64,000 nucleotides of DNA from an uncultured Collinsella sp. (GTDB taxonomy: Bacteria; Actinomycetota; Coriobacteriia; Coriobacteriales; Coriobacteriaceae). A model generated the notes under the pieces. That model had not been told where the DNA came from. It ran no database searches and saw only the letters and a list, made by a program, of their open reading frames with translations. The stretch spans positions 343,886 to 407,885 of the forward strand of contig CAUHHB010000001.1 in assembly GCA_959606035.1 (NCBI GenBank). Direction: 5' to 3'. This document shows positions 1-64,000 of this stretch, piece by piece. A program made the translations under genes and the position numbers. Numbering within the stretch: position 1 is the stretch's first letter; every line of letters starts with the position of its first letter.

Positions 1-825
1 TCAGAAGAGCTCGGTAAGCTTCTTGCCGAGTATCCTGTCCTTTGTGTGGGAGGCGACCAAGTGTGGAATATCATGTCCGATGGAAACATCGAGGGTGCCT
101 ACCTTTTGGAGGGCGCATCAGACGATGCCTACAAGTTCTCCTTCTCTTCCTCCTTTGGTAAAAATGGCCTCGATCCACGCGAACGCGAACGTGCCGCCAA
201 AGCGTTTGCGCGCTTTGATAGGCTTTCAGTGCGCGAGGAAAGTGGGCAGAAAACTCTTGAGGAAATGGGACTTGAGGCGCAAACCGTTGTCGACCCCGTG
301 CACCTGCTCTCAAAGGAGGCCTGGTTTGATCGTGTTGAGCCTCGTGCGCCCCGCGGGGTGAATGGGGAGTATTGCCTGATCTACAACCTGCATCCAAGCG
401 ATGCATTCGACCGCTATTCTGCTGCCGCATGCAAGTCACTCGGCCTCGAGGTCGTTAGCATTCGTCCGTCGCTTCGTAAGACGATGGGGAAGAATTTGTT
501 CTACCCTTCGCTTCACGAATTCCTTTGGCTGTTTGACAATGCCACCTGCGTGCTCACGGACTCATTCCACGGGACTGCTTTTTCGTTGCTGTTCAATACG
601 CCCTTTGTCGATATTCTACCTGAGCAGTATGCGGAGCGTAACAAGGCAATTCTTTCTCGCTACGGGTTGGATTCCCGCATAAGCACGGAGCTTCAGCCAG
701 AAGAGCTTTGCCTCAACGATTTTGATTGGGCGGGCGTCAATGAGTCGCTTGCCGTCAACCGTGAGTCCTCCTCGGAGTTCCTTTGTGACACCGTTGGCGA
801 GTTCTCCGCCCGTCTTACTCGCTAG
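1..825 (+). CDS. polysaccharide pyruvyl transferase family protein (5' end cut by window edge)
   Basis: Frame is open from nt 1 with no stop. C-terminal region CLIYNLHP...CVLTDSFHGTAFSLLF resembles pyruvyl-transferase (CsaB/WcaK-like) motifs. It is followed by GT2 and SDR genes. Confidence 0.5.
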   Translation, partial: SEELGKLLAEYPVLCVGGDQVWNIMSDGNIEGAYLLEGASDDAYKFSFSSSFGKNGLDPRERERAAKAFARFDRLSVREESGQKTLEEMGLEAQTVVDPVHLLSKEAWFDRVEPRAPRGVNGEYCLIYNLHPSDAFDRYSAAACKSLGLEVVSIRPSLRKTMGKNLFYPSLHEFLWLFDNATCVLTDSFHGTAFSLLFNTPFVDILPEQYAERNKAILSRYGLDSRISTELQPEELCLNDFDWAGVNESLAVNRESSSEFLCDTVGEFSARLTR

Positions 826-833
826 AATAATGA

Positions 834-1862
834 ATGGAAGGTCCTATTTTGAGTCAGCCATCTGTTTCCATCATCGTCGCTGTTTACAAATCTGAACAAT
901 TTCTGCCGAAGCTTCTTCATTCCTTTGAGGTTCAAACCCACAAGAATCTCCAGATTATTCTCGTTGACGATGGTTCTCCCGATGACAGTGGTCGCATCTG
1001 TGATGACTATGCTGCACGTGACCCTAGGGCTATTGTTATTCACAAGCCTAATGGCGGCACTTGCTCCGCTAGGAATGCGGGACTTGGTGTCGCGACGGGT
1101 GACTATCTCATGATCGTGGACGGTGACGACTGGCTGGAGCCCGATTGCGTTGAATATTTGGTCGACTTGGCTGAGAGCACTGGCTCCGACATGTCCTACT
1201 CGGTGAATCTCTTTACAACGCGTGATAGGGAGCAGATTGTTGAGGACGTCCGGGAGACCTGGTCGGCAGAGCGCGCCACCTCTGCCATCATCTATCCCTT
1301 TATGCGGCTGGGGCCTTGGAATAAGTTGTACAAACGTTCTGTAGTTGTCGACAACAATATTTCGTTTTCCGTTCCTTGGTTCGGCGAGGGTCTGTACTTT
1401 GCTACCGAGGTTGCACAGCACTCTAATCATGTGGGCGTTGGTAGACGTAAGGTCTACAACTACCGTTTGAATAACTTGGGGAGCGGTCTTACCAACTACA
1501 ACGTTCAAAATGGCAAGAATGCCCTCGGAAATATTAAATTCATTAAAGAGAACCTGACTCTGGACACTCCGATGGTTCGCCACGCATGCGATTGGCATAT
1601 CTGGCGAAACTACGAGTTCCTACTCACTCAGATAATAGGTGCGGATGAAATGGACTCCGAAGGCAAGCTCGCGAAAGAATGTGCAGCGTACGTTAGGAAG
1701 AACTGGCTGTCCGTGTTCAAGAACAGCGAAGTCGACCGTTCCGAGAAGGTAAAGATCGCATGCTGCGGCATGGCACCCGTGCTTTACGCGAAGCTGGTCA
1801 TAGATCGAAACCGGAAGGGGCTCGAGGCTGATAAAGGCAAGTTCATGGATGTCGAGGAGTAG
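834..1862 (+). CDS. family 2 glycosyltransferase
   Basis: N-terminal SIIVAVYKSEQFLPKLLHSFEVQTH...ILVDDGSPDDS...DYLMIVDGDDW is the classic GT-A fold with DXD motif. Confidence 0.85.
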   Translation: MEGPILSQPSVSIIVAVYKSEQFLPKLLHSFEVQTHKNLQIILVDDGSPDDSGRICDDYAARDPRAIVIHKPNGGTCSARNAGLGVATGDYLMIVDGDDWLEPDCVEYLVDLAESTGSDMSYSVNLFTTRDREQIVEDVRETWSAERATSAIIYPFMRLGPWNKLYKRSVVVDNNISFSVPWFGEGLYFATEVAQHSNHVGVGRRKVYNYRLNNLGSGLTNYNVQNGKNALGNIKFIKENLTLDTPMVRHACDWHIWRNYEFLLTQIIGADEMDSEGKLAKECAAYVRKNWLSVFKNSEVDRSEKVKIACCGMAPVLYAKLVIDRNRKGLEADKGKFMDVEE

Positions 1863-1866
1863 GTGC

Positions 1867-2706
1867 ATGGCGAATCTAAAGCACGCAATCAAGCAGGGCA
1901 TCGTTGCTCTCAAAGCCAAGAATATACAGCCTGTGATGCAGACCGTCGGCGATGAATGCCTGCTCAAGGGGAAGACTGCCCTCGTTGTGGGAGGCTCAGG
2001 TGGAATCGGCAAGGCGGTCGCCAAGGCGTTCCTGAAGAACGGCGCGAATGTTGTCATCGCCGGCACTAGGCGCGCGAAGGTCGACAAGGTGGTGTTAGAG
2101 CTTGGCGAGAAGTGCGCCGGGGTTGTTGTCGACCTTGCCGAGCCAGAGACCTTTTCGAAAGTCATCGACGAGGCGGTGGCATTCTACGGCCCCATCGATA
2201 TCCTAGTCAATTCTGCCGGCGTTCACACCGAGGACGTCTCCATGGGCGGGTTTCTCGATTTTTCAGTTGAGGAATACGATCGCATCTTGGACATCAACCT
2301 GCGCGGCGTCTACTTCATGGTGCAGTCTGTTGCAAAGCGCATGATTTCCGATAAGGTCAGCAATGGGCATATCCTTATCGTCTCATCCTCGGCTGGCAAC
2401 GAGCCCGCATGGTCTCCCTACCGCGTATCGAAGTGGGGTCTGAAGGGCATCACTGAGGGCATGGCTTCCGCCCTCGTTCCTCATGGCATTGTAGTCAACG
2501 CGATTGCGCCCGGCAGCACGGCGACTCCTCTTCTTGGCGTCGAGGAGGGTGACAGCATCTCTGCTGAGGACAACAGACTTGGCAGGTTCGCCATGCCCGA
2601 GGAGATCGCGGAATTCGCTGTGATGTTGGCCAGCCCCATGGGCGACATGGTGGTTGGTGACACTTTGTACGTCTCCGGTGGCCGTGGGGTCTGTGATATC
2701 CGGTAG
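1867..2706 (+). CDS. SDR family oxidoreductase (short-chain dehydrogenase/reductase)
   Basis: TALVVGGSGGIGKAVAK NAD(P)-binding motif and a YxxxK-type catalytic region (YRVSKWG). GGAGTAGG RBS sits before ATG 1867; the ORF-track start 1849 overlaps the GT2 gene. Confidence 0.8.
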   Translation: MANLKHAIKQGIVALKAKNIQPVMQTVGDECLLKGKTALVVGGSGGIGKAVAKAFLKNGANVVIAGTRRAKVDKVVLELGEKCAGVVVDLAEPETFSKVIDEAVAFYGPIDILVNSAGVHTEDVSMGGFLDFSVEEYDRILDINLRGVYFMVQSVAKRMISDKVSNGHILIVSSSAGNEPAWSPYRVSKWGLKGITEGMASALVPHGIVVNAIAPGSTATPLLGVEEGDSISAEDNRLGRFAMPEEIAEFAVMLASPMGDMVVGDTLYVSGGRGVCDIR

Positions 2707-2741
2707 CGGCTTTGCGGGCGCTTCAAAGTATGAGATCGCCT

Positions 2742-5339
2742 TTACCGTAGAAGCAGCTTGGCTGCCTCGGAGGCTTGCGTCGAACCGTCTTCGAGGTAGA
2801 CTAAGCATCGGAATAGCCTCTTTGTCAAGCCTTCGGTTGCAGTGAAACTTATGGTGCTGCTTTTCGAGGTGACACCTCCGATTGCGGTGTTGTACCAGGT
2901 CCTGCCTCCGTTGTCAGAACATTGCCATTGAAATGCGGCCGCGTGCTCAGCGTCGATTGAGAACGAGGCCTCAATTCCTGCGCTCGTTGCGCAATCTTTC
3001 GGCTGCGTGGTGATCCTCTCTTTATTCGACAATAACGAGAGTTTGGCGTTTTGAGTCGCAGCTGTTGTTCCATCCTGGAAGGTGACAACGCACCTGTAGA
3101 GACGTTTCGCAAGTGCGGCACTGGCGGTGAACCGCAGCGTAGGCAGCTTTGAGGCGGCATTGCCAATCCCGGTGTCGTACCAGCCCTTCCCATCATTGTC
3201 GGAACATTGCCACTGGTACGAGATGGCACCTAGGGCTCGCACGGAGAAAGACGCTTCGGATCCAGTCGAGGCGGCCGTGTCTCGCGGTTGCCCGGTTATT
3301 TGGTTAGCGCTTAGTTTTAGTTGCGCAGTGTTTGAAGCCGAGCTAGTCCCATCAGGGAAGAATGCCAAGCATCTATAGCGGCGTTTTGACAATCCCGTAC
3401 TTGCAGTGAACTCGATTCTCGCCTGCGTGGAAGTCTCACCTCCGATCCCCGTGTTGTACCATGATCTGCCCTCATTGTCGGAGCATTGCCACTGGAACGA
3501 AGTAGCCCGCTCTGCTTCGATGGCGAAGAACGCTGTTGACCCTGCGGCAGTTGTGCAGTCTTCGGGCTGGGAGCTGATGGCGTATCGGGCGACAAGGACG
3601 AGGCGTGCGGGCTCGCTTGCGAGGGTGCTGCTGTTCGGGAACGAGACTAGGCAGCGGTAGAGCCTCTTCGCGAGCTGGGCATTGGATGCAAACCTCAGGG
3701 TTTTCTGCCTGGAAGTTTCGCCGCCTATACCCGTGTTGTACCAACTTGAACCTCCGTTGTCGGAGCATTGCCATTGGAACGATGTCGCGCTTGGTGCCGT
3801 TACGGTGAATTCGGCTTGGGCTCCGTTGTATACTTCAAAGTCCTTCGGCATGGTTGTTATGGCGTACGTGGTCTCATAGCTTGCTGTGAGGTCGTACTTG
3901 GCGCTCCATTTGCTGTTCGATTCTTTTGTGACGCTAGATGCCGCCATAAGCTCAACTTTTGCGCCATCAGTCTTCCACTCCCTCAGATTCATCGCATAAG
4001 CAACAATCCCATTCTGAATTCCCGAGATGCTCGGCGGGAACGACTGGTTATCAGCATCAATAGAAAAGCTTTCTGCCTTAGCATCCAAGTTCTGCTGAAT
4101 ACGGTCGGCATACTTTTCGGCCCATTCATCAGCCTTGCCGTTTCGCACAAAGTAATTGTTGGACAGGTCGGTTGAGCGGTAGGCGTAGTCGGCCTTTTGG
4201 TAGTTGGCCGTGTGGTCGGAGTGGGCGATTGCCATGAGCTCGTCGGTCAGGCCAAAGTACAGATGGCGCTGGTCTAGGTCTCCGTACCAATTGTCACTGG
4301 TGTCGTCCCAGGTTAGGTCCATCTGGCACCATTTGCTGTCGATCTTTACGGCGTTCCAGGTGTGGCCGTTGCCGGTGATGCGGCCGTTGGCGATGCCCGC
4401 GGCGTCAAGGAGCTTGGAGTAGATGCGCTGGTAGCTCTCGCAGGTGCCCTGGTGGCGCGTGAGGCCGCTTTCGGCCGAGCACCAGTTGAGGTTGTGGTCG
4501 TACTCCAGCTGGTCGAGCGTCCAGTCGTGGAGCCAAAGCGCCATGTCGTATTCCGAGCCGTCTGTCTCTTGCCTGCACAGGTCCACGGCGCTGTTGACGA
4601 TCTGCGTGACGCTCGGGCGGGCGGCGTCGTTTACGGTCACCTCCGCCGTGGTACGCAGGTAGTAGATCCCCTTGTCGTTTTGGGGGTCGTTTCTGTCGTT
4701 GTCCATAAAGTAGAAGTAGATGCGGTACGTGCCCGATGCCGTGAATTCAAAGGTAAAGTCGTGGCCCGCGGTGCCCAGGCTGTTGTAGCTGCCCCATGCC
4801 GGGCGCGACGGGTCGCAGACGCTTTCCTGGCTGCCGCCGTCCCAATAGGTGGGCACGTCCATGCGCGCCTTGGCCTGGGACGAGCCGTTGGCTTGGGTTA
4901 CGTGGAAGGTCGTCGCGGTGCCCGCGGGGGCGTCGTTCCACGAGACGGTGAAGGTGACGCCGTTTTGGGTTGCCGTTGCTGAGTGGGCGTAGCCGGCTTG
5001 TGACGTGGTGGAGATTGCCTCGGGCGTGCCGTTGGTTTGGGCACGAAGGGATGGGGCGGGGGTGCCGGTTGCGGCGGCGGTGCCGTCGGCGCTTTCCGTG
5101 TTGACGGCGCTGGTGCCGGTGGATGTTGCGGTGCTGTCCTCTGCGGTATCTGCTGTCGTATTTGTGTTGGTGCCGTCTTCGGCCTTGCCTGTGTCGCTGC
5201 TCGTGGCGTCGGCTTGCGCTTGCTGCTCGGCGGCTGCCTGAGGCTGGATGGCTTCCGCGATGGCCGCCATGGGCATCGTCGCGCCGACTATGGACGTGCA
5301 CGCGATCGCGCAGAGCAGGTAGTAAAGGGATCGTTTCAT
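2742..5339 (-). CDS. secreted transglutaminase-like (Cys-His-Asp) domain protein with four C-terminal Ig-like repeats
   Basis: Signal peptide MKRSLYYLLCAIACTSIVGA. Transglutaminase-like core ...GTCESYQRIYSKLLDAAGIANGRITGNGHTWNAVK...MDLTWDD. Four ~93-aa repeats FQWQCSDNGG..WYNTGIGG...YRC. Start chosen at MKRS (5339) rather than ORF-track 5402. Confidence 0.7.
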   Translation of the reverse strand: MKRSLYYLLCAIACTSIVGATMPMAAIAEAIQPQAAAEQQAQADATSSDTGKAEDGTNTNTTADTAEDSTATSTGTSAVNTESADGTAAATGTPAPSLRAQTNGTPEAISTTSQAGYAHSATATQNGVTFTVSWNDAPAGTATTFHVTQANGSSQAKARMDVPTYWDGGSQESVCDPSRPAWGSYNSLGTAGHDFTFEFTASGTYRIYFYFMDNDRNDPQNDKGIYYLRTTAEVTVNDAARPSVTQIVNSAVDLCRQETDGSEYDMALWLHDWTLDQLEYDHNLNWCSAESGLTRHQGTCESYQRIYSKLLDAAGIANGRITGNGHTWNAVKIDSKWCQMDLTWDDTSDNWYGDLDQRHLYFGLTDELMAIAHSDHTANYQKADYAYRSTDLSNNYFVRNGKADEWAEKYADRIQQNLDAKAESFSIDADNQSFPPSISGIQNGIVAYAMNLREWKTDGAKVELMAASSVTKESNSKWSAKYDLTASYETTYAITTMPKDFEVYNGAQAEFTVTAPSATSFQWQCSDNGGSSWYNTGIGGETSRQKTLRFASNAQLAKRLYRCLVSFPNSSTLASEPARLVLVARYAISSQPEDCTTAAGSTAFFAIEAERATSFQWQCSDNEGRSWYNTGIGGETSTQARIEFTASTGLSKRRYRCLAFFPDGTSSASNTAQLKLSANQITGQPRDTAASTGSEASFSVRALGAISYQWQCSDNDGKGWYDTGIGNAASKLPTLRFTASAALAKRLYRCVVTFQDGTTAATQNAKLSLLSNKERITTQPKDCATSAGIEASFSIDAEHAAAFQWQCSDNGGRTWYNTAIGGVTSKSSTISFTATEGLTKRLFRCLVYLEDGSTQASEAAKLLLR
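2850..3900. repeat. four tandem ~275-280 bp coding repeats (Ig-like domain repeats of the transglutaminase-like gene)
   Basis: Recurrent DNA blocks, e.g. ...ccgatccccgtgttgtacca...cattgtcggagcattgccactggaacga at ~2875, ~3165, ~3440, ~3720. Confidence 0.8.
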
Positions 5340-5461
5340 AGCGGAGCCTCTCGGTGAGCAGCCAATAGGGTCCGAAGGCAGCTCCAGGCCAGCACTCCGC
5401 ACATTTTTTGTTGGGGATTATTTTACGGGAACCCCAGTCAACATCAGCGAACTTTCTGGGG
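5215..5461. repeat. direct repeat copy A (5' coding end + upstream region of the transglutaminase-like gene)
   Basis: About 90% identical to 7960-8290. The shared string agcggagcctctcggtgagcagccaatagggtccgaaggcagctccaggccagcactccgcaca is seen in both. Confidence 0.85.
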
Positions 5462-5555
5462 ATTGTTGGGGAGGGGTGGTGGACTGGTGGGCTGGCGCCA
5501 TAGGAGACGGCGCCAGCAACTAATACGGTTAGTCGGCGAATTGACATGGCGGCTG

Positions 5556-6284
5556 TTATTTATCGATGGCCCCGTCGTCAATAACACCCTGAATGGTCTT
5601 TGCGACATTAGAGGTCAAACGACCGACAGCAAGATCGGGGTTTTGATTGAGCCTCGTCTCTGCGACCAGTGCTGTTTCAAAATTTGAAGCAAGGTCACCA
5701 ACGTGATGATTGGTTTTTAGATTCATTCCAAGTTCATCGCTAGCAAGCTTCTCAATATATCTACGTCGACTACCCGGAGCGTGACCATTTTCCACAATAT
5801 CATTTTTATGGGGCAAAATAGTTGTCTCAAGTGCGCCGGGCTTATGCAGCATCAAGTAAAGCTCAAAGCTTGGATACGTCACGGCGACTTCAATTCTCTC
5901 TCTGCGGAAATCCTTTAGCAGCGTCGCGTACCCATCTGGATTGTTCTTAAAAACATCAACGTCAAAAACAACAACAACGCGATCGGAACCTTTAATGAAG
6001 TCGCTCCCATTAACCTGGCCATTCATAACGGCAATCGCGTGCTCCAACAGCTTCTTGGGTGAGGATTGGTTTTTCTCTCCTTCGGTTCTTTCGACCGGCT
6101 TTAGTTCAATTAGTTCCGGTTTACCCTCTTTGGCTAAACGTGTTGCAAGTGAGTCGAAGTACCAATATTCGGTATTGGCTCCTTCTCCAATGAGAAAGCA
6201 CTTTGATTTTGGCTTTTCGACTTTCCATTCGGTTCTACTGGACCAAGTGTCAAGAGAGTTAAGCGGTGGCATTTGGTTCCCCAA
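5556..6284 (-). CDS. RloB-like (TOPRIM-like, AbiLii-type) protein, partner of the upstream AAA ATPase
   Basis: KCFLIGEGANTEYWYF (TOPRIM-like E-G-E), VVVVFDVD (DxD) and SFELYLMLH match the RloB family pattern. Overlaps the upstream ATPase gene by ~26 nt, suggesting an operon. Confidence 0.7.
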   Translation of the reverse strand: MGNQMPPLNSLDTWSSRTEWKVEKPKSKCFLIGEGANTEYWYFDSLATRLAKEGKPELIELKPVERTEGEKNQSSPKKLLEHAIAVMNGQVNGSDFIKGSDRVVVVFDVDVFKNNPDGYATLLKDFRRERIEVAVTYPSFELYLMLHKPGALETTILPHKNDIVENGHAPGSRRRYIEKLASDELGMNLKTNHHVGDLASNFETALVAETRLNQNPDLAVGRLTSNVAKTIQGVIDDGAIDK

Positions 6285-7674
6285 TCAAACCGAGCGCATC
6301 TAGAGCCCTTCCTGTTGATAAAACCGGGACGCCGCCATAGCGACCCTCAAGGTATTGCTTATTGACGCGGGCATCGGATCTTGCCCCGTTGTCTGCAAAC
6401 TTATCAAGCGGGAACAGGCTCGAATAGCCATGACGGTCACGTTCGACAAACCAGATCTCATCACGCCTGAAATAATCGAAACTCATGATCGTGTTTTCAT
6501 GGGTTGTAAATATCAGCTGGCAGTCGTCTTGCGCATGGACACGGTTAAACAGTAAGACAAGTTGCTGGGTAAGCATGGGATGAAAGCTGCGATTAAGCTC
6601 GTCAACCAGGAACAACTTGTCTTTACTGCTTGTAAATAAGATGTCCATAAAATCGAACAATCGCTTGGTTCCGTCCGATTCCTCCCTAAAATCGAAGTCA
6701 AGGATGGAGCCTTCGTGCCGCAGCTTCAGCACCGTGGCACGAGGCTCGGACGCTCCCTTGCTTTCAATGCTCAGAAATGCGTCGTCGCTGCGAAACGTTA
6801 CGTTCGACTCGGCCTTCGGGCCAGAGGGGATGTTGTCGGTCATGAAGCGTTTTACAGAAAGCAACACTTCCGAAGGAACATACTTTTCAAGTTCGTCCAT
6901 CCCTATTTCTTGTTTACGGAGGCTGCTGATGCCCGTATCAAAGGAGGCCAGTACGTTGGCAACCTTGTCCAAATTGGCTCCGTGTCCGTAAAACTCAGAA
7001 GATGCAGGGCTTTGGTTGGCTCCGATAGCCGAAAAATTCAAATTAAACCAAGAAAAAACATCCGGTAAAGCCGCCAAGGTAGATCCCTCTAAATAGTTTC
7101 TACCATTAGCAAGCGCCGATAAAAATAGCTCAGACCCTATGCTTTCGCGGACACGATGGAGGAAATCTTCGCGATAAACATTAAGCCTGGTTTTATCAAC
7201 ATCGGATGCGCCTTGTTCGAGACCTCGACAGTTAACGGAATCCGAACCGATTCTTTCAAATAACAAATTTGATTTGTCGCCGAGCTCGTAAAGCCACTCC
7301 GAAACGATTGTTAGTTGAGCTAAATTGCAGCTAAAGCCATAGTCGAACGCGCGGCCATTTTTATAGAGCTGAATATCGAAAACCGACTCCTGTTCTTTAA
7401 GGCCAGAACCGCATTTGCAATACTCGACCTGGGCCCCTTGAGGAAGTGCGCCGCTTAAAACAACATGCCTCATAAAGAGGAGCGCGGTAAAAATCGTGCT
7501 CTTTCCGGAGGCATTGCCACCGTAGATAACGGCATTCCGTAAAACGCGAGCATTTTGCGGAGTTGCGCAAATATGATTTTTAAAGCGCTGAATTTTAGAG
7601 GTCGATACCATGTCCAACGTTATCGGGTCTTCGCCTACTGACCTAAAGTTCTTAAATGAAAATCTGATAAGCAT
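6259..7674 (-). CDS. AAA_21/AAA_15-type ATPase (AbiLi / RloA-like abortive-infection ATPase)
   Basis: Walker A VIYGGNASGKST. C-terminal LFLVDELNRSFHP...LIFTTHENTIM...FRRDEIWFVERD...KQYLEGRYGGVP is typical of the ATPase partners of RloB/OLD-like nucleases. RBS AGGAG lies before the ATG. Confidence 0.85.
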   Translation of the reverse strand: MLIRFSFKNFRSVGEDPITLDMVSTSKIQRFKNHICATPQNARVLRNAVIYGGNASGKSTIFTALLFMRHVVLSGALPQGAQVEYCKCGSGLKEQESVFDIQLYKNGRAFDYGFSCNLAQLTIVSEWLYELGDKSNLLFERIGSDSVNCRGLEQGASDVDKTRLNVYREDFLHRVRESIGSELFLSALANGRNYLEGSTLAALPDVFSWFNLNFSAIGANQSPASSEFYGHGANLDKVANVLASFDTGISSLRKQEIGMDELEKYVPSEVLLSVKRFMTDNIPSGPKAESNVTFRSDDAFLSIESKGASEPRATVLKLRHEGSILDFDFREESDGTKRLFDFMDILFTSSKDKLFLVDELNRSFHPMLTQQLVLLFNRVHAQDDCQLIFTTHENTIMSFDYFRRDEIWFVERDRHGYSSLFPLDKFADNGARSDARVNKQYLEGRYGGVPVLSTGRALDALGLIGEPNATA

Positions 7675-7731
7675 GGCGTCTCCTAGGTGATCAGCTGCCT
7701 TGCATAAAAGAGGCAGTCAACAAAAGAATAG

Positions 7732-7756
7732 TATTTGACGATTTTTTCGTCAAATA
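7732..7756. promoter_or_regulatory. perfect 10-5-10 palindrome TATTTGACGA-ttttt-TCGTCAAATA upstream of the ATPase/RloB operon (candidate operator)
   Basis: Read directly in the sequence, ~60-80 nt upstream of the minus-strand ATPase start at 7674. Confidence 0.35.
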
Positions 7757-7959
7757 TATATGAGGTTGATGACGCTTGCCCATCATGCGTCCAATTTGCC
7801 GCATATTTCCGAAATTGGTCTTTGTTACAGGCTTCATTCCACTGTTGAATCAATTAGATAATGGACAAAATTGCAGAATCTGTCTCCGTGCATAAACGCC
7901 GACGGGGGCGAAATCGTTCATATCGGCAATTGGTAGGTCAGTTTGTGTTGTTTACGGCT

Positions 7960-8290
7960 TGCGCCTGCTGCTCGGCTGTTGCTCGGTTGTTGCGCGTGCT
8001 GTTGCCCGAGGCTGCATGGCTTCTGCGATGGCCGCCATGGACATCGTCGCGCCGTTCATGGACGTGCACGCGATCGCCCAGAGCGGGTAGTAAAGGGGTC
8101 GTTTCATAGCGGAGCCTCTCGGTGAGCAGCCAATAGGGTCCGAAGGCAGCTCCAGGCCAGCACTCCGCACATATTTTGTTGGGTTTATTTTCGTCTCATA
8201 TCGGGTTCGTGCGTGCGGCGTGCCAGCACTCCGCACATATTTTGTTGGGTTTATTTACGGGAACACCAGTCAACATCAGCGAACTTTCTG
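7960..8290 (-). pseudogene. direct repeat copy B: truncated duplicate of the 5' end (signal peptide + ~40 aa) and upstream leader of the transglutaminase-like gene, with an internal ~68-bp tandem duplication
   Basis: ORF 7952..8236(-) encodes ...SAGLELPSDPIGCSPRGSAMKRPLYYPLWAIACTS...AAIAEA, nearly identical to the N-terminus of the 2742..5339 protein and then diverging. gccagcactccgcacatattttgttgggtttattt occurs twice (about 8156 and 8224). Confidence 0.7.
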
Positions 8291-8635
8291 GGAAAGGTTG
8301 GGGAGGGGAGCGCGGGGTGGGCGAGGCGTGCTTGCCCAGGCGTTCAGTTCTGTGCTTATTTGCTATGCGCGATATGTTGCTATCTCGCGCCGTCTCACGA
8401 TCTCACTGAAGTTCGGCCGGCGCTGGATCCACTGTAGACGTTGAACTTTCCCATTATGTTTCGCTCCATATCCTGCTCCCCTTAGGTCGGATATCCGATC
8501 GGAGCATAGTTCCGTTTAAGAAGTTGGTGAAAGTGCGTTAACGGGATTGGCGAAAGCGCGTTGGCGCATTCGGTGAGCTGCATTTGCGAAAGTGGTTGGT
8601 TTTAGATTGGCGCAAACGGACGCGATCTACGTCGA

Positions 8636-9060
8636 GTGCCGCCGCGCTGGAGGCGCGTGATGGAAGGGTGCTGCCCGAGGGTGGCGGCGATCCTCGAGGA
8701 GGGTGAGCCGGACGCCCTGACATACTACGACCTCCCGCCGTTGCCCCGGAGGCACCTGCGCGCTAATAACGTCCAGGAGCGGGCGAACCGCAAGATAAAG
8801 TGCGGGTCGAGGATGATGCAGCCCTTCCCCTCGGCGGCATCGCTGGCGCGGCTGGCCGGTGCGGTCATGTGCGAGCAGGACGAGATATGGCAGGAGTCCA
8901 GATACTGCTCGGAGGCAAAGATGAGTGAGCTCTGCGACGAGGCCCGCACGCGCGGGGTCGACGGGACTGTCGACTGGGCGCGGTTGGAGGTCGAGGCCGG
9001 GAAGATGATCGAATCCGGCCTCGAGCTTGCGGACAGGATCGAAGCAGTACAGGATATCAA
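8636..9060 (+). mobile_element. IS256-family (mutator-type) transposase C-terminal remnant, N-terminally truncated
   Basis: AAILEEGEPDALTYYDLPPLPRRHLRANNVQERANRKIK...FPSAASLARLAGAVMCEQDEIWQ matches the conserved C-terminal block of IS256 transposases. The N-terminal DDE region is absent. Confidence 0.6.
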
Positions 9061-9075
9061 CCGTATTCCAGTTTT

Positions 9076-9829
9076 TTGGGCGCCGGGCCGACTCGCTTCG
9101 GATCGGGCGCTACACCAACTTTCTCGATACTACCCGATCCTATCGTTAGGCTTTCTTTTGATGAAATCCTAACGATAGCAAATTACTCTAAGGCCAAGAC
9201 TCGTGTATTTCTTCTCGATAGTTGTTGTTCTGGGTATTTGGGGGCTCCTAGCGCACTGGACGGGACTTCCTCAAAGCTCAGTGAGGGTTTATCAATTTTT
9301 GAGTGCATGCTGTCCTAGCGAATGTACGGAGGAGTTTAACGGGCGCGGGACATTCACATCGCTTCTTGTAGATGCGCTAAATGGCGGCGCGGCAGACCTG
9401 ATAGAGCATGTTACTCTTGGTGGGGTCTGCACGTTTATTGATGAGTCTCTCGGGCCATGGGACCAGCTGCCTGTGTTTAGGACTAATGTGAATTCTTTTA
9501 TTTCGCTGAGGAAAGACGTTCCCCAGGTTCCCGATGGCGTGTTGGGACAGCTGCCATTTTTGTTTGACGCGCCCGGTGCTAAACTGCCCTTGGATCCATC
9601 TTTTGAGCCTACCAACATTCCTGATTGGGAAGAGCATCGAATTGTGGAGCCCTATACGACTGAGGATAATTTGGGGACGTTCAAGATCCTTCAGCAGTTG
9701 GAGGGTATTCGCCTTGTCCGTTCTGTGGAGTCGGAGCATATGTATCATGCTGCTATGGAGTCCAAGTCTTGTGAACTGACGGCTCTGGGCAAGCGGTATT
9801 GGCACCTTACCACTACGGGCAAGATTTAG
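9076..9829 (+). pseudogene. caspase-like (peptidase C14-like) domain gene remnant, frameshifted and N-terminally truncated
   Basis: Frame 1 has ...KTRVFLLDSCCSGYLG (caspase catalytic-Cys-like D-x-C-x-S-G). About 30 codons later frame 3 continues with FNGRGTFTSLLVDALNGGAADLIEH, typical of the region after the catalytic Cys. The two frames are separated by a stop at 9316-9318. No His-Gly dyad region upstream, where the IS remnant sits. Confidence 0.35.
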
Positions 9830-9931
9830 CTGCTTGTCGGATTCAATTGCGTTGCTTTCAGACGGGTTAAAATTGTAACGGTTGTTATTTTCAGGCGTTA
9901 TAGCTTTGTCTGTATATGAGGTGTTTTGTAA

Positions 9932-10738
9932 ATGCTGTTCAACTTAATTGTACGTGCCAATGAGACACAGCCCATGTTGACTTCTAGGATGTTCGAGGGA
10001 ACTCCTGAGCAGTTGACGAGCGCCTATAGGACTGGCACTGGTTTTGACTTTAATGCCCTCGCTCAGCTTCCTACTGTTATGACGCGCGAATTTGAGTCGG
10101 ATGATATGGGTGCCGTGGCCACACTTGGATATATGGATACCCCGTCTATCAACCCCGTGATCTCCAAGCCTATTCTACGGTTTCCATCGCAGGCATTGTT
10201 GAATCTTGGTCTACTTGACGAGAACTGCTGGCAAAACAAACGTACTCATTGGAGACTTTGTGAAGGCGACCCTTTTCGTCTGTTTTTAAATTTTCTTGAT
10301 AACTCCCCCTTGACGGTCGGATCTGAAAGGTCTAGTGCTCATGATCCAAATTTAATTGCCGTCATGATGCCATTCACCGACGACCCTTCAATAGATCCTG
10401 TATATTCGGCGTTGATCGAAGGCTCTAAGAGGGCGGGCAAGATATGTAAACGCGCAGATGAGATATTGACGCCTACCGATATTACGGAAGACATATTTAA
10501 ACTGATTGCGTCTAGCTCTTCGGTAATTGCAGACATTACTGGCCTGAATTCAAACGTTATGTTCGAAGCGGGCTATGCGATTGGAATGGGTAAGCAGACC
10601 GTTTTTATACACCAAGGTGATGTTCCTAAGCTGCCTTTTGATGTTAGTCATAGGAGGGTATTTAGGTACAACCGGAATAAGGACGGATTGACTATACTTT
10701 CAGACATGATTTTCAAAATCTTGATGAATGCTCAATGA
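9932..10738 (+). CDS. protein with unknown N-terminal domain and C-terminal nucleoside 2-deoxyribosyltransferase-like (NDT/SLOG-like) domain
   Basis: C-terminal IAVMMPFTDD...VYSALIEGSKRAGKICKRADEI...SSSVIADITGLNSNVMFEAGYAIGMGKQTVFI resembles the NDT-like fold, with a conserved Glu in the N.NVmfEaGYAiG.gK motif. Sits in the low-GC island. Confidence 0.45.
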   Translation: MLFNLIVRANETQPMLTSRMFEGTPEQLTSAYRTGTGFDFNALAQLPTVMTREFESDDMGAVATLGYMDTPSINPVISKPILRFPSQALLNLGLLDENCWQNKRTHWRLCEGDPFRLFLNFLDNSPLTVGSERSSAHDPNLIAVMMPFTDDPSIDPVYSALIEGSKRAGKICKRADEILTPTDITEDIFKLIASSSSVIADITGLNSNVMFEAGYAIGMGKQTVFIHQGDVPKLPFDVSHRRVFRYNRNKDGLTILSDMIFKILMNAQ

Positions 10739-11371
10739 GTGCTTTCTTGAGCACTGCCGAATGCCGCGATTCTGCTGCGTCGATATTGCGCTTGGACACC
10801 GGGGCAGACTTGGCTTCGGTGTCCATTTGTTGCTAGTTGCCGGCCTCACGGTGCTGTCGTATGTCGCTCTCGCGCATGCCGACTCAGCACGCGTTGTGCG
10901 ATACCGCTCATCTATCAAACGTCGTGACTTGTCGAATTGTTAGGCAATCTGTTCGCTCACGGTCTCATAATCAAATAAACGCAACCCCTCTTCCACGGAG
11001 ACCAGATGTCTGAGCCGATCGTCGGAAAACTTGCCTGCTGCAACATCATTAACTGCGCAACTATTACGTTAAAACCCAATGTAACCACTGTTTTGCACGG
11101 AATGGACAGGGCGATGCATATGACGGGGTCGAGGCCGTAAAAGTTACTTTTCGAAAGAATCTTGACGGCACCTTATTCGTAGGGTTTTCGCCTACGGTGA
11201 GGTCGTGAACATCAATCGCAAGCGCGGAACTATCAATCGGGGCCGAAAAGAAGGGCGAGCTGAAGTGCTGCATGTTGCTGCTTCCGAAAGCATCCAAGTG
11301 GGGGCTTGCTGGCGGTCTAGGGCGTACACTATGGGTGAAGCCATTACGGCGGGCTGGCTAATTGTTAGAAG

Positions 11372-12421
11372 GTGAGCATGGGATACATAATCCGTTCATC
11401 GGAAAAGACATCTTCCTCGGCTAGCGAGATGGAGACTAAGGCGCTCCTCCATCTGCTCTGTGAGGATGGAGGCAATGGAAACATCATTGGGTTTGCCATC
11501 GACTTCTTCAACGATGTTACAGGGATGGATCGGAACGCCCTTAGGCTTTATGATATACAGTCTAAGGGCACCGATTCTGGCCCATCGGCTTTAGGCCAAG
11601 AGTTGGTTACCTTATATAAGAATTACATCAGCGAATTCAAGAGGTTCTTTGTTGCTCAAATTCTTTTTGTGCGTAGCGTGACTAGGCCAGTCCTTGGGGA
11701 CCAGTTGCTCACTGAGTTCAGGTACCGCGATATGACGGAAGCTGCTCAGATAAAGCTCCGTTCAAGTTTCGTGCAGATGTGCAGAGATAAGACATACATT
11801 GATAATGACTTCTTGGACGATGAAGCCATAGATGCCTTCCTTGATCAGGTCCTATTTGTTGTTGCAAAACCTGATAAGGAAGATTATATTCGTCCTCTCA
11901 TCAAGACAAATAATGCTCTGGGCACGACAGACAGAGATTTGCGGGCAATATTCGCTGAAATTAGAAAAAAGCAACTCGGCATAAAAACCTCTTCAAAGGT
12001 CGAGGGACTTGAGCTTAAGAGTCCGTCTGAGGCCTACAACTCCGGTCGCATTCTTAGGAGATCTGATATTGAGCTACTTGTCATCTCGCGAGTACTTAAC
12101 AGAAACCCATTAAAGGCAGGCATGCCTAAACCCTTTGAATCAATTTACAACGGCTTCGAAGAGGATTATGCAGAAGAAATGCTGGAAGGTTGTCAAAACG
12201 ATCTCGCCAAGCAAATGTTCACTACACCTGAGGCGTCTGCCTTTTGGAAACTTCTGAACGACATTGTGACAGCAATAAAAAATGATCCGGACAAAGGTGT
12301 CGAAGAAATTTATAGGGAAATCCCCTTATCTACTTTGGATGGCTGTAGGCAAATGGATGCTCTGTCGCATCAGTACTTTATATCGATTGTTAAGGAGGGG
12401 CTGAAAATTGATAAAGATTAA
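11372..12421 (+). CDS. hypothetical protein (349 aa). First gene of a two-gene module with an SMC-like ATPase. Possible LmuA/effector-like component.
   Basis: Clean ORF in the low-GC island, overlapping the downstream gene by 14 nt. No confidently recognisable domain. The N-terminal LLCEDGG...AIDFF...LYDIQSKG could be a degenerate PD-(D/E)xK-like motif (speculative). Start is either GTG 11372 or ATG 11378. Confidence 0.5.
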   Translation: MSMGYIIRSSEKTSSSASEMETKALLHLLCEDGGNGNIIGFAIDFFNDVTGMDRNALRLYDIQSKGTDSGPSALGQELVTLYKNYISEFKRFFVAQILFVRSVTRPVLGDQLLTEFRYRDMTEAAQIKLRSSFVQMCRDKTYIDNDFLDDEAIDAFLDQVLFVVAKPDKEDYIRPLIKTNNALGTTDRDLRAIFAEIRKKQLGIKTSSKVEGLELKSPSEAYNSGRILRRSDIELLVISRVLNRNPLKAGMPKPFESIYNGFEEDYAEEMLEGCQNDLAKQMFTTPEASAFWKLLNDIVTAIKNDPDKGVEEIYREIPLSTLDGCRQMDALSHQYFISIVKEGLKIDKD

Positions 12422-14036
12422 GGCTGTCTATATCGGAAATGGCGCAGAGTCCTATATTGAGGATAGGTTAACTGATGGCACCAACGTCATCTATAGTCTC
12501 GATAATAACCGTGGGAAAACAGTCTTGATGCAGGGTGCGATGTATGCTCTCGGTGCAATACCGACGTTTCCTGAGCGCTTCCCTTATAAGGAGTACATTT
12601 ATATCGTTGACCTTGATATCGACGGCAATGAGGTGTCTGTTCTGCGAAGCCGAAATACTTTTGCTGTTAAGACATCTGATAGTCTGAGCCTTTTCGATAG
12701 CGAGGCGGATTACTCTCGATACTGGAGTGAGAATTTCAGACGTTTGCCGAGCATCGTTAAAAACGGGCGATTGACGTCAGTTGGCCTTCAGCTCTATACG
12801 CAGATGGCGTTTATCGGACAAGATGATATTTCATCCGCAAAGATAACTGCTGGTCAGTTTAATAAGGATGATTTCACTGAGATGCTTTATGCCATTGCGG
12901 GGTTTGACGGGAGGGAACTTGATTCGGCCGAGGAGATTGCGCTCAAACGCCGAAGAGATGAACTGAAGGGGCTAATTAAATCGTTGGCCAAAGAAGCATC
13001 TGCGTTAAACGCGCGAGGTACGGCGCTGTCCGCAATTAGCGCAACAACTGACGCGCGTGACATGCAAGAGTTCCTAAAAGAACTTGATTCCGCACGTGCC
13101 GAGGTTACCGATTTAAGGAAGACGCGCAGTCGTTATCTGGCTCGTTTGACCAAGAATCAAATAGTTCTCGACGAGCTTAATTCATTGAGACGCGAAGTAA
13201 AATCGGGTAAGCTCGTGTGCCTAAAATGCGGCAGCGTCTCAGTCGGATATCAGATGGCCGACTCGGATGTTATTTTCGATGTCACATCTCCTGACATGAG
13301 AACTCAAATTATCAATACACTTAAGGAGCGCATCTATGCAATCGAGGCAGACCTCGATGCCCTGGAACGCAATCTGCGGAAGTCGCAGAATCGCTTGAGC
13401 GGTCTTCTTTCCAAAAATGATGAATTTAGCCTGATGGATGTTGTTGCATGCAAAGATGAATATCTAAATGAACAGGAAATAGATCAAAAAATGCAGGAGG
13501 CTCAAAGGGAACTGGATGACGTTAAGGATAAGCTCGAATCAGACAGAGTTCTGACAAGTGAAATCGCAAAACTGAGAAAAGAGTTTATGGACGACCTTCT
13601 TGGAAAGATGAATCTGGCAAGAAGGGCAATCTCGGATAATACTGAGGAATCTTCTTACGAAAGTTTGTTCAGCACCAAAGCAAACGTTTATTCGGGGAGC
13701 GACGGCACCATCTATTTTGCCGCTAGGACCTTTGCGATTGCTTCCAAGATCGATCACGGCATGCCAATAATGATTGATTCGTTCAGGGCCGACGATCTTT
13801 CTTCCGACCGCGAAGACCGGCTTTTGGATCTCCTGGGTAAACTTGACAATCAGATTATCCTAACAACGACGATTAAACGCGAAGAAAGTGCCGGCCCCGA
13901 TGCGTCAAAGTACGAGAGAGACCCGCGCGTCTATGCTATTAACTATTCGAACCATGAAATCAATAGGATAATGAGTGATGTCTATAATGATCGTTTTGCC
14001 GAAAAGGCGGCAGACTTCGGATTGGTTCTTAGATAG
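12408..14036 (+). CDS. SMC/RecF/RecN-like ABC ATPase with central coiled coil and a degenerate Walker B / H-loop
   Basis: N-terminal IKIKAVYIGNGAESY...NVIYSLDNNRGKTVLMQGAMYALG is an SMC-head-like strand plus a Walker A variant (LDNNRGKT). The long coiled-coil-type middle is rich in E/K/R/L. C-terminal YSGSDGTIYFAARTFAIAS (signature-like), PIMIDSF (Walker B Asp followed by Ser instead of Glu) and NQIILTTT (H-loop without His). TTG start is 9 nt after a strong RBS TAAGGAGGGG. Confidence 0.6.
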   Translation: MIKIKAVYIGNGAESYIEDRLTDGTNVIYSLDNNRGKTVLMQGAMYALGAIPTFPERFPYKEYIYIVDLDIDGNEVSVLRSRNTFAVKTSDSLSLFDSEADYSRYWSENFRRLPSIVKNGRLTSVGLQLYTQMAFIGQDDISSAKITAGQFNKDDFTEMLYAIAGFDGRELDSAEEIALKRRRDELKGLIKSLAKEASALNARGTALSAISATTDARDMQEFLKELDSARAEVTDLRKTRSRYLARLTKNQIVLDELNSLRREVKSGKLVCLKCGSVSVGYQMADSDVIFDVTSPDMRTQIINTLKERIYAIEADLDALERNLRKSQNRLSGLLSKNDEFSLMDVVACKDEYLNEQEIDQKMQEAQRELDDVKDKLESDRVLTSEIAKLRKEFMDDLLGKMNLARRAISDNTEESSYESLFSTKANVYSGSDGTIYFAARTFAIASKIDHGMPIMIDSFRADDLSSDREDRLLDLLGKLDNQIILTTTIKREESAGPDASKYERDPRVYAINYSNHEINRIMSDVYNDRFAEKAADFGLVLR

Positions 14037-14561
14037 AAGCCCTCTATTTTATGTCTATTGTTCGTGTCACGCGAGACCTGTTGATTGCGATATTGTGTAT
14101 GGCGCCGGAGCCGATATGGGCTCCGGCACCCTTTTGTCGCTGGTGGGTGATCGATTCTAGCCACCGTATCTTGTAGCTAGAAATGAATTGTTACGACGAC
14201 CCAGGGCGAAGCTATAAAGCGTGGTCGTCAAATTAGTTCTAATCAGCACTCTGAGCTAATCACCCATCGTCCCGATGGCAGAATCCGCGCAAAGGATTCC
14301 CATGGGCACGATCCCTTCCCGCCGAGAGGATAGGGGCTTGACGCAATTGCGGCTGCGGGCATGGATTAGCGTGTCCGCAGCCGCAAACGCCTGCCGGAAG
14401 CATGCGGCAAATTCTGGAACCTCCGAGCACAACGGCTTTTCCGAATAAAGGATCCGCAGGTAGAAACATTGTGGCATTCCGGAGCGCTCGGCACGCCAGG
14501 GATTTGCCGCATACTTCCGAGTTTTGGGCCTCGTACCCTTTGCTCCAGATGCAGCAAACAC

Positions 14562-14589
14562 TTGATTGATGCTATTTAAGGTCTATAAT
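14562..14589 (+). promoter_or_regulatory. sigma-70-like promoter (TTGATT-16nt-TATAAT) in front of the second AAA ATPase/RloB operon
   Basis: Near-consensus -35/-10 hexamers with a 16-nt spacer, read in the sequence ~55 nt upstream of the proposed start. Confidence 0.35.
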
Positions 14590-14643
14590 CAAATAAAAAA
14601 TCTGAAATATCTTTTCAAAACAATGAAAGGAATTTTGAGGACG

Positions 14644-15861
14644 ATGCTTTGCCAGTTTACCTTCAGGAACTATAGATCCTATCGCGACGAAACTGAGCTT
14701 TCCATGCAGGCAACATCTATGAGGGAGTTCGAGCGCTCCCTTATAGAGTGTCCTGACGGGCAGAGTTTCCTTCCGGTGGCTGCGGTTTATGGGCCTAACG
14801 CTGGCGGCAAGTCCAACCTGCTCGAGGCTCTTGACTATATTCGTTCGGCGGTGGCAAGGCCGATCAGATTGCTGTCTGCCAGCACTGATGCGCCAGAGGG
14901 TAACCGTCCTTCGATACCCCGTTGCTCTGCGTTTGAGTTCGATGACGTGTCTGCTGCCGAGCCCACCGAGTTCGAGCTCTACTATCGCGCGGGTGAGCAC
15001 GAGTACCGCTATGCCCTGTCCGTGCATGCGGACGAGATCGTGTCCGAAGGCCTGTGGCGGCGAAAATTGGGAGCGTCACGCACGGCGATGCTGTTCGAGC
15101 GTGAGGGCGCAGAGGTTGAACTCGGCCCCACGCTGCGTAAGCTCGTGACGGCTGCGAGATTCAACCCGAGACTGCCGTACCTGTCGTTTCTCTGCATCAA
15201 CTTTGACGCGCCGGTGGTCAAGGAAGCTGCCAGCTGGTTTCTTGACGGGGTGTTCCTGAACTATAACAGCTCCTATCTGGAGCAGATGCTCGAGCAATTG
15301 CTCGACGAGGATGACTCACCCGACGTCACGCGTTTTTTGCGCGCCGTTGATGTGCGTATTGATGGCTTCAGAGTGGAGAGGGCGCCGGAGTGGCGCGGCC
15401 AGCGCGTCTTCGTGAGGCACAAGGTGAGCGGCAAGGCGTACGAGCTGCGTTTATCCGAGGAATCTGCCGGAACCCAGAAGCTCATGGGGTTGGCTGCGTA
15501 TCTGATGACAGCGCTTGAGCGTGGTGGCACCGTTGTGGTAGACGAGCTCGACGCCAAACTGCACCCGAAGCTTCTTCGCTATGTGATTCTGCTGTTTAAG
15601 GATCCTGGGGTCAACAAGAGTGGCGCGCAGCTCATCTTCTCGTCCCAGGATGTTTCAACCATGCGAAACGATGTGTTCCGCCGTGACGAGATATGGTTCG
15701 CTGCGCGCGGCGAGGGGGAGGCGAGCCAACTGTGGTCTCTCGCCGACATCCACGAGGCAAACGGTAATCTGGTAAGCAAGAACGCGGCTTTCGACAAGCA
15801 ATACCTGTCCGGTCGCTACGGCGCCGATCCGTATCTCACCCGCATCGAGGAGTGGGATTAG
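14644..15861 (+). CDS. AAA_21-type ATPase (AbiLi / RloA-like), paralog of 6259..7674
   Basis: Start MLCQFTFRNYRSYRD parallels MLIRFSFKNFRSVGED of the first ATPase. Walker A VYGPNAGGKSN. C-terminal VVVDELDAKLHP...FRRDEIWFAARGEGE...KQYLSGRYGADPYL is shared with the first ATPase. The ORF-track start 14566 would lie inside the promoter, so start 14644 (or 14625) is preferred. Confidence 0.8.
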   Translation: MLCQFTFRNYRSYRDETELSMQATSMREFERSLIECPDGQSFLPVAAVYGPNAGGKSNLLEALDYIRSAVARPIRLLSASTDAPEGNRPSIPRCSAFEFDDVSAAEPTEFELYYRAGEHEYRYALSVHADEIVSEGLWRRKLGASRTAMLFEREGAEVELGPTLRKLVTAARFNPRLPYLSFLCINFDAPVVKEAASWFLDGVFLNYNSSYLEQMLEQLLDEDDSPDVTRFLRAVDVRIDGFRVERAPEWRGQRVFVRHKVSGKAYELRLSEESAGTQKLMGLAAYLMTALERGGTVVVDELDAKLHPKLLRYVILLFKDPGVNKSGAQLIFSSQDVSTMRNDVFRRDEIWFAARGEGEASQLWSLADIHEANGNLVSKNAAFDKQYLSGRYGADPYLTRIEEWD

Positions 15862-15862
15862 C

Positions 15863-16531
15863 ATGGTGGCGAAGAAGTCGAAGGGCTGGCGTAGCGGCAA
15901 ACGAGAGGGCCGCTCGCGCATGGTTCAGATGACGCGTCATCTTGTAGTGAGCGAGGGCAAGGAGACCGAGCCTCGCTACTTTGAGGGTGTGCGTGCGGCG
16001 TTGGGTGCGGCGAACGAGCGTAAGGTTGCCATTGTCGTTAAGGGGACCGGCAAACATACACTTGACCTACTTGACTTTGCCGTCGAACACTGCCGCTATG
16101 CGCCCGAGACATTCGACCATGTGTGGCTCGTGTATGACAAGGATGACTTTCCTGCGTCCGACTTTGACGCGATGGAGCGCAAATGCGACGAGCTCTCCGA
16201 TGGTTCGAGGACCTTCCATGCGTTGTGGTCGAACCCCTGCTTCGAGCTGTGGCCTCTTCTGCACTTTCGCTACACGACCGCGCATATGTCCGCGTCCGAC
16301 TGCCAGCATGCCCTCGCGCAGGAGATGTCGAGAGACCTGGGCATCGAGTACCGCAAGAACTTGGACGGGCTGTTCGAGGTGGTGGACGGCAAACGAGGCG
16401 AGGCATTGCAGCGTGTTGGGCGCCTCGTCACATACCATAGGGGGCTGGGTAACGTTAAGCCATCTGCGCAAAACCCTGCAACTAAGGTGGGCGAAATTTT
16501 CGATGTAATCGGGCCGTATCTGGCTGGCTAG
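15863..16531 (+). CDS. RloB-like (AbiLii-type, TOPRIM-like) protein, paralog of 5556..6284
   Basis: LVVSEGKETEPRYF, VWLVYDKDDF and ALWSNPCFELWPLLHF are the hallmark RloB motifs. Starts 2 nt after the ATPase stop. Confidence 0.75.
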   Translation: MVAKKSKGWRSGKREGRSRMVQMTRHLVVSEGKETEPRYFEGVRAALGAANERKVAIVVKGTGKHTLDLLDFAVEHCRYAPETFDHVWLVYDKDDFPASDFDAMERKCDELSDGSRTFHALWSNPCFELWPLLHFRYTTAHMSASDCQHALAQEMSRDLGIEYRKNLDGLFEVVDGKRGEALQRVGRLVTYHRGLGNVKPSAQNPATKVGEIFDVIGPYLAG

Positions 16532-16877
16532 TCGAGTCTGTGGATTGGCTTTCCGGTTAGGGCGATTGGCGGATTGTGATGCGCGATTGCAAATCCGGTG
16601 CGTAGGAGAAGTGCGGAGAAAAATCGAAACTCGCCGAGCATAGCCCGATTTCAGGCAACAAAACCGCAGGTCGCCGGAGCTCAAAACCGGGGCCTGGTCA
16701 GCAGGTCTCGGTTTTTCACCCCACTTCCGAATTGGTCGCTCATTTTGCACTCTCGAAGTCCCCACATCCTCTAAAAAAGTTCTTAAAACAGCCTTAAAGG
16801 CGCTCTGGCTCGCGTTGACAGCGTAAAATACGCATGTTTGACTATGACTAAAGTGGATTTTAGGGGAGGGGTGCGCC

Positions 16878-19016
16878 ATGGAGGTGCTGGTTGTTGGCAA
16901 CACCGCATATGTTGACGATGACTTTTGTGCCAAGGCGTTCCCCGGGGACCACGTTAAGGTCGTCGCTGCCGCAGAAGCGCGCCGCGATGAGTCGTCGCCC
17001 CATGCCTCGTGGAAAGAACTGCTCCAGCACTTGGAGCAGGCCTATGAGTTCGACCGCGTGGTCTACCTTTCTAATTACCTTACCCCGCATATCGATAGCG
17101 TGGGCGATATCGAGCTGCTGCGTTCGGTCTTTCGCGCGTGCATGGGTCGCCGGATCCAGCTGTTGTATATAGCAGGTCCCGCAGGTGCCGAGGGTGCCGC
17201 CGATGCCGCGGGGCGAACGGGCAAGGGCATTATCGCGCACGCAGCCAACGACCTGTGCCGCTACTACGCTGCTCGCGAGGGCGTTCAGACCAAGATCCTG
17301 CGCGTGCCCTTCCTGTACACTGCCTCCGCCGCGCTGGAAGATCCGTTTTTGGTGCCGTTGTTCGATGCGTGCTCAACCGGATCGGTTGCTCTGCAGGGCG
17401 CGGAGGATGCGGCGTTTCCCCTGCTGTGCGCCGAGGAACTCGCGGTGCTGATTCGCCGCATCTTTGATAGCTGGGATGCCTCTTTTGAGACGCTCGACGT
17501 TGCCGATGCCTTCCATCACACGGCGGGTGAAGTGGGCGAGGCCCTTAAGGCGCTGTTCCCCGGCCTTGCCGTTGCCTATGGTGATTCTGCCGGCTACGCC
17601 CTGCCCGCCAGCGACGTCGCTCGCGTTCGCTATGGCTGGTTTCAGCGCTACGACTTGCTGCGCGATCTTTCGACCATTCAGGCGCGTTGGGATGCTGGTC
17701 GCGCAAAGAAGGTCAACCCCTTGCGCGCCGCCATCGACCGCATCCAGATGCGCACGCAGCTTATTAAATGCCTGGAGACGGGCGTTGCCTGGGTTCTGTT
17801 CGAGGTGCTGGAGCATCTGTTCTCACAATCGGCCCAGCTCAACGTGCTCGATTATCGCCTGCTCTACGTGGTACTGATCGGCACGCTGTATGGCTTGGAC
17901 TTTGGCCTGGTTGCGGCGCTGCTGGCGTCGGTGGGTTTGGTCGCGAGTTGCTTTACTCAGTACGGCTATACATTCCAGGGCCTGTTCTATGAGCCGTCCA
18001 ACTGGCTGCCGTTTATTGCGTACTTTGTGGTTGGCGCCGTGTGCGGCTATGTGCAGCTGCGCAACAGCGAAGCCATTAGGGCGGAGCGCGATCAAAACGA
18101 GCTCGTGCGCAACCGCAATACGTTCCTTACGCAGCTCTACCACGACGCGATCGAGGACAAGCGCGCGTACAGGCGCCAGATCGTGGGTCGCCACGACAGC
18201 TTTGGCAAGATCTTTGCCGTGACGCAGGAGCTCGACGTGCTCAACCCACGCGACATCTATCGCAAGTGCTGCGAGCTTCTGGGCGAGATTCTCGAGAACG
18301 ATTCGGTGGCGATCTACCATGTTTCTGGCGGGGCATTTGCACGCCTGGTGGCGGCAAGTCCCGCGATTGCCGAAGATGCCGCACGCTCGCTCACGCTTGA
18401 GCAGCTTGCACCTCTTTTGGGCGACGGGGGTCGTTCGAACCTGTTGGTGAACCGCGAGCTGACGCCGGGGCTTCCCATGTTTGGATACACGATCGAGCGC
18501 GACGGGGCACCCGCCGTGTTGATCTTTGTGCGTAGTGCGGCCGAAAACCAAATGACCCTCTATTATCAAAATCTGTTCCGTATCTTGTGCGGGCTGGTCG
18601 AAAGCGCGCTGGGCCGTGCCTTTGACTATGAGGCGGTGGCGCAGGATAAACGCTGCGTTGACGGCACTTGCGTGCTCAAGCAGGCGGCCTTTGGCCAAGA
18701 GCTTGCGGCGGAGCAGGCGCTGGCAGATAGCAAGATGGGGAGTTTTTTGCTCCTGCGCGTGGTACCGGGCATGGAGCCTGTCGGCGAGCTGGTGGGCGCA
18801 ATTGGGTCGGCAATCCGCGAGAGCGACGCGGCGGGCTTGGTCGACGGCAACGTGCTCTACCTGCTTTTGCGCCAGGCAAAGGCGTGCGATCTTCCCATTA
18901 TCCGCGAGCGCCTGAGCGCAAAGCAGATTGCGGTGGAGCCCGTCGACGGCGAGGGCATCGTGGAGCTGCTGCAGCACATCTCTTACACCGGTGACGGTGA
19001 GGGGGGTGCCGCTTGA
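16878..19016 (+). CDS. pelD: PelD-like c-di-GMP receptor (membrane protein; GAF + degenerate GGDEF) with an extra N-terminal Rossmann/SDR-like degenerate domain
   Basis: First gene of a pelDEAFG-ordered, translationally coupled operon. Hydrophobic TM block VAWVLFEVLEHLF...VVLIGTLYGLDFGLVAALLASVGLVASCF is followed by a GAF/GGDEF-like soluble region lacking the GG(D/E)EF motif. N-terminal ~230 aa (VLVVGNTAYV...) is Rossmann-like without a GxxGxxG. Confidence 0.55.
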   Translation: MEVLVVGNTAYVDDDFCAKAFPGDHVKVVAAAEARRDESSPHASWKELLQHLEQAYEFDRVVYLSNYLTPHIDSVGDIELLRSVFRACMGRRIQLLYIAGPAGAEGAADAAGRTGKGIIAHAANDLCRYYAAREGVQTKILRVPFLYTASAALEDPFLVPLFDACSTGSVALQGAEDAAFPLLCAEELAVLIRRIFDSWDASFETLDVADAFHHTAGEVGEALKALFPGLAVAYGDSAGYALPASDVARVRYGWFQRYDLLRDLSTIQARWDAGRAKKVNPLRAAIDRIQMRTQLIKCLETGVAWVLFEVLEHLFSQSAQLNVLDYRLLYVVLIGTLYGLDFGLVAALLASVGLVASCFTQYGYTFQGLFYEPSNWLPFIAYFVVGAVCGYVQLRNSEAIRAERDQNELVRNRNTFLTQLYHDAIEDKRAYRRQIVGRHDSFGKIFAVTQELDVLNPRDIYRKCCELLGEILENDSVAIYHVSGGAFARLVAASPAIAEDAARSLTLEQLAPLLGDGGRSNLLVNRELTPGLPMFGYTIERDGAPAVLIFVRSAAENQMTLYYQNLFRILCGLVESALGRAFDYEAVAQDKRCVDGTCVLKQAAFGQELAAEQALADSKMGSFLLLRVVPGMEPVGELVGAIGSAIRESDAAGLVDGNVLYLLLRQAKACDLPIIRERLSAKQIAVEPVDGEGIVELLQHISYTGDGEGGAA

Positions 19017-19918
19017 TCTCGCTTGTCGTTGCTGCCGTCTTGCTGCTGATTCATGCGCTGGTTTGCCTGATGCTGTGGACGCTCATGAAGCTGGGCCTGC
19101 TGCCGGTGCGCGGGCACATGCTGGCTGTGATAGTGCTGGTGCCGCTGTGGGGCCCGTTGCTGGTGGTTTTGCTATCGGTCCGCAGCGCGGTGTTTGGCGA
19201 GGGACTGAAAGAGTCTGCGCTGGAGTCGCTGCGCTTCAACGACGACCTGCATCGCAGCATCCTGGTGCACGAACGTGATGCCGATGCAGGCGTAGTGCCG
19301 CTCGAGGAGGCGCTCATCGTCAACGATCCGGCATACCGGCGCCGCCTAATGCTCTCCATGCTCACCGAGGAGCCCGACGCTTACCTGGCGCAGCTGCAGG
19401 CGGCTAAGCTTAACGACGACGTTGAGGTGGCGCACTATGCCGCGACGGCGGTGGCGCAGATCTCCAAGGAGTCCGACCTTAGACTGCAGCAGCTGGAACG
19501 TGCCTTTAAGACGGACCCGAGCGCTCAAAACCTCAACGAATACTGCGATTTTCTTGGTGAATACTTGGGTTCGGGCTTGGCTGAGGGGCGCGTGGCTCAG
19601 ATTCAGCGCCAACAGTACGCGCTCCTGCTTGCGCGTCGCTGTGAGCGCGAGGATACCCTTGAGCTGCGCATTCGATACGCGACGGCGCTGGCCGATGTCG
19701 GACAGATCGACGAGGCACAGGCCGTGACCGACCAGCTGGTGCTCGACGTGCCCGAGGAGCAGGAGGTTTGGATGCTTTGCCTGCGCCTGGCCGTGATGCG
19801 CCGCGACGGTGACGAGGTCCACCGCGTGATCGACGCGATCGACAACCAACATGTGTATTTGAGCGCCGACAACCGCGAAAAGTTGGCGTTTTGGCGCGAC
19901 GGGGAGGAGGCCAGATGA
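19013..19918 (+). CDS. pelE: PelE-like inner-membrane TPR protein
   Basis: Two N-terminal TM helices, then a helical repeat region (AHYAATAVAQ..., LARRCERED...) consistent with TPR. Position between pelD and pelA. Overlaps both neighbours. Confidence 0.55.
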   Translation: MISLVVAAVLLLIHALVCLMLWTLMKLGLLPVRGHMLAVIVLVPLWGPLLVVLLSVRSAVFGEGLKESALESLRFNDDLHRSILVHERDADAGVVPLEEALIVNDPAYRRRLMLSMLTEEPDAYLAQLQAAKLNDDVEVAHYAATAVAQISKESDLRLQQLERAFKTDPSAQNLNEYCDFLGEYLGSGLAEGRVAQIQRQQYALLLARRCEREDTLELRIRYATALADVGQIDEAQAVTDQLVLDVPEEQEVWMLCLRLAVMRRDGDEVHRVIDAIDNQHVYLSADNREKLAFWRDGEEAR

Positions 19919-21795
19919 GCGTGGTGCAACATATCCGCGACCGTGCAGGCCGCTTTCGTTGGATGGGGCTGCTCGTAGTGTGGGCTGTTTTTATCGTCAT
20001 GGCCGCCGTGCTGCTGGTGGAGCGTGCCGGCGTGCAGTACAGTGCGGGCCAGCATAAGCTGGGGATGCTGGCCGCCAACGATGCGGTGCCGGCCTCCTCG
20101 GCAATCTTTGGCCAAAAGCCCACGTGCCTGGTCATTACCGATTCCGATCAAGCTGGCGTCGAGGACGTAAAGGAGCAGTTCGACCAGATCCTGCTCGACA
20201 TGAAGATCGCGCACCGCGACGTGGACCTTGCCCTGGATGGTGCGGATGCCATTCCCTCGCTGACCTCCTTCGATCGCGTGATTTTGCTCATGCCGTCGCT
20301 CGATGGGCTCGGTACGCACCTGAGCGACATTATGAGTTGGGTGAGTGCCGGCGGTTCGCTTATGCTCGCCATGCCGCCGGATAACTCGAGCTATCTGCAA
20401 GTGATTGCCTCCAAGCTTGGCATTGAATCGGCCGGATATGACTATGTAAAAGCCGAAAGCATTGTGCCGAGCGAGGACTTTATGCTGGGCGGGGGAGAGC
20501 GCTACGAGCTCTCGGACCCCTTTGATTCGTCGCTTTCGGTATCGCTGCGCGAGACGGCGCGTGATTGGGCTAAGACTGGCGATGCGGGCGCCCCGCTCAT
20601 TTGGTCGAATGACTGCGGTGGCGGGCGCACCGTGGTATGCAATATCGGTATCTATGACAAGGTCATGCGTGGCTTTTACGCCGCGGCGATCAGTCTGCTG
20701 GGTAATACCACGGCCTATCCGGTCATCAACAGCGCCGTGTTCTATTTGGACGACTTTCCCAGCCCCGTGCCCTCGGGCGATGGTACTTATATCAAGCGTG
20801 ACTACGGCCTTTCCATTGCCGATTTTTACACCAAGGTCTGGTGGCCCGATCTGCAAAAGCTCGCGCAAAAATACGGCATTCGCTATACCGGCGTGATGAT
20901 CGAAAACTACGAGGACGCGGTCAACCAGACCGAGCCCGCGCGACAGGCCGATACCACGCAGTTCCGCTACTTTGGTGGCATGCTGCTGCAGATGGGCGGA
21001 GAGCTGGGCTTTCACGGCTACAACCATCAGCCTCTGGCGCTCTGGGACACCGACTACGGCACGCTGTACGTCTACAAGACCTGGAAGAACAAAGAGACGC
21101 TCGTCGCTTCGCTCAACGAACTTATCGCGTTTCAGGACGAGGTCCTGCCCAACGCTCACGGCTCGGTTTACGTACCGCCGTCGAATATCCTTTCGGCCCG
21201 AGCGCGCAAGATTATCGGCGACGACGTTCCGCGAATTAAGACCATTGCCAGTACGTATTTTGAGGATGGCACCGACCTGCCGTACGTGCAGGAGTTTGGC
21301 GTGGCGAGCGATGGCATTGTGGAGCAGCCACGTATTGTCTCGGGCGGCATGGTCGACGATTCCTATATGCGCCTGGCAGCCGTGTCCGAGCTCAACATGC
21401 ACTACGTGAGCACGCACTTTATGCACCCGGACGACCTTTTGGACCCCGATCGCGGAGCCAAGGAGGGCTGGGGGGTCTACAAGGGCGGCCTGGTCGACTT
21501 CCTGGAGTGGCTTACCAAATTCGCGCCCGATCTGCGGCACCAGACGGCGTCGGAGTGCTCCGGTGCCATCCAGCGCTTTTCGTCGGTTACGGTGAGCGTG
21601 GATACCAGCGCGGATGCCTGGGCGCTCAGCCTGGGCAATTTCCACGACGAGGCGTGGCTCATGTTCCGCGCCAATAATGGCGAGCCGGGTGCGGTGACGG
21701 GTGGCGAACTGACGCACCTTACGGGCAGTCTGTATCTGCTCAAGGCCACGGACAAGACGGTGACCATTGCGCGCAAGGAGGGTGGCGATAAATGA
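19915..21795 (+). CDS. pelA: PelA-like polysaccharide deacetylase/hydrolase (membrane-anchored)
   Basis: N-terminal TM anchor WMGLLVVWAVFIVMAAVLLV, then a large soluble domain (…FHGYNHQPLALWDTDYG…) in the pelA position. ATG 19915 overlaps the pelE stop (ATGA) after a GGGGAGGAGG RBS. Confidence 0.5.
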   Translation: MSVVQHIRDRAGRFRWMGLLVVWAVFIVMAAVLLVERAGVQYSAGQHKLGMLAANDAVPASSAIFGQKPTCLVITDSDQAGVEDVKEQFDQILLDMKIAHRDVDLALDGADAIPSLTSFDRVILLMPSLDGLGTHLSDIMSWVSAGGSLMLAMPPDNSSYLQVIASKLGIESAGYDYVKAESIVPSEDFMLGGGERYELSDPFDSSLSVSLRETARDWAKTGDAGAPLIWSNDCGGGRTVVCNIGIYDKVMRGFYAAAISLLGNTTAYPVINSAVFYLDDFPSPVPSGDGTYIKRDYGLSIADFYTKVWWPDLQKLAQKYGIRYTGVMIENYEDAVNQTEPARQADTTQFRYFGGMLLQMGGELGFHGYNHQPLALWDTDYGTLYVYKTWKNKETLVASLNELIAFQDEVLPNAHGSVYVPPSNILSARARKIIGDDVPRIKTIASTYFEDGTDLPYVQEFGVASDGIVEQPRIVSGGMVDDSYMRLAAVSELNMHYVSTHFMHPDDLLDPDRGAKEGWGVYKGGLVDFLEWLTKFAPDLRHQTASECSGAIQRFSSVTVSVDTSADAWALSLGNFHDEAWLMFRANNGEPGAVTGGELTHLTGSLYLLKATDKTVTIARKEGGDK

Positions 21796-23219
21796 GAATC
21801 TGCTTGGTACTCGAGGGTTGCTACCCCTATGTGCACGGCGGCGTATCTACCTGGATGCATGGCTATATCCAGGCCATGCCCGAGCACGAGTTCGTGCTTT
21901 GGGTAATCGGCGCGCATGCTGCCGACCGCGGCAAGTTTGTCTACGAGCTGCCCAGCAACGTGGTCGAGGTGCACGAGGTGTTCCTGGACGATGCCCTGCG
22001 GCTTTCGGGCGAGCAACATGAAGCCAGTTTTAACGACCGTGAGCGCGAGGCGCTACGCCGTCTGGTATCGCTTTCCAATCCGGACTGGGACGTGTTATTC
22101 GATATCTTCCACCGCCGTCGCGTGCATCCGCTATCGTTTTTGCAGAGCCGCACGTTTATGGATATCTTTCGCGACGTGTGCCTGGCCGAGTATCCCTACA
22201 CGCCCTTTGCCGATGCATTTCACACCATGCGCTCCATGTTGCTGCCCGTGCTCTACCTGTTGGGCAGCGAGGTGCCGGTGGCCGATGTGTACCATGCCAT
22301 CTCGACCGGCTACGGCGGCCTGCTCGCCTGTCTGGGCTCGAGCGTTCACCATGCGCCGGTGCTGCTAACCGAACACGGCATCTATACCCGTGAGCGCGAG
22401 GAAGAGATCATTCGCGCCGACTGGGTGGTGCCCTCGTTTAAGGACCGCTGGATTCGCTTTTTCTACCTGCTTTCGGAGGAGATCTACCGCCGCGCCTTCC
22501 GCGTGACCAGCCTATTCCACAACGCCCGCAAGACGCAGATCGATATGGGCTGCGATGCGGACAAATGCCTGGTCATTCCCAACGGCATCCAGTTCGATCG
22601 CTTTAAGGATATTCCCTTAAAGACCGATGACGGCTGGGTGGACATTGGCGCGGTGGTGCGCCTGGCGCCCATCAAGGATGTCAAGACCATGATTTATGCC
22701 TTCTTTGAGCTGCACGAGCGCCTGCCCAAGGTGCGCCTGCACATCATGGGCGGCGTGGACGACGAGGAGTACGGCGCCGAGTGCCACGCGCTGGTCGAAA
22801 CCCTGGGCGTGCGCGACCTGATCTTTACCGGCCGCGTCAACGTGGTCGAGTACATGGAAAAGCTCGACTTTACCATTTTGACGAGCATCTCCGAGGGCCA
22901 GCCGCTCAGCGTGCTGGAGTCGCTTGCAGCGCGCCGTCCCTGCGTGACGACTGAGGTGGGCTGCTGTCGCGAGCTTCTCGAAGGCGCCCCGGGAGACGAC
23001 TTTGGCGTGGCGGGTTTTGTGACGCCGCCCATGTATCGCAAGGGCTTGGCCGATGCCATGGAACGCATGTGCACAAGCCGCGCTCGTCGCATTGAGATGG
23101 GGGAGCGCGGCCAGCGTCGCGTTGCCACGTACTTCTTGCACGAGCAGATGCTTGCCAACTATCGCGCGCTGTACGACGAGACGGCGCGTGCGTTTGACCT
23201 GCCCAGAGAGGGGGAGTAG
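21792..23219 (+). CDS. pelF: PelF glycosyltransferase (GT4 family)
   Basis: N-terminal MRICLVLEGCYPYVHGGVSTWMHGYI is characteristic of PelF. C-terminal GT4 block ...ISEGQPLSVLESLAARRPCVTTEVG. ATGA overlap with pelA. Confidence 0.85.
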   Translation: MRICLVLEGCYPYVHGGVSTWMHGYIQAMPEHEFVLWVIGAHAADRGKFVYELPSNVVEVHEVFLDDALRLSGEQHEASFNDREREALRRLVSLSNPDWDVLFDIFHRRRVHPLSFLQSRTFMDIFRDVCLAEYPYTPFADAFHTMRSMLLPVLYLLGSEVPVADVYHAISTGYGGLLACLGSSVHHAPVLLTEHGIYTREREEEIIRADWVVPSFKDRWIRFFYLLSEEIYRRAFRVTSLFHNARKTQIDMGCDADKCLVIPNGIQFDRFKDIPLKTDDGWVDIGAVVRLAPIKDVKTMIYAFFELHERLPKVRLHIMGGVDDEEYGAECHALVETLGVRDLIFTGRVNVVEYMEKLDFTILTSISEGQPLSVLESLAARRPCVTTEVGCCRELLEGAPGDDFGVAGFVTPPMYRKGLADAMERMCTSRARRIEMGERGQRRVATYFLHEQMLANYRALYDETARAFDLPREGE

Positions 23220-23222
23220 CCG

Positions 23223-24767
23223 GTGGCCGGAATAGGTTTTGAGCTCAAGCGCCTGTTTAGGCGCAAGGGCCTGTTTGCCACGATGCGCGCTTACGGCTAC
23301 GCCGGCATTGTGTGCACGGGCCCCATGCTGCTGGGCGTGCTGCTTCAGGTGGGTATCTTGGTGCTGTGCGGTCTGTGGGGCGTTGGTCGCGCCAACCAGG
23401 ACTTGCTGGTGTGCATGGTGACCTATACGCTGCTGGCCTCGCTTACGCTCACGAGCTTTTTCTCCATGCCGGTCACGCGCTTTTTGGCCGACATGCTTTT
23501 TGCCGAGCGCGAGGAAGAGATCTTGCCCTCGTTTTGGGGCTCCAATGCTGTCATGCTCGTTGCGGGCACGGTGCTCTACGGTGTCTTTCTGCTGTTCTCG
23601 GGCGCCACGCTGCTGCAGGGGCTGCTATGCCTGTGGCTGTTCAACATTATGATCGTCAACTGGAACGGCATGAGCTATCTCACCGCTATTAAGGATTACC
23701 GCGGTATCCTGTGCAGCTTTGCGGCTGCCATTGGCGTGGCGTGCCTGTGCGCCCTGGCCGCGCTGGCGCTGGGACTGCCGCCGGTCGAGGGCCTGTTGGC
23801 GTCAATTGCTCTGGGCTACGGCGTTATGCTCGCCTGCGACGTGGTGCTGCTGTACCGGTATTTTCCGCAGAGCGAACGCAGCCCCTGGCTCTTTTTACGG
23901 TGGCTTGATCAGTTTATGCCGTTGGCGCTCACGGGCTTGTTCACCAACCTGGGCCTCTTTGCGCACTTGGTGATAATTTGGGCCGGTCCCATTGGCGTGC
24001 TGGTCAAGGGCTTGTTTTATGGTGCGCCCTACCACGATGTGCCGGCGCTCATCGCGTTTTTGACGATCCTGGTCACGTCCGTCAACTTTGTGGTCTCAGT
24101 CGAGGTCAACTTTTATCCGCGTTACCGCGACTACTACAGCCTGTTCAACGACGGTGGCGTGGTGGGCGACATTGTGGTGGCCGAGGAGGAAATGCTTGCC
24201 ACGCTCAACCGAGAACTACGGTTTTGTGCGCTCAAGCAGCTGTTTGTGACGGCGGCGGTCATTTCGCTCGAGACCACGGTGCTCTCGGCCCTGCCGCTGG
24301 GCTTTAACAACCTGATGCACGGGTATTTTCGCACGCTGTGCGTGGGCTACGGCCTGTATGCCGTGGGCAACACGATTCTGCTGATCTTGCTGTACTTTAC
24401 CGACTACAAGGGGGCCGTGCTGGCCTCGGGACTGTTTGCCGGTGTGGCCGGGCTGGCGACTGCCGTGTCGTTGCTTTTGCCGCAGCAGTTTTACGGCTTT
24501 GGCTTTTTGTTGGGTGCGGCGGTGTTTTTTATCGTGGCGCTGCTGCGGCTCGATACCTATACCGCCAACTTGCCGTATCGTATCCTGAGTCAGCAGCCCA
24601 TTGTGGCTACTGACAAGACGGGCTGGTTTACACAGCTGGGCCGCTTGCTCGACCGTGCCGAGCAGCGCTATGAGGAAGGTCGCCATAAGGGTGAGCCACA
24701 TGGCGCGTTTGAGCGCGTAGTAGTTCACGTGTATCGCAAGCATTGGGGAGGTTCTGATGACCGATAG
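23223..24767 (+). CDS. pelG: PelG polysaccharide exporter-like polytopic membrane protein
   Basis: N-terminal MAGIGFELKRLFRRKGLFATMRAYGYAGIV is the conserved PelG start. About 12 predicted TM helices. GTG start. Confidence 0.85.
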   Translation: MAGIGFELKRLFRRKGLFATMRAYGYAGIVCTGPMLLGVLLQVGILVLCGLWGVGRANQDLLVCMVTYTLLASLTLTSFFSMPVTRFLADMLFAEREEEILPSFWGSNAVMLVAGTVLYGVFLLFSGATLLQGLLCLWLFNIMIVNWNGMSYLTAIKDYRGILCSFAAAIGVACLCALAALALGLPPVEGLLASIALGYGVMLACDVVLLYRYFPQSERSPWLFLRWLDQFMPLALTGLFTNLGLFAHLVIIWAGPIGVLVKGLFYGAPYHDVPALIAFLTILVTSVNFVVSVEVNFYPRYRDYYSLFNDGGVVGDIVVAEEEMLATLNRELRFCALKQLFVTAAVISLETTVLSALPLGFNNLMHGYFRTLCVGYGLYAVGNTILLILLYFTDYKGAVLASGLFAGVAGLATAVSLLLPQQFYGFGFLLGAAVFFIVALLRLDTYTANLPYRILSQQPIVATDKTGWFTQLGRLLDRAEQRYEEGRHKGEPHGAFERVVVHVYRKHWGGSDDR

Positions 24768-26526
24768 GATGATGTCTCGCCGTCGCTTGTTTGAGGCGGC
24801 TGCCGGTGCGCTGTTGCTTTCGGGCTGCTCGGTGCAGGAAGACTCCTCGACCAAAAAGGTCAAAAAGCAGGACAAGATTAAAAAGGCCGAGTCCTCGGAC
24901 GGTACCAAGCATCTACGCGATAAAGATGAGCTGTACGAGGTCTACGACGACTCGGGTATTGTGACCATGTACCTGACGGTCTCACGCGGCAACAGCTCCG
25001 AGAACACCGACCACAGCTGGGCCGAGATCAATACGTACTCGGTGTATGACTACGCCGACATGGGCGTGACGCGCTATCAGGTTATGGGCCTGCTGCAGGC
25101 GGGCGACGAAGACGGTCCGGTGGCCGGCGAGGTTGGCTATGGCGAGGAAGTGCCCAATGCCACCGTGCAGGTGCGCGGTCAGACATCGAGCATGAACTCG
25201 CAAAAGAATTACAAGGTGGAGCTCAAAAAGGGCAAGGGTACCTGGCGCCAACAGCGTGCGATTGCGCTCAACAAGCACATGGGCGAGGGTATGCGTTTTC
25301 GCAACAAGATGGCCTACGACCTTATCCGCGGGATTCCCCAGATGATGGGCCTTCGCACACAGTTTGTGCATCTGTGGGTGTGCGACCAGACCGAAAAGTC
25401 CAACGATACCTTTGAGGACTACGGCCTGTTTACGCAGGTGGAGCAGCTCAACAAGACGGCGCTTAAGGCACATGGCCTGGATAAGAGCGGGCACCTGTAC
25501 AAGGTGAACAGCTTTGATTTCCATCGCTACGAGGACACCATTAAGCTTGCCGATGATCCCGACTACAACCAGGCAAACTTTGAGGGCATGCTCGAGATCA
25601 AGGGCGATTCGGACCACACCAAGCTCATCGAGATGCTCGATGCGCTCAATGATGAATCGCAAAAGATCGATGATGTGCTCGATACCTACTTTGATACCGA
25701 GAATCTGGTCTATTGGCTGGCGTTTCAGATCCTGACGGGCAACTGCGATACGCAGAACCGTAACTGCTATCTGTACAGCCCGCTTAACTCCAAGGTCTGG
25801 TACATCCTGGATTGGGATAACGACGGCATGCTGCGTAAGCTGGAGCTTTCTCTTACCGGGTTTTCGGACTACGCGAGCTGGGAGCGCGGTGCAAGCAACT
25901 ACTGGGGCAACGTGCTGTTTAACCGCGCGTTGCGCAGCAAGTCGTTCCGCAGCGAACTCGACCGTGCCGTTAAGGGCTTGCGCTCGTATTTGACCGAGAC
26001 TCGCCTGACCAAGATGATCAAGCACTACTGCGAGGTGACTGAATCCCTGGTCTTTGCTTCGCCCGATATCGACAATCTGCCTGTCACCAAGGACCAATAC
26101 GAGCAGATCGCCGCGGCGATTCCCTCCGAGATCGAGGAGAACTACAAGAGCTTTCGCGAGAGTTTTAAAAAGCCCATGCCGTTCTACATCGGCGTGCCGC
26201 AGATCGATAACGGTAAGCTGCGCATTAACTGGGATGCGTCCTACGACTTTGAGGCGCGCGACATTCGCTACACCGTAGAGCTTGCGCGCGACTATGCCAT
26301 AAGCGACGTGGTCTTTAAGGCCGAGGACGTGCTGCTTCCCCAGGTGACCTGCGATGCGCCCGATGCCGGCCAGTATTTTGTGCGCGTGCGTGCCACCAAC
26401 TCCGACGGTTATACGCAAGATGCGTTTGACTACTATGTGACCGACGACGGCAAGCACTACGGCATGAAGTGTTTTTACGTGCAAGACGGCGGTAAGGTCG
26501 TGGAGGACACGTATGAGGAGGGCTAG
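24757..26526 (+). CDS. CotH-family (atypical kinase fold) lipoprotein
   Basis: Lipoprotein signal MSRRRLFEAAAGALLLSGCS. CotH-like core ...NYKVELKKGKGTWRQQRAIALNKHMGEGMRFRNKMAYDLIRGI...QFVHLWV...GLFTQVE. Confidence 0.7.
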   Translation: MTDRMMSRRRLFEAAAGALLLSGCSVQEDSSTKKVKKQDKIKKAESSDGTKHLRDKDELYEVYDDSGIVTMYLTVSRGNSSENTDHSWAEINTYSVYDYADMGVTRYQVMGLLQAGDEDGPVAGEVGYGEEVPNATVQVRGQTSSMNSQKNYKVELKKGKGTWRQQRAIALNKHMGEGMRFRNKMAYDLIRGIPQMMGLRTQFVHLWVCDQTEKSNDTFEDYGLFTQVEQLNKTALKAHGLDKSGHLYKVNSFDFHRYEDTIKLADDPDYNQANFEGMLEIKGDSDHTKLIEMLDALNDESQKIDDVLDTYFDTENLVYWLAFQILTGNCDTQNRNCYLYSPLNSKVWYILDWDNDGMLRKLELSLTGFSDYASWERGASNYWGNVLFNRALRSKSFRSELDRAVKGLRSYLTETRLTKMIKHYCEVTESLVFASPDIDNLPVTKDQYEQIAAAIPSEIEENYKSFRESFKKPMPFYIGVPQIDNGKLRINWDASYDFEARDIRYTVELARDYAISDVVFKAEDVLLPQVTCDAPDAGQYFVRVRATNSDGYTQDAFDYYVTDDGKHYGMKCFYVQDGGKVVEDTYEEG

Positions 26527-27304
26527 CGCGCTGCTTGAGCGCTTGGCGGCTCCGCCTGTCCGTACCACGCAGGAGCGTTACCGCCACGAGCTCAAATATC
26601 TCATTAACGAGGGCGAGCGCGCCGCGCTTGTCTGTCGCATGGCGCCGGTGTTTAAGCTGGACAAGCATGCGCGCTCGGGTGGTTACACCATTCGCAGCCT
26701 GTACTTTGACGACTACTGCAACTCGGCCTACGAGGAAAAAGACGCCGGTATTCTCATGCGCAAAAAGTATCGCGTGCGTATCTATAACGGCAGCGACAAG
26801 GTGATTAAGCTCGAGCGCAAAAAGAAGTACGGCAGCTGGATCTACAAGGAGGACGCGCCGCTTACGCGCGGCGAGTTTGAGCAGATCCTGGCTGGCGACT
26901 ACGACTTTTTGCTGAGGAGCCCGCACCTACTCTGCCGCGAGTTCTACATCGAGTGCATCTGCAACATGATGCGCCCACGGACCATTGTGGACTACGAGCG
27001 CGAGCCGTGGGTGATGGATGAGGGCACCGTGCGCATTACGTTTGACATGAACGTGCGTGCCGCGGTGGGAAGCTTCGATATCTTTGACGCGACGCTGCCC
27101 GCGTTGCCGGTCCTGGAGCCCGGTAAGCTGGTGATGGAGGTCAAGTTTACGGAGTTTTGTCCGCAGCTGGTGCGCGATATGGTGCCGCCGGGCGCGGCCG
27201 AATTCACGGCGGTCTCTAAGTACTGCCTGTGTTATGACAAGACCGCCTACCTGCGCGGATTTAATTATTGGGAATCGGATTTTGAGAACCGAGGGGATAT
27301 TTAG
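26513..27304 (+). CDS. VTC-domain (polyphosphate polymerase-like) protein
   Basis: RYRHELKYLINEGERAALVCRMAP...YTIRSLYFDDYCNSAYEEK...KYRVRIYNG...KLERKKKYGSWIYKE is the VTC/CYTH-like family pattern. Overlaps the CotH gene end. Confidence 0.7.
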   Translation: MRRASALLERLAAPPVRTTQERYRHELKYLINEGERAALVCRMAPVFKLDKHARSGGYTIRSLYFDDYCNSAYEEKDAGILMRKKYRVRIYNGSDKVIKLERKKKYGSWIYKEDAPLTRGEFEQILAGDYDFLLRSPHLLCREFYIECICNMMRPRTIVDYEREPWVMDEGTVRITFDMNVRAAVGSFDIFDATLPALPVLEPGKLVMEVKFTEFCPQLVRDMVPPGAAEFTAVSKYCLCYDKTAYLRGFNYWESDFENRGDI

Positions 27305-27307
27305 ACC

Positions 27308-27973
27308 ATGAGCACCAGGGACTTTTTTAAGAACTCCGTCTTGGAGGCGTTTGGCCAGGTCGACCCTGCCAAGATCGGCCTGTCGCTGCTCGTGGCGCTC
27401 GCCATGGGCATCCTGATCTATTACGTGTACAAGCGCTTTTTTACCGGCGTGGTGTATTCGCGCAGCTTTGCCGTGACGCTCGTGGGCATGTGCGTGCTCA
27501 CCTGCATGGTCACGCTCGCGATCTCGACCAACGTGGTCATCTCGCTCGGTATGGTCGGTGCTCTGTCCATCGTCCGCTATCGTACGGCGGTCAAGGACCC
27601 GCTCGACCTGCTGTATCTGTTTTGGTCCATTACCACGGGCATTACGGCGGGAGCCGGTATGTATGCGCTCGTGGGGCTTACTGCCGTGGTAATTGTGGTG
27701 ATGATCGCGGGGTTCGCTTCGCACCAGGACAAGGCGCGCGTGTACATGATGGTGATCCATTATACGGGCCAGACCACGGGCGACGATATCGTGCGCGCCT
27801 TTGGTCGCACCAAGTTCACGTTGAAGTCCAAGACCATGCGCGGTGACAAGGTGGAGATGGCCGTCGAGGTGTTCTCGGACGGCGTTGACATGCCCTACGC
27901 CGATGCGATTCGCGCGCTCGACGGCGTTGAGGACCTGACGCTCATCCAGTACAACGGCGAATATCACGGCTAG
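27308..27973 (+). CDS. DUF4956-family membrane protein
   Basis: Four TM helices. Conserved ...MVGALSIVRYRTAVKDPLDLLYLFWSITTGITAGAGMY. Known genomic partner of CotH and VTC-domain genes. Confidence 0.65.
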   Translation: MSTRDFFKNSVLEAFGQVDPAKIGLSLLVALAMGILIYYVYKRFFTGVVYSRSFAVTLVGMCVLTCMVTLAISTNVVISLGMVGALSIVRYRTAVKDPLDLLYLFWSITTGITAGAGMYALVGLTAVVIVVMIAGFASHQDKARVYMMVIHYTGQTTGDDIVRAFGRTKFTLKSKTMRGDKVEMAVEVFSDGVDMPYADAIRALDGVEDLTLIQYNGEYHG

Positions 27974-28006
27974 TTTGGTTCAGTTTTATTTAAGGGGCGG
28001 TGTCGC

Positions 28007-28999
28007 TTGGACGTGCAGCAGCTTGAAGAGACCTGGGCCGTGAGGGCCGGCGCACGTGAAACGTGTCTTGTTGCGGCCTCGCATGTGCCGGCGGCGCTGT
28101 CGATGCTGGGGATTGTGCAGCCCGGCGATCGCTTGGTGGCCTTTGCGGACGACTTTGCCGATGCATTTGCCTGCGGCTTTGATGGCTGCGATGTTGCGCT
28201 GGTGGGGGAGCCCGCGGCTGCGGCGTTTGCTGCTGCGTCCGAAGGCTTTGATGCTTCGTTTGATGCCGAGGGGCCGCACCTGTGGTGGTTCGTCAACTCC
28301 ATCGGCGGGTTTGGTCTGCGTGTGCCCGACCTTCGCGCTCTGGGCCGCGCCGCTCGTGAGCCGCATGCGCTGCTCGTGGTGGATAACACCGTGGCGGGCG
28401 TCTTTGGCTGTGATCCGTTACGCTTGGGCGCCGTTCTGTCGCTCGAGGCGCTCGATCGCGTGTGTGCCGGCGTGGCGCCGCGCAAGCTCGTCGCCGCTTC
28501 GGTGGCGCGCTCGCGGCTTAAGCGGCATCGCGTGGATGCCGCCGCCGAGTGTGCGTATGCGCTTCTTGCGGATTGCGGTGCGTCTGCACTCGACCTTTCT
28601 GTTAATGAGGCTTGCATGCTGGAGCGAGGGCTGTCTTCGCTCGACGCTCGCATGCAGGCCCACTTCGACCGCGCCCGTGCGCTGGCCGAGTATCTGGCCG
28701 CCAACGAGATGGTACGCAACGTGCGCTATCCCGGGCTGACCTCGCATCCCGACCATGCCATCGCGACCGGCATCCTGGAGCACGGTTTTGGCCCGGCAGT
28801 AGAGTTTGACCTTATCGAGCGAAGTGCGGGTGAGCTGTTCGACACATTGCCGGGGGAGTTTCGCACATCACCCGCCGGCGGCTCAACAACGCGCCTTTCG
28901 GCCCCGCGCGGTAAGCGGGGGAGCGCCATCCGCCTCTTCGCCGGCACCGACGACCCTCTGCAGGTGGCTGCCACTCTCGATAACGCCCTTCGCAAGTAG
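28007..28999 (+). CDS. divergent Cys/Met-metabolism PLP-dependent enzyme family homolog lacking the PLP-binding lysine (possible pseudoenzyme or decaying gene)
   Basis: HALLVVDNTVAGVFGCDPLRLGAVLSLEALDRV aligns to the xxVVDNTFATPxxxxPLxxGADIVxHSATKYL block, but the SATK lysine is replaced (SLEAL). VRYPGLTSHPDHAIATGILEHGFGPAVEFDL matches the VxYPGLxSHPxHxLA...GgxxSF block. Extremely Ala-rich and high GC. Confidence 0.45.
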   Translation: MDVQQLEETWAVRAGARETCLVAASHVPAALSMLGIVQPGDRLVAFADDFADAFACGFDGCDVALVGEPAAAAFAAASEGFDASFDAEGPHLWWFVNSIGGFGLRVPDLRALGRAAREPHALLVVDNTVAGVFGCDPLRLGAVLSLEALDRVCAGVAPRKLVAASVARSRLKRHRVDAAAECAYALLADCGASALDLSVNEACMLERGLSSLDARMQAHFDRARALAEYLAANEMVRNVRYPGLTSHPDHAIATGILEHGFGPAVEFDLIERSAGELFDTLPGEFRTSPAGGSTTRLSAPRGKRGSAIRLFAGTDDPLQVAATLDNALRK

Positions 29000-29015
29000 C
29001 TAATCGGGGTCTGTG

Positions 29016-29180
29016 TCACGAAAACGGCCTATTTACTACGTTTAAGCAATAGGGGTCGACCACACCCGCCTATTTTGAAAATTAGCAAGCTGTTTACCAG
29101 CGGTTTTGTTTTCATGAAATCTGGTGTGGTCGAGGGTGTCCAACTAAACGTAGTAGATGGGCCCGTTTTGTGGCGCGAGC
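29016..29180. repeat. large imperfect palindrome (nested inverted repeats, ~60-bp arms) in a convergent intergenic region
   Basis: cacgaaaacggcctatttactacgtttaag...ggtcgaccacaccc is mirrored by gggtgtccaactaaacgtagtagatgggcccgttttgtg...ctggtgtggtcgagg. Confidence 0.6.
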
Positions 29181-29222
29181 CTCAACCCGAGGGCGCTGTG
29201 GGCTAAAAACCGCCCAAAAGGA

Positions 29223-29579
29223 CTACTCCGCGTTGATGTTGGCGATGAGGGCGTCGGCCTTGGCAGCGATGACGTTGTTGATATCGGCCTGCAGCTCCTC
29301 GTAGACCGCTATGGCTCGCTCGCCGGCGGGGGTGAGGGTGGATCCGCGGGCGCCGTCGCGCTCGATGAGCTTGCAGCCCAGCTGTCCTTCGGCCTCGTTT
29401 ACAATGCGCCAGGCCTTGGAATACGCCATGCCCATGCTCTTGGCGGCTCGGTTGAGCGAGTGCTCGCGGGCGATACCCTGCAGCAGCAAGACGCAGCCGT
29501 GGCCGAAGACGCCCGGCAAATCCTTGTCGCACGCTTGAATGACCAACTTTGCCGTCGTCTTGTACTCCATGTGCTCCAC
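29223..29579 (-). CDS. ModE N-terminal-like winged-helix DNA-binding protein (LysR-type wHTH only)
   Basis: LLQGIAREHSLNRAAKSMGMAYSKAWRIVNEAEGQLGCKLIERDGARGSTLTPAGERAI matches the ModE/LysR HTH pattern. 118 aa. Confidence 0.7.
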   Translation of the reverse strand: MEHMEYKTTAKLVIQACDKDLPGVFGHGCVLLLQGIAREHSLNRAAKSMGMAYSKAWRIVNEAEGQLGCKLIERDGARGSTLTPAGERAIAVYEELQADINNVIAAKADALIANINAE

Positions 29580-29763
29580 GTCTCCCCGCTAAAGTGTTTG
29601 CTGGGCAAACGCAAAGCCTGCGTCAAACCCTCGTGTGCTCTTCTTAAATCATGCATTGTAGCAGTCAAAGTGCGTTAAGATACTTCCCCAGTATTGGGTG
29701 CCCAAGGTTGGGCTGGGTCCTACGAGGCCTGCAGCCGACCGGTCGCATGGAAAAAGGAGAAAC

Positions 29764-31275
29764 ATGGCTACGTTCTTTCCCGGTGAGTCCCACACGTTTT
29801 CGGAGTATCTGCTGGTCCCTGGTTACTCGTCCTCGCAGTGCATCCCCAACAACGTCTCTCTTAAGACGCCGCTAACCCGCTTTAAGCGCGGTGAGAAGCC
29901 GGCAATCACCCTGAACATCCCCATGGTTTCCGCCATCATGCAGTCCGTCTCGGGCGTCGATATGGGTGTCGCGCTCGCTACCGAGGGTGGCCTGTCCTTC
30001 ATTTACGGTTCTCAGAGTGCCGAGTCCGAGGCCGCTATGGTCAAGGCCGTCAAGGATCACAAGGCCGGCTTCGTTCAGTCCGATTCCACGCTGACCCCCG
30101 ACATGACCATGGAGCAGGTCATCGAGCTCAAGGAGAAGACCGGTCACTCCACCATGCCGGTCACCGACGACGGCACTCCCAAGGGTAAGCTCCTGGGCAT
30201 CGTCACCAGCCGTGACTATCGCCCCAGTCGCGATGACCACCAGACGAAGGTCTCCGAGTTCATGACCCCGCGTGAGCAGCTCATCGTGGGTGACAAGAAC
30301 ATCAGCCTCAAGGTTGCCAACGACGTCATCTGGGACAACAAGCTCAACGCCCTGCCCATCGTTGACGACAACGATCACCTCATGGGCATTGTCTTCCGCA
30401 AGGACTACGACAGCCACAAGACCAACCCCAACGAGCTGCTCGATAACGACAAGCGCTACATGGTTGGTGCCGGTATCAACACCCGCGACTATGCCGAGCG
30501 CGTGCCGCTGCTCATCGAGGCCGGTGCCGATGTCCTGTGCATCGACTCTTCCGAGGGCTTCAGCGAGTGGCAGAAGCGCACCATCGAGTGGATCCGTGCC
30601 AACTACGGCGAGGACGTCAAGGTCGGTGCCGGCAACGTCGTCGACGCCGAGGGCTTCCGCTTCCTTGCCGACTGCGGTGCCGACTTCATCAAGGTCGGTA
30701 TCGGCGGCGGCTCCATCTGCATCACCCGTGAGACCAAGGGCATCGGCCGTGGCCAGGCTACCGCGCTGATCGACGTCTGCCGCGCTCGCGACGAGTACTA
30801 CGAGGAGACCGGTGTCTACGTGCCCGTGTGCTCCGACGGCGGTATCGTCTACGACTACCACATGACGCTCGCCCTGGCCATGGGTGCCGACTTTATGATG
30901 CTGGGCCGCTACTTCGCTCGCTTTGACGAGAGCCCGACCGAGCGCGTCAACGTCAACGGCCAGTACATGAAGGAGTACTGGGGCGAGGGTTCTGCGCGTG
31001 CCCGCAACTGGCAGCGCTACGACCTGGGCGGCGCTGCGAAGCTCAGCTTCGTCGAGGGCGTCGACTCCTACGTTCCCTACGCCGGCTCCCTCAAGGACGG
31101 CGTGGGCGGCACGCTCTACAAGGTCAAGTCCACGATGTGCAACTGCGGCGCTCTCTCGATCCCCGAGCTCCAGGAAAAGGCACGCCTGACCCTGGTCAGC
31201 TCCACCTCCATCGTCGAAGGCGGCGCTCACGACGTAGTCGTGAAGGACTCCCAGCAAAGCGTCAGCTACCGCTAA
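29764..31275 (+). CDS. guaB: IMP dehydrogenase family protein
   Basis: [30 protein letters not shown], a CBS-pair region, and the catalytic loop [29 protein letters not shown]. Start taken at MATFFPG rather than the longer ORF-track start. Confidence 0.8.
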
Positions 31276-31436
31276 GCGGCTTTCCCAAGCACCGCACCTT
31301 GCCGTTCAAACCATCGCTCGCGTACCAAAGTACGCGGCGCTCCTCTTTCACGGCAATCTGCGGCACCTGGTAAACCCGATCATGCTTGGGCGGGTAACAA
31401 TTAGCGGTTGATTCACAACCACGTTATTTAGATAAA

Positions 31437-31479
31437 GCGAGATGCCTGCAAGTCGCAGGCATCTCGCTTGTCGTATTTG
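31437..31479 (+). terminator. rho-independent terminator after guaB-like gene
   Basis: gcgagatgcctgc-aagtc-gcaggcatctcgc perfect 13-bp stem followed by ttgtcgtatttg. Confidence 0.7.
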
Positions 31480-31503
31480 CTATCATCAGTCAAGTTAACC
31501 TTA

Positions 31504-31623
31504 GGGTCGGTCGGCTTAGCTTTGTTTGCTATAAGTTCCGCACGCAAAGAAGAGCACTTAATGTGCTCTTCGTCTTGCGCAGGACTGTCCGCAGTAGCGA
31601 ATAAAGCTAAGCCGACCGACCCC
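31504..31623 (+). promoter_or_regulatory. structured leader upstream of leuS: 20-bp long-range inverted repeat enclosing an inner hairpin
   Basis: gggtcggtcggcttagcttt ... aaagctaagccgaccgaccc (perfect complement) enclose aagaagagcac-ttaat-gtgctcttcgtctt. No T-box consensus seen. Confidence 0.4.
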
Positions 31624-31645
31624 AGCTAAGATTAAAGGAGCTGAT

Positions 31646-34222
31646 ATGTGCGATTGCACAGATCATAAGGACGAGATTCCTGTCTACGACGCGCAGGCCA
31701 TTGAGTCCCGGTGGATGAAGGCCTGGGAGGACTCCAACCTCTTTGCCGTCGACACCGACGACAGCAAGCCCAAGAAGTACGTGCTCGAGATGTTCCCGTA
31801 TCCGTCGGGCGACCTGCACATGGGCCACGCGCGCAACTATACCATCGGCGATGCCATGGCCCGTCAGGCCCGCATGCGCGGCTATGACGTGCTGCACCCC
31901 ATCGGCTTTGATGCCTTTGGCCTGCCCGCCGAGAACGCCGCTATTAAGCACAACACGCAGGCTGCCGCCTGGACGTATAAGAACATGGACCAGGCGCTCG
32001 CCACGATGAAGCGCATGGGTTTCTCCTATGATCTGGATCGCATGGTCAAGACCTGCAGCCCCGACTACTACCGCTGGGGCCAGTGGATCTTTGAGAAGAT
32101 GTGGGAAAAGGGCCTGGTCTATCGCAAGAAGAACCCGGTCAACTGGTGCCCCACCTGCAAGACCGTTCTGGCCAACGAGCAGGTCACCGAGGGCAAGTGC
32201 TGGCGCTGCGGCACCGAGCCCGAGAAGCGCGACCTTGAGCAGTGGTACTACAAGATCACCGAGTACTCTCAGGAGCTGCTCGACGATCTGGAGAAGCTCC
32301 CCGGCTGGCCCGAGCGCGTCAAGCAGATGCAGGCTAACTGGATCGGTCGCTCCGAGGGCGCCGAGGTCGACTTTACCCTGTGCGACCAGGATGGCGAGCC
32401 CATCGAGGGCGATGAGGGCAAGATCACCGTCTTCACCACGCGTGCCGATACCCTTTTTGGCGTCTCCTTCTTTGTCCTGGCTCCCGAGTACGCCGGCCTG
32501 CACGAGCTCGTCGAGGGTACGGAGTACGAGGAGGCCGTCACCAAGATCGTCGAGGACTCCAAGCATATCTCTGCCGTCGAGCGTGCCCAAGGCACCCTCG
32601 AGAAGCACGGTGCCTTCACGGGCCGCTATGTGGTAAACCCCGTCAACGGCGAGAAGGTCCCCGTGTGGGTTGCCGATTATGTCGTTGCCGACTACGGTAC
32701 CGGTGCCGTCATGGCCGTTCCCTGTGGCGACCAGCGCGACTTTGAGTTTGCCCGTAAGTACGACCTGCCGATCGTGCCGATCATCCTGGACGATGAGGAT
32801 CGCGCTGCCGTCGAGGCCAGCGGCGAGACCATCGATACCTTCCATGCCGAGACCGTCGACTGGGATTGCGCCCACGCTGCCGAGGGCACGCTCGTCCAGT
32901 CCGGCAAGTACACCGGAATGCGCGGCGGCAAGCACTCCGAGGGCGAGGCCGCGATCGTGGCCGACCTCGAGGCCATGGGCTGTGGTCGTCGCAAGGTCGA
33001 GTTCCGTCTGCGCGACTGGCTCATTTCCCGTCAGCGCTATTGGGGCAACCCCATCCCGGCCATCCACTGCGAGCACTGCGGCATCGTGCCCGTGCCCGAG
33101 GATCAGCTGCCGGTGACGCTGCCCGAGAACCTGGACCTGGGCGCTGGCGAAACCCTTGCCGAGTGCAAGGAGTTCTACGAGACCACCTGCCCGGTCTGCG
33201 GCCGCCCGGCCAAGCGCGAGACCGATACCATGGACACCTTTACCTGCTCCAGCTGGTATTACCTGCGCTATACCGATCCGCACAACACTGAGCTGCCCTT
33301 CTCCCGTGAGGCTGCCGACCGTTGGATGCCCGTCGATAACTACATCGGCGGCATCGAGCACGCTATTTTGCACCTGCTCTACAGCCGCTTCTTTACCAAG
33401 GCACTGCGCGACCTGGGCCTGCTGAGCGTGGACGAGCCCTTCACCAACCTGCTGTGCCAGGGCATGGTCAAGGACGAGAACGGCGACACCATGTCCAAGT
33501 CCAAGGGCAACGTCGTGCCCCCGAGCTCGGTCATCGAGCCTTACGGTGCCGACACCATGCGTCTGGCGATCCTGTTTATCGCCCCGCCCGAGAAGGACTT
33601 CGACTGGGATCCCAAGGCCGTCGAGGGCGCTAACCGCTTTATCAAGCGCGCCTGGCGTATCGTTTGGCAGCTCGTCCAGTCCGGCGATGCCAACGTGGCC
33701 TTCGACAAGTCCGCGCTCGATGAGGTTGCGATGAAGCTCTATCGCGAGCGTCACCGCACCATCGCCAAGTGCACCGAGGACTTCGATCGCGGCCAGTTCA
33801 ACACCGCCATCTCGGCCGTCATGGAGCTCGTCAACGCGGCGAGCGCCTACCTCAACGCCACCGAGGGTACCGCCCGCGACAAGGCGCTGTGCTACGGCGT
33901 GGCCAAGGACATCGTGAGCGTCCTTGCCCCCATCTGCCCGTTCTGGGCCGACGAGCTGTGGCACGAGGCGCTCGGCTGCGAGGGCAACGCCTATACCGCT
34001 GCCTGGCCCGAGTTCGACCTGGCCGAGTCCATCGAGGACACGGTGCAGATCGTGGTCCAGGTGCTCGGCAAGGTCCGCGGCCGCGTCGACGTTGCCCGCG
34101 ATGCCTCCAATGAGGATATGCAGGCTGCCGCCGAGGCCGCCGTCGCCAAGTGGCTCGAGGGCAAGACAGTCGTCAAGGCCATCTGCGTGCCCGGCAAGCT
34201 GGTCAACCTGGTGGTCAAGTAA
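31646..34222 (+). CDS. leuS: leucine--tRNA ligase
   Basis: [37 protein letters not shown] (HIGH region), KMSKS-type [15 protein letters not shown], 858 aa. Confidence 0.95.
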
Positions 34223-34424
34223 GCACTGCGCGCATAACTGACGCATAAAAGACGAGGGGCGATCCGGTTGGGTCGTCCCTCGTTTTGCATGTATCTGCCT
34301 AGTTGCCTTCGGCCAATTGTCCTATTCTTATGGAGAAGCTGTGCGCACGCTGACCTGCAGGTTCGTACTGTGCTTGCACGTTTCCGCAGCTATTGGTATA
34401 GTTTGCTTGCAAATGAAGTTGTAA

Positions 34425-34462
34425 TTGAAAGAAGTGGGGTTTCGGCCCCGCTTCTTTTTTGT
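34425..34462 (+). terminator. rho-independent terminator between leuS and rimP
   Basis: aagaagtggggtttcggccccgcttcttttttgt: GC stem plus U-tract. Confidence 0.6.
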
Positions 34463-34480
34463 ATGGATGGAGGTGCCGCA

Positions 34481-34975
34481 ATGGTCAAGACCAAGACCGA
34501 GCAGGCGATCATCGACGCGCTCGAGGCCGTCGCTCCCCAGCACGATGTCGACATCGTCGACGTCGAGCTCGTGGGTGCCACCAAGGCCCCCTGCGTGCGC
34601 GTGCGTATCGAGGGTGCCGAGGGTCAGAGCCTGTCGCTCAACGATGTTACGGCCAACACCAAGTGGGTCGGCGATGTGATTGAGGAGCTCGACCCCATCT
34701 CTTCGAGCTATACGCTCGAGGTGTCGAGCCCGGGCATGGCGCGCCCGCTGCGCCGCCCGTGCGACTTTGCCCGCTTTGTGGGCGAGAACTGTGAGCTCAC
34801 CTCCACCGCTACCGAGGGCCGTCGCAAGTACGCCGGCAAGATTGCCGCCGCCACCGAGGCGAACGTGACCCTCGAGCTCGAGGGCGGCGAGTCCGTCACC
34901 CTCGATTTCTCTGATGTTAAAAAGTGCAAGTTGAAGCCCACCTACGACTTCAAGCCCGCGAAGGAAGGAAAGTAA
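34481..34975 (+). CDS. rimP: ribosome maturation factor RimP
   Basis: MVKTKTEQAIIDALEAVAPQHDVDIVDVELVG...LEVSSPGMARPL. GGAGG RBS 7 nt before ATG 34481. Precedes nusA. Confidence 0.85.
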   Translation: MVKTKTEQAIIDALEAVAPQHDVDIVDVELVGATKAPCVRVRIEGAEGQSLSLNDVTANTKWVGDVIEELDPISSSYTLEVSSPGMARPLRRPCDFARFVGENCELTSTATEGRRKYAGKIAAATEANVTLELEGGESVTLDFSDVKKCKLKPTYDFKPAKEGK

Positions 34976-34976
34976 G

Positions 34977-36224
34977 ATGGCAGCATCCGACATGATGTCC
35001 GCCCTGATGGAGCTTTGCCAGGAGAAGCACATCGACCAGCTCTACCTGATCGACCGCCTGGAGCAGTCGCTTGCCAAGAGCTATGCCGAGATCCTGCATC
35101 TTGAGTGGGGCGCCAAGGTGACCATCGACCGCACCACCGGCAAGATCTACGTCTACCGTCTGGAGCCGATTGACGATTCCATGGACGAGGAAGGCAACTT
35201 CACCGAGTTCGAGGAGATCGACGTCACCCCCAAGAACACGAGCCGCATCGCCGCCCAGCACGCCAAGGCCGAGATCAACGCCATCGTGCGCAACTCCGCC
35301 CGCGAGCAGATCTACGAGGAGTTCTCCGGCCGCATCGGTGACCTCATCAGCGGTACCGTGCTGCAGTCCACGCCCGACTTCACGATCGTCAAGATCCGCG
35401 AGGGCGTCGAGGCCGAGCTGCCGCACTTCGATCAGCGCCGTTACGAGAACGAGCGCAACGAGCGTCCGATGGGCGAGCGCTACCTGCATAACCAGCACAT
35501 CAAGGCCGTGATCATCGACGTTCGCGACCCCAACTCCAACCTGCAGCCGGTTCGTGGCGAGCACAGCCGTCCGCCGATTGTCATCTCCCGTACCCACCCC
35601 GAGCTCATGCGTCGTCTGTTTGAGCAGGAGGTGCCCGAGATCTATGAGGGCACCGTCCAGATCAAGTCGATCGCCCGCGAGCCCGGCCAGCGCTCCAAGG
35701 TCGCCGTCCACTCGCTCGACGACCGTCTGGATCCCGTGGGCGCCTGTGTCGGCCCCAAGGGCAGCCGTGTTCGCGCTGTCGTGGGCGAGCTCCGTGGCGA
35801 GCGCGTCGACGTCATCCTTTGGGATGCCGATCCTGCCGTCTACGTCGCCAACGCCCTGTCGCCCGCCAAGGTCACCCGCGTCCTCATCGACGAGGAGAAG
35901 GCCTACGCCGGCGTCATCGTGCCCGACGACCAGCTGTCCCTCGCCATCGGCAAGGAGGGCCAGAACGCCCGCCTCGCCGCGCGCCTGACCGGCTGGCACA
36001 TCGACATCAAGTCCGAGACGCTTGCCGCCGACATCCTCAAGAACGTTCCCGTTCACGAGGAGCCCGCCGCCGACCTGATCGGTGACGAGGAGGACGAGGA
36101 CGTCCGCCGCTGCGAGTACGTGTCCGAGGACGGCATCCAGTGCCGCAACCAGGCTCGTCCCGGCTCCCGTTTCTGCGGTGTCCACGACACCGACGCCTTC
36201 GATGATGCGGAGGACCTGATCTAG
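34977..36224 (+). CDS. nusA: transcription termination/antitermination factor NusA
   Basis: N-terminal domain + S1 + two KH (…[16 protein letters not shown]…), followed by infB. Confidence 0.9.
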
Positions 36225-36315
36225 CGCGCGGTTGCGCCGGGCGGGTCCCGGCGCGTCTCCCACGCTCGTTCAGTCTCTAGGCACTCAAGGTGCCAGAAAG
36301 GGTAGGTGAAGTCAT

Positions 36316-39030
36316 ATGGCAAAAGTCCGTGTGTCCACCCTGGCCAAAGAGTTCGGCATGACCTCCAAGGAACTGATGGGTCATCTCGCCGATATGAAGA
36401 TTCCCGCTAAGTCCGCTTCCTCCACCTTGGAGGACGCTTATGTCGCCATGGTCCGCAAGCAGCTCGCCTCGGTGATCGAGGCCCGCGCTCAGGAAGTCGA
36501 GGCCGCCAAGCAGGCCGAGGAGCAGGCAGCTGCTGCCGAGGAGGCCGCACGCGCCGCCGAGGCCGAGCGCGAGCGCATCGCCGCCGAGAAGGCACGCGAG
36601 GAGGAGCGCCGCCAGTTTGCCGCAGCCCAGGCTGCCGAGGAGGCTGCCCGCGCCGAGGCCGAGGCCAAGAAGAAGGCCGAGCAGGAGCGCCTTGCTCGCG
36701 AGAAGGAGGAGGCTGCCCGCGAGGCCCAGCGCCGCGCCGTTCCCGCTTCCGACTCCGGTTCGCGCTTCCGTTCGCTGCTCGACCAGATCGCCGCACAGGA
36801 GACCGTGCTCAAGGAGAAGAAGGACGCCGAGGACAAGGCCAAGGCCGAGCGCGCCGCAGAGCGCGGTAACCGTCGTGGCGGCAACAACGACCGCCGCGGT
36901 GGCCGTCGTAACGATCGCAACGCCTCAGACAACAACTCCGAGCGCAACGCCTCCGAGAGCCGTCCGCACAGCCATCGCACCAACGCCAGCAACAACGTCG
37001 CTGCCGGCATGGACTTCCCCAACCCCGATAAGCAGGGCAAGGGCAAGAAGCGCAAGGGCGGTCACAACAACGAAGAGGACCACTACAGCCGCATGGCTCG
37101 CGAGGCCGAGGAGTACAGCCGCGAGAAGGTGCTCGAGGAGGCTCGAGCTGCCGTCGAGGAGGCCTCTCGTGAGTCCACCGGTCGCCGCAAGAAGCGCAAG
37201 GAGAAGCGCGAGCGCGAGGCTGCCAAGGCTCAGGAGGAGCGCAAGATAGAGGAGGCGCTGGCCCAGGGCGTGAACCCCGAGGACCTCGACGCCATCAAGG
37301 TCTCCCAGGGCGTTACCGTCCAGGAGCTTGCCGAGGCGCTCGACGTTCCGGCCAACGACATCATTAAGCGCCTGTTCCTGCTGGGTACGCCGCTCACGAT
37401 GACGCAGTCCATGTCCGACGACCTCGTCGAGCTCGTTGCCGACGACCTGGGCCGTCAGATCAAGATCATCACCCCCGAGGAGGAGAACACCTTCTCGTTC
37501 TACGACGATCCCGCCGACCTTAAGCCGCGTGCCCCGGTCGTCACCGTCATGGGCCACGTCGACCACGGCAAGACGTCGCTGCTCGATGCCATCCGTCACA
37601 CCGGCGTTGCTGCCGGCGAGGCGGGCGGCATTACGCAGGCCATCGGCGCTTCGCAGGTCATGATCAACGACCGCAAGATCACCTTCATCGATACCCCGGG
37701 TCACGCTACCTTTACGGCCATGCGTGCCCGTGGCGCCAAGGTGACCGACATCGTCATCCTGATCGTCGCCGCCGACGACGGCGTCATGCCCCAGACGGTC
37801 GAGTCGATCAACCACGCCAAGGCCGCCGGCGTACCCATCGTCGTTGCCGTCAACAAGATCGATAAGCCGGGCGCCAACCCCGACCGCGTGCGCCAGGAGC
37901 TCACCGAGTACGGCGTCATCCCCGAGGAGTGGGGCGGACAGAACATGTTCGTCAACATCTCGGCCAAGCAGAAGATCGGTATCGATGACCTTCTGGAGAC
38001 CGTGCTGCTCCAGGCCGACGTGCTCGAGCTTAAGGCCAACCCGGACACCTTTGCCTCCGGCAATGTCCTCGAGGCCAAGCTCGACAAGGGCCGCGGCTCG
38101 GTCGCTACCGTGCTCGTGACCCGCGGTACCTTGCACGTGGGCGATACGCTGGTCGCCGGCCTTACCTACGGCCGCGTCCGTGCTATGCTCGACCCCAAGG
38201 GTCGCGCCGTCACCGAGGCCGGTCCCTCCGACGCCGTCGAGATTTTGGGCCTGCAGTCTGTGCCCAACGCCGGCGACGAGTTCCGCGTGTTCGAGGACGA
38301 GCGCGAGGCTCGCGCCCTTGCCGACGAGCGTTCGCTCAAGGCCCGTATCGAGGAGCAGAGCCGCGTCAAGCACGTCACGCTCGAGAACCTCTTCGAGACC
38401 ATTGCCGACGCCGAGGTCAAGGAGCTCAACCTGATCATCAAGGCCGACGTCCAGGGTTCCATCGAGGCCCTTCAGGACTCGCTCGACAAGATGGATCAGT
38501 CCGAGGTTCGCATCAACACGATCCACTCCGCCGTTGGCGCCATCAACGAGACCGACGTCGTCCTGGCCGACGCCTCTAACGCCATCATCATCGGCTTTGG
38601 CGTCCGTCCCGACGGTAAGGCCCGCTCCGCCGCCGAGCGCGAGGGCGTCGAGATCCGTTGCTACGACGTCATCTACAAGTGCCTCGAGGAGCTCGACGCC
38701 GCCCGTATCGGCATGCTCAAGCCCACCGAGGTCGAGGTCTCCACGGGTACCGCGACCGTCCTGGACACCTTCAAGGTGCCCAAAGTCGGTATCGCCGCCG
38801 GTGTCCGCGTGGAGGAGGGCGAGATCGCCGCGACCGATTCCGTGCGCCTGGTGCGTGACGGCATTGTGGTCTTCAACGGCAAGATTGCCTCGATGCGCCA
38901 CTACAAGGACGAGGCCAAGAGCCTCAAGAGCGGTTCCGAGGGCGGCATTGGCCTGGAGAACTTCCAGGACATCAAGCCCGGCGACCAGATCGAGGGTTAC
39001 CGCATCGACCAGGTTGCCCGTACCGAGTAG
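36316..39030 (+). CDS. infB: translation initiation factor IF-2
   Basis: [24 protein letters not shown], Ala/Glu/Arg-rich linker, GTPase block [17 protein letters not shown]...DTPGH...NKIDK. Confidence 0.95.
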
Positions 39031-39041
39031 GGGGTAGCGCT

Positions 39042-39452
39042 ATGAAGCAAACGCAGGCAACCCGCCGTTTGGGCGAGCAGCTCCGCGAGAAGCTCGGTTA
39101 TATCCTGCTCTTTGAGGTTTCCGATCCGCGACTCGACCTGGTCACCCTGACCGCGGTCGAGGTCGCGGTGGACCGTTCGTTCGCGCGCGTGTACGTGTCG
39201 TGCGATGCGAGCCGCTACGATGAGGTCATGGAGGCGCTCGCCAGCGCCAAGGGCCGCATCCGCAGTCTGTTGGCTCGCTCGCTTGATTGGCGCGTCACGC
39301 CCGAGCTCGATTTTCGTATCGATCGCTCGACCGACGAGGCCGAGCGCATCACGCGTGCGCTGGAAAACGTTCCGGCCACGCTTGCGATCGAAAAGGATGA
39401 GGACGGCTACCCGATAGCGGATGTCGCCCAGGAGGCAGCTTTAGATGACTAA
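39042..39452 (+). CDS. rbfA: ribosome-binding factor A
   Basis: RRLGEQLREKLGYILLFEVSDPRL...VTLTAVEVAVDRSFARVYVS. Confidence 0.9.
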   Translation: MKQTQATRRLGEQLREKLGYILLFEVSDPRLDLVTLTAVEVAVDRSFARVYVSCDASRYDEVMEALASAKGRIRSLLARSLDWRVTPELDFRIDRSTDEAERITRALENVPATLAIEKDEDGYPIADVAQEAALDD

Positions 39453-40488
39453 TTCCGCCGACCTCGCCTCGTGCGAGTCTGCAGATATTAAACGACGCAT
39501 CCTCGAGCTCATCGAGGATGCGTCCTCCATTGCGATCTCGGGTCACACCTCTCCCGACGGCGATGCCCTGGGCTCCGTGTTGGGCCTGGGCCTTTCGCTT
39601 ATGAAGGTGTTCCCCGACAAGGACATCGCCCTGCTGCTGGCAGACGACGATCCCGTTCCGCGCATCTACCGTTTTATGGAGGGTGCCGATCTGCTGGTGC
39701 CGGCCTCTGCCTACACCGGCAACCCGGACCTGTTCATCTCGGTGGACGTGCCGGTCGTCGAGCGCCTCAATAATTCTGCCGAGGTGCTGCGTCGTTCGGC
39801 CCACGTGGCGTGTTTTGACCATCACCCGGCGCGTGAGGAGTTTGCCGAGGTCAGCCTTAGGTGTGTCAATGCCGCTGCTTGCGCCATGATCATCGACCGC
39901 TTTTTGGCCGATTGTGGCATTACCGCAAGCGACAGCATCGCGACTTGCCTGCTGTGTGGCCTGGTCACCGACACCGGTCGTTTTCAGTATCAGAACGCCG
40001 ATGCTGCCGCGTTTCATGCTGCCTCTCGCCTGGTGGCGCACGGTGCCGATCCGGCACGCGTCGCGCTCGAGGTCTATCAGAGCATGCGTGTCGAGTTCTT
40101 GCACCTCAAGTCCATCGTCATGGGTCGCATCAAGACGGTCGCGCACGGGCGCGTGGCGTATAGCTATGCGTACGAAAGTGACCTTAAGGAATGCGGCGTC
40201 ACCTCTGATGAGTGCGACGGCCTGGTCGATGTGGTGCGCTCAGTGATGGGCGTCGAGGTCTGCCTGTTCCTTAAGGGCATCGAGGGCGATACCAAGGTGC
40301 GCGGTAACCTGCGCTCCAAGGGCGAACTTGATGTTTCCGAGATTGCGGCCAATTTTGGCGGAGGTGGGCACCACGCTGCCGCCGGCTTTACCAACGCCGG
40401 AACGATTTCCGAGACGCTCACCGCGGCACTTCCCATGCTGGCCGAGCTGGTAGGGGAGGATCCCGCTTCGGTGACCGTCGAGCTCTAA
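39445..40488 (+). CDS. nrnA: DHH-family phosphoesterase (bifunctional oligoribonuclease / pAp phosphatase NrnA)
   Basis: ISGHTSPDGDALGS DHH motif, DHHA1-like C-terminus GGGGHHAAAG. Confidence 0.85.
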   Translation: MTNSADLASCESADIKRRILELIEDASSIAISGHTSPDGDALGSVLGLGLSLMKVFPDKDIALLLADDDPVPRIYRFMEGADLLVPASAYTGNPDLFISVDVPVVERLNNSAEVLRRSAHVACFDHHPAREEFAEVSLRCVNAAACAMIIDRFLADCGITASDSIATCLLCGLVTDTGRFQYQNADAAAFHAASRLVAHGADPARVALEVYQSMRVEFLHLKSIVMGRIKTVAHGRVAYSYAYESDLKECGVTSDECDGLVDVVRSVMGVEVCLFLKGIEGDTKVRGNLRSKGELDVSEIAANFGGGGHHAAAGFTNAGTISETLTAALPMLAELVGEDPASVTVEL

Positions 40489-40503
40489 CTTTTTGGATGG
40501 TAC

Positions 40504-41436
40504 ATGGCTCGTCGTACACCTTCTCAACTGAATATGCTGCTCGCCGTCGATAAGCCGGTGGGCTGCACGTCCCACGACGTGGTTTCGCAATGCCGACGCG
40601 CCCTCCATGAGCGGCGCGTCGGTCATGCCGGAACGCTCGACCCCATGGCATCGGGTGTCATGGTGGTGGGCGTGGGGCAGGCCACGCGTCTGCTGGGCAT
40701 GCTCACGCTCGATACCAAAAGCTACGTCGCCGACATCTCGTTTGGCGTCGAGACCAATACCGATGATGCGGAGGGCGAGGCCGTCCGCACGGTGCCCGTT
40801 GCCGACGACTTGCGCGATCCGGCCTATGCCCGCGAGCGTCTGTGTGCCATGTTGGGTCCGCAGATGCAGGTGCCGCCGGCGTTTTCGGCCATTTCGGTCA
40901 ACGGCGTGCGCGCCTATAAGGCTGCGCGCGAGGGCAATGCCGTGTCGCTGCCCCCGCGTCCGGTCGAGGTATACTCCGCCGATCTGATTGCCGTGAGCGG
41001 TGATGCCGACGCTTGCGTTTGGACCGTGGCGTTTTCGGTGAGCAAGGGCACCTATATCCGTGCGCTCGCTCGCGACCTGGGTCGTGCCTGCGACAACGCG
41101 GCGCACATTTCCGCGCTGCGCCGTACGGCCTCCGGCGTTGTTTCCATTGGCGCCTGTCATACGGTCGAGGAGCTTTCTGCCGAGTCCGCTGACGGTTTTG
41201 CCCTGGATCCCATTGCGGCGCTGGGTGCCACGCGCGTCGACTTGCCGGGCGACCTTGCCGACGATCTGCTGTGCGGACGTCGTATTCCTATTGAGCGTGC
41301 GCTTGCGGGCTTCGATGCATCGAAGGCGCCGTTTGCGCTGGTGCTCGATGGCGGGCTCAAGGCGCTCGCCCGTATCGAGGGTGGTCGCTTTGTAATGGAG
41401 CACGTCTTTCCGCAGGCGATTGGCGGTGTTCGATGA
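40504..41436 (+). CDS. truB: tRNA pseudouridine(55) synthase TruB
   Basis: LLAVDKPVGCTSHDVVSQCRRAL...GHAGTLDPMASGVMVVGVGQATR. Confidence 0.9.
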   Translation: MARRTPSQLNMLLAVDKPVGCTSHDVVSQCRRALHERRVGHAGTLDPMASGVMVVGVGQATRLLGMLTLDTKSYVADISFGVETNTDDAEGEAVRTVPVADDLRDPAYARERLCAMLGPQMQVPPAFSAISVNGVRAYKAAREGNAVSLPPRPVEVYSADLIAVSGDADACVWTVAFSVSKGTYIRALARDLGRACDNAAHISALRRTASGVVSIGACHTVEELSAESADGFALDPIAALGATRVDLPGDLADDLLCGRRIPIERALAGFDASKAPFALVLDGGLKALARIEGGRFVMEHVFPQAIGGVR

Positions 41437-42437
41437 TGCTGACCTCCCACGAGCTCGCGCGTATTTTTTTCGCGGGCGAGTCGGATGAGGCCCGCATCGT
41501 CGCCGATGCATTTGATGATTGCGCGTGCCTGGGCGCCGCGTCGATCGCCATCGGCGTGTTCGATGGCGTGCATAGGGGGCATCGCGAACTGATCGACGCG
41601 GTCGTTCGCGATGCGCGTAACCATGGCTGCAAGGCTGTCGTGGTCACCTTCGATCCCGACCCGGACGTGGTGCTGAGCCCCTCGCCTGCTCAAAAACTGA
41701 TGACGACGGCCGACCGTCTGCATGCCCTGGCTCTCACCGGGGTCGATGCGGTCGTGGCTGTTCCCTTTACGCCTTCGGTGGCGGCACTCGACCACGCGGG
41801 CTTTCTTAAACTGCTGTCGCATGTGGTCGATATCCGCTCGATTCGCGTGGGCAGCGACTTTAGGCTGGGCCGCGGCGGTGCCTCGGGCGTTGCCGAGATG
41901 AAAGAATGGGGAGCCGAGCGCGACGTTGACGTCTATGGCCACGAGTTGCTGTGCGTCGATGGACAGACGGTCTGCGCCACCCGTATTCGCCAGGAGCTTC
42001 GCCAGGGACATGTTGAGCTTGCCGCCGAGCTGCTCGGCCGCCCGTACATGCTGCGAGGTGTTGTTGCCGGAGGTCGTCACCAGGGCTCCGACATGGGTTT
42101 TCCCACGGCAAATATTCAGGTGCCCGAGGGCATCCAGGTTCCTGCCGATGGCGTCTACGAGGGCCTGGTGCTGGTCGACGATACCGTGTGGCCTGCTGCC
42201 GTCAATGTGGGCCTGCCGCCGACGTATGCCGACGATGCCGCCTCGGCTCATCTCGAGGCCAACTTGATCGGGTATACAGGCGACCTGTACGGCGCCTCGG
42301 TGTCGCTGGCTTTTACGCGCTGGCTGCGCCCGTCGCGCGTGTTCGATTCGCTGGACGAGCTTATCGCGACCGTCGAGGGTAATATTGACGATATCCGTCA
42401 TCATTTGGGTGATCAGGGGGTGAGCATCTGTGATTAG
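41433..42437 (+). CDS. ribF: bifunctional riboflavin kinase / FMN adenylyltransferase
   Basis: IAIGVFDGVHRGHRELIDAV, C-terminal riboflavin kinase block GFPTANIQVP. Confidence 0.9.
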   Translation: MMLTSHELARIFFAGESDEARIVADAFDDCACLGAASIAIGVFDGVHRGHRELIDAVVRDARNHGCKAVVVTFDPDPDVVLSPSPAQKLMTTADRLHALALTGVDAVVAVPFTPSVAALDHAGFLKLLSHVVDIRSIRVGSDFRLGRGGASGVAEMKEWGAERDVDVYGHELLCVDGQTVCATRIRQELRQGHVELAAELLGRPYMLRGVVAGGRHQGSDMGFPTANIQVPEGIQVPADGVYEGLVLVDDTVWPAAVNVGLPPTYADDAASAHLEANLIGYTGDLYGASVSLAFTRWLRPSRVFDSLDELIATVEGNIDDIRHHLGDQGVSICD

Positions 42438-44544
42438 CGATGAGGAAAAAGACCAGGTACGCGCTGCGTCCGATCTGGTTGCCATCGTGCAGGAAACGGT
42501 TGAGCTCAAGCCCCGCGGCCATGAGTTTTGGGGTTGCTGCCCCTTCCATGGCGAAAAGACCCCTTCGTTTCACATTATCCCTGCCACGCAGGTGTGGCAC
42601 TGCTTTGGCTGTGGCGAGGGCGGCGACGTCTTCACCTACATCATGAAGCGCGAGAACCTGAGCTTTCCCGAGTCGATTCGCTACCTGGCCGACCGTGCCG
42701 GCATTGAGCTGCACGATACCGGCGCTTATCGCGAGCGCGGCACCAAGCGCGCCCGCATCTACGACCTATGTGCGGAAACCGCCCAGTTCTATCACACCAT
42801 GCTTATGCGCGGTAAGGACAGCCGTCCGCGCGAGTACTTCGCCAGTCGCGGTATGGGCGGCGATGTCTGCCGCCGCTACTGCCTGGGCTTTGCACCGGGT
42901 CGCAATGCGCTGGTGTCGCATCTGTCGCAGGCGGGCTTTACCCCGCAGGAGATGATCGACGCCAATGTGGCCGTGAGCCGTGGTCGCGGGCAGCTTGCCG
43001 ACCGTTTTTACGACCGCGTGATGTTTCCCATTTTTGACGAGCAGGGTCATAACATCGCCTTTGGCGGGCGCATTATGGGCGACGGCCAGCCTAAGTACCT
43101 CAACACCGCCGAGACGAGCGTGTTCCATAAAAAGCGAAACCTCTATGGCTTTAACTGGGCCAAGGAGTTTATCGTCGCGCAGGATACCGCCATCGTGGTG
43201 GAGGGATATACCGACTGTATCGCCTGCTGGGAGGCGGGGATTAAAAACGTCGTCGCCACGCTGGGCACGGCGCTGACGGAACATCACGTCAAGACGCTCA
43301 CCCGCTTTGCCAAGCGCATTGTATATATGTTCGATGGCGACGCCGCCGGTCAAAAGGCCGCACGCCGCGCGATTCAGTTTATCGAGCAGGATTCGATGGA
43401 CCTGCGCTGCGTGGTGCTTCCCGACGGCAACGACCCCATGGAGTTCATCACCGCGCATGGTGGCGAGGCTCTGCAGGCGCGCATCGATGCCGCCGAACCC
43501 CTCATGGACTTTGTGTACCGCTCACTGCAGGAGTCGAGCGACATTACCACGCCGGGCGGTCGTGCCAAGGCGCTCGAGGATGCACTGACGCTCATCTATC
43601 CGCTGCGCGATAGCTACATGATCGATACGTACTTTATCCAGATTGCCGACCTGCTGGGTTTGGATCTGGAGACGGTGCGCTCGAGCTCGGGCCGTGTGTT
43701 TCGCGATGTTGCCAAGCGCGAGGACGCCGAGCGTCGTCGCGAGCAGAACTACGAGCGCCAGCGGGCGCAGGCCGAGCGTGCAGGCAGCGCGGGCGGTCGG
43801 GCGTCTGGTTCGCAGGGGGCGCCTCGCGGCGCTTGGGCGTCGGGGGCGACGCCGCCGGTGTCCGCACCGGTCGAGGAAGAACCGTACGACTATGTGCCGC
43901 TCGAGGCCTACGGGGCCGCGCCGGTCGAGGCTGTCGACGATATGCCGCCGATTGATGTGCCGGTTGGTATGGATGGCGCGGCACCGGTCGCCGATATAAT
44001 GGGCGCACCCGCGTCGCCGACGATGCCGATCGTGCTGACCGACCTAGAGCGAAAGTCTTTGGCGGGGGAGCGCGAGCTGCTGACGATGCTCACGAGCTAC
44101 CCCGACCTGTTCCGCACGTATGCCGATCGCATCTGCTCGATCGAGTGGGTGGATCCGCGTCACGAGTCCATCGCGTGGGCCGTGCTCGCGACGCCGCCGG
44201 GCACCGACCCCACGGCGTGCATGGATGCGGCGCGCGCCGTGTGTCCCGAGGCAGCGTCGCTTGTTAGTGCCGGGCGCATTTCGTCGACGAGTAAGCACCC
44301 CACCGAGACGAACATCGTGTTTATGCTCGACACCCTCGAGCTCTACACCATCAAGCGCCGCATGCGCGCCGCACAGGCCAAGCTTCGCCAGGACCGGTCG
44401 CTCGACGATGAGGCACGCCGTGTGCTGACGATGCAGGCGATGCAAGATTCTCAGCGCCAGCGTGAGCTCCAAAAGTCGATCGGCGGCGTGGCGGATCCGT
44501 TCCGTTTGATCGGTTTGGAGACTGCGGGCGCCGAGCAGGCCTAG
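42430..44544 (+). CDS. dnaG: DNA primase
   Basis: Zinc ribbon CPFHGEKTPSFHIIPATQVWHCFGCGEGGDVF, TOPRIM block VVEGYTDCIA...YMFDGDAAGQKAA. Confidence 0.95.
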   Translation: MISDEEKDQVRAASDLVAIVQETVELKPRGHEFWGCCPFHGEKTPSFHIIPATQVWHCFGCGEGGDVFTYIMKRENLSFPESIRYLADRAGIELHDTGAYRERGTKRARIYDLCAETAQFYHTMLMRGKDSRPREYFASRGMGGDVCRRYCLGFAPGRNALVSHLSQAGFTPQEMIDANVAVSRGRGQLADRFYDRVMFPIFDEQGHNIAFGGRIMGDGQPKYLNTAETSVFHKKRNLYGFNWAKEFIVAQDTAIVVEGYTDCIACWEAGIKNVVATLGTALTEHHVKTLTRFAKRIVYMFDGDAAGQKAARRAIQFIEQDSMDLRCVVLPDGNDPMEFITAHGGEALQARIDAAEPLMDFVYRSLQESSDITTPGGRAKALEDALTLIYPLRDSYMIDTYFIQIADLLGLDLETVRSSSGRVFRDVAKREDAERRREQNYERQRAQAERAGSAGGRASGSQGAPRGAWASGATPPVSAPVEEEPYDYVPLEAYGAAPVEAVDDMPPIDVPVGMDGAAPVADIMGAPASPTMPIVLTDLERKSLAGERELLTMLTSYPDLFRTYADRICSIEWVDPRHESIAWAVLATPPGTDPTACMDAARAVCPEAASLVSAGRISSTSKHPTETNIVFMLDTLELYTIKRRMRAAQAKLRQDRSLDDEARRVLTMQAMQDSQRQRELQKSIGGVADPFRLIGLETAGAEQA

Positions 44545-44639
44545 ATGTTGTGGTCAACCAGCGTATTTGCGCCTATATCCAGTCTGAATTTTGGGTATAG
44601 ACGTGTAGGTGTGTGCTAAAGTAATGAGTCCTGTGGACT

Positions 44640-46001
<1,362 letters not shown>

Positions 46002-46007
46002 TCAAGC

Positions 46008-46050
46008 AAGAAGCGCCTTCAAGCACATCCGCTTGAGGGCGCTTTCATGT
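46008..46050 (+). terminator. putative terminator after rpoD
   Basis: gaagcgccttcaagc-acatcc-gcttgagggcgcttt imperfect stem-loop. Confidence 0.4.
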
Positions 46051-46161
46051 AGTCATCGGGGACGTCTCCAATGACTAGGTCGGAAAAATTCTCAAAAAAG
46101 TTCTTGCCCTGAGCTGATTCGTCCGTATAATTAACTTCGTTGCTTGAGAGCACGTACCTAT

Positions 46162-46236
46162 TCCTCGGTAGCTCAATGGTAGAGCACGCGGCTGTTAACC
46201 GCGCTGTTGTAGGTTCGAGTCCTACCCGGGGAGCCA
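46162..46236 (+). tRNA. tRNA-Asn (anticodon GTT), copy 1
   Basis: Cloverleaf folded by hand: acceptor TCCTCGG/CCGGGGA, D-arm GCTC..GAGC, anticodon arm CGCGG-CTGTTAA-CCGCG, T-arm GTAGG-TTCGAGT-CCTAC, CCA encoded. Coordinates +-2. Confidence 0.85.
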
Positions 46237-46270
46237 GAATTTCTCAGCCCATTCTGCTGGGCTTTTAAAT

Positions 46271-46345
46271 TCCTCGGTAGCTCAATGGTAGAGCACGCGG
46301 CTGTTAACCGCGCTGTTGTAGGTTCGAGTCCTACCCGGGGAGCCA
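46271..46345 (+). tRNA. tRNA-Asn (anticodon GTT), copy 2 (identical tandem duplicate)
   Basis: Identical 75-nt sequence 34 nt downstream of copy 1. Confidence 0.85.
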
Positions 46346-46351
46346 GGTTGT

Positions 46352-46386
46352 AAAACCCGTCGCTTATGCGGCGGGTTTTTTCATGC
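46352..46386 (+). terminator. rho-independent terminator after tRNA pair
   Basis: aaacccgtcgc-ttat-gcggcgggtttttt. Confidence 0.65.
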
Positions 46387-46539
46387 CGCGATCGCCTGGC
46401 GCGAACGTTACCGTATCAACATTTCGTGTCGAGGATGTATTCCCGCGACCCACCACCTCAACATGGCGCGCTCGTTGTAGAATAATGCAATGATTGCTCC
46501 CACGAGATGGTGCCGTGAGCACCAGATAAGGAGATTCTT

Positions 46540-46896
46540 GTGTCTGAGACCATTAACGGCAGCCTGAGCGTCTCGAACGACGTTATTGCCGATATTGCCG
46601 GTTATGCCGCGATGACGTGCTATGGCGTCGTCGGTATGGCCGAACAGCTCCAGGGCGCCGAGAGCGTGCGCCTGCTTGCCGGTCAGCGCCTCCGCAAGGG
46701 CGTGCTTGTCTCCGCCGACGAGAACGGCCTTACGGTCGATCTTCACGTCGTGCTCGAGAATGGCGTCAACATGAAGTCCGTCTGCCACAATCTTTCGAGC
46801 TCCGTTGCCTTTACCCTGCAGGAGATCGCCCAGATCGATCCCGCCAGCCTTAAGATCGGCATTCACATCGACGCGCTCAAGAGCCGTCTGAACTAG
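46540..46896 (+). CDS. Asp23/Gls24 family envelope stress response protein
   Basis: GSLSVSNDVIADIAGYAAMTCYGVVGMA... precedes the DAK2 (yloV) gene, as is typical. GTG start. Confidence 0.8.
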   Translation: MSETINGSLSVSNDVIADIAGYAAMTCYGVVGMAEQLQGAESVRLLAGQRLRKGVLVSADENGLTVDLHVVLENGVNMKSVCHNLSSSVAFTLQEIAQIDPASLKIGIHIDALKSRLN

Positions 46897-46923
46897 CATC
46901 CGAAAACGGAGATTCAAATACCC

Positions 46924-48585
46924 ATGATTGCAAAGACCATTCGCACCTGTTTTCCGATCGCTGCGGCTGCCGTTTCCGACAAGGCCGAGGAGATCAACAA
47001 GCTCAACGTCTTCCCCGTACCCGACGGCGACACCGGCACCAACATGTCGCTCACGCTCGCCTCGGTGACCAAGGAGCTTTCCGCCCTTCCCGCCGATGCC
47101 GATATGGAGGCCATCGCCGGCGCCATCACCCACGGCTCCCTGATGGGCGCCCGCGGCAACTCCGGCGTCATCACCTCGCAGATTCTGCGCGGCGTGGCCG
47201 AGGGTCTCGTCTCCGCCGATGAGCCCATTACGTCCGCCAACATCGCCTTCGCCTTCCGTCGCGCCGTCAAGGTCGCCTTCCAGGCCGTCCGCAAGCCCAT
47301 CGAGGGCACAATCCTCACGGTGCTTCGCGATGTCTCGACTAAGGCCGACGAGTGCGAAAAGAAGAAGTTCTCGGCCGAGGACGCGCTCGATGCCATCGTC
47401 GTCGAGGCCTACCAGTCCGTCGCCCGCACGCCCGACCTGCTGCCCGTTCTGAAGGAGAACGGTGTGGTCGACTCCGGCGCCTTTGGCTTTGCCATCTTCC
47501 TGGAGAACTTTGTTGCCGCCGCGCTTGGCCGCAGCACCGTTGTCGAGGATTTCTCCGCCACGTTTGATTCCGCTGGCTCTGCCCGCGACGCGGCCCTCGG
47601 TCGCGTTGAGATCGAGGCCAACGACGACTGGGAGGGCTCGGAGTTCCGCTACTGCAACGAGTTCCTCTTTAAGGCCGACGCCCCGTTTGACGAGGACGAG
47701 TGCCTTAAGTTCCTGGGCTCCATGGGCGACTGCGAGCTGCTCGTGGGTGCCTACCCCGACTACAAGATTCACGTGCACTCCAACACCCCCAACCTGGTGC
47801 TCGAGCACATGCTGCAGCTCGGTCAGATCTACGAGGTCTTTATCCATAACATGGAGATGGAGGCCCACGACCGTACCGCTAAGATTCACGAGGACCAGGA
47901 AAAGGCCGCCGAGCCCGCCAAGGCGTTGGGTTTTGTCGCCGTTGCCGCCGGTTCGGGCGAGGCCGACATCCTCAAGTCTCTTGGCGTTGACGTGATCGTT
48001 TCGGGTGGCCAGACCATGAACCCCTCGACCGCCGACCTGCTGGGCGCGGTGGACCAGGTCAACGCGACCTCGGTCATCATCCTGCCCAATAACGGCAACA
48101 TCCGTATGGCTGCCGAGGCTGCCGCTTCTGCCTGCACCGACAAGAAGGTCGCCGTCGTTCCCACCAAGACCGTCCCGCAGGCGTTCTCCGCGCTGTTCGC
48201 AGTCCTGCCCGATTCCGAGCTCGAGGACGCCGTTGCCGCCATGGTCGACGCCATCAGCGAGGTTCGCGATGGCGAAGTCACCCGTGCCGTGCGCGATTCC
48301 AGCGCCTCTGACGGCTCTCCGATTCACTCCGGTGACGTCATGGGTATCATTGCCGGCTCCATCGACGTGGTCGGCTCCGATGTGAAGCAGGTCACGCTCG
48401 ACTGCATCAACCGCATGCAGGAGGAAGAGGAGGGCGACGCGCTGACGATTCTGGCCGGCGAGGAGCTGTCCGATGAGGCCTTCCAGGAGATCGTCGACGC
48501 CATCGAGGAGGCTCAGCCCGACCTGGAGATCGACGCCCATCGTGGCGAGCAGCCGCTCTATCCCGTGATCTTCTCGATCGAGTAG
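46924..48585 (+). CDS. yloV: DAK2 domain fusion protein YloV
   Basis: NKLNVFPVPDGDTGTNMSLTL (DAK2 motif) and C-terminal DegV-like half. Conserved asp23-yloV-recG order. Confidence 0.85.
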   Translation: MIAKTIRTCFPIAAAAVSDKAEEINKLNVFPVPDGDTGTNMSLTLASVTKELSALPADADMEAIAGAITHGSLMGARGNSGVITSQILRGVAEGLVSADEPITSANIAFAFRRAVKVAFQAVRKPIEGTILTVLRDVSTKADECEKKKFSAEDALDAIVVEAYQSVARTPDLLPVLKENGVVDSGAFGFAIFLENFVAAALGRSTVVEDFSATFDSAGSARDAALGRVEIEANDDWEGSEFRYCNEFLFKADAPFDEDECLKFLGSMGDCELLVGAYPDYKIHVHSNTPNLVLEHMLQLGQIYEVFIHNMEMEAHDRTAKIHEDQEKAAEPAKALGFVAVAAGSGEADILKSLGVDVIVSGGQTMNPSTADLLGAVDQVNATSVIILPNNGNIRMAAEAAASACTDKKVAVVPTKTVPQAFSALFAVLPDSELEDAVAAMVDAISEVRDGEVTRAVRDSSASDGSPIHSGDVMGIIAGSIDVVGSDVKQVTLDCINRMQEEEEGDALTILAGEELSDEAFQEIVDAIEEAQPDLEIDAHRGEQPLYPVIFSIE

Positions 48586-48595
48586 GCATCTGCCC

Positions 48596-50773
48596 ATGTC
48601 CGAGCCGTGCTCCGTGCCGCGCGTCTCGGAGCGCTTTGCCCAGAGCAATGCGCTCGACGAGGATATCGCGCGACTCAAATATGTTTCGGGTAAACGTGAG
48701 GAGGCCCTTCGCCGTCTGGGAATTCGGACGGTGGGGGACCTCCTTCTCCATATCCCTCATCGATATCTCGACTTTACGCGCTCCTGGTCCATCGAGATGG
48801 CGCCCATCGGTACCGTTTGCACGATTGTCGCCACGGTCGATCGTATCGTTCAAAAGCAGCCTCGCCCGCGTATGCAGGTGACCGAGGTCTCGCTGGTGGA
48901 CGAGACGGGCGTGCTGCAAGTCGCCTTTTTCCGTCAGCCCTGGATTGCCCAGCAATTTAAGCAGGGCGACCGCCTGGCCGTGATGGGTAAGGTCGAGTTT
49001 GCCTACGGCTTTAAGCAGATGGCCTCTCCGCATTTCGAAAAGCTCGAGGAAGGACGTGCCGCGGGTACTATCCTGCCGGTCCATTACGTGAGCGATGGCG
49101 TGAGCCAGGCATGGATGCGCCGCATCGTAAGCGGCGCGCTCGAGGTTGTCGGCAATCCCTTCGACCCGATTCCCGCCCGCTTACGCGCCAAGCGCCGCCT
49201 GATGAGCAATGCCCGCGCGCTGCGCTCAATTCACTTTCCCTCGAGCATGGCCGAGCGCGATATCGCGCGTGAACGGCTTGCCTATGAGGAGTGCCTCTAC
49301 CTGCAGCTGGCGCTGCGCCTGCGCAACGACGGCGGCTTGGTCGAAGTCGCTCCCTACGCCCATACCGCGGGCGAGCACCTGGCGGCGCTCAGGGAAGCCC
49401 TGCCGTTTTCGCTGAGCGACGAGCAGGAGGGCGCGTTCCAAGACATCCTGCACGATATGTGTGATGGCGGGCGCGTGATGAACCGCCTGCTTCTGGGCGA
49501 CGTCGGTACCGGCAAGACGGCCGTCGCCGCCTGCGCGCTGGCTGTCGCGGCCGATTCGGCCACCCAGTCCTGCGTTATGGCGCCAACGGGCGTGCTGGCG
49601 CGCCAATATGCCGATAAGACCGGCCCCTTGCTCTCGCAGGCTGGTATGTCCTGGGCGCTCCTGACGGGTGCCACGCCGGCGGCCGAGCGCGAGCGGATCC
49701 ATGCGCAGTTGGAATCGGGCGAGCTCGACGTGCTCTTTGGAACCCACGCAGTCCTTTCGGATGACGTGGCGTTTAAGCACCTGTCGCTTGTCGTCATCGA
49801 CGAGCAGCACCGCTTCGGTGTGGGCCAGCGCAATGCCCTGCGTGCCAAGGGGCCGGGTGCCGACCTGCTCGTTATGACGGCCACGCCGATCCCACGCACG
49901 TTGGCGCTCTCGGTCTACGGCGACCTGGACACGAGCATCATCCGCCATCGGCCTGTTCCGGGGGCGGGCGTTACGACGCGCGTGCTTACCGAGTCGAGCC
50001 GCGACCTTGCCTACGGCGCAATTCGCGAGGCTCACGAAAAGGGCCAGCAGGCTTACGTGATCTGCCCGCTTGTGGAGCCGAGTGACTCGACCGATGAGCT
50101 GGAAGACGTACCCGGTATCGCCCGCGACGACGAGGGCCGCGTGACCGTGCCTGTACCGCTGCACGATACGGCAACCGAGCTCGAACGACTGCGTCTGGCC
50201 CTGCCGGGACTTACCATTGAGCGCCTTCACGGCCGCATGCCGGCGGGGGAGAAGGACCGCGTGATCGATGCCTTCAAGCACGGCGAGATCGATGTGCTCG
50301 TCTCGACCACGGTGGTCGAGGTAGGCGTCGACGTGCCCAACGCCACCGTCATGGTCATCGAGAACGGTGAGCGCTTTGGCTTGGCGGCCCTGCACCAACT
50401 GCGCGGTCGCGTGGGCCGCGGCAGCGTGTCGGGCACTTGCCTGGTCATGACGCACTCCAAAGGCAACGGTGGCGCGTCGGCGGCACAAGACCGTCTCCAG
50501 TCGCTCGAAAAGACCTCTGACGGCTTTGCGCTCGCCCAGATGGACCTGCGCCTGCGCCACGAGGGCGAGATCCTGGGCTATCGCCAGCACGGCGGCGTGA
50601 CCCTGCGCTTTGTGGACCTGGACGCCGACGAGGATCTTATCGAATGGGCCCATTTGGACGCGGTCGAGCTCTTGCGGTATGCTTGCAACCTTGACTCCGT
50701 GGCGACGCGCCCCTTGCGCGACGCGGTCGCCATGCGTTATCGACATATCTTTAAGGAGGTCAGCGGAGGATGA
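48596..50773 (+). CDS. recG: ATP-dependent DNA helicase RecG
   Basis: Wedge/OB domain, helicase motifs LLLGDVGTGKTAVA, DEQHRFGV, TATPIPRT, QLRGRVGRG. Confidence 0.95.
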   Translation: MSEPCSVPRVSERFAQSNALDEDIARLKYVSGKREEALRRLGIRTVGDLLLHIPHRYLDFTRSWSIEMAPIGTVCTIVATVDRIVQKQPRPRMQVTEVSLVDETGVLQVAFFRQPWIAQQFKQGDRLAVMGKVEFAYGFKQMASPHFEKLEEGRAAGTILPVHYVSDGVSQAWMRRIVSGALEVVGNPFDPIPARLRAKRRLMSNARALRSIHFPSSMAERDIARERLAYEECLYLQLALRLRNDGGLVEVAPYAHTAGEHLAALREALPFSLSDEQEGAFQDILHDMCDGGRVMNRLLLGDVGTGKTAVAACALAVAADSATQSCVMAPTGVLARQYADKTGPLLSQAGMSWALLTGATPAAERERIHAQLESGELDVLFGTHAVLSDDVAFKHLSLVVIDEQHRFGVGQRNALRAKGPGADLLVMTATPIPRTLALSVYGDLDTSIIRHRPVPGAGVTTRVLTESSRDLAYGAIREAHEKGQQAYVICPLVEPSDSTDELEDVPGIARDDEGRVTVPVPLHDTATELERLRLALPGLTIERLHGRMPAGEKDRVIDAFKHGEIDVLVSTTVVEVGVDVPNATVMVIENGERFGLAALHQLRGRVGRGSVSGTCLVMTHSKGNGGASAAQDRLQSLEKTSDGFALAQMDLRLRHEGEILGYRQHGGVTLRFVDLDADEDLIEWAHLDAVELLRYACNLDSVATRPLRDAVAMRYRHIFKEVSGG

Positions 50774-51414
50774 GAATCATCGGCGGTGAATGGCGCGGCC
50801 GCAAGATCGAAGAGCCGCGTGGGCGCGATGTCACCCGTCCCACGACCGATCGCGTGCGCGAGGCATGCGCGTCCATGGTCATGTCGGCGTTCGACTTCGA
50901 TCTGGACGAGGTCCGCGTGCTGGACGCCTTTGGCGGCTCCGGCGCCCTGGGAATCGAGATGCTCTCGCGTGGCGCCCGCTCGCTCACCACGTTCGAGATC
51001 GATCGCAATGCCGCCCGTCTGATCACCAAGAATATCGAGTCGCTGTGCCGCGACCGCTCGCGTTGGCGTGTCGTTACCGGCGATGTGCTGGCGAGCGCCT
51101 CGCGCGGCCGTGTGCCGGGTGGTCCCTTTGACCTGATCTTGCTCGACCCGCCCTATGCCTTTGGCGCCGAGCCGGTCGAGGAGCTGCTGCAAAATCTTTC
51201 CCAGCAGGGACTGCTGGCGCCCGGGGCCTTTGCCCTTTTTGAGCATGCCGCAGCCGATGCAGGTGCTCATCCGGCTTGTTTTAAGACCGTGCGAGAGAAG
51301 CGCTACGGCATTACCTCGGTTGACTTGCTGCACTGGGTGGTCGAGGACGAGAACGACCATGCTGACGAGAACGAAAATGACGAGGATGTGCCTTCGGAGG
51401 ACACCCATGAATGA
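50770..51414 (+). CDS. rsmD: 16S rRNA (guanine966-N2)-methyltransferase RsmD
   Basis: MRIIGGEWRGRKIEEPRGRDVTRPTTDRVREA...LDAFGGSGALGIE...DLILLDPPY. Confidence 0.9.
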   Translation: MRIIGGEWRGRKIEEPRGRDVTRPTTDRVREACASMVMSAFDFDLDEVRVLDAFGGSGALGIEMLSRGARSLTTFEIDRNAARLITKNIESLCRDRSRWRVVTGDVLASASRGRVPGGPFDLILLDPPYAFGAEPVEELLQNLSQQGLLAPGAFALFEHAAADAGAHPACFKTVREKRYGITSVDLLHWVVEDENDHADENENDEDVPSEDTHE

Positions 51415-51904
51415 CACCATCAACCGCGTAATCGTCCCGGGCACCTTCGATCCCATCACTTTTGGCCACATTGACGTGATTCGCCGAGCCCGCCGCATCT
51501 TTCCCAGCGTGATTGTCGCCGTGGCCGAATCACAGGGTAAAAACGGCGTGGGCACCACCTTTATGCTCGACGAGCGCGTGGCGCTGGCCCGCGAGGCCCT
51601 CGGCGATTTGGACGGCATCGAGGTACTGCCTTTCACCGGCCTGCTGGTCGACTTTGCACGTGAGCAGGGGGCGGGTGCCGTCGTTAAGGGTCTGCGCGCC
51701 ATGACCGACTTTGAGTACGAACTGCAGCAGGCCGACCTTAACTACCGCCTGGATAACGAGCTGGAGTCTATCTTTGTCATGAGTGCTCCGCAGTACGGCT
51801 ACATCTCGAGTTCGGTGGTGCGCCAGATCGCGTCGCTTGGCAGCGACGTGTCGACGTTTGTGCCGCCCAACGTGGTCGAAGCGCTCAAACATCGCTTTTC
51901 GTGA
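51407..51904 (+). CDS. coaD: phosphopantetheine adenylyltransferase
   Basis: RVIVPGTFDPITFGHIDVIRRA (T/HxGH nucleotidyltransferase motif). ATG overlaps the rsmD stop. The longer ORF-track start 51155 is rejected. Confidence 0.9.
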   Translation: MNDTINRVIVPGTFDPITFGHIDVIRRARRIFPSVIVAVAESQGKNGVGTTFMLDERVALAREALGDLDGIEVLPFTGLLVDFAREQGAGAVVKGLRAMTDFEYELQQADLNYRLDNELESIFVMSAPQYGYISSSVVRQIASLGSDVSTFVPPNVVEALKHRFS

Positions 51905-51948
51905 CGTTTTTTATTGCCTGGTGGCATGTGGTAAACTAACACGATGAT

Positions 51949-52470
51949 ATGTTACCTATGAAAGGAGACCGGATGCCGGGCGAGAATTTTCCTGGCGACA
52001 GGATTGTGAGTCTTGTCGACGAGCTCGAGGGGCTCATCGAAGAGGCTAAGACGCCGTTCGGCAAGAACGCCCAGATGAAGGTTATCGACGCCGACGTCTT
52101 CTTTAACATCCTCGATGAGATCCGCATGAGCTATCCCGAGGAGTGGCAGAAGTCCCGCCGTATCCTCAAAGAGCGCGAGGAGCTTATGGCTTCTGCCGCC
52201 GCTCAGGCCGATTCCATCATCGCCGATGCTCAGCAGCAGGCGCTCACCATTGCCGGTGAGCAGGAGATCGTTCGCCTAGCCCAGCAGCAGGCCGACGACA
52301 TCCGCGACCGTGCCCAGCAGTACGAGCGCGAGACGCGCTATGCCGCCGAGGATTACGCCGAGCAGGTCTTTACGCACCTCGAGGAGAACCTTAAGAGCCT
52401 GACCGGCACCGTCACCCGTTGCCGTCAGCAGCTCAATGAGGGTGCCGCCCAGCAGAACGGTCAGTGGTAA
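51949..52470 (+). CDS. coiled-coil protein of unknown function (ATP synthase b-subunit-like helical protein) upstream of yceD
   Basis: Charged, Ala/Gln/Glu-rich helical sequence with conserved position between coaD and yceD. No catalytic motifs. Confidence 0.5.
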   Translation: MLPMKGDRMPGENFPGDRIVSLVDELEGLIEEAKTPFGKNAQMKVIDADVFFNILDEIRMSYPEEWQKSRRILKEREELMASAAAQADSIIADAQQQALTIAGEQEIVRLAQQQADDIRDRAQQYERETRYAAEDYAEQVFTHLEENLKSLTGTVTRCRQQLNEGAAQQNGQW

Positions 52471-53024
52471 TGGCTGAGTTCCCGAGCGTTACCGTCGATC
52501 TTTCCGAGCAGCTCGAGTTTCCTGGAGACTCATATCCGCTGACCGGCAAGGTCGATGTCGCCGCCTACACGGTGGGCGAAAAGGAGTACCAGCTGCAGGA
52601 CGGCATTTCCTACGACGTGGTCTTTACCAACGCCGGTACCGGTGTTCTGCTTTCGGGCATGGTCCGCGCTCACGCCACCGGCGAGTGCGATCGCTGCCTG
52701 GAGCCCGCATCGTTTGATATTGCAGGCGAGATCGAGGAGTTCTACCTCTTTAACGAGCCCGAGGACCCCGAGGCCTACGAAGACGGCTACGAGTTGCTGG
52801 GCGAGGATCGCATTGTCGATCTGGGCGAGCCCATCAACGACGCGGTCGTCATGGACACGCCGTTCGTTGTCCTGTGCAAGCCCGATTGCCGCGGCCTTTG
52901 CCCCACCTGCGGCATCAATCTCAACGTCGAGCAATGCGATTGCGCCGCCCAGGCAGAGGCCGAATGGGCCGCTGCCACGGAAAATCCATTTGCAGCATTG
53001 AAGAATCTCAAGCTTGACGAGTAA
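52464..53024 (+). CDS. yceD: YceD/DUF177 family protein (large-subunit ribosomal protein accumulation factor)
   Basis: CDRCLEPASFDIAGEIEEFY and CPTCGINLNVEQCDC Cys pairs. Immediately upstream of rpmF. Confidence 0.85.
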   Translation: MVMAEFPSVTVDLSEQLEFPGDSYPLTGKVDVAAYTVGEKEYQLQDGISYDVVFTNAGTGVLLSGMVRAHATGECDRCLEPASFDIAGEIEEFYLFNEPEDPEAYEDGYELLGEDRIVDLGEPINDAVVMDTPFVVLCKPDCRGLCPTCGINLNVEQCDCAAQAEAEWAAATENPFAALKNLKLDE

Positions 53025-53088
53025 AACTGTGGTAGTATCGCTACTTGCGCGTAATCGCCACACTGGATAGTTCATAAGGAAGGTCACT

Positions 53089-53268
53089 ATGCCCGTACCT
53101 AAACAAAAGCAGGGTCGTATCCGCACCCATACCCGTCGTTCCGCCAACATGAAGATCTCGGCTGCGGCTCAGTCCACGTGCCCCCGTTGCGGCGCTGTTA
53201 AGCTCCCGCACCACGTGTGCCCCAGCTGCGGTTTCTACAAGGACCGCGAGGTTATCGTTACCGAGTAA
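53089..53268 (+). CDS. rpmF: 50S ribosomal protein L32
   Basis: Hand translation: MPVPKQKQGRIRTHTRRSANMKISAAAQSTCPRCGAVKLPHHVCPSCGFYKDREVIVTE (59 aa, below the ORF-track cutoff). RBS AAGGAAGG upstream. Confidence 0.85.
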   Translation: MPVPKQKQGRIRTHTRRSANMKISAAAQSTCPRCGAVKLPHHVCPSCGFYKDREVIVTE

Positions 53269-53356
53269 CGGTATACTCTGGATGCGATGCCGTTCCAACT
53301 GGAACCACAATGGCCGGCTCAATGAGTCGGCCATTTTTGTATAAGGAGCATATGAA

Positions 53357-54376
53357 ATGAGTAACGTTCGCGTTTGTGTAGACGTTGTGGGCGGAGACGA
53401 GAAGCCCCAGGTCGTTCTCGATGGTATCGAGGCTGCGCTTGCGGCAGATCCCGAGATCGAGGTCCTGGCCGTCGGTCCCGCCGAAATCGTCAATCCCTTT
53501 GCCGCAGCGCATGCCCGCGTGGAGGCTCTGGAGGCCCCCGATGTCATCAGCATGGAGGACGATCCCATCCGCGCCGTGATGACTAAGCGCAAGTCCTCGA
53601 TCGTGCTTGCATGCCGTGCCATTAAGAAGGGCAATGCGGACGCGTTTTTCTCGGCCGGCTCGACCGGTGCTATGACCGCTGCCGCCACGGCCTACGTCAC
53701 GCCGTTTAGGTATTTGGCAGAGGGCAAGAAGCAGCCGGTCCGTCCGTGCTTGACCAACGCACTGCCCAATCGTGCCGGTGGCCTGACGGTGCTGTGCGAT
53801 ATGGGCGCCAATCCCGATGTCACGGTGGACGATATGGTGCGCTTCGCCCAGATGGGTGCTGCCTATGCCCGCGTGGTTTTGGGTATCGAGCATCCTCGCG
53901 TGGGCCTGCTTGCCAACGGCACCGAGGACGAGAAGGGCTCCAACTTCACCAAGTCGTGCTTCCCGGCCATGAAGGCCGCTGTTCCCGGCTTTGTGGGCAA
54001 CTGCGAGGGCACCGATCTTACGTCGGGTAATTTTGACGTCGTGGTCGCCGACGGCATGTCGGGCAACATCGCGCTCAAGGCCACCGAGGGCGCTGCCAAG
54101 TTTTTGCTTCAGGAGCTCAAGGGTGCCTTTATGTCCTCGCTCGGCACCAAGATCGCCGCGCTGCTCATCAAAAAGCAAATGCGCCAGATTAAGGCTAAGC
54201 TTTCGGGCGATGCCAAGGGCGGTGCGATCCTGCTGGGCCTGCGCGGCGTCGTGTTGATCGGCCACGGTGCTACGTCAGTCGAGGCCGTCAAGAACGGTAC
54301 GCTTGCCGCGGCTCAGGCCGTGCGCGCCGGGCTTGTCCAGGACGTTGCCAATTCCATGGACGGTATCGTTTTGTAA
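53357..54376 (+). CDS. plsX: phosphate acyltransferase PlsX
   Basis: VCVDVVGGDEKPQVVLDGI...LANGTEDEKG...VVLIGHGATS. Confidence 0.9.
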   Translation: MSNVRVCVDVVGGDEKPQVVLDGIEAALAADPEIEVLAVGPAEIVNPFAAAHARVEALEAPDVISMEDDPIRAVMTKRKSSIVLACRAIKKGNADAFFSAGSTGAMTAAATAYVTPFRYLAEGKKQPVRPCLTNALPNRAGGLTVLCDMGANPDVTVDDMVRFAQMGAAYARVVLGIEHPRVGLLANGTEDEKGSNFTKSCFPAMKAAVPGFVGNCEGTDLTSGNFDVVVADGMSGNIALKATEGAAKFLLQELKGAFMSSLGTKIAALLIKKQMRQIKAKLSGDAKGGAILLGLRGVVLIGHGATSVEAVKNGTLAAAQAVRAGLVQDVANSMDGIVL

Positions 54377-54490
54377 GAGCCCCGTTACGTGGCTCAACCT
54401 GTACCGTGTGGGGTAGAATCGGAGCCGTATTGCAACGCGGCTTCGATTGCCGTGTTGTGTTGTGTTCCATGACATACGAGAGGAAGCGCT

Positions 54491-54733
54491 ATGGACCGCT
54501 CCGAAATCTTCGATAAGATCACCGAAATTGCCGCTGACGTGCTGGGCGTCGATGTCGCCGACATTAGCGACGAGACCACTTTTGACGATCTCGATGCCGA
54601 TTCGCTCGAGCGTCTGCAGCTGGTGACGGCCATCGAGGACGAGTTCGACCTCGAAATCGATGACGAGACCCTGCTGTCGCTCAACTCTGTCGCCGACGCC
54701 GTCGACGCGATCGAAAACGCCAAGGAGGCCTAA
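54491..54733 (+). CDS. acpP: acyl carrier protein
   Basis: 80 aa, FDDLDADSLERLQLV with phosphopantetheine-attachment Ser in DSL. Confidence 0.9.
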   Translation: MDRSEIFDKITEIAADVLGVDVADISDETTFDDLDADSLERLQLVTAIEDEFDLEIDDETLLSLNSVADAVDAIENAKEA

Positions 54734-54736
54734 GTC

Positions 54737-55462
54737 TTGGCTTTGTCTGAACGACTCACGCGCGCCCAGGAGATTCTGGGCCATGAGTTCAATAACAAGG
54801 TGCTGCTGCGCGCGGCGCTCACACATCCCTCGGCCGTCGAGGGCCTGCCGGTCTCTGCCAGCTATGAGCGCCTTGAATTTTTGGGCGATTCCATTTTGGG
54901 CGCCGTGGTGGCCCGTTCGCTCTTTGAGTCCTATCCCGAGTTTGACGAGGGCAAGCTCACGCGCCTGAAGGTGTCCCTTGTCTCGGGCGCCACGCTGTCC
55001 GAGGTGTCGCACGAGCTGGGTATCGACGACATCATCATCTTTGGCGCCTCCGAGACCGGTACCGGCGCGCGCGGCCTGCACTCGGCGCTTGAGAACGTTT
55101 ACGAGTCGCTCGTGGGCGCGTTGTATCTGGATGCCGGTTGGGATGCGGCGGCGGAGTTCATCCACCGTACGCTTAAGCCGCACCTGGCCACCGAGCGTGC
55201 CGAGCACCCCGCGAACCCCAAGTCGTTCTTGCAGGAGTGCGTGCAGGCAGACGGCCACGAGCCTCCCGCGTATAAGCTGGTCGGCTCCGAGGGCCCCGCA
55301 CATGCGCCCACCTTTACCGCTGTGGTGCTCATCGACGGTATTCGCCAGGGCCGCGGCACCGGTTCCTCCAAGAAGGAGGCCGAGGGGGCCGCTGCTCTCG
55401 AGGCGCTCGACCGCATGGGCTACACCACCAACGGCGTGATTCTCAACAAGAAGCCTGTTTAA
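54737..55462 (+). CDS. rnc: ribonuclease III
   Basis: ERLEFLGDSILGAVVA signature, C-terminal dsRBD. Confidence 0.95.
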   Translation: MALSERLTRAQEILGHEFNNKVLLRAALTHPSAVEGLPVSASYERLEFLGDSILGAVVARSLFESYPEFDEGKLTRLKVSLVSGATLSEVSHELGIDDIIIFGASETGTGARGLHSALENVYESLVGALYLDAGWDAAAEFIHRTLKPHLATERAEHPANPKSFLQECVQADGHEPPAYKLVGSEGPAHAPTFTAVVLIDGIRQGRGTGSSKKEAEGAAALEALDRMGYTTNGVILNKKPV

Positions 55463-55472
55463 GCGAGGAACC

Positions 55473-58400
55473 GTGTATCTCAAGTCCCTCACGCTCAAAG
55501 GGTTCAAGTCGTTTGCCGACCGCGCCCATATGTCATTTGAGCCGGGCCTGACCGTCATCGTCGGTCCCAACGGCTCGGGAAAATCGAACATCTCCGACTC
55601 GATTCTGTGGGTCCTGGGCGAGCAGAGCGCCAAGCAGCTGCGCGGTCAGGCCATGGAGGACGTCATCTTCTCGGGCTCGTCCGCGCGCAAGCCGGTGGGT
55701 GTCGCCGAGGTCACGCTGGTGCTCGATAACTCGGACCATATGCTGCCCGTCGACTTTGACGAGGTCGCCATCACCCGTCGCATGTACCGCTCGGGCGAAA
55801 GCGAGTACCTCATCAACTCGAGCCCGTGCCGCCTGATGGACATTCAGGACATCCTGCACGATTCGGGCCTGGGCAAGGATACGCATTCCATCATCAGCCA
55901 AGGCAAGCTCGATGCCATTTTGCAGAGCCGCCCCGAGGAGCGCCGCGCCCTGATCGAGGAGGCTGCCGGCATCTCCAAGCACAAGCGCCGCAAGGAGCGT
56001 GCACTCAAAAAGATTAAATCGATGGACGAGCACCTGACCCGTGCCCGCGACATCAATAAGGAGATCGCCCGCCAGCTGCGGCCGCTGGAGCGTCAGGTCG
56101 ATCGCGCGCGCAAGTACAAAGAGCTGTCCTCGCGTGCGAACGAGCTTACGCAGATGCTGGCCGTCGACGAGCTTCGTTCGCTGCAGTCGCAGTGGAACGA
56201 CCTGGAGAGCCGCTCCAAGGAGGGCGCTGCCGAGCTTGAGCTTGCGCAATACCGCTTGGGCGAAAAGGAGCGCGAGCTCGAGAAGCTCCAGGTCATGCTC
56301 GAGGAAAAGGGCCTGTTTGTGGGTGATCTGGGCGAGCAGCGCCGTCATATGCAAGACGTGGTCGGCCGCATCAACTCCGACATGCGCCTACTCGAGGAAA
56401 AGGGCCACAACATGGTGTCGCGCCTGTCCGACATGCGCGGCCAGATCTCGAGCTCTGAGCATCAGCGTCGTCGCGTGGTCGAGGAGCTCGAGGATGCGCG
56501 TGCCCAGCTTGAGGAAGTGACCGGTGCGCACATGCAGGCCCAGGACGACGTTGACGCCGCCGGTCCTGCCGCCGCCCAGCTCCACGAGCGTCGCGTGGCG
56601 CTCGACAATCAGATTTCGCAGCTCATGCGCGAGCAGCGCGATGTGCAGCGTGTGGCCGATAACGCCGCGCTCGAGCTCGCCAAGGTGAAGGACTCGCTGA
56701 GCAACGCCGAGGTCGAGGACAACATGTACGCCTCGCGCCTGGAGCAGATCGACGAGCAGCTCGAGGAGGTCACGGCATCGCTTGATAGCCGCCGCAACCG
56801 TGGTGAGGAGCTCGAAGGCGCGCTCGATCAGGCTCGCCAAGCCCAGGTCGATGCGCGCGAGGCTACCGAGGTCGCCCGTGCGGCGTTGAAGGACCTGCGT
56901 AATCGCGAGAGCGAGGCACGCAACAAGCTGTCCGAGGTGCGCTCGGAGCTTTCCAGCCAAAAGAAGCTCGACGCCCGCATGGCCGACAGCTCGCCGCTGG
57001 TGAGCCGTCTGGTGGGCGCGCTGGGCGATGATGTCTCGGGTCGTCTGGGAGATGTGCTCGAGGCTCCTCGTGAGCTTGAAGGCTTGGTCGAGCAGCTGCT
57101 TGCCGGCGATATCGATGCCCTGCTGTTTGATGACGCCGCCACGCTTGAGCGTGCCGGTCGTGCGGCACTGGACCAAAAGAAGGCCTCGGGCGAGGCACTG
57201 CTGATGGCGCGCGGCGTGAGCGGCTCTGCTGCCGCCGAGGGCGCTGCCGGTTCGCGTCTGGTCGATCGCCTGTCCGTGCGCGCCGGTTATGGCCCGGTTG
57301 TCGAGGCCCTGCTCGGCGGCTATTACGTGGTCGATGACTTGGCTGCTGCGCTGGCGGCACCAGTCGTTGACGGCGTGACCTATGTGACGCCCGATGGCGC
57401 CCGCGTGAGCTGTGGCGGCCTGGTGCGCGTGGGGCTCGATGCCGGCGAGGCTTCGGGTGCCCTTGAGCGCAAGCGTCGCATTCGCGAGCTGGAGGGCCTG
57501 GAGCCCGATCTGGCTGCCGTGTTTGAGCATGTGTCGGATCAGGTCGTCGAGGCCAATGCGGCCGTCGAGGAGGCGCGTGCCGCCGAGGGCGATGCCGCCG
57601 GCGAGATCGCCCGTCTTGAGGGCGAGCGCCGCTCGCTGCTCTCTGAGATCGGCCGCTTGGAGCAAAGCGCCAACAATGCCGAGGTCGAGCGCGTGCGCAT
57701 CTCCAAGCGCCGCGAACAGGCAGCCGAGGCCGTTCGCGCAGCCCGCCCGCGCGTTGACGAGCTCACCCGTTCGCGCGACGAGGCCCGTGCGCAGGCAAGC
57801 GACCTGGGTCTCCAGATTGCCGAAGCCAACGACGAGCTCGATCGCGTGCGCCGTGACGATTCCGAGGCAGCCGGCAAGCTCGCCGATGCCAAGGTGCGCC
57901 TGGCCCAGACGAGCGAGCGTCTGCGTTCGCTGAAGGGTCGCGTGCCCGACTTGGAGCATCGCCTGGAGGGCATCGACCGCCGTATCCGCGGAACACGCCA
58001 GGCCTCGCGCTCACTCGAGCTGCTGCGTCTGCGCGTCGATCCCATGCACGAGCGTTATTCGGCCCTGCTGGAGCGCGCGTCGGATTGGGCCGCGCGTCTG
58101 CGTGACCAGGCTTCGCTCGAGGAGGCGGACTCAGCCTCGCTCAAGAAGACCATCGAGGACGCCAAGGCCGAGGTCTCCCGCGCCAAGGAGCGGGTCGATG
58201 CCGCCACGGCGACGCAAAACGAGTTCAAGGTCGCACGCGGCAAGCTCGAGGTGCAGGTGGAGGCTGCCATCAAGGCCATTACCGCCGATGGCACCACGGT
58301 ACTCGAGGAAGCGCTCATGCTTCCCGCGCCCACCGACCGCGATGCCGCCGAGCGCGAGCTCAACCAGCTCGTGCGCCAGATCAACAACCTGGGCCCTGTG

Positions 58401-59009
58401 AACCAGGTTGCCATGGAGGAGTACGAGCAGCTCAAGCGCCGCGCCGATTACATCGAGGAGCAGCTGGCCGATCTGGAGAGCGCGCGCAAGGCGCTCACCA
58501 AGATCACCGTGGCTATCGACCGCAAGATGCGCAAAGCCTTCCTGGTGACCTTTGAGAAGGTCGATGCGAACTTCCGCGAGATCTTTGCCATGCTGTTCCC
58601 GGGTGGCCAGGCACATCTGGAGATGACCGACCCCGAGCATCCGGCCGAAACGGGCATTGAGGTCGTGGCGCAGCCGCGTGGCAAGCGCATCACCAAGATG
58701 ATGCTCATGTCGGGCGGCGAGAAGAGCCTGACGGCGCTCGCCCTGCTCTTTGCCGTGTATCGCACGCGTACGGTGCCGTTCTATGTGCTGGACGAGGTCG
58801 AGGCGGCACTCGACGACGCCAACCTGTCCAAGCTCATCGGCGCACTCGACGTGCTGCGTTCCGATACGCAGCTCTTGGTTATCTCGCATCAGCGCCGTAC
58901 TATGGAGGACGCTGACGTCCTCTACGGCGTCTCGATGCAAGCCGACGGCGTCAGTCGCGTCGTCTCGCAAAAACTCGATCGCGAAACCGGAAAGGTCGTG
59001 AATGCATAA
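55473..59009 (+). CDS. smc: chromosome segregation protein SMC
   Basis: 1178 aa; GPNGSGKSNISD Walker A, long coiled coils and hinge, C-terminal LSGGEKSLTALALLFA...YVLDEVEAALD. Confidence 0.95.
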   Translation: MYLKSLTLKGFKSFADRAHMSFEPGLTVIVGPNGSGKSNISDSILWVLGEQSAKQLRGQAMEDVIFSGSSARKPVGVAEVTLVLDNSDHMLPVDFDEVAITRRMYRSGESEYLINSSPCRLMDIQDILHDSGLGKDTHSIISQGKLDAILQSRPEERRALIEEAAGISKHKRRKERALKKIKSMDEHLTRARDINKEIARQLRPLERQVDRARKYKELSSRANELTQMLAVDELRSLQSQWNDLESRSKEGAAELELAQYRLGEKERELEKLQVMLEEKGLFVGDLGEQRRHMQDVVGRINSDMRLLEEKGHNMVSRLSDMRGQISSSEHQRRRVVEELEDARAQLEEVTGAHMQAQDDVDAAGPAAAQLHERRVALDNQISQLMREQRDVQRVADNAALELAKVKDSLSNAEVEDNMYASRLEQIDEQLEEVTASLDSRRNRGEELEGALDQARQAQVDAREATEVARAALKDLRNRESEARNKLSEVRSELSSQKKLDARMADSSPLVSRLVGALGDDVSGRLGDVLEAPRELEGLVEQLLAGDIDALLFDDAATLERAGRAALDQKKASGEALLMARGVSGSAAAEGAAGSRLVDRLSVRAGYGPVVEALLGGYYVVDDLAAALAAPVVDGVTYVTPDGARVSCGGLVRVGLDAGEASGALERKRRIRELEGLEPDLAAVFEHVSDQVVEANAAVEEARAAEGDAAGEIARLEGERRSLLSEIGRLEQSANNAEVERVRISKRREQAAEAVRAARPRVDELTRSRDEARAQASDLGLQIAEANDELDRVRRDDSEAAGKLADAKVRLAQTSERLRSLKGRVPDLEHRLEGIDRRIRGTRQASRSLELLRLRVDPMHERYSALLERASDWAARLRDQASLEEADSASLKKTIEDAKAEVSRAKERVDAATATQNEFKVARGKLEVQVEAAIKAITADGTTVLEEALMLPAPTDRDAAERELNQLVRQINNLGPVNQVAMEEYEQLKRRADYIEEQLADLESARKALTKITVAIDRKMRKAFLVTFEKVDANFREIFAMLFPGGQAHLEMTDPEHPAETGIEVVAQPRGKRITKMMLMSGGEKSLTALALLFAVYRTRTVPFYVLDEVEAALDDANLSKLIGALDVLRSDTQLLVISHQRRTMEDADVLYGVSMQADGVSRVVSQKLDRETGKVVNA

Positions 59010-59926
59010 TGGGATTCTTCGATGCTCTCTCGCGCGGACTTGAGCGCAGCCGCGAGGCCCTCAACGAGGTCTTTTACTTTGGCGGCGAGGTCGACGAGGA
59101 TTTTTGGGAGGACCTAGAGGACACTCTCGTCATGGGTGACATGGGTGCCGAGGTCGCCATCCAGGTTTCCGATGACTTGCGCGATACCGCGGCTAAGAAG
59201 AACCTCAAGACCGCCCCGCAACTCCGTCGCGCCCTGGCCGAGCAGCTCGAGCAGCATTTTGTGCCCGCTGAGCGCGATCCGTTCTCCGACACGCCGAGCT
59301 GCGTGCTGTTTGTGGGCATTAACGGTGCCGGCAAGACCACCACGGTCGGCAAGATTGCGAGCGCCATGGCTGCCCGCGGCAAGAATGTCGTGATCGGCTC
59401 GGCCGATACCTTCCGCGCCGCCGCCATCGAGCAGCTCGATGTGTGGGGCCAGCGCGCCGGTGTCCCCGTTATCAAGCGCGATCGCGGCTCCGACCCGGCA
59501 AGCGTTTGCTACGACGTGCTCGACGAGGCCGATAAGCGCGGCAGCGACTTGGTGCTTATCGACACCGCCGGTCGTCTGCACACGAGCCCCGAGCTCATGC
59601 GTGAGCTTGCCAAGGTGGTCAACGTGACGCGCAAGCGCGCCGCCAATATGGCTGCCGGCCCCATGCCCGTCTCGGTCGTCCTCGTGATCGATGCCGCGAC
59701 GGGTCAAAACGGTCTGAACCAGGCGCTCGAGTTTAACGAGGCGCTGGGTCTGGACGGTATTATCATGACAAAGCTCGACGGCACGGCAAAGGGCGGTATT
59801 GCCATGGCCGTGGCCGAGAAGCTCAAGCTCCCGATCCTGCGCATCGGCGTGGGTGAGCAGGTCGATGACCTGCAGGAGTTCAATGCCAAAGATTTCTGCC
59901 GCGCCCTGGTGGGCGAGTCCAATTAA
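59009..59926 (+). CDS. ftsY: signal recognition particle receptor FtsY
   Basis: VLFVGINGAGKTTTVGK, DTAGR, TKLDGTAKGG (SRP GTPase family), shorter than Ffh and lacking an M-domain. Confidence 0.9.
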   Translation: MGFFDALSRGLERSREALNEVFYFGGEVDEDFWEDLEDTLVMGDMGAEVAIQVSDDLRDTAAKKNLKTAPQLRRALAEQLEQHFVPAERDPFSDTPSCVLFVGINGAGKTTTVGKIASAMAARGKNVVIGSADTFRAAAIEQLDVWGQRAGVPVIKRDRGSDPASVCYDVLDEADKRGSDLVLIDTAGRLHTSPELMRELAKVVNVTRKRAANMAAGPMPVSVVLVIDAATGQNGLNQALEFNEALGLDGIIMTKLDGTAKGGIAMAVAEKLKLPILRIGVGEQVDDLQEFNAKDFCRALVGESN

Positions 59927-59936
59927 GGAGTGACTA

Positions 59937-61412
59937 GTGTTTGATTCTCTGAGCGATCGCCTCAACGACACATTTGACCGCCTGCGCGGCAAGGGTAAGC
60001 TGACCGAGGCCGATATCACCTCGGCAATGCGCGACATTCGCATGGCGCTGCTCGAGGCCGACGTCAACTTCAAGGTCGTCAAGGAGTTCGTCGCCAAGAC
60101 CAAGGAGCGCTGCATGACCGCTGAGGTCATGGAGTCGTTGTCGCCGGCGCAAAACGTCGTCAAGATCGTGCTCGACGAGCTCACCGAGATGCTCGGCTCC
60201 ACCGAGAGCAAGCTCGTCTTTAGCAACCGCATTCCCAATGTCATCATGCTCGTGGGCCTGCAGGGCTCCGGTAAGACCACGGCGGCCGTAAAGCTGGCCT
60301 ACCTGCTCAAGAAGCAGGGCCGCTCGCCGCTGCTCGCCGCGTGCGACGTCTACCGTCCCGCCGCTGCCGACCAGCTGGCCACGCTCGGTGGAGAGATCGG
60401 CGTGCCGGTCTTCCGCGGTGACGGCGAGCACCCGGTCGATATCGCCAAGGGCGCCATCCAGGAGGCCGTTGACCACCTGCGCGACGTGGTCATCGTCGAT
60501 ACCGCCGGTCGCCTGCAGATCGACGAGCAGATGATGCAGGAGGCCGTGGACATCAAGAAGGCCGTCAAGCCCGATCAGGTACTGATGGTCGTCGATGCCA
60601 TGACCGGTCAGGATATCGTCAACGTCGTCTCGACCTTCGCCGAGCGCACCGACTTTGACGGTGTGATCATCTCCAAGCTCGACGGCGATGCCCGTGGCGG
60701 CGGCGCGCTTTCCGTGCGCCAGGTGACCGGCAAGCCCATCAAGTTCGTTAGCATGGGCGAGAAGCCCGATTCGCTGGAGCCGTTCTATCCCGACCGCATG
60801 GCAAAGCGAATCTTGGGCATGGGCGATGTTGTCGGCATCATCGAGAAGGCCCAGGAGGCGGCCGATGCCGAGCAGCTCGAGGCCGCCGAGCGCATGCTGC
60901 GCGAGGGCTTTACCATGAACGACATGCTCGACCAGATGAAAGCCGTCAAGAAGATGGGCGGCATGAAGGGCATTCTGGGCATGCTCCCCGGTGGCCAGCG
61001 TGCGCTCAACCAGATGGGCGGCAACCTGGACGAGGGCATCTTCGACAAGAACGAGGCCATCATCATGTCGATGACCAAGGAGGAGCGCCTGCGTCCCTCC
61101 ATCATCAACGGCCAGCGCCGTGCCCGCATTGCCAAGGGCGCCGGCGTGACCCCCACCGAGGTCAACAGCCTTATGAAGCAGTGGGGCGAGATGAACAAGA
61201 TGATGGGCCGCATGCGCACGATGGCCAATCAGGCGCAGGCCGGCGGCAAGAAGGGCAAAAAGGGTAAGAAGGGCAAAAAGATGCGCATGCCCAATATCCC
61301 TGGCCTGGACGCTATGTGTCTGGGCGGCATGGGCGGCCTGGGAACGGGCGGCCCCAAGTCCGATATGGATCTGCTGCGCCAGATGGAAGCGCAGATGCGC
61401 AATAAGAAATAG
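59937..61412 (+). CDS. ffh: signal recognition particle protein Ffh
   Basis: N and G domains (GLQGSGKTTAAVKLA, DTAGR, SKLDGDARGG) plus Met-rich M-domain and Lys/Gly-rich tail. Confidence 0.95.
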   Translation: MFDSLSDRLNDTFDRLRGKGKLTEADITSAMRDIRMALLEADVNFKVVKEFVAKTKERCMTAEVMESLSPAQNVVKIVLDELTEMLGSTESKLVFSNRIPNVIMLVGLQGSGKTTAAVKLAYLLKKQGRSPLLAACDVYRPAAADQLATLGGEIGVPVFRGDGEHPVDIAKGAIQEAVDHLRDVVIVDTAGRLQIDEQMMQEAVDIKKAVKPDQVLMVVDAMTGQDIVNVVSTFAERTDFDGVIISKLDGDARGGGALSVRQVTGKPIKFVSMGEKPDSLEPFYPDRMAKRILGMGDVVGIIEKAQEAADAEQLEAAERMLREGFTMNDMLDQMKAVKKMGGMKGILGMLPGGQRALNQMGGNLDEGIFDKNEAIIMSMTKEERLRPSIINGQRRARIAKGAGVTPTEVNSLMKQWGEMNKMMGRMRTMANQAQAGGKKGKKGKKGKKMRMPNIPGLDAMCLGGMGGLGTGGPKSDMDLLRQMEAQMRNKK

Positions 61413-61435
61413 GGCTGTATTTCCAGTTTGATATG

Positions 61436-61472
61436 GCAAAGGCCACTCGGAAGCTACCGGGTGGCCTTTGTT
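61436..61472. terminator. bidirectional rho-independent terminator between convergent ffh and DUF134-NifX genes
   Basis: aaaggccactcgg-aagctac-cgggtggccttt-gttgttgg. Confidence 0.6.
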
Positions 61473-61532
61473 GTTGGCTTTGATTGCTGGGTTGCGTTCA
61501 GCGTCGCACCCCGAGCTCGCGGTGCCGTGCCG

Positions 61533-62297
61533 TTAGTGGCAGCCGCAGCCCTCGTGGCCCTCGTGCTCGTGATGGCCGTGGCAGCCGCAGGACTTGCCAT
61601 GCTCGTGGGTGTGCTCGTGGTCGTGGCCATGGCAGTCGCAGGTGGCCTCGCCGGTCTGCGCGAGCGTGCCGGCAATGAGGGCCTCGACGCAAGCGTCGCA
61701 GCTGCCCTGGGCGCCCGCATAGACCGTGATGCCGGCTTGGGTGAGCGCGTTGATGGCGCCGCCGCCGATGCCGCCGCAGATGAGCGTGTCAACGCCACCG
61801 TTGGCAAGCAGTCCCGCCAGGGCGCCGTGACCGGTGCCACCGGTGCCTACGACCTGCTCGTTGAGCACCTTGCCATCCTGGATGTCGTAGATCTTGAACT
61901 GCTCGCTGCGGCCAAAGTGCATAAAGATGTTGCCGTTGTCGTACGTCGTTGCCACCCTCATGGTGCCGACCTCCTTTGCTGGCCATGCGGCCGTCGTCGT
62001 GGTGATGGGGGAGTATGCGATATTGCCGCCTTCGATACACAGTGCGCGCCCGTTGACCAGCGCGTTTGCCACCTTGCGATGTGCGCGGCTGCAGATGGCC
62101 GCCACGGTGGCGCGGGCAATGCCCATGTGCTGGGCGACGGCCTCCTGATTGAGGCCTTCCAGGTCGCACAGCCGCAGGACTTCGAGCTCGTCGACCGTCA
62201 TGTCGATGGCGTCTCCGCTGGCAAGGCCGTCGGGGGTAAAGCCGCGATATTCGGGGATGATCCCAACGCGGCGTAATTTTTCGCGTCTTCCTGCCAT
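61533..62297 (-). CDS. DUF134 (UPF0251, predicted DNA-binding) domain fused to NifB/NifX-like Fe-Mo-cofactor-type domain with His/Cys-rich C-terminal tail
   Basis: N-terminal MAGRREKLRRVGIIPEYRGFTPDG...MTVDELEVLRLCDLEGLNQEAVAQHMGIARATV (DUF134 pattern). The middle MRVATTYDNGNIFMHFGRSEQFKIYD...VDTLICGGIGGGAINALTQAGITVYAG is NifX/NifB-like. Tail CDCHGHDHEHTHEHGKSCGCHGHHEHEGHEGCGCH. An internal RBS AAAGGAGG before MRVATTY allows separate translation of the C-terminal half. Confidence 0.65.
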   Translation of the reverse strand: MAGRREKLRRVGIIPEYRGFTPDGLASGDAIDMTVDELEVLRLCDLEGLNQEAVAQHMGIARATVAAICSRAHRKVANALVNGRALCIEGGNIAYSPITTTTAAWPAKEVGTMRVATTYDNGNIFMHFGRSEQFKIYDIQDGKVLNEQVVGTGGTGHGALAGLLANGGVDTLICGGIGGGAINALTQAGITVYAGAQGSCDACVEALIAGTLAQTGEATCDCHGHDHEHTHEHGKSCGCHGHHEHEGHEGCGCH

Positions 62298-62310
62298 ACA
62301 CTCTCCAAAT

Positions 62311-62377
62311 CTGACATATGTCAACAATAGGATATCGCGTGGGAAATTCCGCGCTAGGCATTTTTAGCATATGTCAG
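62311..62377. promoter_or_regulatory. two copies of the operator-like motif CTGACATATG in the divergent promoter region between the DUF134-NifX gene and thyA
   Basis: Palindrome TGACATATGTCA at 62312-62323. Second, inverted copy gCATATGTCAG at ~62367-62377 (revcomp CTGACATATGc). Confidence 0.4.
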
Positions 62378-62463
62378 AAAATGAGGGCTTATGTTTGGGC
62401 TGTGGGGTCGCGTGCGCCTGGGCTACAATGAATCTCGCTTATAGGCGACTGACAGGAGGGTCA

Positions 62464-63312
62464 ATGAGCAAAGCTGATCAACAGTTTGTAACCATGTGCC
62501 GCGATATCTTGGACCATGGCACCACCACCGAGGGCCAAAAGGTCCGACCGGTGTGGGAGGACGGCACCCCTGCCTATACCATTAAAAACTTTGGCGTTAC
62601 GGCTCGCTACGACCTGCGTGAGGAGTTTCCCGCGCTCACACTGCGTCGCACGGCGCTTAAGTCTGCCATGGACGAGATTCTGTGGATCTATCAAAAGAAG
62701 TCAAATAACGTCCACGACCTCAACAGCCATATTTGGGATGAGTGGGCCGACGAGACTGGCTCCATCGGCAAGGCCTACGGGTACCAGATTGGGCAGAAAA
62801 GCCATTATGCCGAGGGTGACTTTGACCAGATGGACCGCGTGCTGTACGACCTTAAGAACACGCCGTACAGCCGCCGCATCATGACCAACACCTACGTGTT
62901 TAGCGACCTGTCCGAGATGCACCTGTATCCGTGCGCCTACAGCGTGACCTATAACGTGACGCAGCGCCCGCAGGACGATAAGCCCACACTCAACATGATT
63001 CTCAACCAGCGCAGCCAAGACATTTTGGCCGCCAACAACTGGAATGTGTGCCAGTACGCCATTTTGCTGATGATGGTCGCGCAGTCGGTCGATATGATTC
63101 CCGGCGAGCTGCTGCATGTGATTGCCGATGCCCACATTTACGATCGTCATGTCGATATCGTCCGCGAACTTATCGAGCGTCCGCAGTTTGCGGCGCCTAA
63201 GGTAACGCTTAACCCCGACGTGCACGATTTCTATGCGTTTACGACCGATGACCTGATCGTGGAGGGCTACGAGCACGGCCCGCAGGTCAAGAACATTCCC
63301 ATTGCGGTGTAG
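62464..63312 (+). CDS. thyA: thymidylate synthase
   Basis: ALTLRRTALKSAMDEILWIYQ..., catalytic Cys in LYPCAYSVTYNV, 283 aa from the MSKADQQF start (AGGAGGG RBS). The ORF-track start 62371 lies inside the operator region. Confidence 0.9.
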   Translation: MSKADQQFVTMCRDILDHGTTTEGQKVRPVWEDGTPAYTIKNFGVTARYDLREEFPALTLRRTALKSAMDEILWIYQKKSNNVHDLNSHIWDEWADETGSIGKAYGYQIGQKSHYAEGDFDQMDRVLYDLKNTPYSRRIMTNTYVFSDLSEMHLYPCAYSVTYNVTQRPQDDKPTLNMILNQRSQDILAANNWNVCQYAILLMMVAQSVDMIPGELLHVIADAHIYDRHVDIVRELIERPQFAAPKVTLNPDVHDFYAFTTDDLIVEGYEHGPQVKNIPIAV

Positions 63313-63840
63313 GTGGTGCTCATGACGTGTAAGCTATCTGCCATCGTCGCCGTGTGTGACGATTGGGGCATTGGGTGCGAGGGCGACATGGTGGTGTCCA
63401 ATCGCGCCGACATGCGCCATTTTGTGGCCTGCACCAAGGGTTGCCCGGTCATCATGGGGCGTAAGACGCTGCTGAGTTTTCCCGGTGGGCGTCCGCTCAA
63501 GAACCGTCGCAATATCGTGCTTACCCGCGATGAGAGCTTTGCCCCCGAGGGCGTCGACGTGGTGCATAGCATCGACGAGGCGCTCGCTGCGGTTGCCGAT
63601 GAGCCCGTTGCGTGGGTGATCGGCGGCGGCGATGTCTATCGGCAGTTTTTGCCGTATTGCGCCGAGGCCGAGGTCACGCACGACCATTGCACCCATGCCG
63701 TGGACACGTACTTTCCCGACTTGGACGCCGATCCCGCGTGGGAAGTTGCGCGGCACGAAGGGGTTGCCACGATTGCCGCGGGCGAGGGCGACGAAGGCCT
63801 CGATTATGAGTTCGTGACGTATCGTCGCGTTGATGCTTAA
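63313..63840 (+). CDS. folA: dihydrofolate reductase
   Basis: LSAIVAVCDDWGIGCEGDMVVSNRADMRHFVACTKGCPVIMGRKTLLSFPGGRPLKNRRNIVLTRD...WVIGGGDVYRQFLP. Immediately follows thyA. Confidence 0.9.
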   Translation: MVLMTCKLSAIVAVCDDWGIGCEGDMVVSNRADMRHFVACTKGCPVIMGRKTLLSFPGGRPLKNRRNIVLTRDESFAPEGVDVVHSIDEALAAVADEPVAWVIGGGDVYRQFLPYCAEAEVTHDHCTHAVDTYFPDLDADPAWEVARHEGVATIAAGEGDEGLDYEFVTYRRVDA

Positions 63841-64000
63841 ATCTCCTATTTGCCCACGGTATTATCGGGTTGGAATGAGGAAGGGGCGGCGCCTGGCGTC
63901 GCCTCGTTTGATATAGATGCTGCTGTAAGAAGGGTACGGGCTTGCTGTTATGACTGATGCCGTTGAGGTGCTGCGAATTGACTCGCTCGAGGATGAGCGG

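Follow-up and report, generated by a model that had tools for sequence, protein, structure and literature searches.

A mosaic phage-defence island in a hypervariable slot upstream of a pel-type operon in Collinsella

Genes and base composition of the locus

How Collinsella, a genus common in the human gut, defends itself against phages has hardly been described, and a literature search found no paper on the locus considered here. The DNA that was analysed (the window) is a 64,000-nt stretch from an uncultured Collinsella sp. (GCA_959606035.1 CAUHHB010000001.1:343886-407885), and the source chromosome belongs to the aerofaciens group. A transglutaminase-like surface-protein gene and a pel-type operon lie 11.4 kb apart, and the following features are found in and around this interval (profile matches in brackets).

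2742-5339, minus strand: transglutaminase-like surface-protein gene, the left anchor (Transglut_core 6e-05)
5210-5476: direct repeat, left copy, comprising signal-peptide codons of the transglutaminase-like gene and about 140 bp upstream
5556-6284, minus strand: AbiLii-1/RloB protein, predicted TOPRIM/OLD-type nuclease partner in the AbiL1 module, intact (RloB 1.7e-19; AbiLii 1.5e-13)
6259-7674, minus strand: AbiLi-1, ABC/Rad50-type ATPase of AbiL1, intact (PADLOC AbiLi 5.9e-80; AAA_21 2.2e-26)
7793-7820: right-arm remnant of a 126-nt repeat (ATTTGCCGCATATTTCCGA), at the joint of the AbiL1 insert and the duplicated fragment
7958-8315: direct repeat, right copy, comprising a pseudo 5' end of the transglutaminase-like gene and its upstream region
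8316-9149, plus strand: IS256-family remnant, the 3' ~830 bp only (last ~76 residues of the transposase and the right end)
9150-9829, plus strand: caspase-like (Peptidase_C14) pseudogene, aligned to an intact 326-aa protein of locus L081
9932-10738, plus strand: NDT/TIR-superfamily protein of 268 aa, intact, with an N-terminal beta-rich domain and a C-terminal NDT/TIR domain
11372-12421, plus strand: PDC-M22A, LmuA-like effector, intact, predicted to fold as a Cap4-type PD-(D/E)xK nuclease (PADLOC PDC-M22A 2e-128)
12408-14036, plus strand: PDC-M22B, LmuB-like SMC/Rad50-type ATPase, intact (PADLOC PDC-M22B 5.2e-177)
14104-14189: hairpin resembling a terminator behind the LmuB-like gene, followed by the right-hand junction of the AT-rich block (14188/14189)
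14395-14520: 126-nt palindromic repeat copy A, upstream of AbiL2
14566-15861, plus strand: AbiLi-2 ATPase, intact (AbiLi 3.4e-83; GC3 0.68)
15863-16531, plus strand: AbiLii-2/RloB protein, intact (RloB 6.2e-32; AbiLii 2.9e-21)
16608-16730: 126-nt palindromic repeat copy B, ending 148 nt before the first pel gene
16878-19016, plus strand: pel-type operon, first gene (PelD-like); this right anchor shows 94-98% identity across 80 Collinsella loci

The left-anchor protein also matches the NCBIfam model of a transglutaminase-related lipoprotein at 6e-11, which is under the cut-off, and four repeats of about 280 bp lie in the 3' part of its gene (2859-3788). Only the 5' ~1.3 kb of this gene is kept among relatives: the N-terminal 190-450 aa are 81-93% identical across 17 loci, DNA homology is restricted to about 4000-5476, and the left flank from 1 to 4000 is itself strain-variable. 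Downstream of the right anchor, the gene at 21792-23219 scores 323 bits as a PelF equivalog (cut-off 100), and DUF2194 and DUF3492 are likewise found in the pel-type operon region.

An earlier note, made from the sequence alone, had described a low-GC island of about 11 kb in surroundings of 62-66% GC, which is confirmed with corrections. GC and GC3 are non-uniform, and the span 5460-16560 has 50.3% GC as compared to 59.8% in the pel genes and 62.5% in the remaining window. However, there are only two truly AT-rich blocks, 5477-7997 (47.0% GC) and 9150-14188 (46.8% GC), whose genes have GC3 values of 0.44-0.52 (AbiLii-1, 0.44) against 0.74-0.79 in the pel genes. The duplicated fragment and IS remnant (7998-9149) have 58-60% GC, and the second AbiL pair (14566-16531), with 57% GC and a GC3 of 0.68-0.71, is near host values; the atypical composition of a defence island is thus found in the two blocks and not in AbiL2. 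The high GC of the surroundings is confirmed on the right, whereas the left ones (1-4400) have only 52-57%.

Intact and decayed immune modules

PADLOC recognises AbiL twice as well as PDC-M22, which upholds the claim of a defence-type island between a cell-surface gene and the pel operon, and every item of the gene order proposed earlier (AbiL pairs, duplicated fragment, IS256 remnant, disrupted caspase, NDT-like gene, SMC-like pair) was recovered. Two AbiL modules, PDC-M22, a TIR-effector-like gene and a caspase remnant are clustered within 11 kb, as in defence islands. As a phage-defence island the AT-rich stretch is genuine, if ordinary: four of its immune modules are intact and one is wrecked.

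AbiL, an ATPase plus a TOPRIM protein, is classed with PARIS (PMC13064643). In both window modules the AbiLi and AbiLii/RloB genes are neighbours on one strand, with an overlap or a 1-bp gap, which is the two-gene layout of AbiL (Lactococcus), RloAB (Campylobacter) and PARIS (AriA/AriB), with an AAA_21/Rad50-type ATPase and then RloB, predicted to have a TOPRIM/OLD nuclease fold in the window as in these kin. AbiLi-1 carries a Walker A motif (GNASGKST) and a Walker B motif (LVDEL), and an identical protein was found in 105 index blocks of public assemblies. The true start of AbiLi-2 is likely the ATG at 14644, giving a product of 405 aa as in relatives, where a counterpart of this length is called in locus L205. 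The island differs from these systems in holding two very divergent copies, with ATPases 26% identical and RloB proteins unalignable, and AbiL1 and AbiL2 are, by this comparison, distant paralogues. The modules do bracket the island on opposite strands, as had been noted, but there is no DNA inverted repeat within 1-20000; because the two are distant paralogues, the inverted arrangement has no structural meaning. By analogy, in both pairs the ABC/Rad50-type ATPase would hold or sense and the TOPRIM/OLD-type RloB nuclease would kill, in a PARIS-like abortive infection.

The pair described earlier as an unknown gene and an SMC-like ATPase can be refined to a divergent two-gene (type I) Lamassu, an assignment made by structure prediction for what PADLOC lists as a separate candidate family, not validated. 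Its genes overlap by 14 bp. PDC-M22B matches nine PADLOC LmuB models (best 2.7e-20), one match covering residues 21-502, and the modelled fold of PDC-M22A is closest to LmuA and Cap4 nucleases, with only 8% identity to LmuA over the structural alignment. There was no PDB match by sequence, and the DUF4297 Pfam profile gave no match. As in type I Lamassu (LmuA-LmuB, e.g., Bacillus cellulasensis LmuAB, PDB 9ux8), the window pair is an overlapping two-gene operon that has no LmuC and encodes an SMC-like ATPase matching LmuB; the predicted fold of its effector is nearest LmuA/Cap4, whereas the sequences are too distant for direct detection. The same A and B genes without LmuC occur in L081, L208, Listeria and Gallibacterium, and in Listeria seeligeri and Gallibacterium anatis the pair adjoins restriction-modification genes. 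If it acts like LmuAB (bioRxiv 10.1101/2025.06.23.660979), the SMC-type B protein would sequester the Cap4-like nuclease A until phage DNA ends are met, and A, once freed, would oligomerise and cut DNA.

The caspase-like pseudogene aligns to residues ~101-326 of the L081 protein (57-69% identity), which itself matches Peptidase_C14 at 1.4e-11. Codons 1-100, and with them the catalytic His region, are gone, and there is a frameshift near 9297; the Cys motif LLDSCCSG is kept. In L081, L205, L206 and L207 the gene order is ThsB_TIR (4e-17), a gene of ~202 aa, Peptidase_C14 and the NDT-like gene, while beside the window caspase the short ThsB-type TIR gene is missing and the IS256 remnant stands in its place. 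Type IV Thoeris consists of a short ThsB-type TIR protein and the caspase-like protease ThsE (Rousset et al. 2025). The relatives resemble it in that the caspase-like gene shares an operon, inside defence islands, with a 135-aa ThsB_TIR gene, and differ from its two-gene form by the added ~202-aa and NDT-like genes. In the window, by contrast, there is neither a neighbouring TIR gene nor an intact caspase-like protease, and the caspase gene is, on this alignment, what remains of a TIR-caspase (type IV Thoeris-like) operon that relatives carry intact. The 268-aa protein next to it has an NDT-type motif, NVMFEAGYAIG, with E212 invariant; by analogy, this NDT/TIR-fold protein may be a one-gene sensor-effector splitting the N-glycosidic bond of a nucleotide or NAD.

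A hypervariable slot and its palindromic repeat

The locus was compared with 80 Collinsella species-level loci, in 17 of which both anchors are visible. On the right, the loci cease to match the window DNA at 16750-16770, the conserved right edge of the slot; on the left, 15 or more loci cease to do so at 5470-5491, with position 5476 as the conserved left edge. All 17 two-anchor loci are occupied by about 4.7-9.7 kb (4.7-9.65 kb) between the anchors, and zero was never seen; in answer to a synteny question raised earlier, the transglutaminase-like gene abuts the first pel gene in none of them. Upstream of the pel gene, ORFs of 110 aa or longer from the window and the 80 loci form 148 clusters. 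The gene content proved not to be conserved, with the AbiL1, caspase, NDT-like and PDC-M22 genes present in 0 of the 80 loci. The fills elsewhere include Gabija (GajA 1e-162, GajB 5e-137), a CBASS cyclase (1e-145), SMODS+SLATT, AbiD, AbiH, Abi_alpha, reverse transcriptases, PDC-S06, S25 and S28, and MqsRA and HigB toxin-antitoxin modules. The same flanking core genes therefore enclose different contents, as in a hotspot, and the locus is permanently occupied and hypervariable, with no empty site seen. AbiL2 is found at the same position in 20 of the 80 loci, with AbiLi-2 85-96% identical, and is part of a semi-conserved backbone at the slot.

Defence hotspots of E. coli, Pseudomonas aeruginosa and Vibrio have the same kind of fixed anchors with strain-specific fills from unrelated families, and share with the window low GC, IS debris, decayed systems beside intact ones and no dedicated integrase. 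The window hotspot differs in its host, a gut actinobacterium (Coriobacteriia), in its place between two cell-surface loci, one of them strain-variable left of 4000, and in being split up by a host-specific 126-nt palindromic repeat.

Like ERIC/MITE-type repeats, this element is an imperfect palindrome, intergenic and present at several unlinked chromosomal sites, and its two sequence subtypes with symmetric arms count as a further likeness; unlike them, it is low-copy, clustered and tandem at this hotspot. No Rfam family matches it, no transposase or target duplication was identified for it, and neither of two pattern matches checked in viral contigs is the repeat. The best promoter-like site of the region (14562-14589) lies just after copy A. 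At the remnant, window 7793-8191 is 80% identical to L070 1254-1630, a segment that starts inside a full repeat copy (1149-1273).

It is worth considering whether such repeats act in site-specific recombination as integron attC or pdif sites do, which would make the pel-upstream region a true cassette array. Copies lie on both sides of AbiL2 (14395-14520, 16608-16730) and, in most of the 80 loci, stand between modules, frequently two in tandem with a 10-nt gap; modules begin 20-40 nt right of a copy, the subtype tends to match the downstream module, and both arms vary together between subtypes. We nevertheless regard this reading as improbable, given that single copies also occur at conserved housekeeping sites, one between the genes of a CoA-enzyme activase and a 3-hydroxyacyl-CoA dehydrogenase (37 metagenome loci) and one near rpoC/fusA (7 loci), and that slot 1 of the hotspot (window 5476-14394) holds several modules with no repeat between them. 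Moreover, no recombinase was seen adjoining the repeat, none in window ORFs of at least 80 aa and none among the best 25 of 71 Pfam families elsewhere. An integron array would have an integrase and attI nearby and repeats only at cassette boundaries, and the locus shows neither property. A different idea, speculative and also unlikely, is that the repeat is no passive MITE and serves as the modular joint and transcriptional insulator of the hotspot for swapping defence and toxin-antitoxin modules; if true, it would be a functional analogue of attC/pdif working through host recombination, with no linked integrase.

Assembly of the island and its meaning

Rather than a single 11-kb insertion, the island is a patchwork in which at least four pieces were acquired separately. 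The composite recurs with 98.7% identity over 11.7 kb in an independent 329-kb metagenome contig. The region is very probably the present fill of a Collinsella defence hotspot, assembled stepwise by recombination and IS256 activity with no integrase. The host-like AbiL2 pair between two 126-nt repeats would form the backbone, found at the same place in a quarter of relatives. An AT-rich foreign block (9150-14188) would have entered with the TIR-202aa-caspase-NDT operon, seen intact in relatives, and the two-gene Lamassu; homology between the window and L081 begins exactly at 9150 and stops at 14188 (L081 7220-12258, 91.7% identity), where homology to five AbiL2-backbone loci begins. An IS256-family element presumably landed in the caspase gene, and a deletion would then have taken away the TIR and 202-aa genes together with the first 100 codons of the caspase gene and the greater part of the IS, leaving the system dead. 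The remnant has neither a complete Mutator-type transposase nor both IS ends: ORF 8636-9172 (plus strand) matches Transposase_mut profile positions 304-379 of 379 (7.7e-12), and the remnant shares 80% identity with the terminal part of a complete L211 copy. Finally, a second AT-rich piece, AbiL1, would have been added, duplicating 270 bp of the 5' end of the anchor. The two repeat copies (5210-5476 and 7958-8315) are 93% identical, the right one with an extra 66-bp internal tandem duplication (8156-8193/8222-8259), and the duplication may have arisen when two locus variants underwent a single crossover or unequal exchange. While the truncation and frameshift of the caspase gene are observed, the order of these events is deduced from the junctions.

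That the whole 11 kb came in one horizontal transfer into a formerly empty site would suit its contiguous, all defence-related genes and an overall GC of 50%, well under that of the host, and identical arrangements do recur in other metagenome contigs. This account is very unlikely and largely refuted, because AbiL2 has host-like GC3 and occurs in 20 of 80 species without the remainder, the block 9150-14188 sits in a different context in L081, AbiL1 is enclosed by its own 270-bp direct repeat, and no relative has an empty site. A decayed prophage or integrative-element remnant, suggested by low GC, IS debris and abortive-infection genes, which are often prophage-borne, is extremely improbable. 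A Pfam-type profile scan of island ORFs of at least 80 aa found no integrase domain, there is no tRNA within 29 kb, structural and replication genes are absent, and megablast against 50,697 phage and 72,556 plasmid records gave no match to the island; these results agree with the earlier proposal of recombination rather than phage-type integration at a site without integrase or tRNA.

A more serious alternative, although still somewhat unlikely, is that the AT-rich core 9150-14188 arrived, or was rearranged, in the form of an IS256 composite transposon whose end copies were later degraded or lost. The remnant adjoins the left end at 9149, and in L211 the right junction (14190; element at about 14189-14190) is exactly where a full-length IS256-family transposase gene of the same orientation begins. 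The same IS end lies 55 nt past the junction in L081, and many related-locus contigs break at this IS, those of L003 and L074 carrying it at their ends. On the other hand, neither the window nor L208 has an IS at 14189, the left IS sits within one of the block's own genes and so may be a later insertion, and the right IS may be an independent insertion in some strains. As the right-hand copy of L211 is missing from the window, IS activity is only a possible source of the 14188 junction.

In conceptual terms, the hotspot is a further example and no new principle. The island shows a type IV Thoeris-like operon caught decaying, places the PDC-M22 candidate within type I Lamassu by predicted fold, and draws attention to a TIR-caspase variant of four genes and to a palindromic repeat enriched at the locus. 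With the 5' end of the transglutaminase-like gene and the first gene of the pel operon as fixed anchors, defence systems can be collected from hundreds of Collinsella genomes.

A hotspot between the surface-protein gene and the pel operon

The window was compared by tblastn and blastn with 80 species-level Collinsella loci, each anchored on the first pel gene. The following features define the island and its two anchors.

Anchors and main features of the island
2742-5339 (-), gene for a transglutaminase-like surface protein with a signal peptide; left anchor
5556-7674 (-), AbiL1 (AbiLi ATPase and AbiLii/RloB)
8316-9149, IS256 remnant
9932-10738 (+), NDT-like gene
11372-12421 and 12408-14036 (+), PDC-M22A and PDC-M22B (M22A and M22B)
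14566-16531 (+), AbiL2 (AbiLi ATPase and AbiLii/RloB)
16878-19016 (+), PelD-like first pel gene; right anchor

The limits of DNA homology to the relatives lie at 5470-5491, just upstream of the start of the transglutaminase-like gene, and at 16750-16770. The product of the first pel gene is 94-98% identical to proteins of the 80 genomes, which places the window on a chromosome of the Collinsella aerofaciens group; an exact-protein look-up with this PelD-like product found no entry. The genes to the right of the island form a pel-type operon, in which 21792-23219, preceded by genes for a TPR protein and a DUF2194 protein, encodes a PelF equivalog (323 bits; cut-off 100). The earlier note had asked whether the transglutaminase-like gene abuts the pel gene directly elsewhere; it never does so in the 17 loci with both anchors visible, where the anchors are 4.7-9.65 kb apart, as compared to 11.4 kb in the window. 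AbiL1, the caspase-like gene, the NDT-like gene, and PDC-M22 occur in none of the 80 loci. AbiL2 is present in 20 of them with 85-96% protein identity, and in most of these loci, as in the window, some 350 bp separate its end from the pel gene.

Clustering the ORFs of 110 aa or more that precede the pel gene in the 80 loci and the window gave 148 clusters. Among these, we found Gabija (GajA, 1e-162; GajB, 5e-137), a CBASS cyclase (1e-145), SMODS with SLATT_4, AbiD/Abi_2, AbiH, Abi_alpha, and reverse transcriptases, as well as PDC-S06, S25, S28, PDC-M12A, and PD-Lambda-2_B. Small modules adjoining the pel gene are MqsR-MqsA-SecB-like, HigB-HTH/M78, or HTH-centred. The locus is a permanently occupied defence and toxin–antitoxin hotspot rather than a normally empty site.

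Every gene named in the earlier note is present, and its reading as a defence island is supported once corrected for an occupied site and a mosaic composition; the island is a further case of a well-known kind. The island ORFs that were scanned contain no integrase domain and no tRNA gene lies near the island, in agreement with the same note. An Rfam scan of the window returned two tRNA genes and nothing else; these are tandem tRNA-Asn(GTT) genes at 46162-46236 and 46271-46345, 35 bp apart and not related to the island. Megablast of the island against phage and plasmid records gave no match. The complete composite island is also present in a 329-kb metagenome contig, and 105 index blocks of public assemblies list a protein identical to AbiLi-1; the island is therefore a circulating haplotype and not an assembly artefact.

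Promoter and terminator scans gave sites that were not above those of shuffled sequence. A sequence of about 130 nt, with a GC-rich hairpin and a T run at its end, follows several island genes (10747-10883, 14090-14140), recurs in L081, a related contig (12170-12215 and 12383-12514), and has about 75% identity in other loci; it is probably a shared terminator module.

Composition, junctions and the palindromic repeat

The drop in GC content that had been described for the whole island is real but patchy, being limited to 5477-7997 and 9150-14188. These segments have 47% GC, and the GC3 of their genes is 0.44-0.52 as compared to 0.74-0.79 for the pel genes, while 7998-9149 has 58-60% GC and the second AbiL pair, with 57% GC and a GC3 of 0.68-0.71, is near the host values.

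The two AbiL modules do lie on opposite strands at the two ends of the island, as the earlier note observed. However, their ATPases are only 26% identical, their RloB proteins are not alignable, and 1-20000 holds no DNA inverted repeat, so the bracketing is coincidental and a role as structural arms was rejected. AbiL has been grouped with PARIS, as an ABC ATPase with a TOPRIM/OLD nuclease, and its mechanism is called still open (PMC13064643). In two island variants (L209 8836-11118 and L210 9137-11419), the AbiL1 RloB gene is truncated or missing, and an IS21-family element (IstB and rve) is present on the far side of a surface-protein gene of a ricin-lectin type; the variants show that decay and IS traffic continue in this island haplotype.

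AbiL1 is enclosed by direct repeats (5210-5476 and 7958-8315, 93% identical) that consist of the first ~43 codons of the anchor gene and its upstream region, the expected trace that a single crossover or unequal exchange between two locus variants would leave. Part of the right arm of a palindromic repeat lies at 7793-7820, immediately to the left of the right-hand copy. The relative L070 matches 7793-8191, and there a complete repeat is followed by a truncated piece of the 5' end of the anchor gene. At the right end of the AT-rich block 9150-14188, 14188/14189, homology to L081 stops and homology to five loci with the AbiL2 backbone starts. A full IS256-family element begins exactly at this point in L211, a contig elsewhere 98.7% identical to the window, and the same IS end is found in L081 55 nt beyond its junction. 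With IS ends at or near both block junctions, IS256 activity at both ends is likely, and delivery of the block as a composite transposon is possible.

The palindromic repeat is an imperfect palindrome of about 126 nt with arms CGGAAGT...ACTTCCG and two subtypes, and its copies at 14395-14520 and 16608-16730 flank AbiL2. The repeat was noted in the window, in the pel-upstream regions of L001-L080, and in further contigs (L083-L202). Besides the window, a profile built from its two copies detected the repeat in 70 of the 80 loci, always upstream of the pel gene, where copies separate modules and often stand in tandem pairs 10 nt apart. An integron-like cassette array was dropped as the main explanation, since a pattern scan of metagenome contigs placed the repeat at conserved housekeeping sites as well. 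Of 108 true copies, about 60 are at the hotspot and 37 at a conserved site between the genes for a CoA-enzyme activase and a 3-hydroxyacyl-CoA dehydrogenase, with 7 more near rpoC/fusA and 5 near a DUF3990 gene; copies at the housekeeping intergenic sites of Collinsella are single. Two pattern matches in viral contigs were attributed to chance. Found at several dispersed sites and enriched at the hotspot, the repeat is therefore a low-copy dispersed ERIC/MITE-like element; modules may be exchanged through the homology that it offers, and it may account for the many contig breaks here. The data do not support a dedicated role in recombination.

The subtypes keep arm symmetry by paired changes. 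RNAalifold on 39 copies recovered only an outer 10-bp stem, as indels between subtypes upset the alignment, and Rfam gave no match for the repeat. Downstream of the pel cluster, 29030-29160 holds another palindromic element, with arms CTACTACGTTTAAG / CTAAACGTAGTAG and GGTCGACCACACC / GGTGTGGTCGAGG, which matches the repeat profile weakly (22 bits).

The AT-rich core: PDC-M22 and a TIR-caspase remnant

M22B matches LmuB models (best match 2.7e-20) and had no match in a PDB sequence search; M22A had neither a Pfam nor a PDB sequence match and carries an invariant D...D-x-Q-x-K pattern. Listeria seeligeri and Gallibacterium anatis also carry the overlapping pair, next to genes for restriction-modification, and no third gene ever accompanies it there. 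Based on the LmuB-model matches, the features of M22A, and the two-gene layout, PDC-M22 was assigned to type I Lamassu, as a putative divergent branch. A literature search found no paper on PDC-M22. In LmuAB, LmuB holds monomeric LmuA, and the sensing of DNA ends leads LmuA to assemble into an active tetramer (bioRxiv 10.1101/2025.06.23.660979). By analogy, M22AB would likely act in the same way, with B holding A and DNA ends releasing the nuclease.

A search for homologues of the NDT-like protein brought up L081, in which 7220-12258 corresponds to window 9150-14188 at 91.7% identity. Its gene order is ThsB_TIR (135 aa), small unknown genes (62 and 204 aa), an intact Peptidase_C14 (326 aa), the NDT-like gene, and the PDC-M22 pair. 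The order TIR, ~202 aa, caspase, NDT is shared by three more related contigs, and the L205 copy sits in the same hotspot as the window island.

Four-gene TIR-caspase-NDT cluster (ThsB_TIR, ~202 aa, Peptidase_C14, NDT/TIR-fold)
L081 5695-8807
L205 5649-8739
L206 2469-5559
L207 7674-10765

In the window, what is left of the caspase gene follows the IS256 remnant without a gap, starts near codon 101, and has a frameshift near 9297. Only a stump of a TIR-caspase operon thus persists, and the system is dead here. Directly upstream of the L207 cluster, 5772-7582 encodes a DUF4062 protein and an inositol-phosphatase-like protein; the DUF4062 family reportedly comprises TIR-like NADases of the Swarozyc system. 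The pairing of TIR and caspase is the defining feature of type IV Thoeris (Rousset et al., bioRxiv 10.1101/2024.10.24.620036), which is described with two genes, whereas the operon of the relatives has two more (~202 aa and NDT-like). PDB sequence searches gave uninformative matches for the relatives' caspase and TIR proteins (E 1.6e-05 or weaker) and a single marginal one for the NDT-like protein (E 0.055).

The NDT-like protein is intact, with an invariant glutamate within an NDT-type motif, and of its distant homologues some occur on their own in other settings and others have an AbiJ_NTD5 domain in place of the N-terminal domain. We infer that it may cleave an N-glycosidic bond, as a self-contained sensor-effector.

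The adjoining glycan region and the value of the locus

By blastn, none of the 80 loci has DNA homologous to window 1-4000. This stretch has 52-57% GC and contains polysaccharide genes (pyruvyl transferase, GT2, SDR) and the repeat-bearing 3' half of the surface-protein gene, and a contig carrying the island at 98.7% identity departs from the window left of 3986, with other glycan genes there. A second, surface-glycan variable region therefore adjoins the defence hotspot. The 3' part of the surface-protein gene (2859-3788) has four tandem units of about 280 bp, with an 84-nt core that is 68-79% identical, and these units probably encode repeated Ig-like domains.

Taken as a whole, the locus is a rich hotspot with defined anchors in a common gut genus, in which PDC-M22 is tentatively placed, by fold, in Lamassu, and it provides two leads, the four-gene TIR-caspase variant and the palindromic repeat.

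What the first reader, a model, noticed from the sequence alone, without database searches (positions are those of the whole stretch)
11372..14036. Candidate undescribed two-gene system: 349-aa unknown protein translationally coupled to a 542-aa SMC/RecF-like ATPase with a catalytically degenerate head
The two ORFs overlap by 14 nt. The second gene starts at a TTG 9 nt after a near-perfect RBS (TAAGGAGGGG), which points to tight translational coupling. The ATPase has an SMC-type N-terminal strand plus a Walker A variant (LDNNRGKT), a long coiled-coil-like middle, and a C-terminal signature/Walker B/D-loop/H-loop region. In that region the catalytic Glu after the Walker B Asp is Ser (IMIDSF) and the H-loop His is missing (IILTTT). 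It may therefore bind ATP without hydrolysing it efficiently. The architecture (effector-like partner + SMC-like ATPase, about 350 + 540 aa, in a defense island) is reminiscent of Lamassu (LmuA/LmuB) and ABC-3C systems. However, neither protein shows a domain I can confidently recognise beyond the ABC head. The upstream protein has only a speculative PD-(D/E)xK-like N-terminal motif (E..D..D-x-Q-x-K). This is my strongest candidate for a new anti-phage or anti-plasmid module.
Basis: partly seen in the sequence, partly recalled or inferred. Interest (0 to 1): 0.8.

Follow-up and report, generated by a model that had tools for sequence, protein, structure and literature searches.

The report
Divergent two-gene Lamassu-like defence module
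The two overlapping genes are real and always travel together, but they are not a new kind of system: they are a distant, so far unnamed relative of the two-gene (type I) Lamassu anti-phage system, already listed as the untested candidate "PDC-M22".

Summary
Two co-oriented ORFs (A 11378..12421, B 12408..14036) overlap by 14 nt, and B starts at a TTG 9 nt after AAGGAGG.

The interpretation needs correcting. Both proteins match the PADLOC candidate models PDC-M22A and PDC-M22B over their full length (E = 2e-128 and 5e-177). These are untested "guilt-by-embedding" candidates from Payne et al. 2024.

B is a clear homologue of type I Lamassu LmuB:
- hhalign 99.6%, E = 2e-23, 461 columns.
- Foldseek top hit 9ux7_A, E = 9e-18.
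- It shares K37, the CxxC zinc hook, the D-S-F Walker B and the missing H-loop His.

BcLmuB carries those same deviations and still hydrolyses ATP, so the head is not shown to be dead.

The pairing is found in 80 of 80 genomes across several phyla. There is no conserved third gene, and A and B co-evolve (r = 0.92).

Verdict: a new, sequence-divergent variant of LmuC-less Lamassu. Function is inferred, not tested. Interest is moderate to low.

The parts
10793..10825 (+). Terminator-like hairpin ending the upstream gene (9932..10738); marks the 5' boundary of the A-B transcription unit
   Evidence: 13-bp stem with 8 GC pairs, followed by a T-rich tail
11367..11376 (+). Shine-Dalgarno-like AGAAGGTGAG upstream of the preferred ATG start of A
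   Evidence: read from the sequence; homologue N-termini align to the ATG at 11378
11378..12421 (+). Gene A (PDC-M22A), the LmuA-like effector. Residue numbers in this report use the GTG numbering.
11378..11896 (+). N-terminal Cap4-like PD-(D/E)xK nuclease domain of A (about residues 3-175)
11552..11566 (+). Predicted catalytic strand D61-I-Q63-S-K65 of A. With D44 and D48 (11501-11515) and E21 it forms the candidate active site
   Evidence: Invariant in 42 of 42 aligned sequences. DxQSK is present in 80 of 80 genomic homologues. It is analogous to type I LmuA E40-x3-D44...Q57-x-K59, where K59A abolishes defence
11897..12418 (+). All-helical C-terminal domain of A (about residues 176-349); inferred docking and oligomerisation domain
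12392..12398 (+). Ribosome-binding site AAGGAGG for gene B, inside the 3' end of gene A
   Evidence: sequence; 9 nt spacer to the TTG at 12408
12408..14036 (+). Gene B (PDC-M22B), an LmuB-type Rad50/SbcC-like ABC ATPase of 542 aa with a TTG start; overlaps A by 14 nt
   Evidence: PADLOC PDLC04526 E=5.2e-177, and LmuB models down to E=2.7e-20. Profile against PDB: LmuB 9ux7_A E=2.3e-13. hhalign against the type I LmuB family: 99.55%, E=2.1e-23. Foldseek: 9ux7_A E=9.1e-18
12513..12521 (+). Walker A core G36-K37-T38, preceded by the invariant N26, S30 and N33
   Evidence: Invariant columns. BcLmuB has N26, S30, N33, G36 and K37 at the same positions. K37A abolishes BcLmuAB ATPase activity
12819..12821 (+). 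Q-loop Gln138
   Evidence: Invariant in the B family and in the type I LmuB family (Q138)
12924..13184 (+). Ascending coiled-coil arm (about residues 173-259)
   Evidence: AF2 helices H173-202 and H216-259
13218..13229 (+). Zinc-hook motif C271-L-K-C274 at the coiled-coil apex
   Evidence: Invariant C271 and C274; present in 78 of 79 genomic homologues. It aligns to BcLmuB 285-CQYC-288, which the authors call a canonical Zn-hook
13290..13634 (+). Descending coiled-coil arm (about residues 295-409)
   Evidence: AF2 helices H295-335 and H342-409
13695..13700 (+). ABC signature-motif remnant G430-S431 (YSGSD)
   Evidence: Invariant; aligns to the GSG of the type I LmuB family
13764..13787 (+). 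Deviant Walker B, P453-I-M-I-D457-S458-F459-R460, with Ser in place of the catalytic Glu
   Evidence: D-S-F-R is invariant in the alignment. It aligns to BcLmuB P485-FCM-D489-S490-F491. It fits the short-Lamassu consensus hhhhD[Q/S/T/E]
13860..13871 (+). H-loop position L485-T-T-T488, with no His
   Evidence: T488 is invariant. The aligned segment of type I LmuB (Q517-x-FFSII) also lacks His
14104..14137 (+). Intrinsic-terminator-like hairpin plus T-tract, 68 nt after B's stop; the 3' end of the operon
   Evidence: 9-bp stem with 8 GC pairs, loop of 6, then ACCCTTTTGT

Best explanation
The locus is a self-contained, horizontally mobile, two-gene anti-phage/anti-plasmid module of the Lamassu type without LmuC (type I-like). 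PADLOC lists it as the untested candidate PDC-M22.

B is an LmuB-type Rad50/SbcC-like ABC ATPase. Two copies are expected to pair through the coiled coils and the CxxC zinc hook, and to act as the sensor of free DNA ends or aberrant replication structures.

A is the effector. It has an N-terminal Cap4-like PD-(D/E)xK DNase (E21, D44/D48, D61-x-Q63-x-K65) and a helical C-terminal domain.

By analogy with the solved BcLmuAB complex, A is held as an inactive monomer on the B dimer. DNA-end sensing, modulated by ATP binding and slow hydrolysis at the naturally deviant D-S-F head, releases A. A then oligomerises through its C-terminal domain and degrades DNA non-specifically, which aborts the infection.

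Shown here: homology of B to LmuB; fold and motif similarity of A to LmuA and Cap4; strict operonic pairing; co-evolution; absence of a third component; defence-island and R-M-embedded context.

Inferred, not shown: complex formation and stoichiometry, the trigger, ATPase activity, oligomerisation of A, and the defence phenotype itself.
For: - PADLOC: full-length matches to PDC-M22A and PDC-M22B, plus LmuB models.
- B profile against PDB sequences: the only specific hit is LmuB 9ux7_A, E=2.3e-13, with CxxC and DSF aligned.
- hhalign of the B family against BcLmuB gives 97.5%. Against a 22-sequence type I LmuB family it gives 99.55%, E=2.1e-23, over 461 columns.
- Reciprocal HMM searches: 40 of 40 and 78 of 80 hits, E down to 1e-22.
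- B's AF2 model (pLDDT 82) has type I LmuB as Foldseek top hit, E=9.1e-18, TM 0.54. That is 5-6 orders of magnitude better than type II LmuB, Rad50 or SMC.
- A has invariant D44-x3-D48...Q63-x-K65. Type I LmuA has invariant E40-x3-D44...Q57-x-K59.
- Canonical type I loci have the same layout and sizes: LmuA of 315-339 aa abutting or overlapping LmuB of 553-562 aa.
- 80 of 80 genomic loci have B immediately downstream of A, with a gap of -10 to +12 nt.
- No third gene is conserved; the commonest flanking family occurs in 10 of 80 loci.
- Mirror-tree correlation r=0.92, Mantel 0 of 999.
- Context: flanks often carry HsdR, HsdS, Dcm or a resolvase. The window island holds two AbiL-like pairs and a TIR-like gene, with low GC.
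- Mechanism template and ATPase activity of the D-S-F head: bioRxiv 10.1101/2025.06.23.660979. Walker B consensus and LmuC-less clade S: PMC12663957.
Against: - A has no detectable sequence relationship to LmuA. hhalign gives E=0.32 with 4 LmuA sequences and E=0.35 with 35. HMM searches in both directions give E>=0.03. There is no PADLOC LmuA hit, and no Pfam Cap4_nuclease/DUF4297 hit in any of 42 family members.
- The A family is an isolated sequence family: 411 representatives among 1.84 billion.
- Global TM-scores of A to LmuA are low (0.37-0.39), so similarity of the C-terminal domain is not established.
- B is only about 16-17% identical to BcLmuB.
- No experiment exists for PDC-M22. Payne et al. 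list it as untested, and no paper in the searched library mentions it.
- Complex formation could not be modelled with the tools available.
Confidence: 0.78

Rival explanations
1. This is a distinct defence system that merely re-uses an LmuB-like sensor. A is an unrelated PD-(D/E)xK nuclease recruited independently. It works differently from Lamassu, for example by cleaving DNA while still bound to B in an SbcCD-like ATP-driven reaction, or by targeting foreign DNA directly without abortive infection.
For: No sequence-level link exists between A and any LmuA. The A family is compact and isolated. PADLOC's curators did not recognise the cassette as a known system. The C-terminal domain of A is only partly superimposable on LmuA.
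Against: Among 48,164 PDB representatives, the best structural neighbour of A is the type I LmuA itself, ahead of Cap4, and more residues align than the nuclease domain alone. The domain order, sizes, gene order and gene overlap are the same as in BcLmuAB. Lamassu is known to swap effector domains while keeping the mechanism.
Confidence: 0.14
2. This is a housekeeping DNA-repair or chromosome-maintenance pair related to SbcCD, Rad50-Mre11, RecN or RecF.
For: B has the Rad50/SMC fold with a zinc hook. Twelve of 38 family members touch Pfam AAA_23. The literature derives Lamassu from SbcCD.
Against: - No NCBIfam or Pfam housekeeping family is matched above threshold.
- The partner is a PD-(D/E)xK nuclease, not an Mre11/SbcD phosphoesterase.
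- The distribution is patchy and spans several phyla.
- The pair sits in a low-GC island and is often embedded next to R-M genes and recombinases.
- Rad50 and SMC structures score 6 or more orders of magnitude worse than LmuB.
Confidence: 0.02
3. One reading: an undescribed system whose ATPase head binds ATP but is catalytically dead.
For: There is Ser instead of Glu after the Walker B Asp, and Thr instead of the H-loop His. Both are invariant in the family.
Against: The same D-S-F motif and the same lack of His occur in BcLmuB. The BcLmuAB complex hydrolyses ATP at a moderate, K37-dependent rate. The module is already catalogued as PDC-M22.
Confidence: 0.06

Closest known systems
Type I Lamassu, LmuA-LmuB of Bacillus cellulasensis NIO-1130 (BcLmuAB; PDB 9ux7/9ux8; 'clade S' of short Lamassu)
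   Same: - Two genes in the order effector then ATPase, abutting or overlapping, with no LmuC.
- Similar sizes: 315 + 562 aa against 347 + 542 aa.
- B and BcLmuB are homologous over the whole length (hhalign 99.6%).
- They share N26, S30, N33, G36, K37 and Q138, a single CxxC hook, P-x3-D-S-F as Walker B, and no H-loop His.
- A has the same two-domain plan, a Cap4-like nuclease plus a helical C-terminal domain.
- A has the same [ED]-x3-D...Q-x-K catalytic spacing.
   Different: - B is only about 16-17% identical to BcLmuB and forms its own family with its own PADLOC models.
- A shows no significant sequence or profile similarity to LmuA, and no Cap4_nuclease Pfam or LmuA PADLOC hit.
- The C-terminal domain is only partly superimposable.
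- Host range is centred on gut Coriobacteriia and Clostridia, not only Bacilli.
- Nothing has been tested experimentally.
PADLOC phage defence candidate PDC-M22 (Payne et al. 2024, cassette CAS_00094, FAM_01214>>FAM_00652)
   Same: This is the same thing. Both proteins match the PDC-M22A and PDC-M22B models end to end (E=2e-128 and 5e-177), in the same gene order.
   Different: PDC-M22 is only a name for an untested candidate, with no fold, family or mechanism attached. The link to Lamassu made here is not stated in any paper I could find.
Type II Lamassu / DdmABC / ABC-3C (LmuA-LmuC-LmuB; Vibrio cholerae, Salmonella enterica)
   Same: An LmuB-type SMC-like sensor and a Cap4-type LmuA nuclease. 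The working model is sequestration of LmuA followed by its release. LmuA 9hr5 is Foldseek's top hit for A, and type II LmuB gives about E=1e-11 for B.
   Different: There is no middle component LmuC. VcLmuB has no zinc hook and its Walker B is D-Q type. Structural and sequence scores are clearly weaker than for type I.
SbcCD / Rad50-Mre11
   Same: An ABC head split by an antiparallel coiled coil with a CxxC zinc hook. It is the proposed evolutionary ancestor of LmuB.
   Different: Those proteins have much longer coiled coils, a canonical D-E Walker B and an H-loop His. Their partner is a phosphoesterase nuclease bound at the heads, and they are housekeeping genes.
Cap4 (CBASS effector) and other DUF4297-type nucleases (HamA of Hachiman, HerA-DUF4297, the Avs3 N-terminal domain)
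   Different: A has no SAVED, helicase or STAND partner domain. It has no sequence-level match to Pfam Cap4_nuclease.

Membership tests
PADLOC PDC-M22 (untested candidate system) | Both proteins match the PDC-M22A and PDC-M22B HMMs, and the genes are adjacent and co-oriented | tested here: met
   PDLC04521 E=2.1e-128 (3-345 of the protein against 1-342 of 343 model positions). PDLC04526 E=5.2e-177 (2-539 against 2-532 of 535). Adjacency is shown.
Lamassu (LmuB-centred definition) | An SMC/Rad50-like ABC ATPase homologous to validated LmuB | tested here: met
   PADLOC LmuB models, E down to 2.7e-20. Profile against PDB: LmuB 9ux7_A, E=2.3e-13. hhalign 99.55%, E=2.1e-23, 461 columns. Reciprocal HMM searches. 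Foldseek top hit 9ux7_A, E=9.1e-18.
Lamassu (short type) | Short LmuB (about 600 aa) with Walker B hhhhD[Q/S/T/E] | tested here: met
   542 aa; I-M-I-D457-S458 is invariant. The consensus is taken from PMC12663957.
Lamassu (short type) | Prototypical Walker A, Gx4GK[S/T] | tested here: inconclusive
   The G36-K37-T38 core is invariant, but the first Gly is absent (L31 here, variable across the family). BcLmuB, a validated member, also lacks it (K31).
Type I Lamassu (clade S) | Single CxxC zinc hook at the coiled-coil apex | tested here: met
   C271 and C274 are invariant and present in 78 of 79 loci. They align to BcLmuB 285-CQYC-288.
Type I Lamassu (clade S) | Two-gene operon lmuA-lmuB with no LmuC | tested here: met
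   80 of 80 loci have A then B with a gap of -10 to +12 nt. No flanking family is present in more than 10 of 80 loci. Terminators bracket the pair in the window.
Type I Lamassu (clade S) | LmuA has an N-terminal Cap4-like nuclease and a C-terminal domain, at the level of fold | tested here: met
Type I Lamassu (clade S) | LmuA is homologous at the sequence or profile level to known LmuA | tested here: not met
   hhalign E=0.32 and E=0.35 with 35 LmuA sequences. HMM searches in both directions give E>=0.03. No PADLOC LmuA hit.
Lamassu as first defined by Pfam domains (DUF4297/Cap4_nuclease + DUF3732) | Pfam PF14130 on LmuA and DUF3732 on LmuB | tested here: not met
   No such hit for the window proteins, nor among the listed families for 42 A and 38 B family members. 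Caveat: the validated BcLmuB family also carries no Pfam domain, and BcLmuA has only a weak PF14130 hit. This criterion is therefore a poor discriminator.
Lamassu (functional definition) | LmuB2:LmuA1 complex; release and oligomerisation of LmuA triggered by DNA ends; anti-phage phenotype | not testable with these tools
   No multimer prediction or experiment is available. The mechanism is taken from bioRxiv 10.1101/2025.06.23.660979.
Type II Lamassu / ABC-3C | A middle component (LmuC) encoded between or beside lmuA and lmuB | tested here: not met
   A and B overlap by 14 nt. No third gene is conserved.
SbcCD / Rad50-Mre11, RecN, RecF | Match to curated housekeeping models; an Mre11/SbcD phosphoesterase partner; canonical D-E Walker B | tested here: not met
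   NCBIfam: Rad50_Sulf E=0.25, and nothing above cut-off. Pfam SMC_N and AAA_23 are sub-threshold. The partner has a PD-(D/E)xK fold. Walker B is D-S.

The most novel reading that the evidence does not exclude
PDC-M22 may be a second, independent LmuC-less Lamassu lineage. Its LmuB-type sensor would have co-evolved with a new effector family whose helical C-terminal domain is a previously unseen LmuB-docking and oligomerisation module. It might therefore respond to a different trigger, or resist anti-Lamassu phage proteins. Under this reading, the loss of LmuC and the D-S-F head arose once in a broad, largely unrecognised superfamily that also includes L131-type pairs, so Lamassu diversity in gut anaerobes would be substantially under-counted.
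Probability: 0.3. Interest if true: 0.5.

Novelty: new variant of a known kind. Interest (0 to 1): 0.35.

Why it matters
Practical value:
- It gives a fold, a family and a testable mechanism to a catalogued but uncharacterised defence candidate (PDC-M22). RefSeq still annotates both genes as hypothetical proteins.
- It gives concrete mutations to test: A-K65A, B-K37A, and B-C271/C274.

For Lamassu biology:
- It shows that the LmuC-less, zinc-hooked, D-S-F-head architecture reaches well beyond the Bacillus-type clade. It is found in Coriobacteriia, Clostridia, Fusobacteria, Bacteroidota and Proteobacteria.
- It shows that the sensor can be recognised by sequence while the effector has diverged beyond sequence recognition.

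It does not open a new category of immunity, and nothing about it is very surprising to a specialist.

Tried and rejected
1. Single-sequence searches of both proteins against PDB sequences gave no hits. The A profile against PDB gave only a chance hit.
2. Pfam and NCBIfam gave nothing above threshold for either protein. Scanning all 42 A and 38 B family members against Pfam also gave no DUF4297 or DUF3732 hit; only AAA_23 appeared, in 12 of 38 B members.
3. I tried to bridge A to LmuA by sequence. hhalign with 4 and then 35 LmuA sequences, HMM searches in both directions, and an exhaustive profile search of 1.84 billion representatives were all negative.
4. A search for a conserved third (LmuC-like) gene found none.
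5. The housekeeping RecF/RecN/SbcCD reading is rejected.
6. The 'dead ATPase' reading is rejected as unsupported, because BcLmuB has the same deviations and is active.
7. The pair is not carried on phages (no match) and is rare on plasmids (2 records).
8. No Rfam family or tRNA lies in or near the island.
9. The promoter scan was not above the shuffle expectation, so no promoter is claimed.
10. The supplementary tables of the Lamassu census (PMC12663957) are not held. I therefore could not check whether updated DefenseFinder models already call this family Lamassu.
Full report
**1. The observation**

The two ORFs exist exactly as described: 11372..12421 (+, 349 aa, GTG) and 12408..14036 (+, 542 aa, TTG). 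In the sequence, A's stop TAA is at 12419-12421 and B's TTG at 12408-12410, so the overlap is 14 nt. AAGGAGG lies at 12392-12398, which leaves a 9-nt spacer. Homologues of B start at the same column (MIKIK...), supporting the TTG start.

A's start needs one correction. Homologue N-termini (MxYxV...) and an SD-like GAAGGTGA at 11368-11375 favour the ATG at 11378 (347 aa).

Terminator-like hairpins at 10793-10825 and 14104-14127 bracket the pair. The promoter scan was not above the shuffle expectation, so I claim no promoter.

**2. Already catalogued**

Pfam and NCBIfam give nothing above threshold for either protein. PADLOC-DB does match both, end to end. A matches PDC-M22A (PDLC04521, E=2.1e-128, 1-342 of 343 model positions). 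B matches PDC-M22B (PDLC04526, E=5.2e-177, 2-532 of 535). B also hits several LmuB models (E=2.7e-20; E=2.6e-17 over residues 21-502).

PDC systems are 145 untested 'phage defence candidates' found as gene cassettes embedded in BREX, DISARM or type I R-M systems. They were curated to exclude known systems (Payne et al., bioRxiv 10.1101/2024.01.29.577857). PDC-M22 is cassette CAS_00094 (FAM_01214>>FAM_00652), listed with the number 162, and carries no functional annotation. No paper in the searched library mentions PDC-M22 in its text. On a RefSeq plasmid of Paenibacillus larvae, both genes are annotated 'hypothetical protein'.

**3. Conserved pairing**

A has 236 homologues at 90% clustering, all unnamed and without Pfam domains. 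A scan of one genome per GTDB species returned 166 loci, of which 80 were kept. The best, at 99% identity, is an uncultured Collinsella MAG, so the window is from Collinsella (Coriobacteriia).

- In 80 of 80 loci a B homologue lies immediately downstream on the same strand, with a gap of -10 to +12 nt.
- No third gene is conserved. The commonest flanking family occurs in 10 of 80 loci.
- Those recurring flank families are type I R-M HsdR (10 loci), a serine resolvase (8), a C5 DNA methylase (5) and HsdS (5), plus RES and DUF3800 proteins.
- Pairwise distances of A and B across 77 loci correlate at r=0.92 (Mantel 0 of 999).
- Hosts span Actinomycetota, Bacillota, Fusobacteriota, Pseudomonadota, Bacteroidota and Victivallaceae.
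- The family is rare on plasmids (2 records) and absent from phage genomes.

**4. Context in the window**

The pair sits in a stretch of 45-47% GC within a wider low-GC region of about 5.5-16.5 kb. The flanks are about 57-61% GC. The island holds:

- two AbiL-like ATPase/RloB pairs (6259..7674 with 5556..6284 on the minus strand; 14566..15861 with 15863..16531 on the plus strand);
- a Mutator-family transposase fragment (8636..9172);
- a weakly TIR-like protein (9932..10738).

The island lies between polysaccharide-biosynthesis genes.

**5. What B is**

Thirty-eight family members share these invariant residues: N26, S30, N33, G36-K37-T38, Q138, C271-x-x-C274, G430-S431, P453, D457-S458-F459-R460, Q482 and T488.

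- A profile of the family against all PDB sequences gives one specific hit, 'Lamassu protein LmuB' 9ux7_A. E=2.3e-13, covering profile positions 20-477 against chain residues 20-511. The CxxC and the M-D-S-F are aligned.
- From that alignment I rebuilt residues 20-511 of the chain. CQYC falls at 285-288 and the Walker A Lys at 37, as published for Bacillus cellulasensis BcLmuB. The database returns the identical protein, named 'Lamassu protein LmuB' (P0229).
- hhalign of the B family against that sequence gives 97.5%. Against a 22-sequence type I LmuB family it gives 99.55%, E=2.1e-23, over 461 columns.
- HMM searches are reciprocal: 40 of 40 and 78 of 80 hits, E down to 1e-22.
- The type I family has the same invariant N26, S30, N33, G36, K37 and Q138, the CxxC, P485 and D489-S490-F491. 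At the H-loop position it has Q517-x-FFSII with no His.
- B's AF2 model (pLDDT 82.4) shows an ABC head split by two long helical arms (173-259 and 295-409), with a small beta-hairpin hook between them.
- Foldseek ranks type I LmuB first (9ux7_A, E=9.1e-18, TM 0.54). YydD follows at 2e-12, type II LmuB at about 1e-11, and Rad50 and SMC at 1e-9 or worse.

**6. The 'degenerate head'**

The literature settles this point. Short Lamassu LmuB has Walker B hhhhD[Q/S/T/E] (PMC12663957). Li et al. state that BcLmuB and VcLmuB have a 'naturally deviant Walker B'. They also report that BcLmuAB still hydrolyses ATP at a moderate rate, and that K37A abolishes it (bioRxiv 10.1101/2025.06.23.660979).

B shares the exact D-S-F motif and the lack of an H-loop His with BcLmuB. 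The inference of a dead or merely ATP-binding head is not supported.

**7. What A is**

The family alignment has invariant E11, E21-T22, D44, N47-D48, D61, Q63-S64-K65 and others. DxQSK is present in 80 of 80 genomic homologues.

The AF2 model is confident (pLDDT 88.6, pTM 0.86). It has an alpha/beta N-terminal domain to about residue 175 and an all-helical C-terminal domain.

- Foldseek against PDB: the top hits are Salmonella LmuA (9hr5, E=1.3e-4) and Vibrio LmuA (9nxx), then Cap4, HerA-DUF4297 and HamA. Global TM is only 0.37-0.39.

At the sequence level there is no link.

- hhalign against type I LmuA gives E=0.32 with 4 sequences. It gives E=0.35 with 35 non-redundant LmuA sequences gathered from metagenomes, nearly all of them followed by an LmuB-like gene.
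- HMM searches in both directions are null.
- No family member hits Pfam Cap4_nuclease.
- An exhaustive profile search of 1.84 billion representatives finds only 411 proteins at E<=1e-3. The listed ones are all about 345 aa or fragments.

The catalytic spacing is nevertheless the same. Type I LmuA has E40-x3-D44...Q57-x-K59, with K59A nuclease-dead. A has D44-x3-D48...Q63-x-K65.

**8. Architecture compared with canonical type I**

Canonical type I loci show LmuA of 315-339 aa abutting or overlapping LmuB of 553-562 aa, with no third gene. The window has 347 + 542 aa.

The validated BcLmuB family carries no Pfam domain in the precomputed annotation. BcLmuA has only a weak Cap4_nuclease hit, and one canonical LmuA (L085) has none. 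Failing the old 'DUF4297 + DUF3732' criterion is therefore not informative.

**9. Most likely mechanism**

Shown: B is an LmuB homologue. A has an LmuA/Cap4-like fold and catalytic motif. The pair is an autonomous, co-evolving, mobile, defence-associated operon.

Inferred from BcLmuAB:
- a zinc-hook-paired B dimer holds one A monomer, through A's C-terminal domain, in an inactive state;
- the complex binds DNA ends, and ATP binding and slow hydrolysis modulate this;
- A is released and oligomerises into an active DNase;
- non-specific DNA degradation aborts the infection.

Confidence is about 0.78.

The main rival (about 0.14) is that A is an independently recruited nuclease with a different mode of action. 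A housekeeping repair role is very unlikely (about 0.02).

**10. Novelty and verdict**

The pair is a real, well-conserved defence candidate, but it is neither undescribed nor a new category. The best description is a sequence-divergent variant of LmuC-less (type I-like) Lamassu, identical to PADLOC's untested PDC-M22.

The part that appears unpublished is the assignment itself: PDC-M22B is an LmuB of the type I kind, and PDC-M22A is an LmuA-like Cap4-fold effector that has diverged beyond sequence recognition. Interest is moderate to low (0.35).

I could not check whether the newest DefenseFinder Lamassu models already capture this family, because the supplement is not held.

Noticed in passing
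window 5556..7674 (- strand): A second AbiL-like pair lies on the minus strand: a 471-aa AAA_21 ATPase (6259..7674) followed by a 242-aa RloB-like protein (5556..6284). This is in addition to the AbiLi/AbiLii pair at 14566..16531 on the plus strand. So two paralogous AbiL-type systems flank the Lamassu-like pair.
   Followed up: partly
window 9203..10738 (+ strand): A 268-aa protein (9932..10738) has a weak TIR / nucleoside 2-deoxyribosyltransferase-like C-terminus (PADLOC 'Effector TIR' E=3.6e-10; Pfam hits sub-threshold). It is preceded by an unannotated 208-aa ORF (9203..9829) and followed by a strong terminator at 10793-10825. This may be another small defence module.
   Followed up: no
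window 8636..9172 (+ strand): A C-terminal fragment of a Mutator-family (IS256-like) transposase (Pfam Transposase_mut, model positions 304-379 of 379). It sits in a local high-GC patch inside the low-GC island, and looks like a remnant of the element that moved or rearranged the island.
   Followed up: no
window ~5500..16500: The whole defence island has lower GC (45-49% for most of it) than its flanks (57-61%). It is inserted between polysaccharide-biosynthesis genes: pyruvyl transferase, a GT2 glycosyltransferase and an SDR upstream, and DUF2194 and other genes downstream. No tRNA or obvious integrase lies next to it.
   Followed up: partly
L131:2447-5147 (human gut metagenome contig): This is another LmuC-less pair. 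It has a 345-aa LmuA-like protein (only the first ~80 residues are similar to BcLmuA) and a 559-aa LmuB-like protein with a CLHC hook and Walker B 'LWDAF'. It belongs to neither the canonical type I family nor PDC-M22, which suggests a wider superfamily of two-gene Lamassu-like systems.
   Followed up: no
L081-L085 (canonical type I Lamassu loci) and P0229-P0348: The experimentally validated BcLmuB and more than 100 of its relatives carry no Pfam domain in the precomputed annotation. BcLmuA has only a weak Cap4_nuclease hit, and one LmuA (L085) has none. Pfam-based recognition of type I Lamassu is therefore poor in general.
   Followed up: partly
window 14037..14565: A 530-bp non-coding gap separates B's stop from the AbiLi start. 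It contains the operon terminator (14104-14127) and a promoter-like site at 14562-14589 (10 of 12 matches), which overlaps the annotated TTG start of the AbiLi ORF. The true AbiLi start may therefore lie further downstream.
   Followed up: no
window 46162..46345: Two tandem tRNA-Asn (GTT) genes, far from the island.
   Followed up: no

Follow-up and report, generated by a model that had tools for sequence, protein, structure and literature searches.

The cotH, VTC-domain and DUF4956 genes analyzed here were found to close a pel operon of the Gram-positive type on the chromosome of an uncultured Collinsella sp., and this trio is the published cotH/polyphosphate-polymerase/DUF4956 accessory module. 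The Pel product of the operon, a GalNAc-rich biofilm polysaccharide, is putative, being known here from the genes. Taken as a whole, the observations are best explained by a membrane-spanning phosphate-transfer module attached at the site where Pel leaves the cell. We put this mechanism forward tentatively, as the leading reading among several and with somewhat less than an even chance of being right.

The window, i.e., the whole stretch of 64,000 nt that was analyzed, carries all features described below on the + strand. The cotH gene occupies positions 24757..26526 (Pfam CotH, E = 6e-66), the VTC-domain gene 26513..27304 (Pfam VTC, E = 1e-30) and the DUF4956 gene 27308..27973 (Pfam DUF4956, E = 2.2e-11). 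The cotH ATG at 24757 lies ahead of the pelG stop codon TAG (24765-24767), giving an 11-nt overlap (24757..24767), and GGGAGG is found 5 nt 5' of this ATG. The VTC ATG at 26513, with GGAGG upstream, is placed 14 nt ahead of the cotH end, and 3 nt separate the VTC stop codon from the DUF4956 start. A consensus scan gave no promoter-like site near the three junctions, and the one terminator-like match near them was a weak 6-bp stem within the 3' end of the VTC gene; the total count of terminator-like matches was not above that of shuffled sequence. These readings agree with an earlier note on this DNA, which had assigned the genes to the same three families and given the cotH start in the pelG stop region, the 14-nt overlap and the 3-nt gap. 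Its translational coupling has the expected geometry in the overlaps, the GGGAGG and GGAGG sites and the conserved spacings, and the scan revealed no promoter or terminator separating pelG from cotH; such a site, together with no co-occurrence of trio and pel in other genomes, was what the note had named as evidence against its view. Every gap in the eight-gene series pelD-E-A(DA)-F-G-cotH-VTC-DUF4956 is 3 nt or less, and from this spacing the packed genes would almost certainly be read as one transcript.

The exporter gene pelG (23223..24767) matched Pfam PelG with E = 1.4e-135 over residues 1-454, and the hydropathy scan gave a cytoplasmic tail of ~60 aa past the Pfam domain. The product of pelF (21792..23219), a GT4 glycosyltransferase, has the Pfam domains DUF3492 and Glycos_transf_1 and scored 323 bits against the NCBIfam PelF equivalog, where the cutoff is 100. 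The pelA(DA) gene (19891..21795), of the extracellular Pel de-N-acetylase type, matched Pfam DUF2194 (E = 1.7e-168); its start may be 19915 instead of 19891, and the homologous gene called in locus L001 is 626 aa long. The DUF2194 family is found between pelE and pelF in all related pel loci. By synteny, B. cereus PelA(DA) would be a DUF2194 member too. The function of this homologue is known (PMC13254593). The pelE-like gene (19013..19918, 301 aa) gave a weak TPR_19 match under the Pfam cutoff (E = 1.2e-4), and its position between pelD and pelA(DA) is kept in all related loci. The pelD-like gene (16878..19016, 712 aa) encodes a degenerate SDR/epimerase-like N-terminus, a membrane region and, at the C-terminal side, a regulatory part containing RESD, an RxxD-like motif. 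Its product aligned over the full length with Paenibacillus PelD by BLASTP (E = 2e-47), and the sole Pfam domain, DUF4118 at residues 303-397, was marginal (28.2 bits vs. a cutoff of 28.4). The N-terminus gave no Pfam Epimerase match; in Paenibacillus PelD, however, the N-terminus is Epimerase-positive and is aligned with residues 54-256 here, and the Collinsella protein appears to have the added, degenerate epimerase-like domain of the set described by Whitfield et al. (2020). The 346-nt intergenic region 5' of pelD (16532..16877) has no long ORF, and GGGGAGGGG stands directly ahead of the pelD ATG. As the sole gap big enough, this region would hold the operon promoter; a sigma-70 scan called no promoter within it.

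Loci from other species of the genus were used for comparison. All eight genes were present in the same order in each of the 53 other Collinsella loci that extended far enough upstream. The pelG-cotH spacing was -11 nt in 73/73 loci and the cotH-VTC spacing -14 nt in 80/80, while the VTC-DUF4956 spacing was +3 nt in 76 of 79. Since order and spacings are kept in the loci of other species, the arrangement in Collinsella is no chance event. A gene for a Cys/Met PLP enzyme comes after DUF4956 in the window, and a sucrose cassette in other Collinsella. More widely, the trio was contiguous with pel in Coriobacteriia, Clostridia-type and Bacillales loci. In streptococci, clostridia and bifidobacteria, pelDEA(DA)FG has been described with contiguous cotH, polyphosphate polymerase and DUF4956 genes, and the presence of this accessory set goes together with changes in the regulatory domains of PelD (Whitfield et al., 2020; PMC7112168). 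The Collinsella locus resembles that set in its contiguous trio, in the extended degenerate epimerase-like N-terminus of PelD and in a CotH predicted to be secreted and to have a C-terminal beta-sandwich. It differs in that Collinsella (Coriobacteriia) is named neither there nor in a later study (mBio 2025; PMC12345266), and in that its operon ends at DUF4956, whereas streptococci and clostridia add a DUF4832 hydrolase gene and bifidobacteria a DGC/PDE gene. Neither form of this fourth accessory gene was present after DUF4956 in the window or in other Collinsella; a DUF4832 gene is present in loci L083 and L089.

There were two arrangements which are new here, as are the constant VTC-DUF4956 adjacency, the outside location of CotH in every context and the intact catalytic motifs of CotH and VTC described below. 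Firstly, PelG and CotH form a single ORF of 1032-1037 aa in four Bacillales genera, Solibacillus, Paenibacillus, Sporosarcina and Psychrobacillus. In these fusions the two domains are separated by an extra hydrophobic helix that ends in a lipobox-like motif, so that the fused CotH would sit outside the cell, and the fusions suggest that CotH acts where Pel leaves the cell. In the B. cereus PelA(DA)-PelG docking model (JBC 2026; PMC13254593) a modifying enzyme outside the membrane is likewise held by a helix at the C-terminal helices of PelG. The fusions share this geometry, in which the enzyme meets the polymer at its exit, but the docked enzyme there is a de-N-acetylase, and the CotH-PelG contact here is putative.

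Secondly, a pel-free trio is found in Clostridium cochlearium, [Clostridium] methylpentosum and Tissierella, which contradicts the published claim that no such arrangement exists outside pel loci. The free-standing order is VTC-DUF4956-CotH, often beside a two-component system for which PhoB/PhoR were the nearest relatives, below threshold. No pel gene was found in 80 metagenome loci. VTC was directly beside DUF4956 in all 58 metagenome loci scored for the pair, and CotH directly downstream of the pair in 40 of 50; 10 loci lacked CotH, and each of the 7 examined among them had a Cthe_2159 beta-helix carbohydrate-binding protein at that position. The constancy of the VTC-DUF4956 pair, combined with an outside partner that can be exchanged, suggests a phosphate module of general use in the envelope, and since free-standing cassettes exist, the chemistry of the trio is probably general rather than dedicated to modifying Pel. 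The NELoc-2 locus of Clostridium perfringens (PMC2879425) has VTC, a 'tubulin/FtsZ-like' membrane protein of ~225 aa and CotH in the order of the free trio of other Clostridia and, unlike the Collinsella locus, no pel linkage; judging from size and location, the 'tubulin-like' protein is presumably DUF4956.

The earlier note had regarded the link between the trio and Pel as undescribed, which it is not: it was published by Whitfield et al. (2020; PMC7112168) and partly tested in Streptococcus intermedius, where the homologues SIR_1594, SIR_1593 and SIR_1592 were deleted (mBio 2025; PMC12345266). The cotH mutant had less Pel and less aggregation, the DUF4956 mutant more Pel, yet less aggregation, and in the VTC mutant both were unchanged; a role of the accessory set in phosphate metabolism was also discussed (PMC12345266). 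What stands of the proposed tie to the exopolysaccharide is a functional one, carried by contiguity, the PelG-CotH fusions and the deletion phenotypes, and the trio is indeed a conserved unit, recurring beside pel in distant lineages as well as in pel-free loci. Novelty and specificity for pel had to be given up, the latter because the same three genes form cassettes of their own.

CotH begins with a lipoprotein signal peptide (24757..24828); its N-terminus, MTDRMMSRRRLFEAAAGALLLSGC, carries the lipobox LSGC, as is fitting for the lipoprotein that had been suspected, and the RRRLF motif in the signal peptide may be a twin-arginine motif. A lipobox or an N-terminal membrane anchor was found in the homologues from every context, and CotH is predicted always to be extracytoplasmic. 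The C-terminal region (about residues 475-589) is beta-sandwich-like, with weak Ig-like matches. Similarity to the Bacillus spore-coat kinase CotH (PDB 5JD9, E = 1e-5) includes the Pfam CotH domain (PF08757) and the catalytic NxD...N and WD Asp motifs, which are matched in a B. cereus CotH fragment; D331 and D354 occupy the alignment positions of D224 and D247 in B. cereus and, the 23-residue spacing being identical, would correspond to D228 and D251 of B. subtilis. N329, D331, N336 and W353-D354 were near-invariant among 25 trio-linked CotH sequences, with at most one exception. CotH is thus predicted to be an active kinase-fold enzyme with intact catalytic motifs. The substrates of Bacillus CotH are the coat proteins CotB and CotG, on which it works with ATP inside the mother cell, whereas Collinsella CotH is an outside lipoprotein of a non-sporulating bacterium.

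The VTC protein is of the soluble triphosphate-tunnel type and is most like the catalytic domain of the yeast Vtc4 polyphosphate polymerase. A profile of bacterial VTC homologues, built without the window sequence, matched Vtc4 (3G3Q) with E = 3e-12, and for the AlphaFold2 model (pLDDT 88.7) the best PDB fold match in Foldseek was Vtc4 3G3R (E = 3.5e-14, TM-score 0.61). Among 63 sequences, R24, E26, K28, R87, R89, E101, K103, R174, D178, E209, K211, S235 and K236 were invariant; invariant, too, are the residues that the homologue profile aligns with the Lys and Arg taken by us as Vtc4 K200 and R264/R266. No obvious signal peptide or hydrophobic segment was seen in the sequence. The catalytic motifs appear intact and synthesis of polyphosphate from ATP is predicted. 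No assayed bacterial VTC member was found in the searchable literature; we know of no biochemical activity for any bacterial VTC-domain or DUF4956 protein. Alignments and a low-confidence model give the DUF4956 protein 4-5 membrane helices, a basic loop in which RYRTAVKDP is invariant and, at the C-terminus, a small alpha/beta domain. This model (pLDDT 52) is unusable as a fold and was read for secondary structure only, which in the C-terminus is beta-alpha-beta-beta-alpha-beta. Assignment to the MgtC family by profile was rejected (Pfam MgtC, E = 1.9, 9.3 bits vs. a cutoff of 31.4). Compared with the yeast VTC complex (Vtc4/Vtc3/Vtc1; 3G3Q, 7YTJ, 8I6V), the Vtc4-type tunnel fold with its Lys, Arg and Glu is kept, and the bacterial gene always adjoins one for a small multi-helix membrane protein. 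The bacterial catalytic subunit differs in having no SPX domain and no membrane segment, and its membrane partner has no detectable kinship to Vtc1: the DUF4956 profile matched no PDB chain, the Vtc1 chains of 7YTJ and 8I6V included, and none of the three trio proteins matched DUF202 (Vtc1-type) or SPX.

In the phosphate-transfer module that we favor, the trio would be a self-contained membrane-spanning unit joined to the Pel exporter. CotH, anchored at the outer face beside PelG, would have as its target the Pel chain coming out of the exporter or the exterior of the Pel machinery; these two steps are given medium confidence. With lower confidence, the soluble VTC protein would use cytoplasmic ATP to form polyphosphate at the inner face of DUF4956, which is basic; DUF4956 would be its anchor and may convey either the product or a signal to the other side; polyphosphate passed out could then serve the outside kinase as phosphate source where ATP is scarce. 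This part is modelled on the yeast VTC complex, in which polyphosphate is translocated as it is synthesized; the yeast product goes into the vacuole, whereas here it would leave the cell. Against the module speaks, besides the lack of any known activity of bacterial VTC or DUF4956 proteins and of similarity between DUF4956 and Vtc1, that B. cereus and P. aeruginosa produce Pel although they have no trio genes, and we know of no protein-kinase-fold enzyme with polyphosphate as donor and, to our knowledge, no phosphate on Pel has been reported. A simple linear pathway from VTC through DUF4956 to CotH fits poorly, because in S. intermedius VTC deletion was silent, while Pel fell on deletion of cotH and rose on deletion of DUF4956 (PMC12345266). 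We consider it unlikely that VTC and DUF4956 together correspond in bacteria to the VTC complex of eukaryotes, making polyphosphate at the membrane and feeding it outward to CotH as phosphate donor or substrate.

A less probable reading than the module, though one to be taken seriously, is that CotH is an extracytoplasmic Ser/Thr protein kinase which phosphorylates a Pel-machinery or surface protein with extracellular ATP, VTC and DUF4956 being separate; an extracytoplasmic Ser/Thr kinase regulating Pel synthesis was hypothesized by Whitfield et al. (2020; PMC7112168). Characterized CotH proteins are protein kinases (PMC7821199), and the conserved motifs, the lowered Pel of the cotH mutant beside the silent VTC deletion and the correlation with altered PelD regulatory domains all agree with it. 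It leaves unexplained why VTC and DUF4956 keep company with CotH with or without pel, and names no ATP source outside the cell, and the PelG fusions point to polymer exit as much as to regulation.

Pel is cationic and pairs with anionic polymers, as in P. aeruginosa with eDNA. VTC-DUF4956 could then export or display a polyphosphate polyanion that binds cationic, partly de-acetylated Pel at the surface, with CotH or Cthe_2159 anchoring or organizing it and no kinase action on Pel. The constant core with its varying outside partner and the lower cell-associated Pel of the cotH mutant (PMC12345266) suit this reading, but VTC deletion had no aggregation phenotype, the near-invariant catalytic residues argue for enzyme activity and a DUF4956 channel is putative; we find it improbable. 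Just as improbable is that VTC and DUF4956 act inside the cell in an MgtC-like manner on phosphate/ATP balance, tuning energy or precursor supply for Pel, with CotH independent. From structure prediction, DUF4956 has been said to combine a membrane domain of MgtC type with an ACT domain, and polyphosphate was suggested possibly to stay cytoplasmic (mBio 2025; PMC12345266); the modelled C-terminal secondary structure and the two-component neighbors of free trios, nearest to PhoB/PhoR though below threshold, are in line with this, while the insignificant profile similarity to MgtC and the lasting linkage to an extracytoplasmic partner are not accounted for. That an unrelated cassette was merely compacted onto the operon end, as its independent existence might suggest, is hardly credible and largely refuted by the PelG-CotH fusions and the Pel phenotypes of published mutants (PMC12345266), besides the same contiguity across distant lineages.

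The operon architecture is thus a re-discovery, of low novelty of its own. The function of the trio was stated as an open question in 2025 (PMC12345266), and the fusions, the pel-free trio and the invariant VTC-DUF4956 pair make it easier to test. Collinsella is a very abundant genus of the human gut, with more than 25,000 member sequences in the nearest VTC cluster, and a conserved Pel operon there may matter for aggregation and colonization. If VTC and DUF4956 do feed polyphosphate outward to CotH like a VTC complex, the reading that we consider unlikely, Pel would, in pel operons, be phosphorylated or polyphosphate-decorated while leaving PelG, and bacteria would have a general means to power phosphorylation outside the cell.

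The six-frame ORF listing of the window contains eight genes on the + strand, which run without gaps from 16878 to 27973. By Pfam these encode a PelD-like protein of 712 aa (16878-19016), a TPR protein with a weak match (19013-19918), a DUF2194 protein of the deacetylase-only PelA type (19891-21795), PelG (23223-24767, E = 1.4e-135), CotH (24757-26526, E = 6e-66), a VTC-domain protein (26513-27304, E = 1e-30) and a DUF4956 protein (27308-27973, E = 2e-11), while PelF (21792-23219) was assigned by an NCBIfam equivalog with 323 bits against a cutoff of 100. An earlier note had described the last three genes as a trio coupled to the pel operon, and its gene identities and coordinates were borne out by the listing and the Pfam matches. 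The junctions it gave were also all seen in the sequence: the ATG of cotH (24757) and the TAG stop of pelG (24765-24767) make an overlap of 11 nt, the VTC gene starts 14 nt ahead of the cotH end, and DUF4956 follows VTC after 3 nt. The observation is thus confirmed. Shine-Dalgarno-like purine-rich motifs were present 5' of the cotH, VTC and DUF4956 starts. A separate promoter or terminator between pelG and cotH, which the same note had held would speak against a common transcript, was not found by a consensus scan, in itself weak evidence; the scan gave no promoter-like sites near the trio junctions, and its sole terminator-like match near a junction was a weak stem within the 3' end of VTC. 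The trio is presumably co-transcribed with the pel genes. No convincing terminator was found 3' of DUF4956 (z = -0.5).

The VTC alignment was used to scan one genome per species and gave 80 loci, of which those named belonged to Collinsella or uncultured Collinsella; the scan matched Collinsella only and informs on conservation within the genus, not on wider distribution. VTC identity across these loci was 95-98%, and all eight genes stood in the order of the window in 53 of the 53 loci with enough upstream flank. Junction spacings were -11 nt for pelG-cotH (73/73), -14 nt for cotH-VTC (80/80) and +3 nt for VTC-DUF4956 (76/79), and a more distant relative, locus L172, had the identical eight-gene layout. 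DUF4956 was the last operon gene, followed downstream by a Cys/Met PLP-enzyme gene; neither a DUF4832 nor a DGC/PDE gene was found after it in the window or the Collinsella loci. In the window the PLP-enzyme gene comes directly after DUF4956, and its ORF (28007-28999) covers only positions 57-306 of a 381-position profile. In most Collinsella species a sucrose-utilisation cassette of LacI, PTS-EIIBC and GH32 genes, 4.5-5 kb long (e.g., L020 11682-15937), intervenes; it is absent from the window (interval 27974-28006) and from loci L003 and L011. Directly upstream of the operon lies a defence island (5556-16531) with an AbiLi/AbiLii pair on the - strand (6259-7674 and 5556-6284) and a second such pair on the + strand (14566-15861 and 15863-16531). 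The island further contains a TIR-like ORF (9932-10738) and, at 11372-14036, a PDC-M22A/B pair that is Lamassu LmuB-like. GC content drops to 45-47% at 10-14 kb of the window, and the AbiL pair adjoining pelD was not seen in other Collinsella loci.

Whitfield et al. (2020; PMC7112168) have described a second pel accessory group of CotH-like, poly-phosphate polymerase (PPP), DUF4956 and DUF4832 genes, contiguous with pelDEA(DA)FG in streptococci, clostridia and bifidobacteria, the last with a DGC/PDE gene instead of DUF4832. The claim of the earlier note that a link between the trio and pel was not described is therefore wrong, since the architecture is found there, and mutants together with the phosphate idea in a 2025 mBio paper (PMC12345266); its interpretation is partly supported, and not new. 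The window holds a Collinsella example of this published pel-cotH-PPP-DUF4956 arrangement, which here lacks the fourth accessory gene. Collinsella is not mentioned by Whitfield et al. (2020), and no relevant pairing of Collinsella with pelF or pelG appeared in the literature searched. The same authors find the accessory group correlated with PelD proteins that carry an additional, degenerate epimerase-like domain. The PelD of the window fits their type by full-length alignment to Paenibacillus PelD (E = 2e-47); a domain search gave no Epimerase match to its N-terminus. At residues ~645-660 (18800-18860) it keeps an RxxD-like RESD motif, aligned with RETD of the Paenibacillus protein, where a c-di-GMP binding motif of the inhibitory-site type is expected, so regulation of Collinsella Pel by c-di-GMP may still be possible. 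Two other pel loci deserve mention. In L089 (3781-6713) pelA(DA) and pelF are each in two ORFs and cotH-VTC-DUF4956-DUF4832 is intact, which may mean that pel is decaying while the accessory genes persist, or may be a sequencing error. The Clostridia-type locus L083 (12809-18169) has ABC transporter, aminotransferase and HAD hydrolase genes after DUF4832; this set resembles 2-aminoethylphosphonate utilisation, which, given the phosphate theme, may be coincidental.

The N-terminus of CotH, MTDRMMSRRRLFEAAAGALLLSGC, is in translation a lipoprotein signal, as the earlier reading of CotH as a lipoprotein had it. B. cereus CotH (5JD9) was the sole PDB match by sequence. Among 25 trio-linked CotH sequences N329, D331, N336 and W353-D354 were near-invariant, and the conserved Asp pair aligns with B. 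cereus D224 and D247, whose 23-residue spacing is common to D228 and D251 of B. subtilis CotH. The assignment of catalytic residues is based on this alignment and on the citation of D228 in PMC7821199, where D228Q is catalytically dead. Bacillales pel operons contain VTC homologues approximately 44% identical to that of the window, and in Solibacillus, Paenibacillus spongiae, Sporosarcina and Psychrobacillus PelG and CotH form a single ORF of 1032-1037 aa (L084 5160-8261; L085 6886-9999; L086 6888-10001; L170 2901-5999). CotH and PelG are thus parts of one polypeptide in some lineages. At the join, a basic linker comes after the last PelG helix, and then one more hydrophobic helix, whose end reads LLSAC, ILTGC or LLCGC; judged from its sequence, this helix corresponds to the lipoprotein signal of CotH, kept as helix 13, and places the CotH domain outside the cell. 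By its sequence, CotH is extracytoplasmic in every context. The geometry matches a published docking model, in which PelA(DA) docks on PelG through its membrane helix, so that the polymer reaches the enzyme on its way out (PMC13254593). No mention of the fusion was found in the literature searched. Solibacillus has a second, free CotH lipoprotein besides the fusion (L084 8319-10001).

A profile of 49 VTC homologues from diverse bacteria (A2), the window protein left out, matched the catalytic domain of yeast Vtc4 (3G3Q) at E = 3e-12; a narrower profile (A1) had matched only PBP2x in the PDB, by chance, and the broader one was needed. In the profile alignment the bacterial RHELKY motif has its Lys at the position of the putative catalytic Lys of Vtc4, and KYRIRIY coincides with the hRLRwY motif of that protein. 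We take the aligned Vtc4 residues to be the catalytic K200 and R264/R266. The RHELKY Lys, the KYRIRIY residues and other charged tunnel residues were invariant in 63 sequences, that of the window included, and the predicted catalytic residues of both CotH and VTC are intact. An AlphaFold2 model of the VTC protein (pLDDT 88.7) had Vtc4 structures as best PDB fold matches (3G3R, E = 3.5e-14, TM-score 0.61), above ygiF and CYTH enzymes. No SPX domain, signal peptide or membrane segment was seen in the VTC protein, which is therefore most likely cytoplasmic. In the DUF4956 protein four or five hydrophobic helices are combined with a basic loop, RYRTAVKDP, that is invariant, and its C-terminal region has the pattern beta-alpha-beta-beta-alpha-beta; the positive-inside rule suggests that loop and C-terminal domain are cytoplasmic. 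Its similarity to MgtC was not significant (E = 1.9), its profile matched no solved chain, Vtc1 included, and its single-sequence structure model (pLDDT 52) was left out of the fold search. DUF4956-VTC fusions were considered as Rosetta-stone evidence and rejected: long VTC homologues (360-620 aa) carry only disordered N-terminal extensions, which in many (P0141, P0152, P0176, P0266) span 130-400 aa, are rich in Lys, Pro and Gln and have no Pfam domain. The sole apparent fusion, P0024 from Collinsella (358 aa), is an in-frame deletion after which VTC, up to about residue 191, runs on into DUF4956 from about residue 54; it is probably either an assembly artefact or an allele that has been inactivated.

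In Clostridium cochlearium, [Clostridium] methylpentosum and Tissierella a two-component system is followed by VTC-DUF4956-CotH, with no pel genes within 8-10 kb on either side. Pel-free trios of this kind are L087 (7731-13153), L088 (6127-13875), L171 (5631-11365) and those of metagenome loci L090-L169, the 80 loci of a scan anchored on DUF4956 of the non-pel type and annotated with profiles from loci including pel-free trios. Counting loci with enough flank to judge, VTC was immediately 5' of DUF4956 in 58/58, CotH immediately 3' in 40/50, and a two-component system at most 4 kb upstream in 13/30. None of the 80 had a pel-family match; they are the loci most similar to the non-pel lead-query DUF4956, and the figure is not an unbiased frequency estimate. 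It nevertheless shows that trios without pel are common. They are frequent both in genomes of Clostridia type and in metagenomes from gut, rumen and fermenters, which contradicts PMC12345266, where the arrangement is said to be confined to pel loci. Gene order differs, being VTC-DUF4956-CotH in the free cassettes and CotH-VTC-DUF4956 in pel loci. The free cassettes often adjoin a two-component system of OmpR type; these systems could not be placed in the phosphate regulon, the best-scoring models including PhoB and PhoR but all staying below cutoff. In seven of seven checked loci without CotH, a Cthe_2159 (PF14262) beta-helix carbohydrate-binding protein was encoded 3' of VTC-DUF4956 (L111 8738-10786; L148 1359-2954; L156 3381-5279; L162 9445-11571; L160 7210-8997; L120 4229-6583; L134 3349-5280). 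VTC and DUF4956 form an obligate gene pair, and, as this protein takes the place of CotH, the pair looks like a core whose outside partner can be swapped.

We tentatively favour the trio as a membrane-spanning phosphate module, captured by a pel lineage and placed at Pel exit. VTC would make polyphosphate at the cytoplasmic face of DUF4956, which would anchor it and may pass product or signal outward, and CotH would phosphorylate the emerging Pel or an outer part of the machinery. Against this stand the lack of a detectable relation of DUF4956 to Vtc1 and the fact that we know of no kinase-fold enzyme using polyphosphate. In S. intermedius, moreover, strains deleted for VTC showed no phenotype, a further point against such a module; those deleted for the CotH gene made less Pel and aggregated less, and those deleted for the DUF4956 gene made more Pel but likewise aggregated less. 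The authors had already suggested a role in phosphate metabolism (PMC12345266). A protein-kinase regulator is a somewhat weaker candidate. Polyphosphate as a matrix polyanion appears unlikely, and so does a role in intracellular phosphate balance. Chance adjacency of trio and pel is very improbable. The PelG-CotH fusions and the free-standing cassettes sharpen the experiments on the function of the trio.
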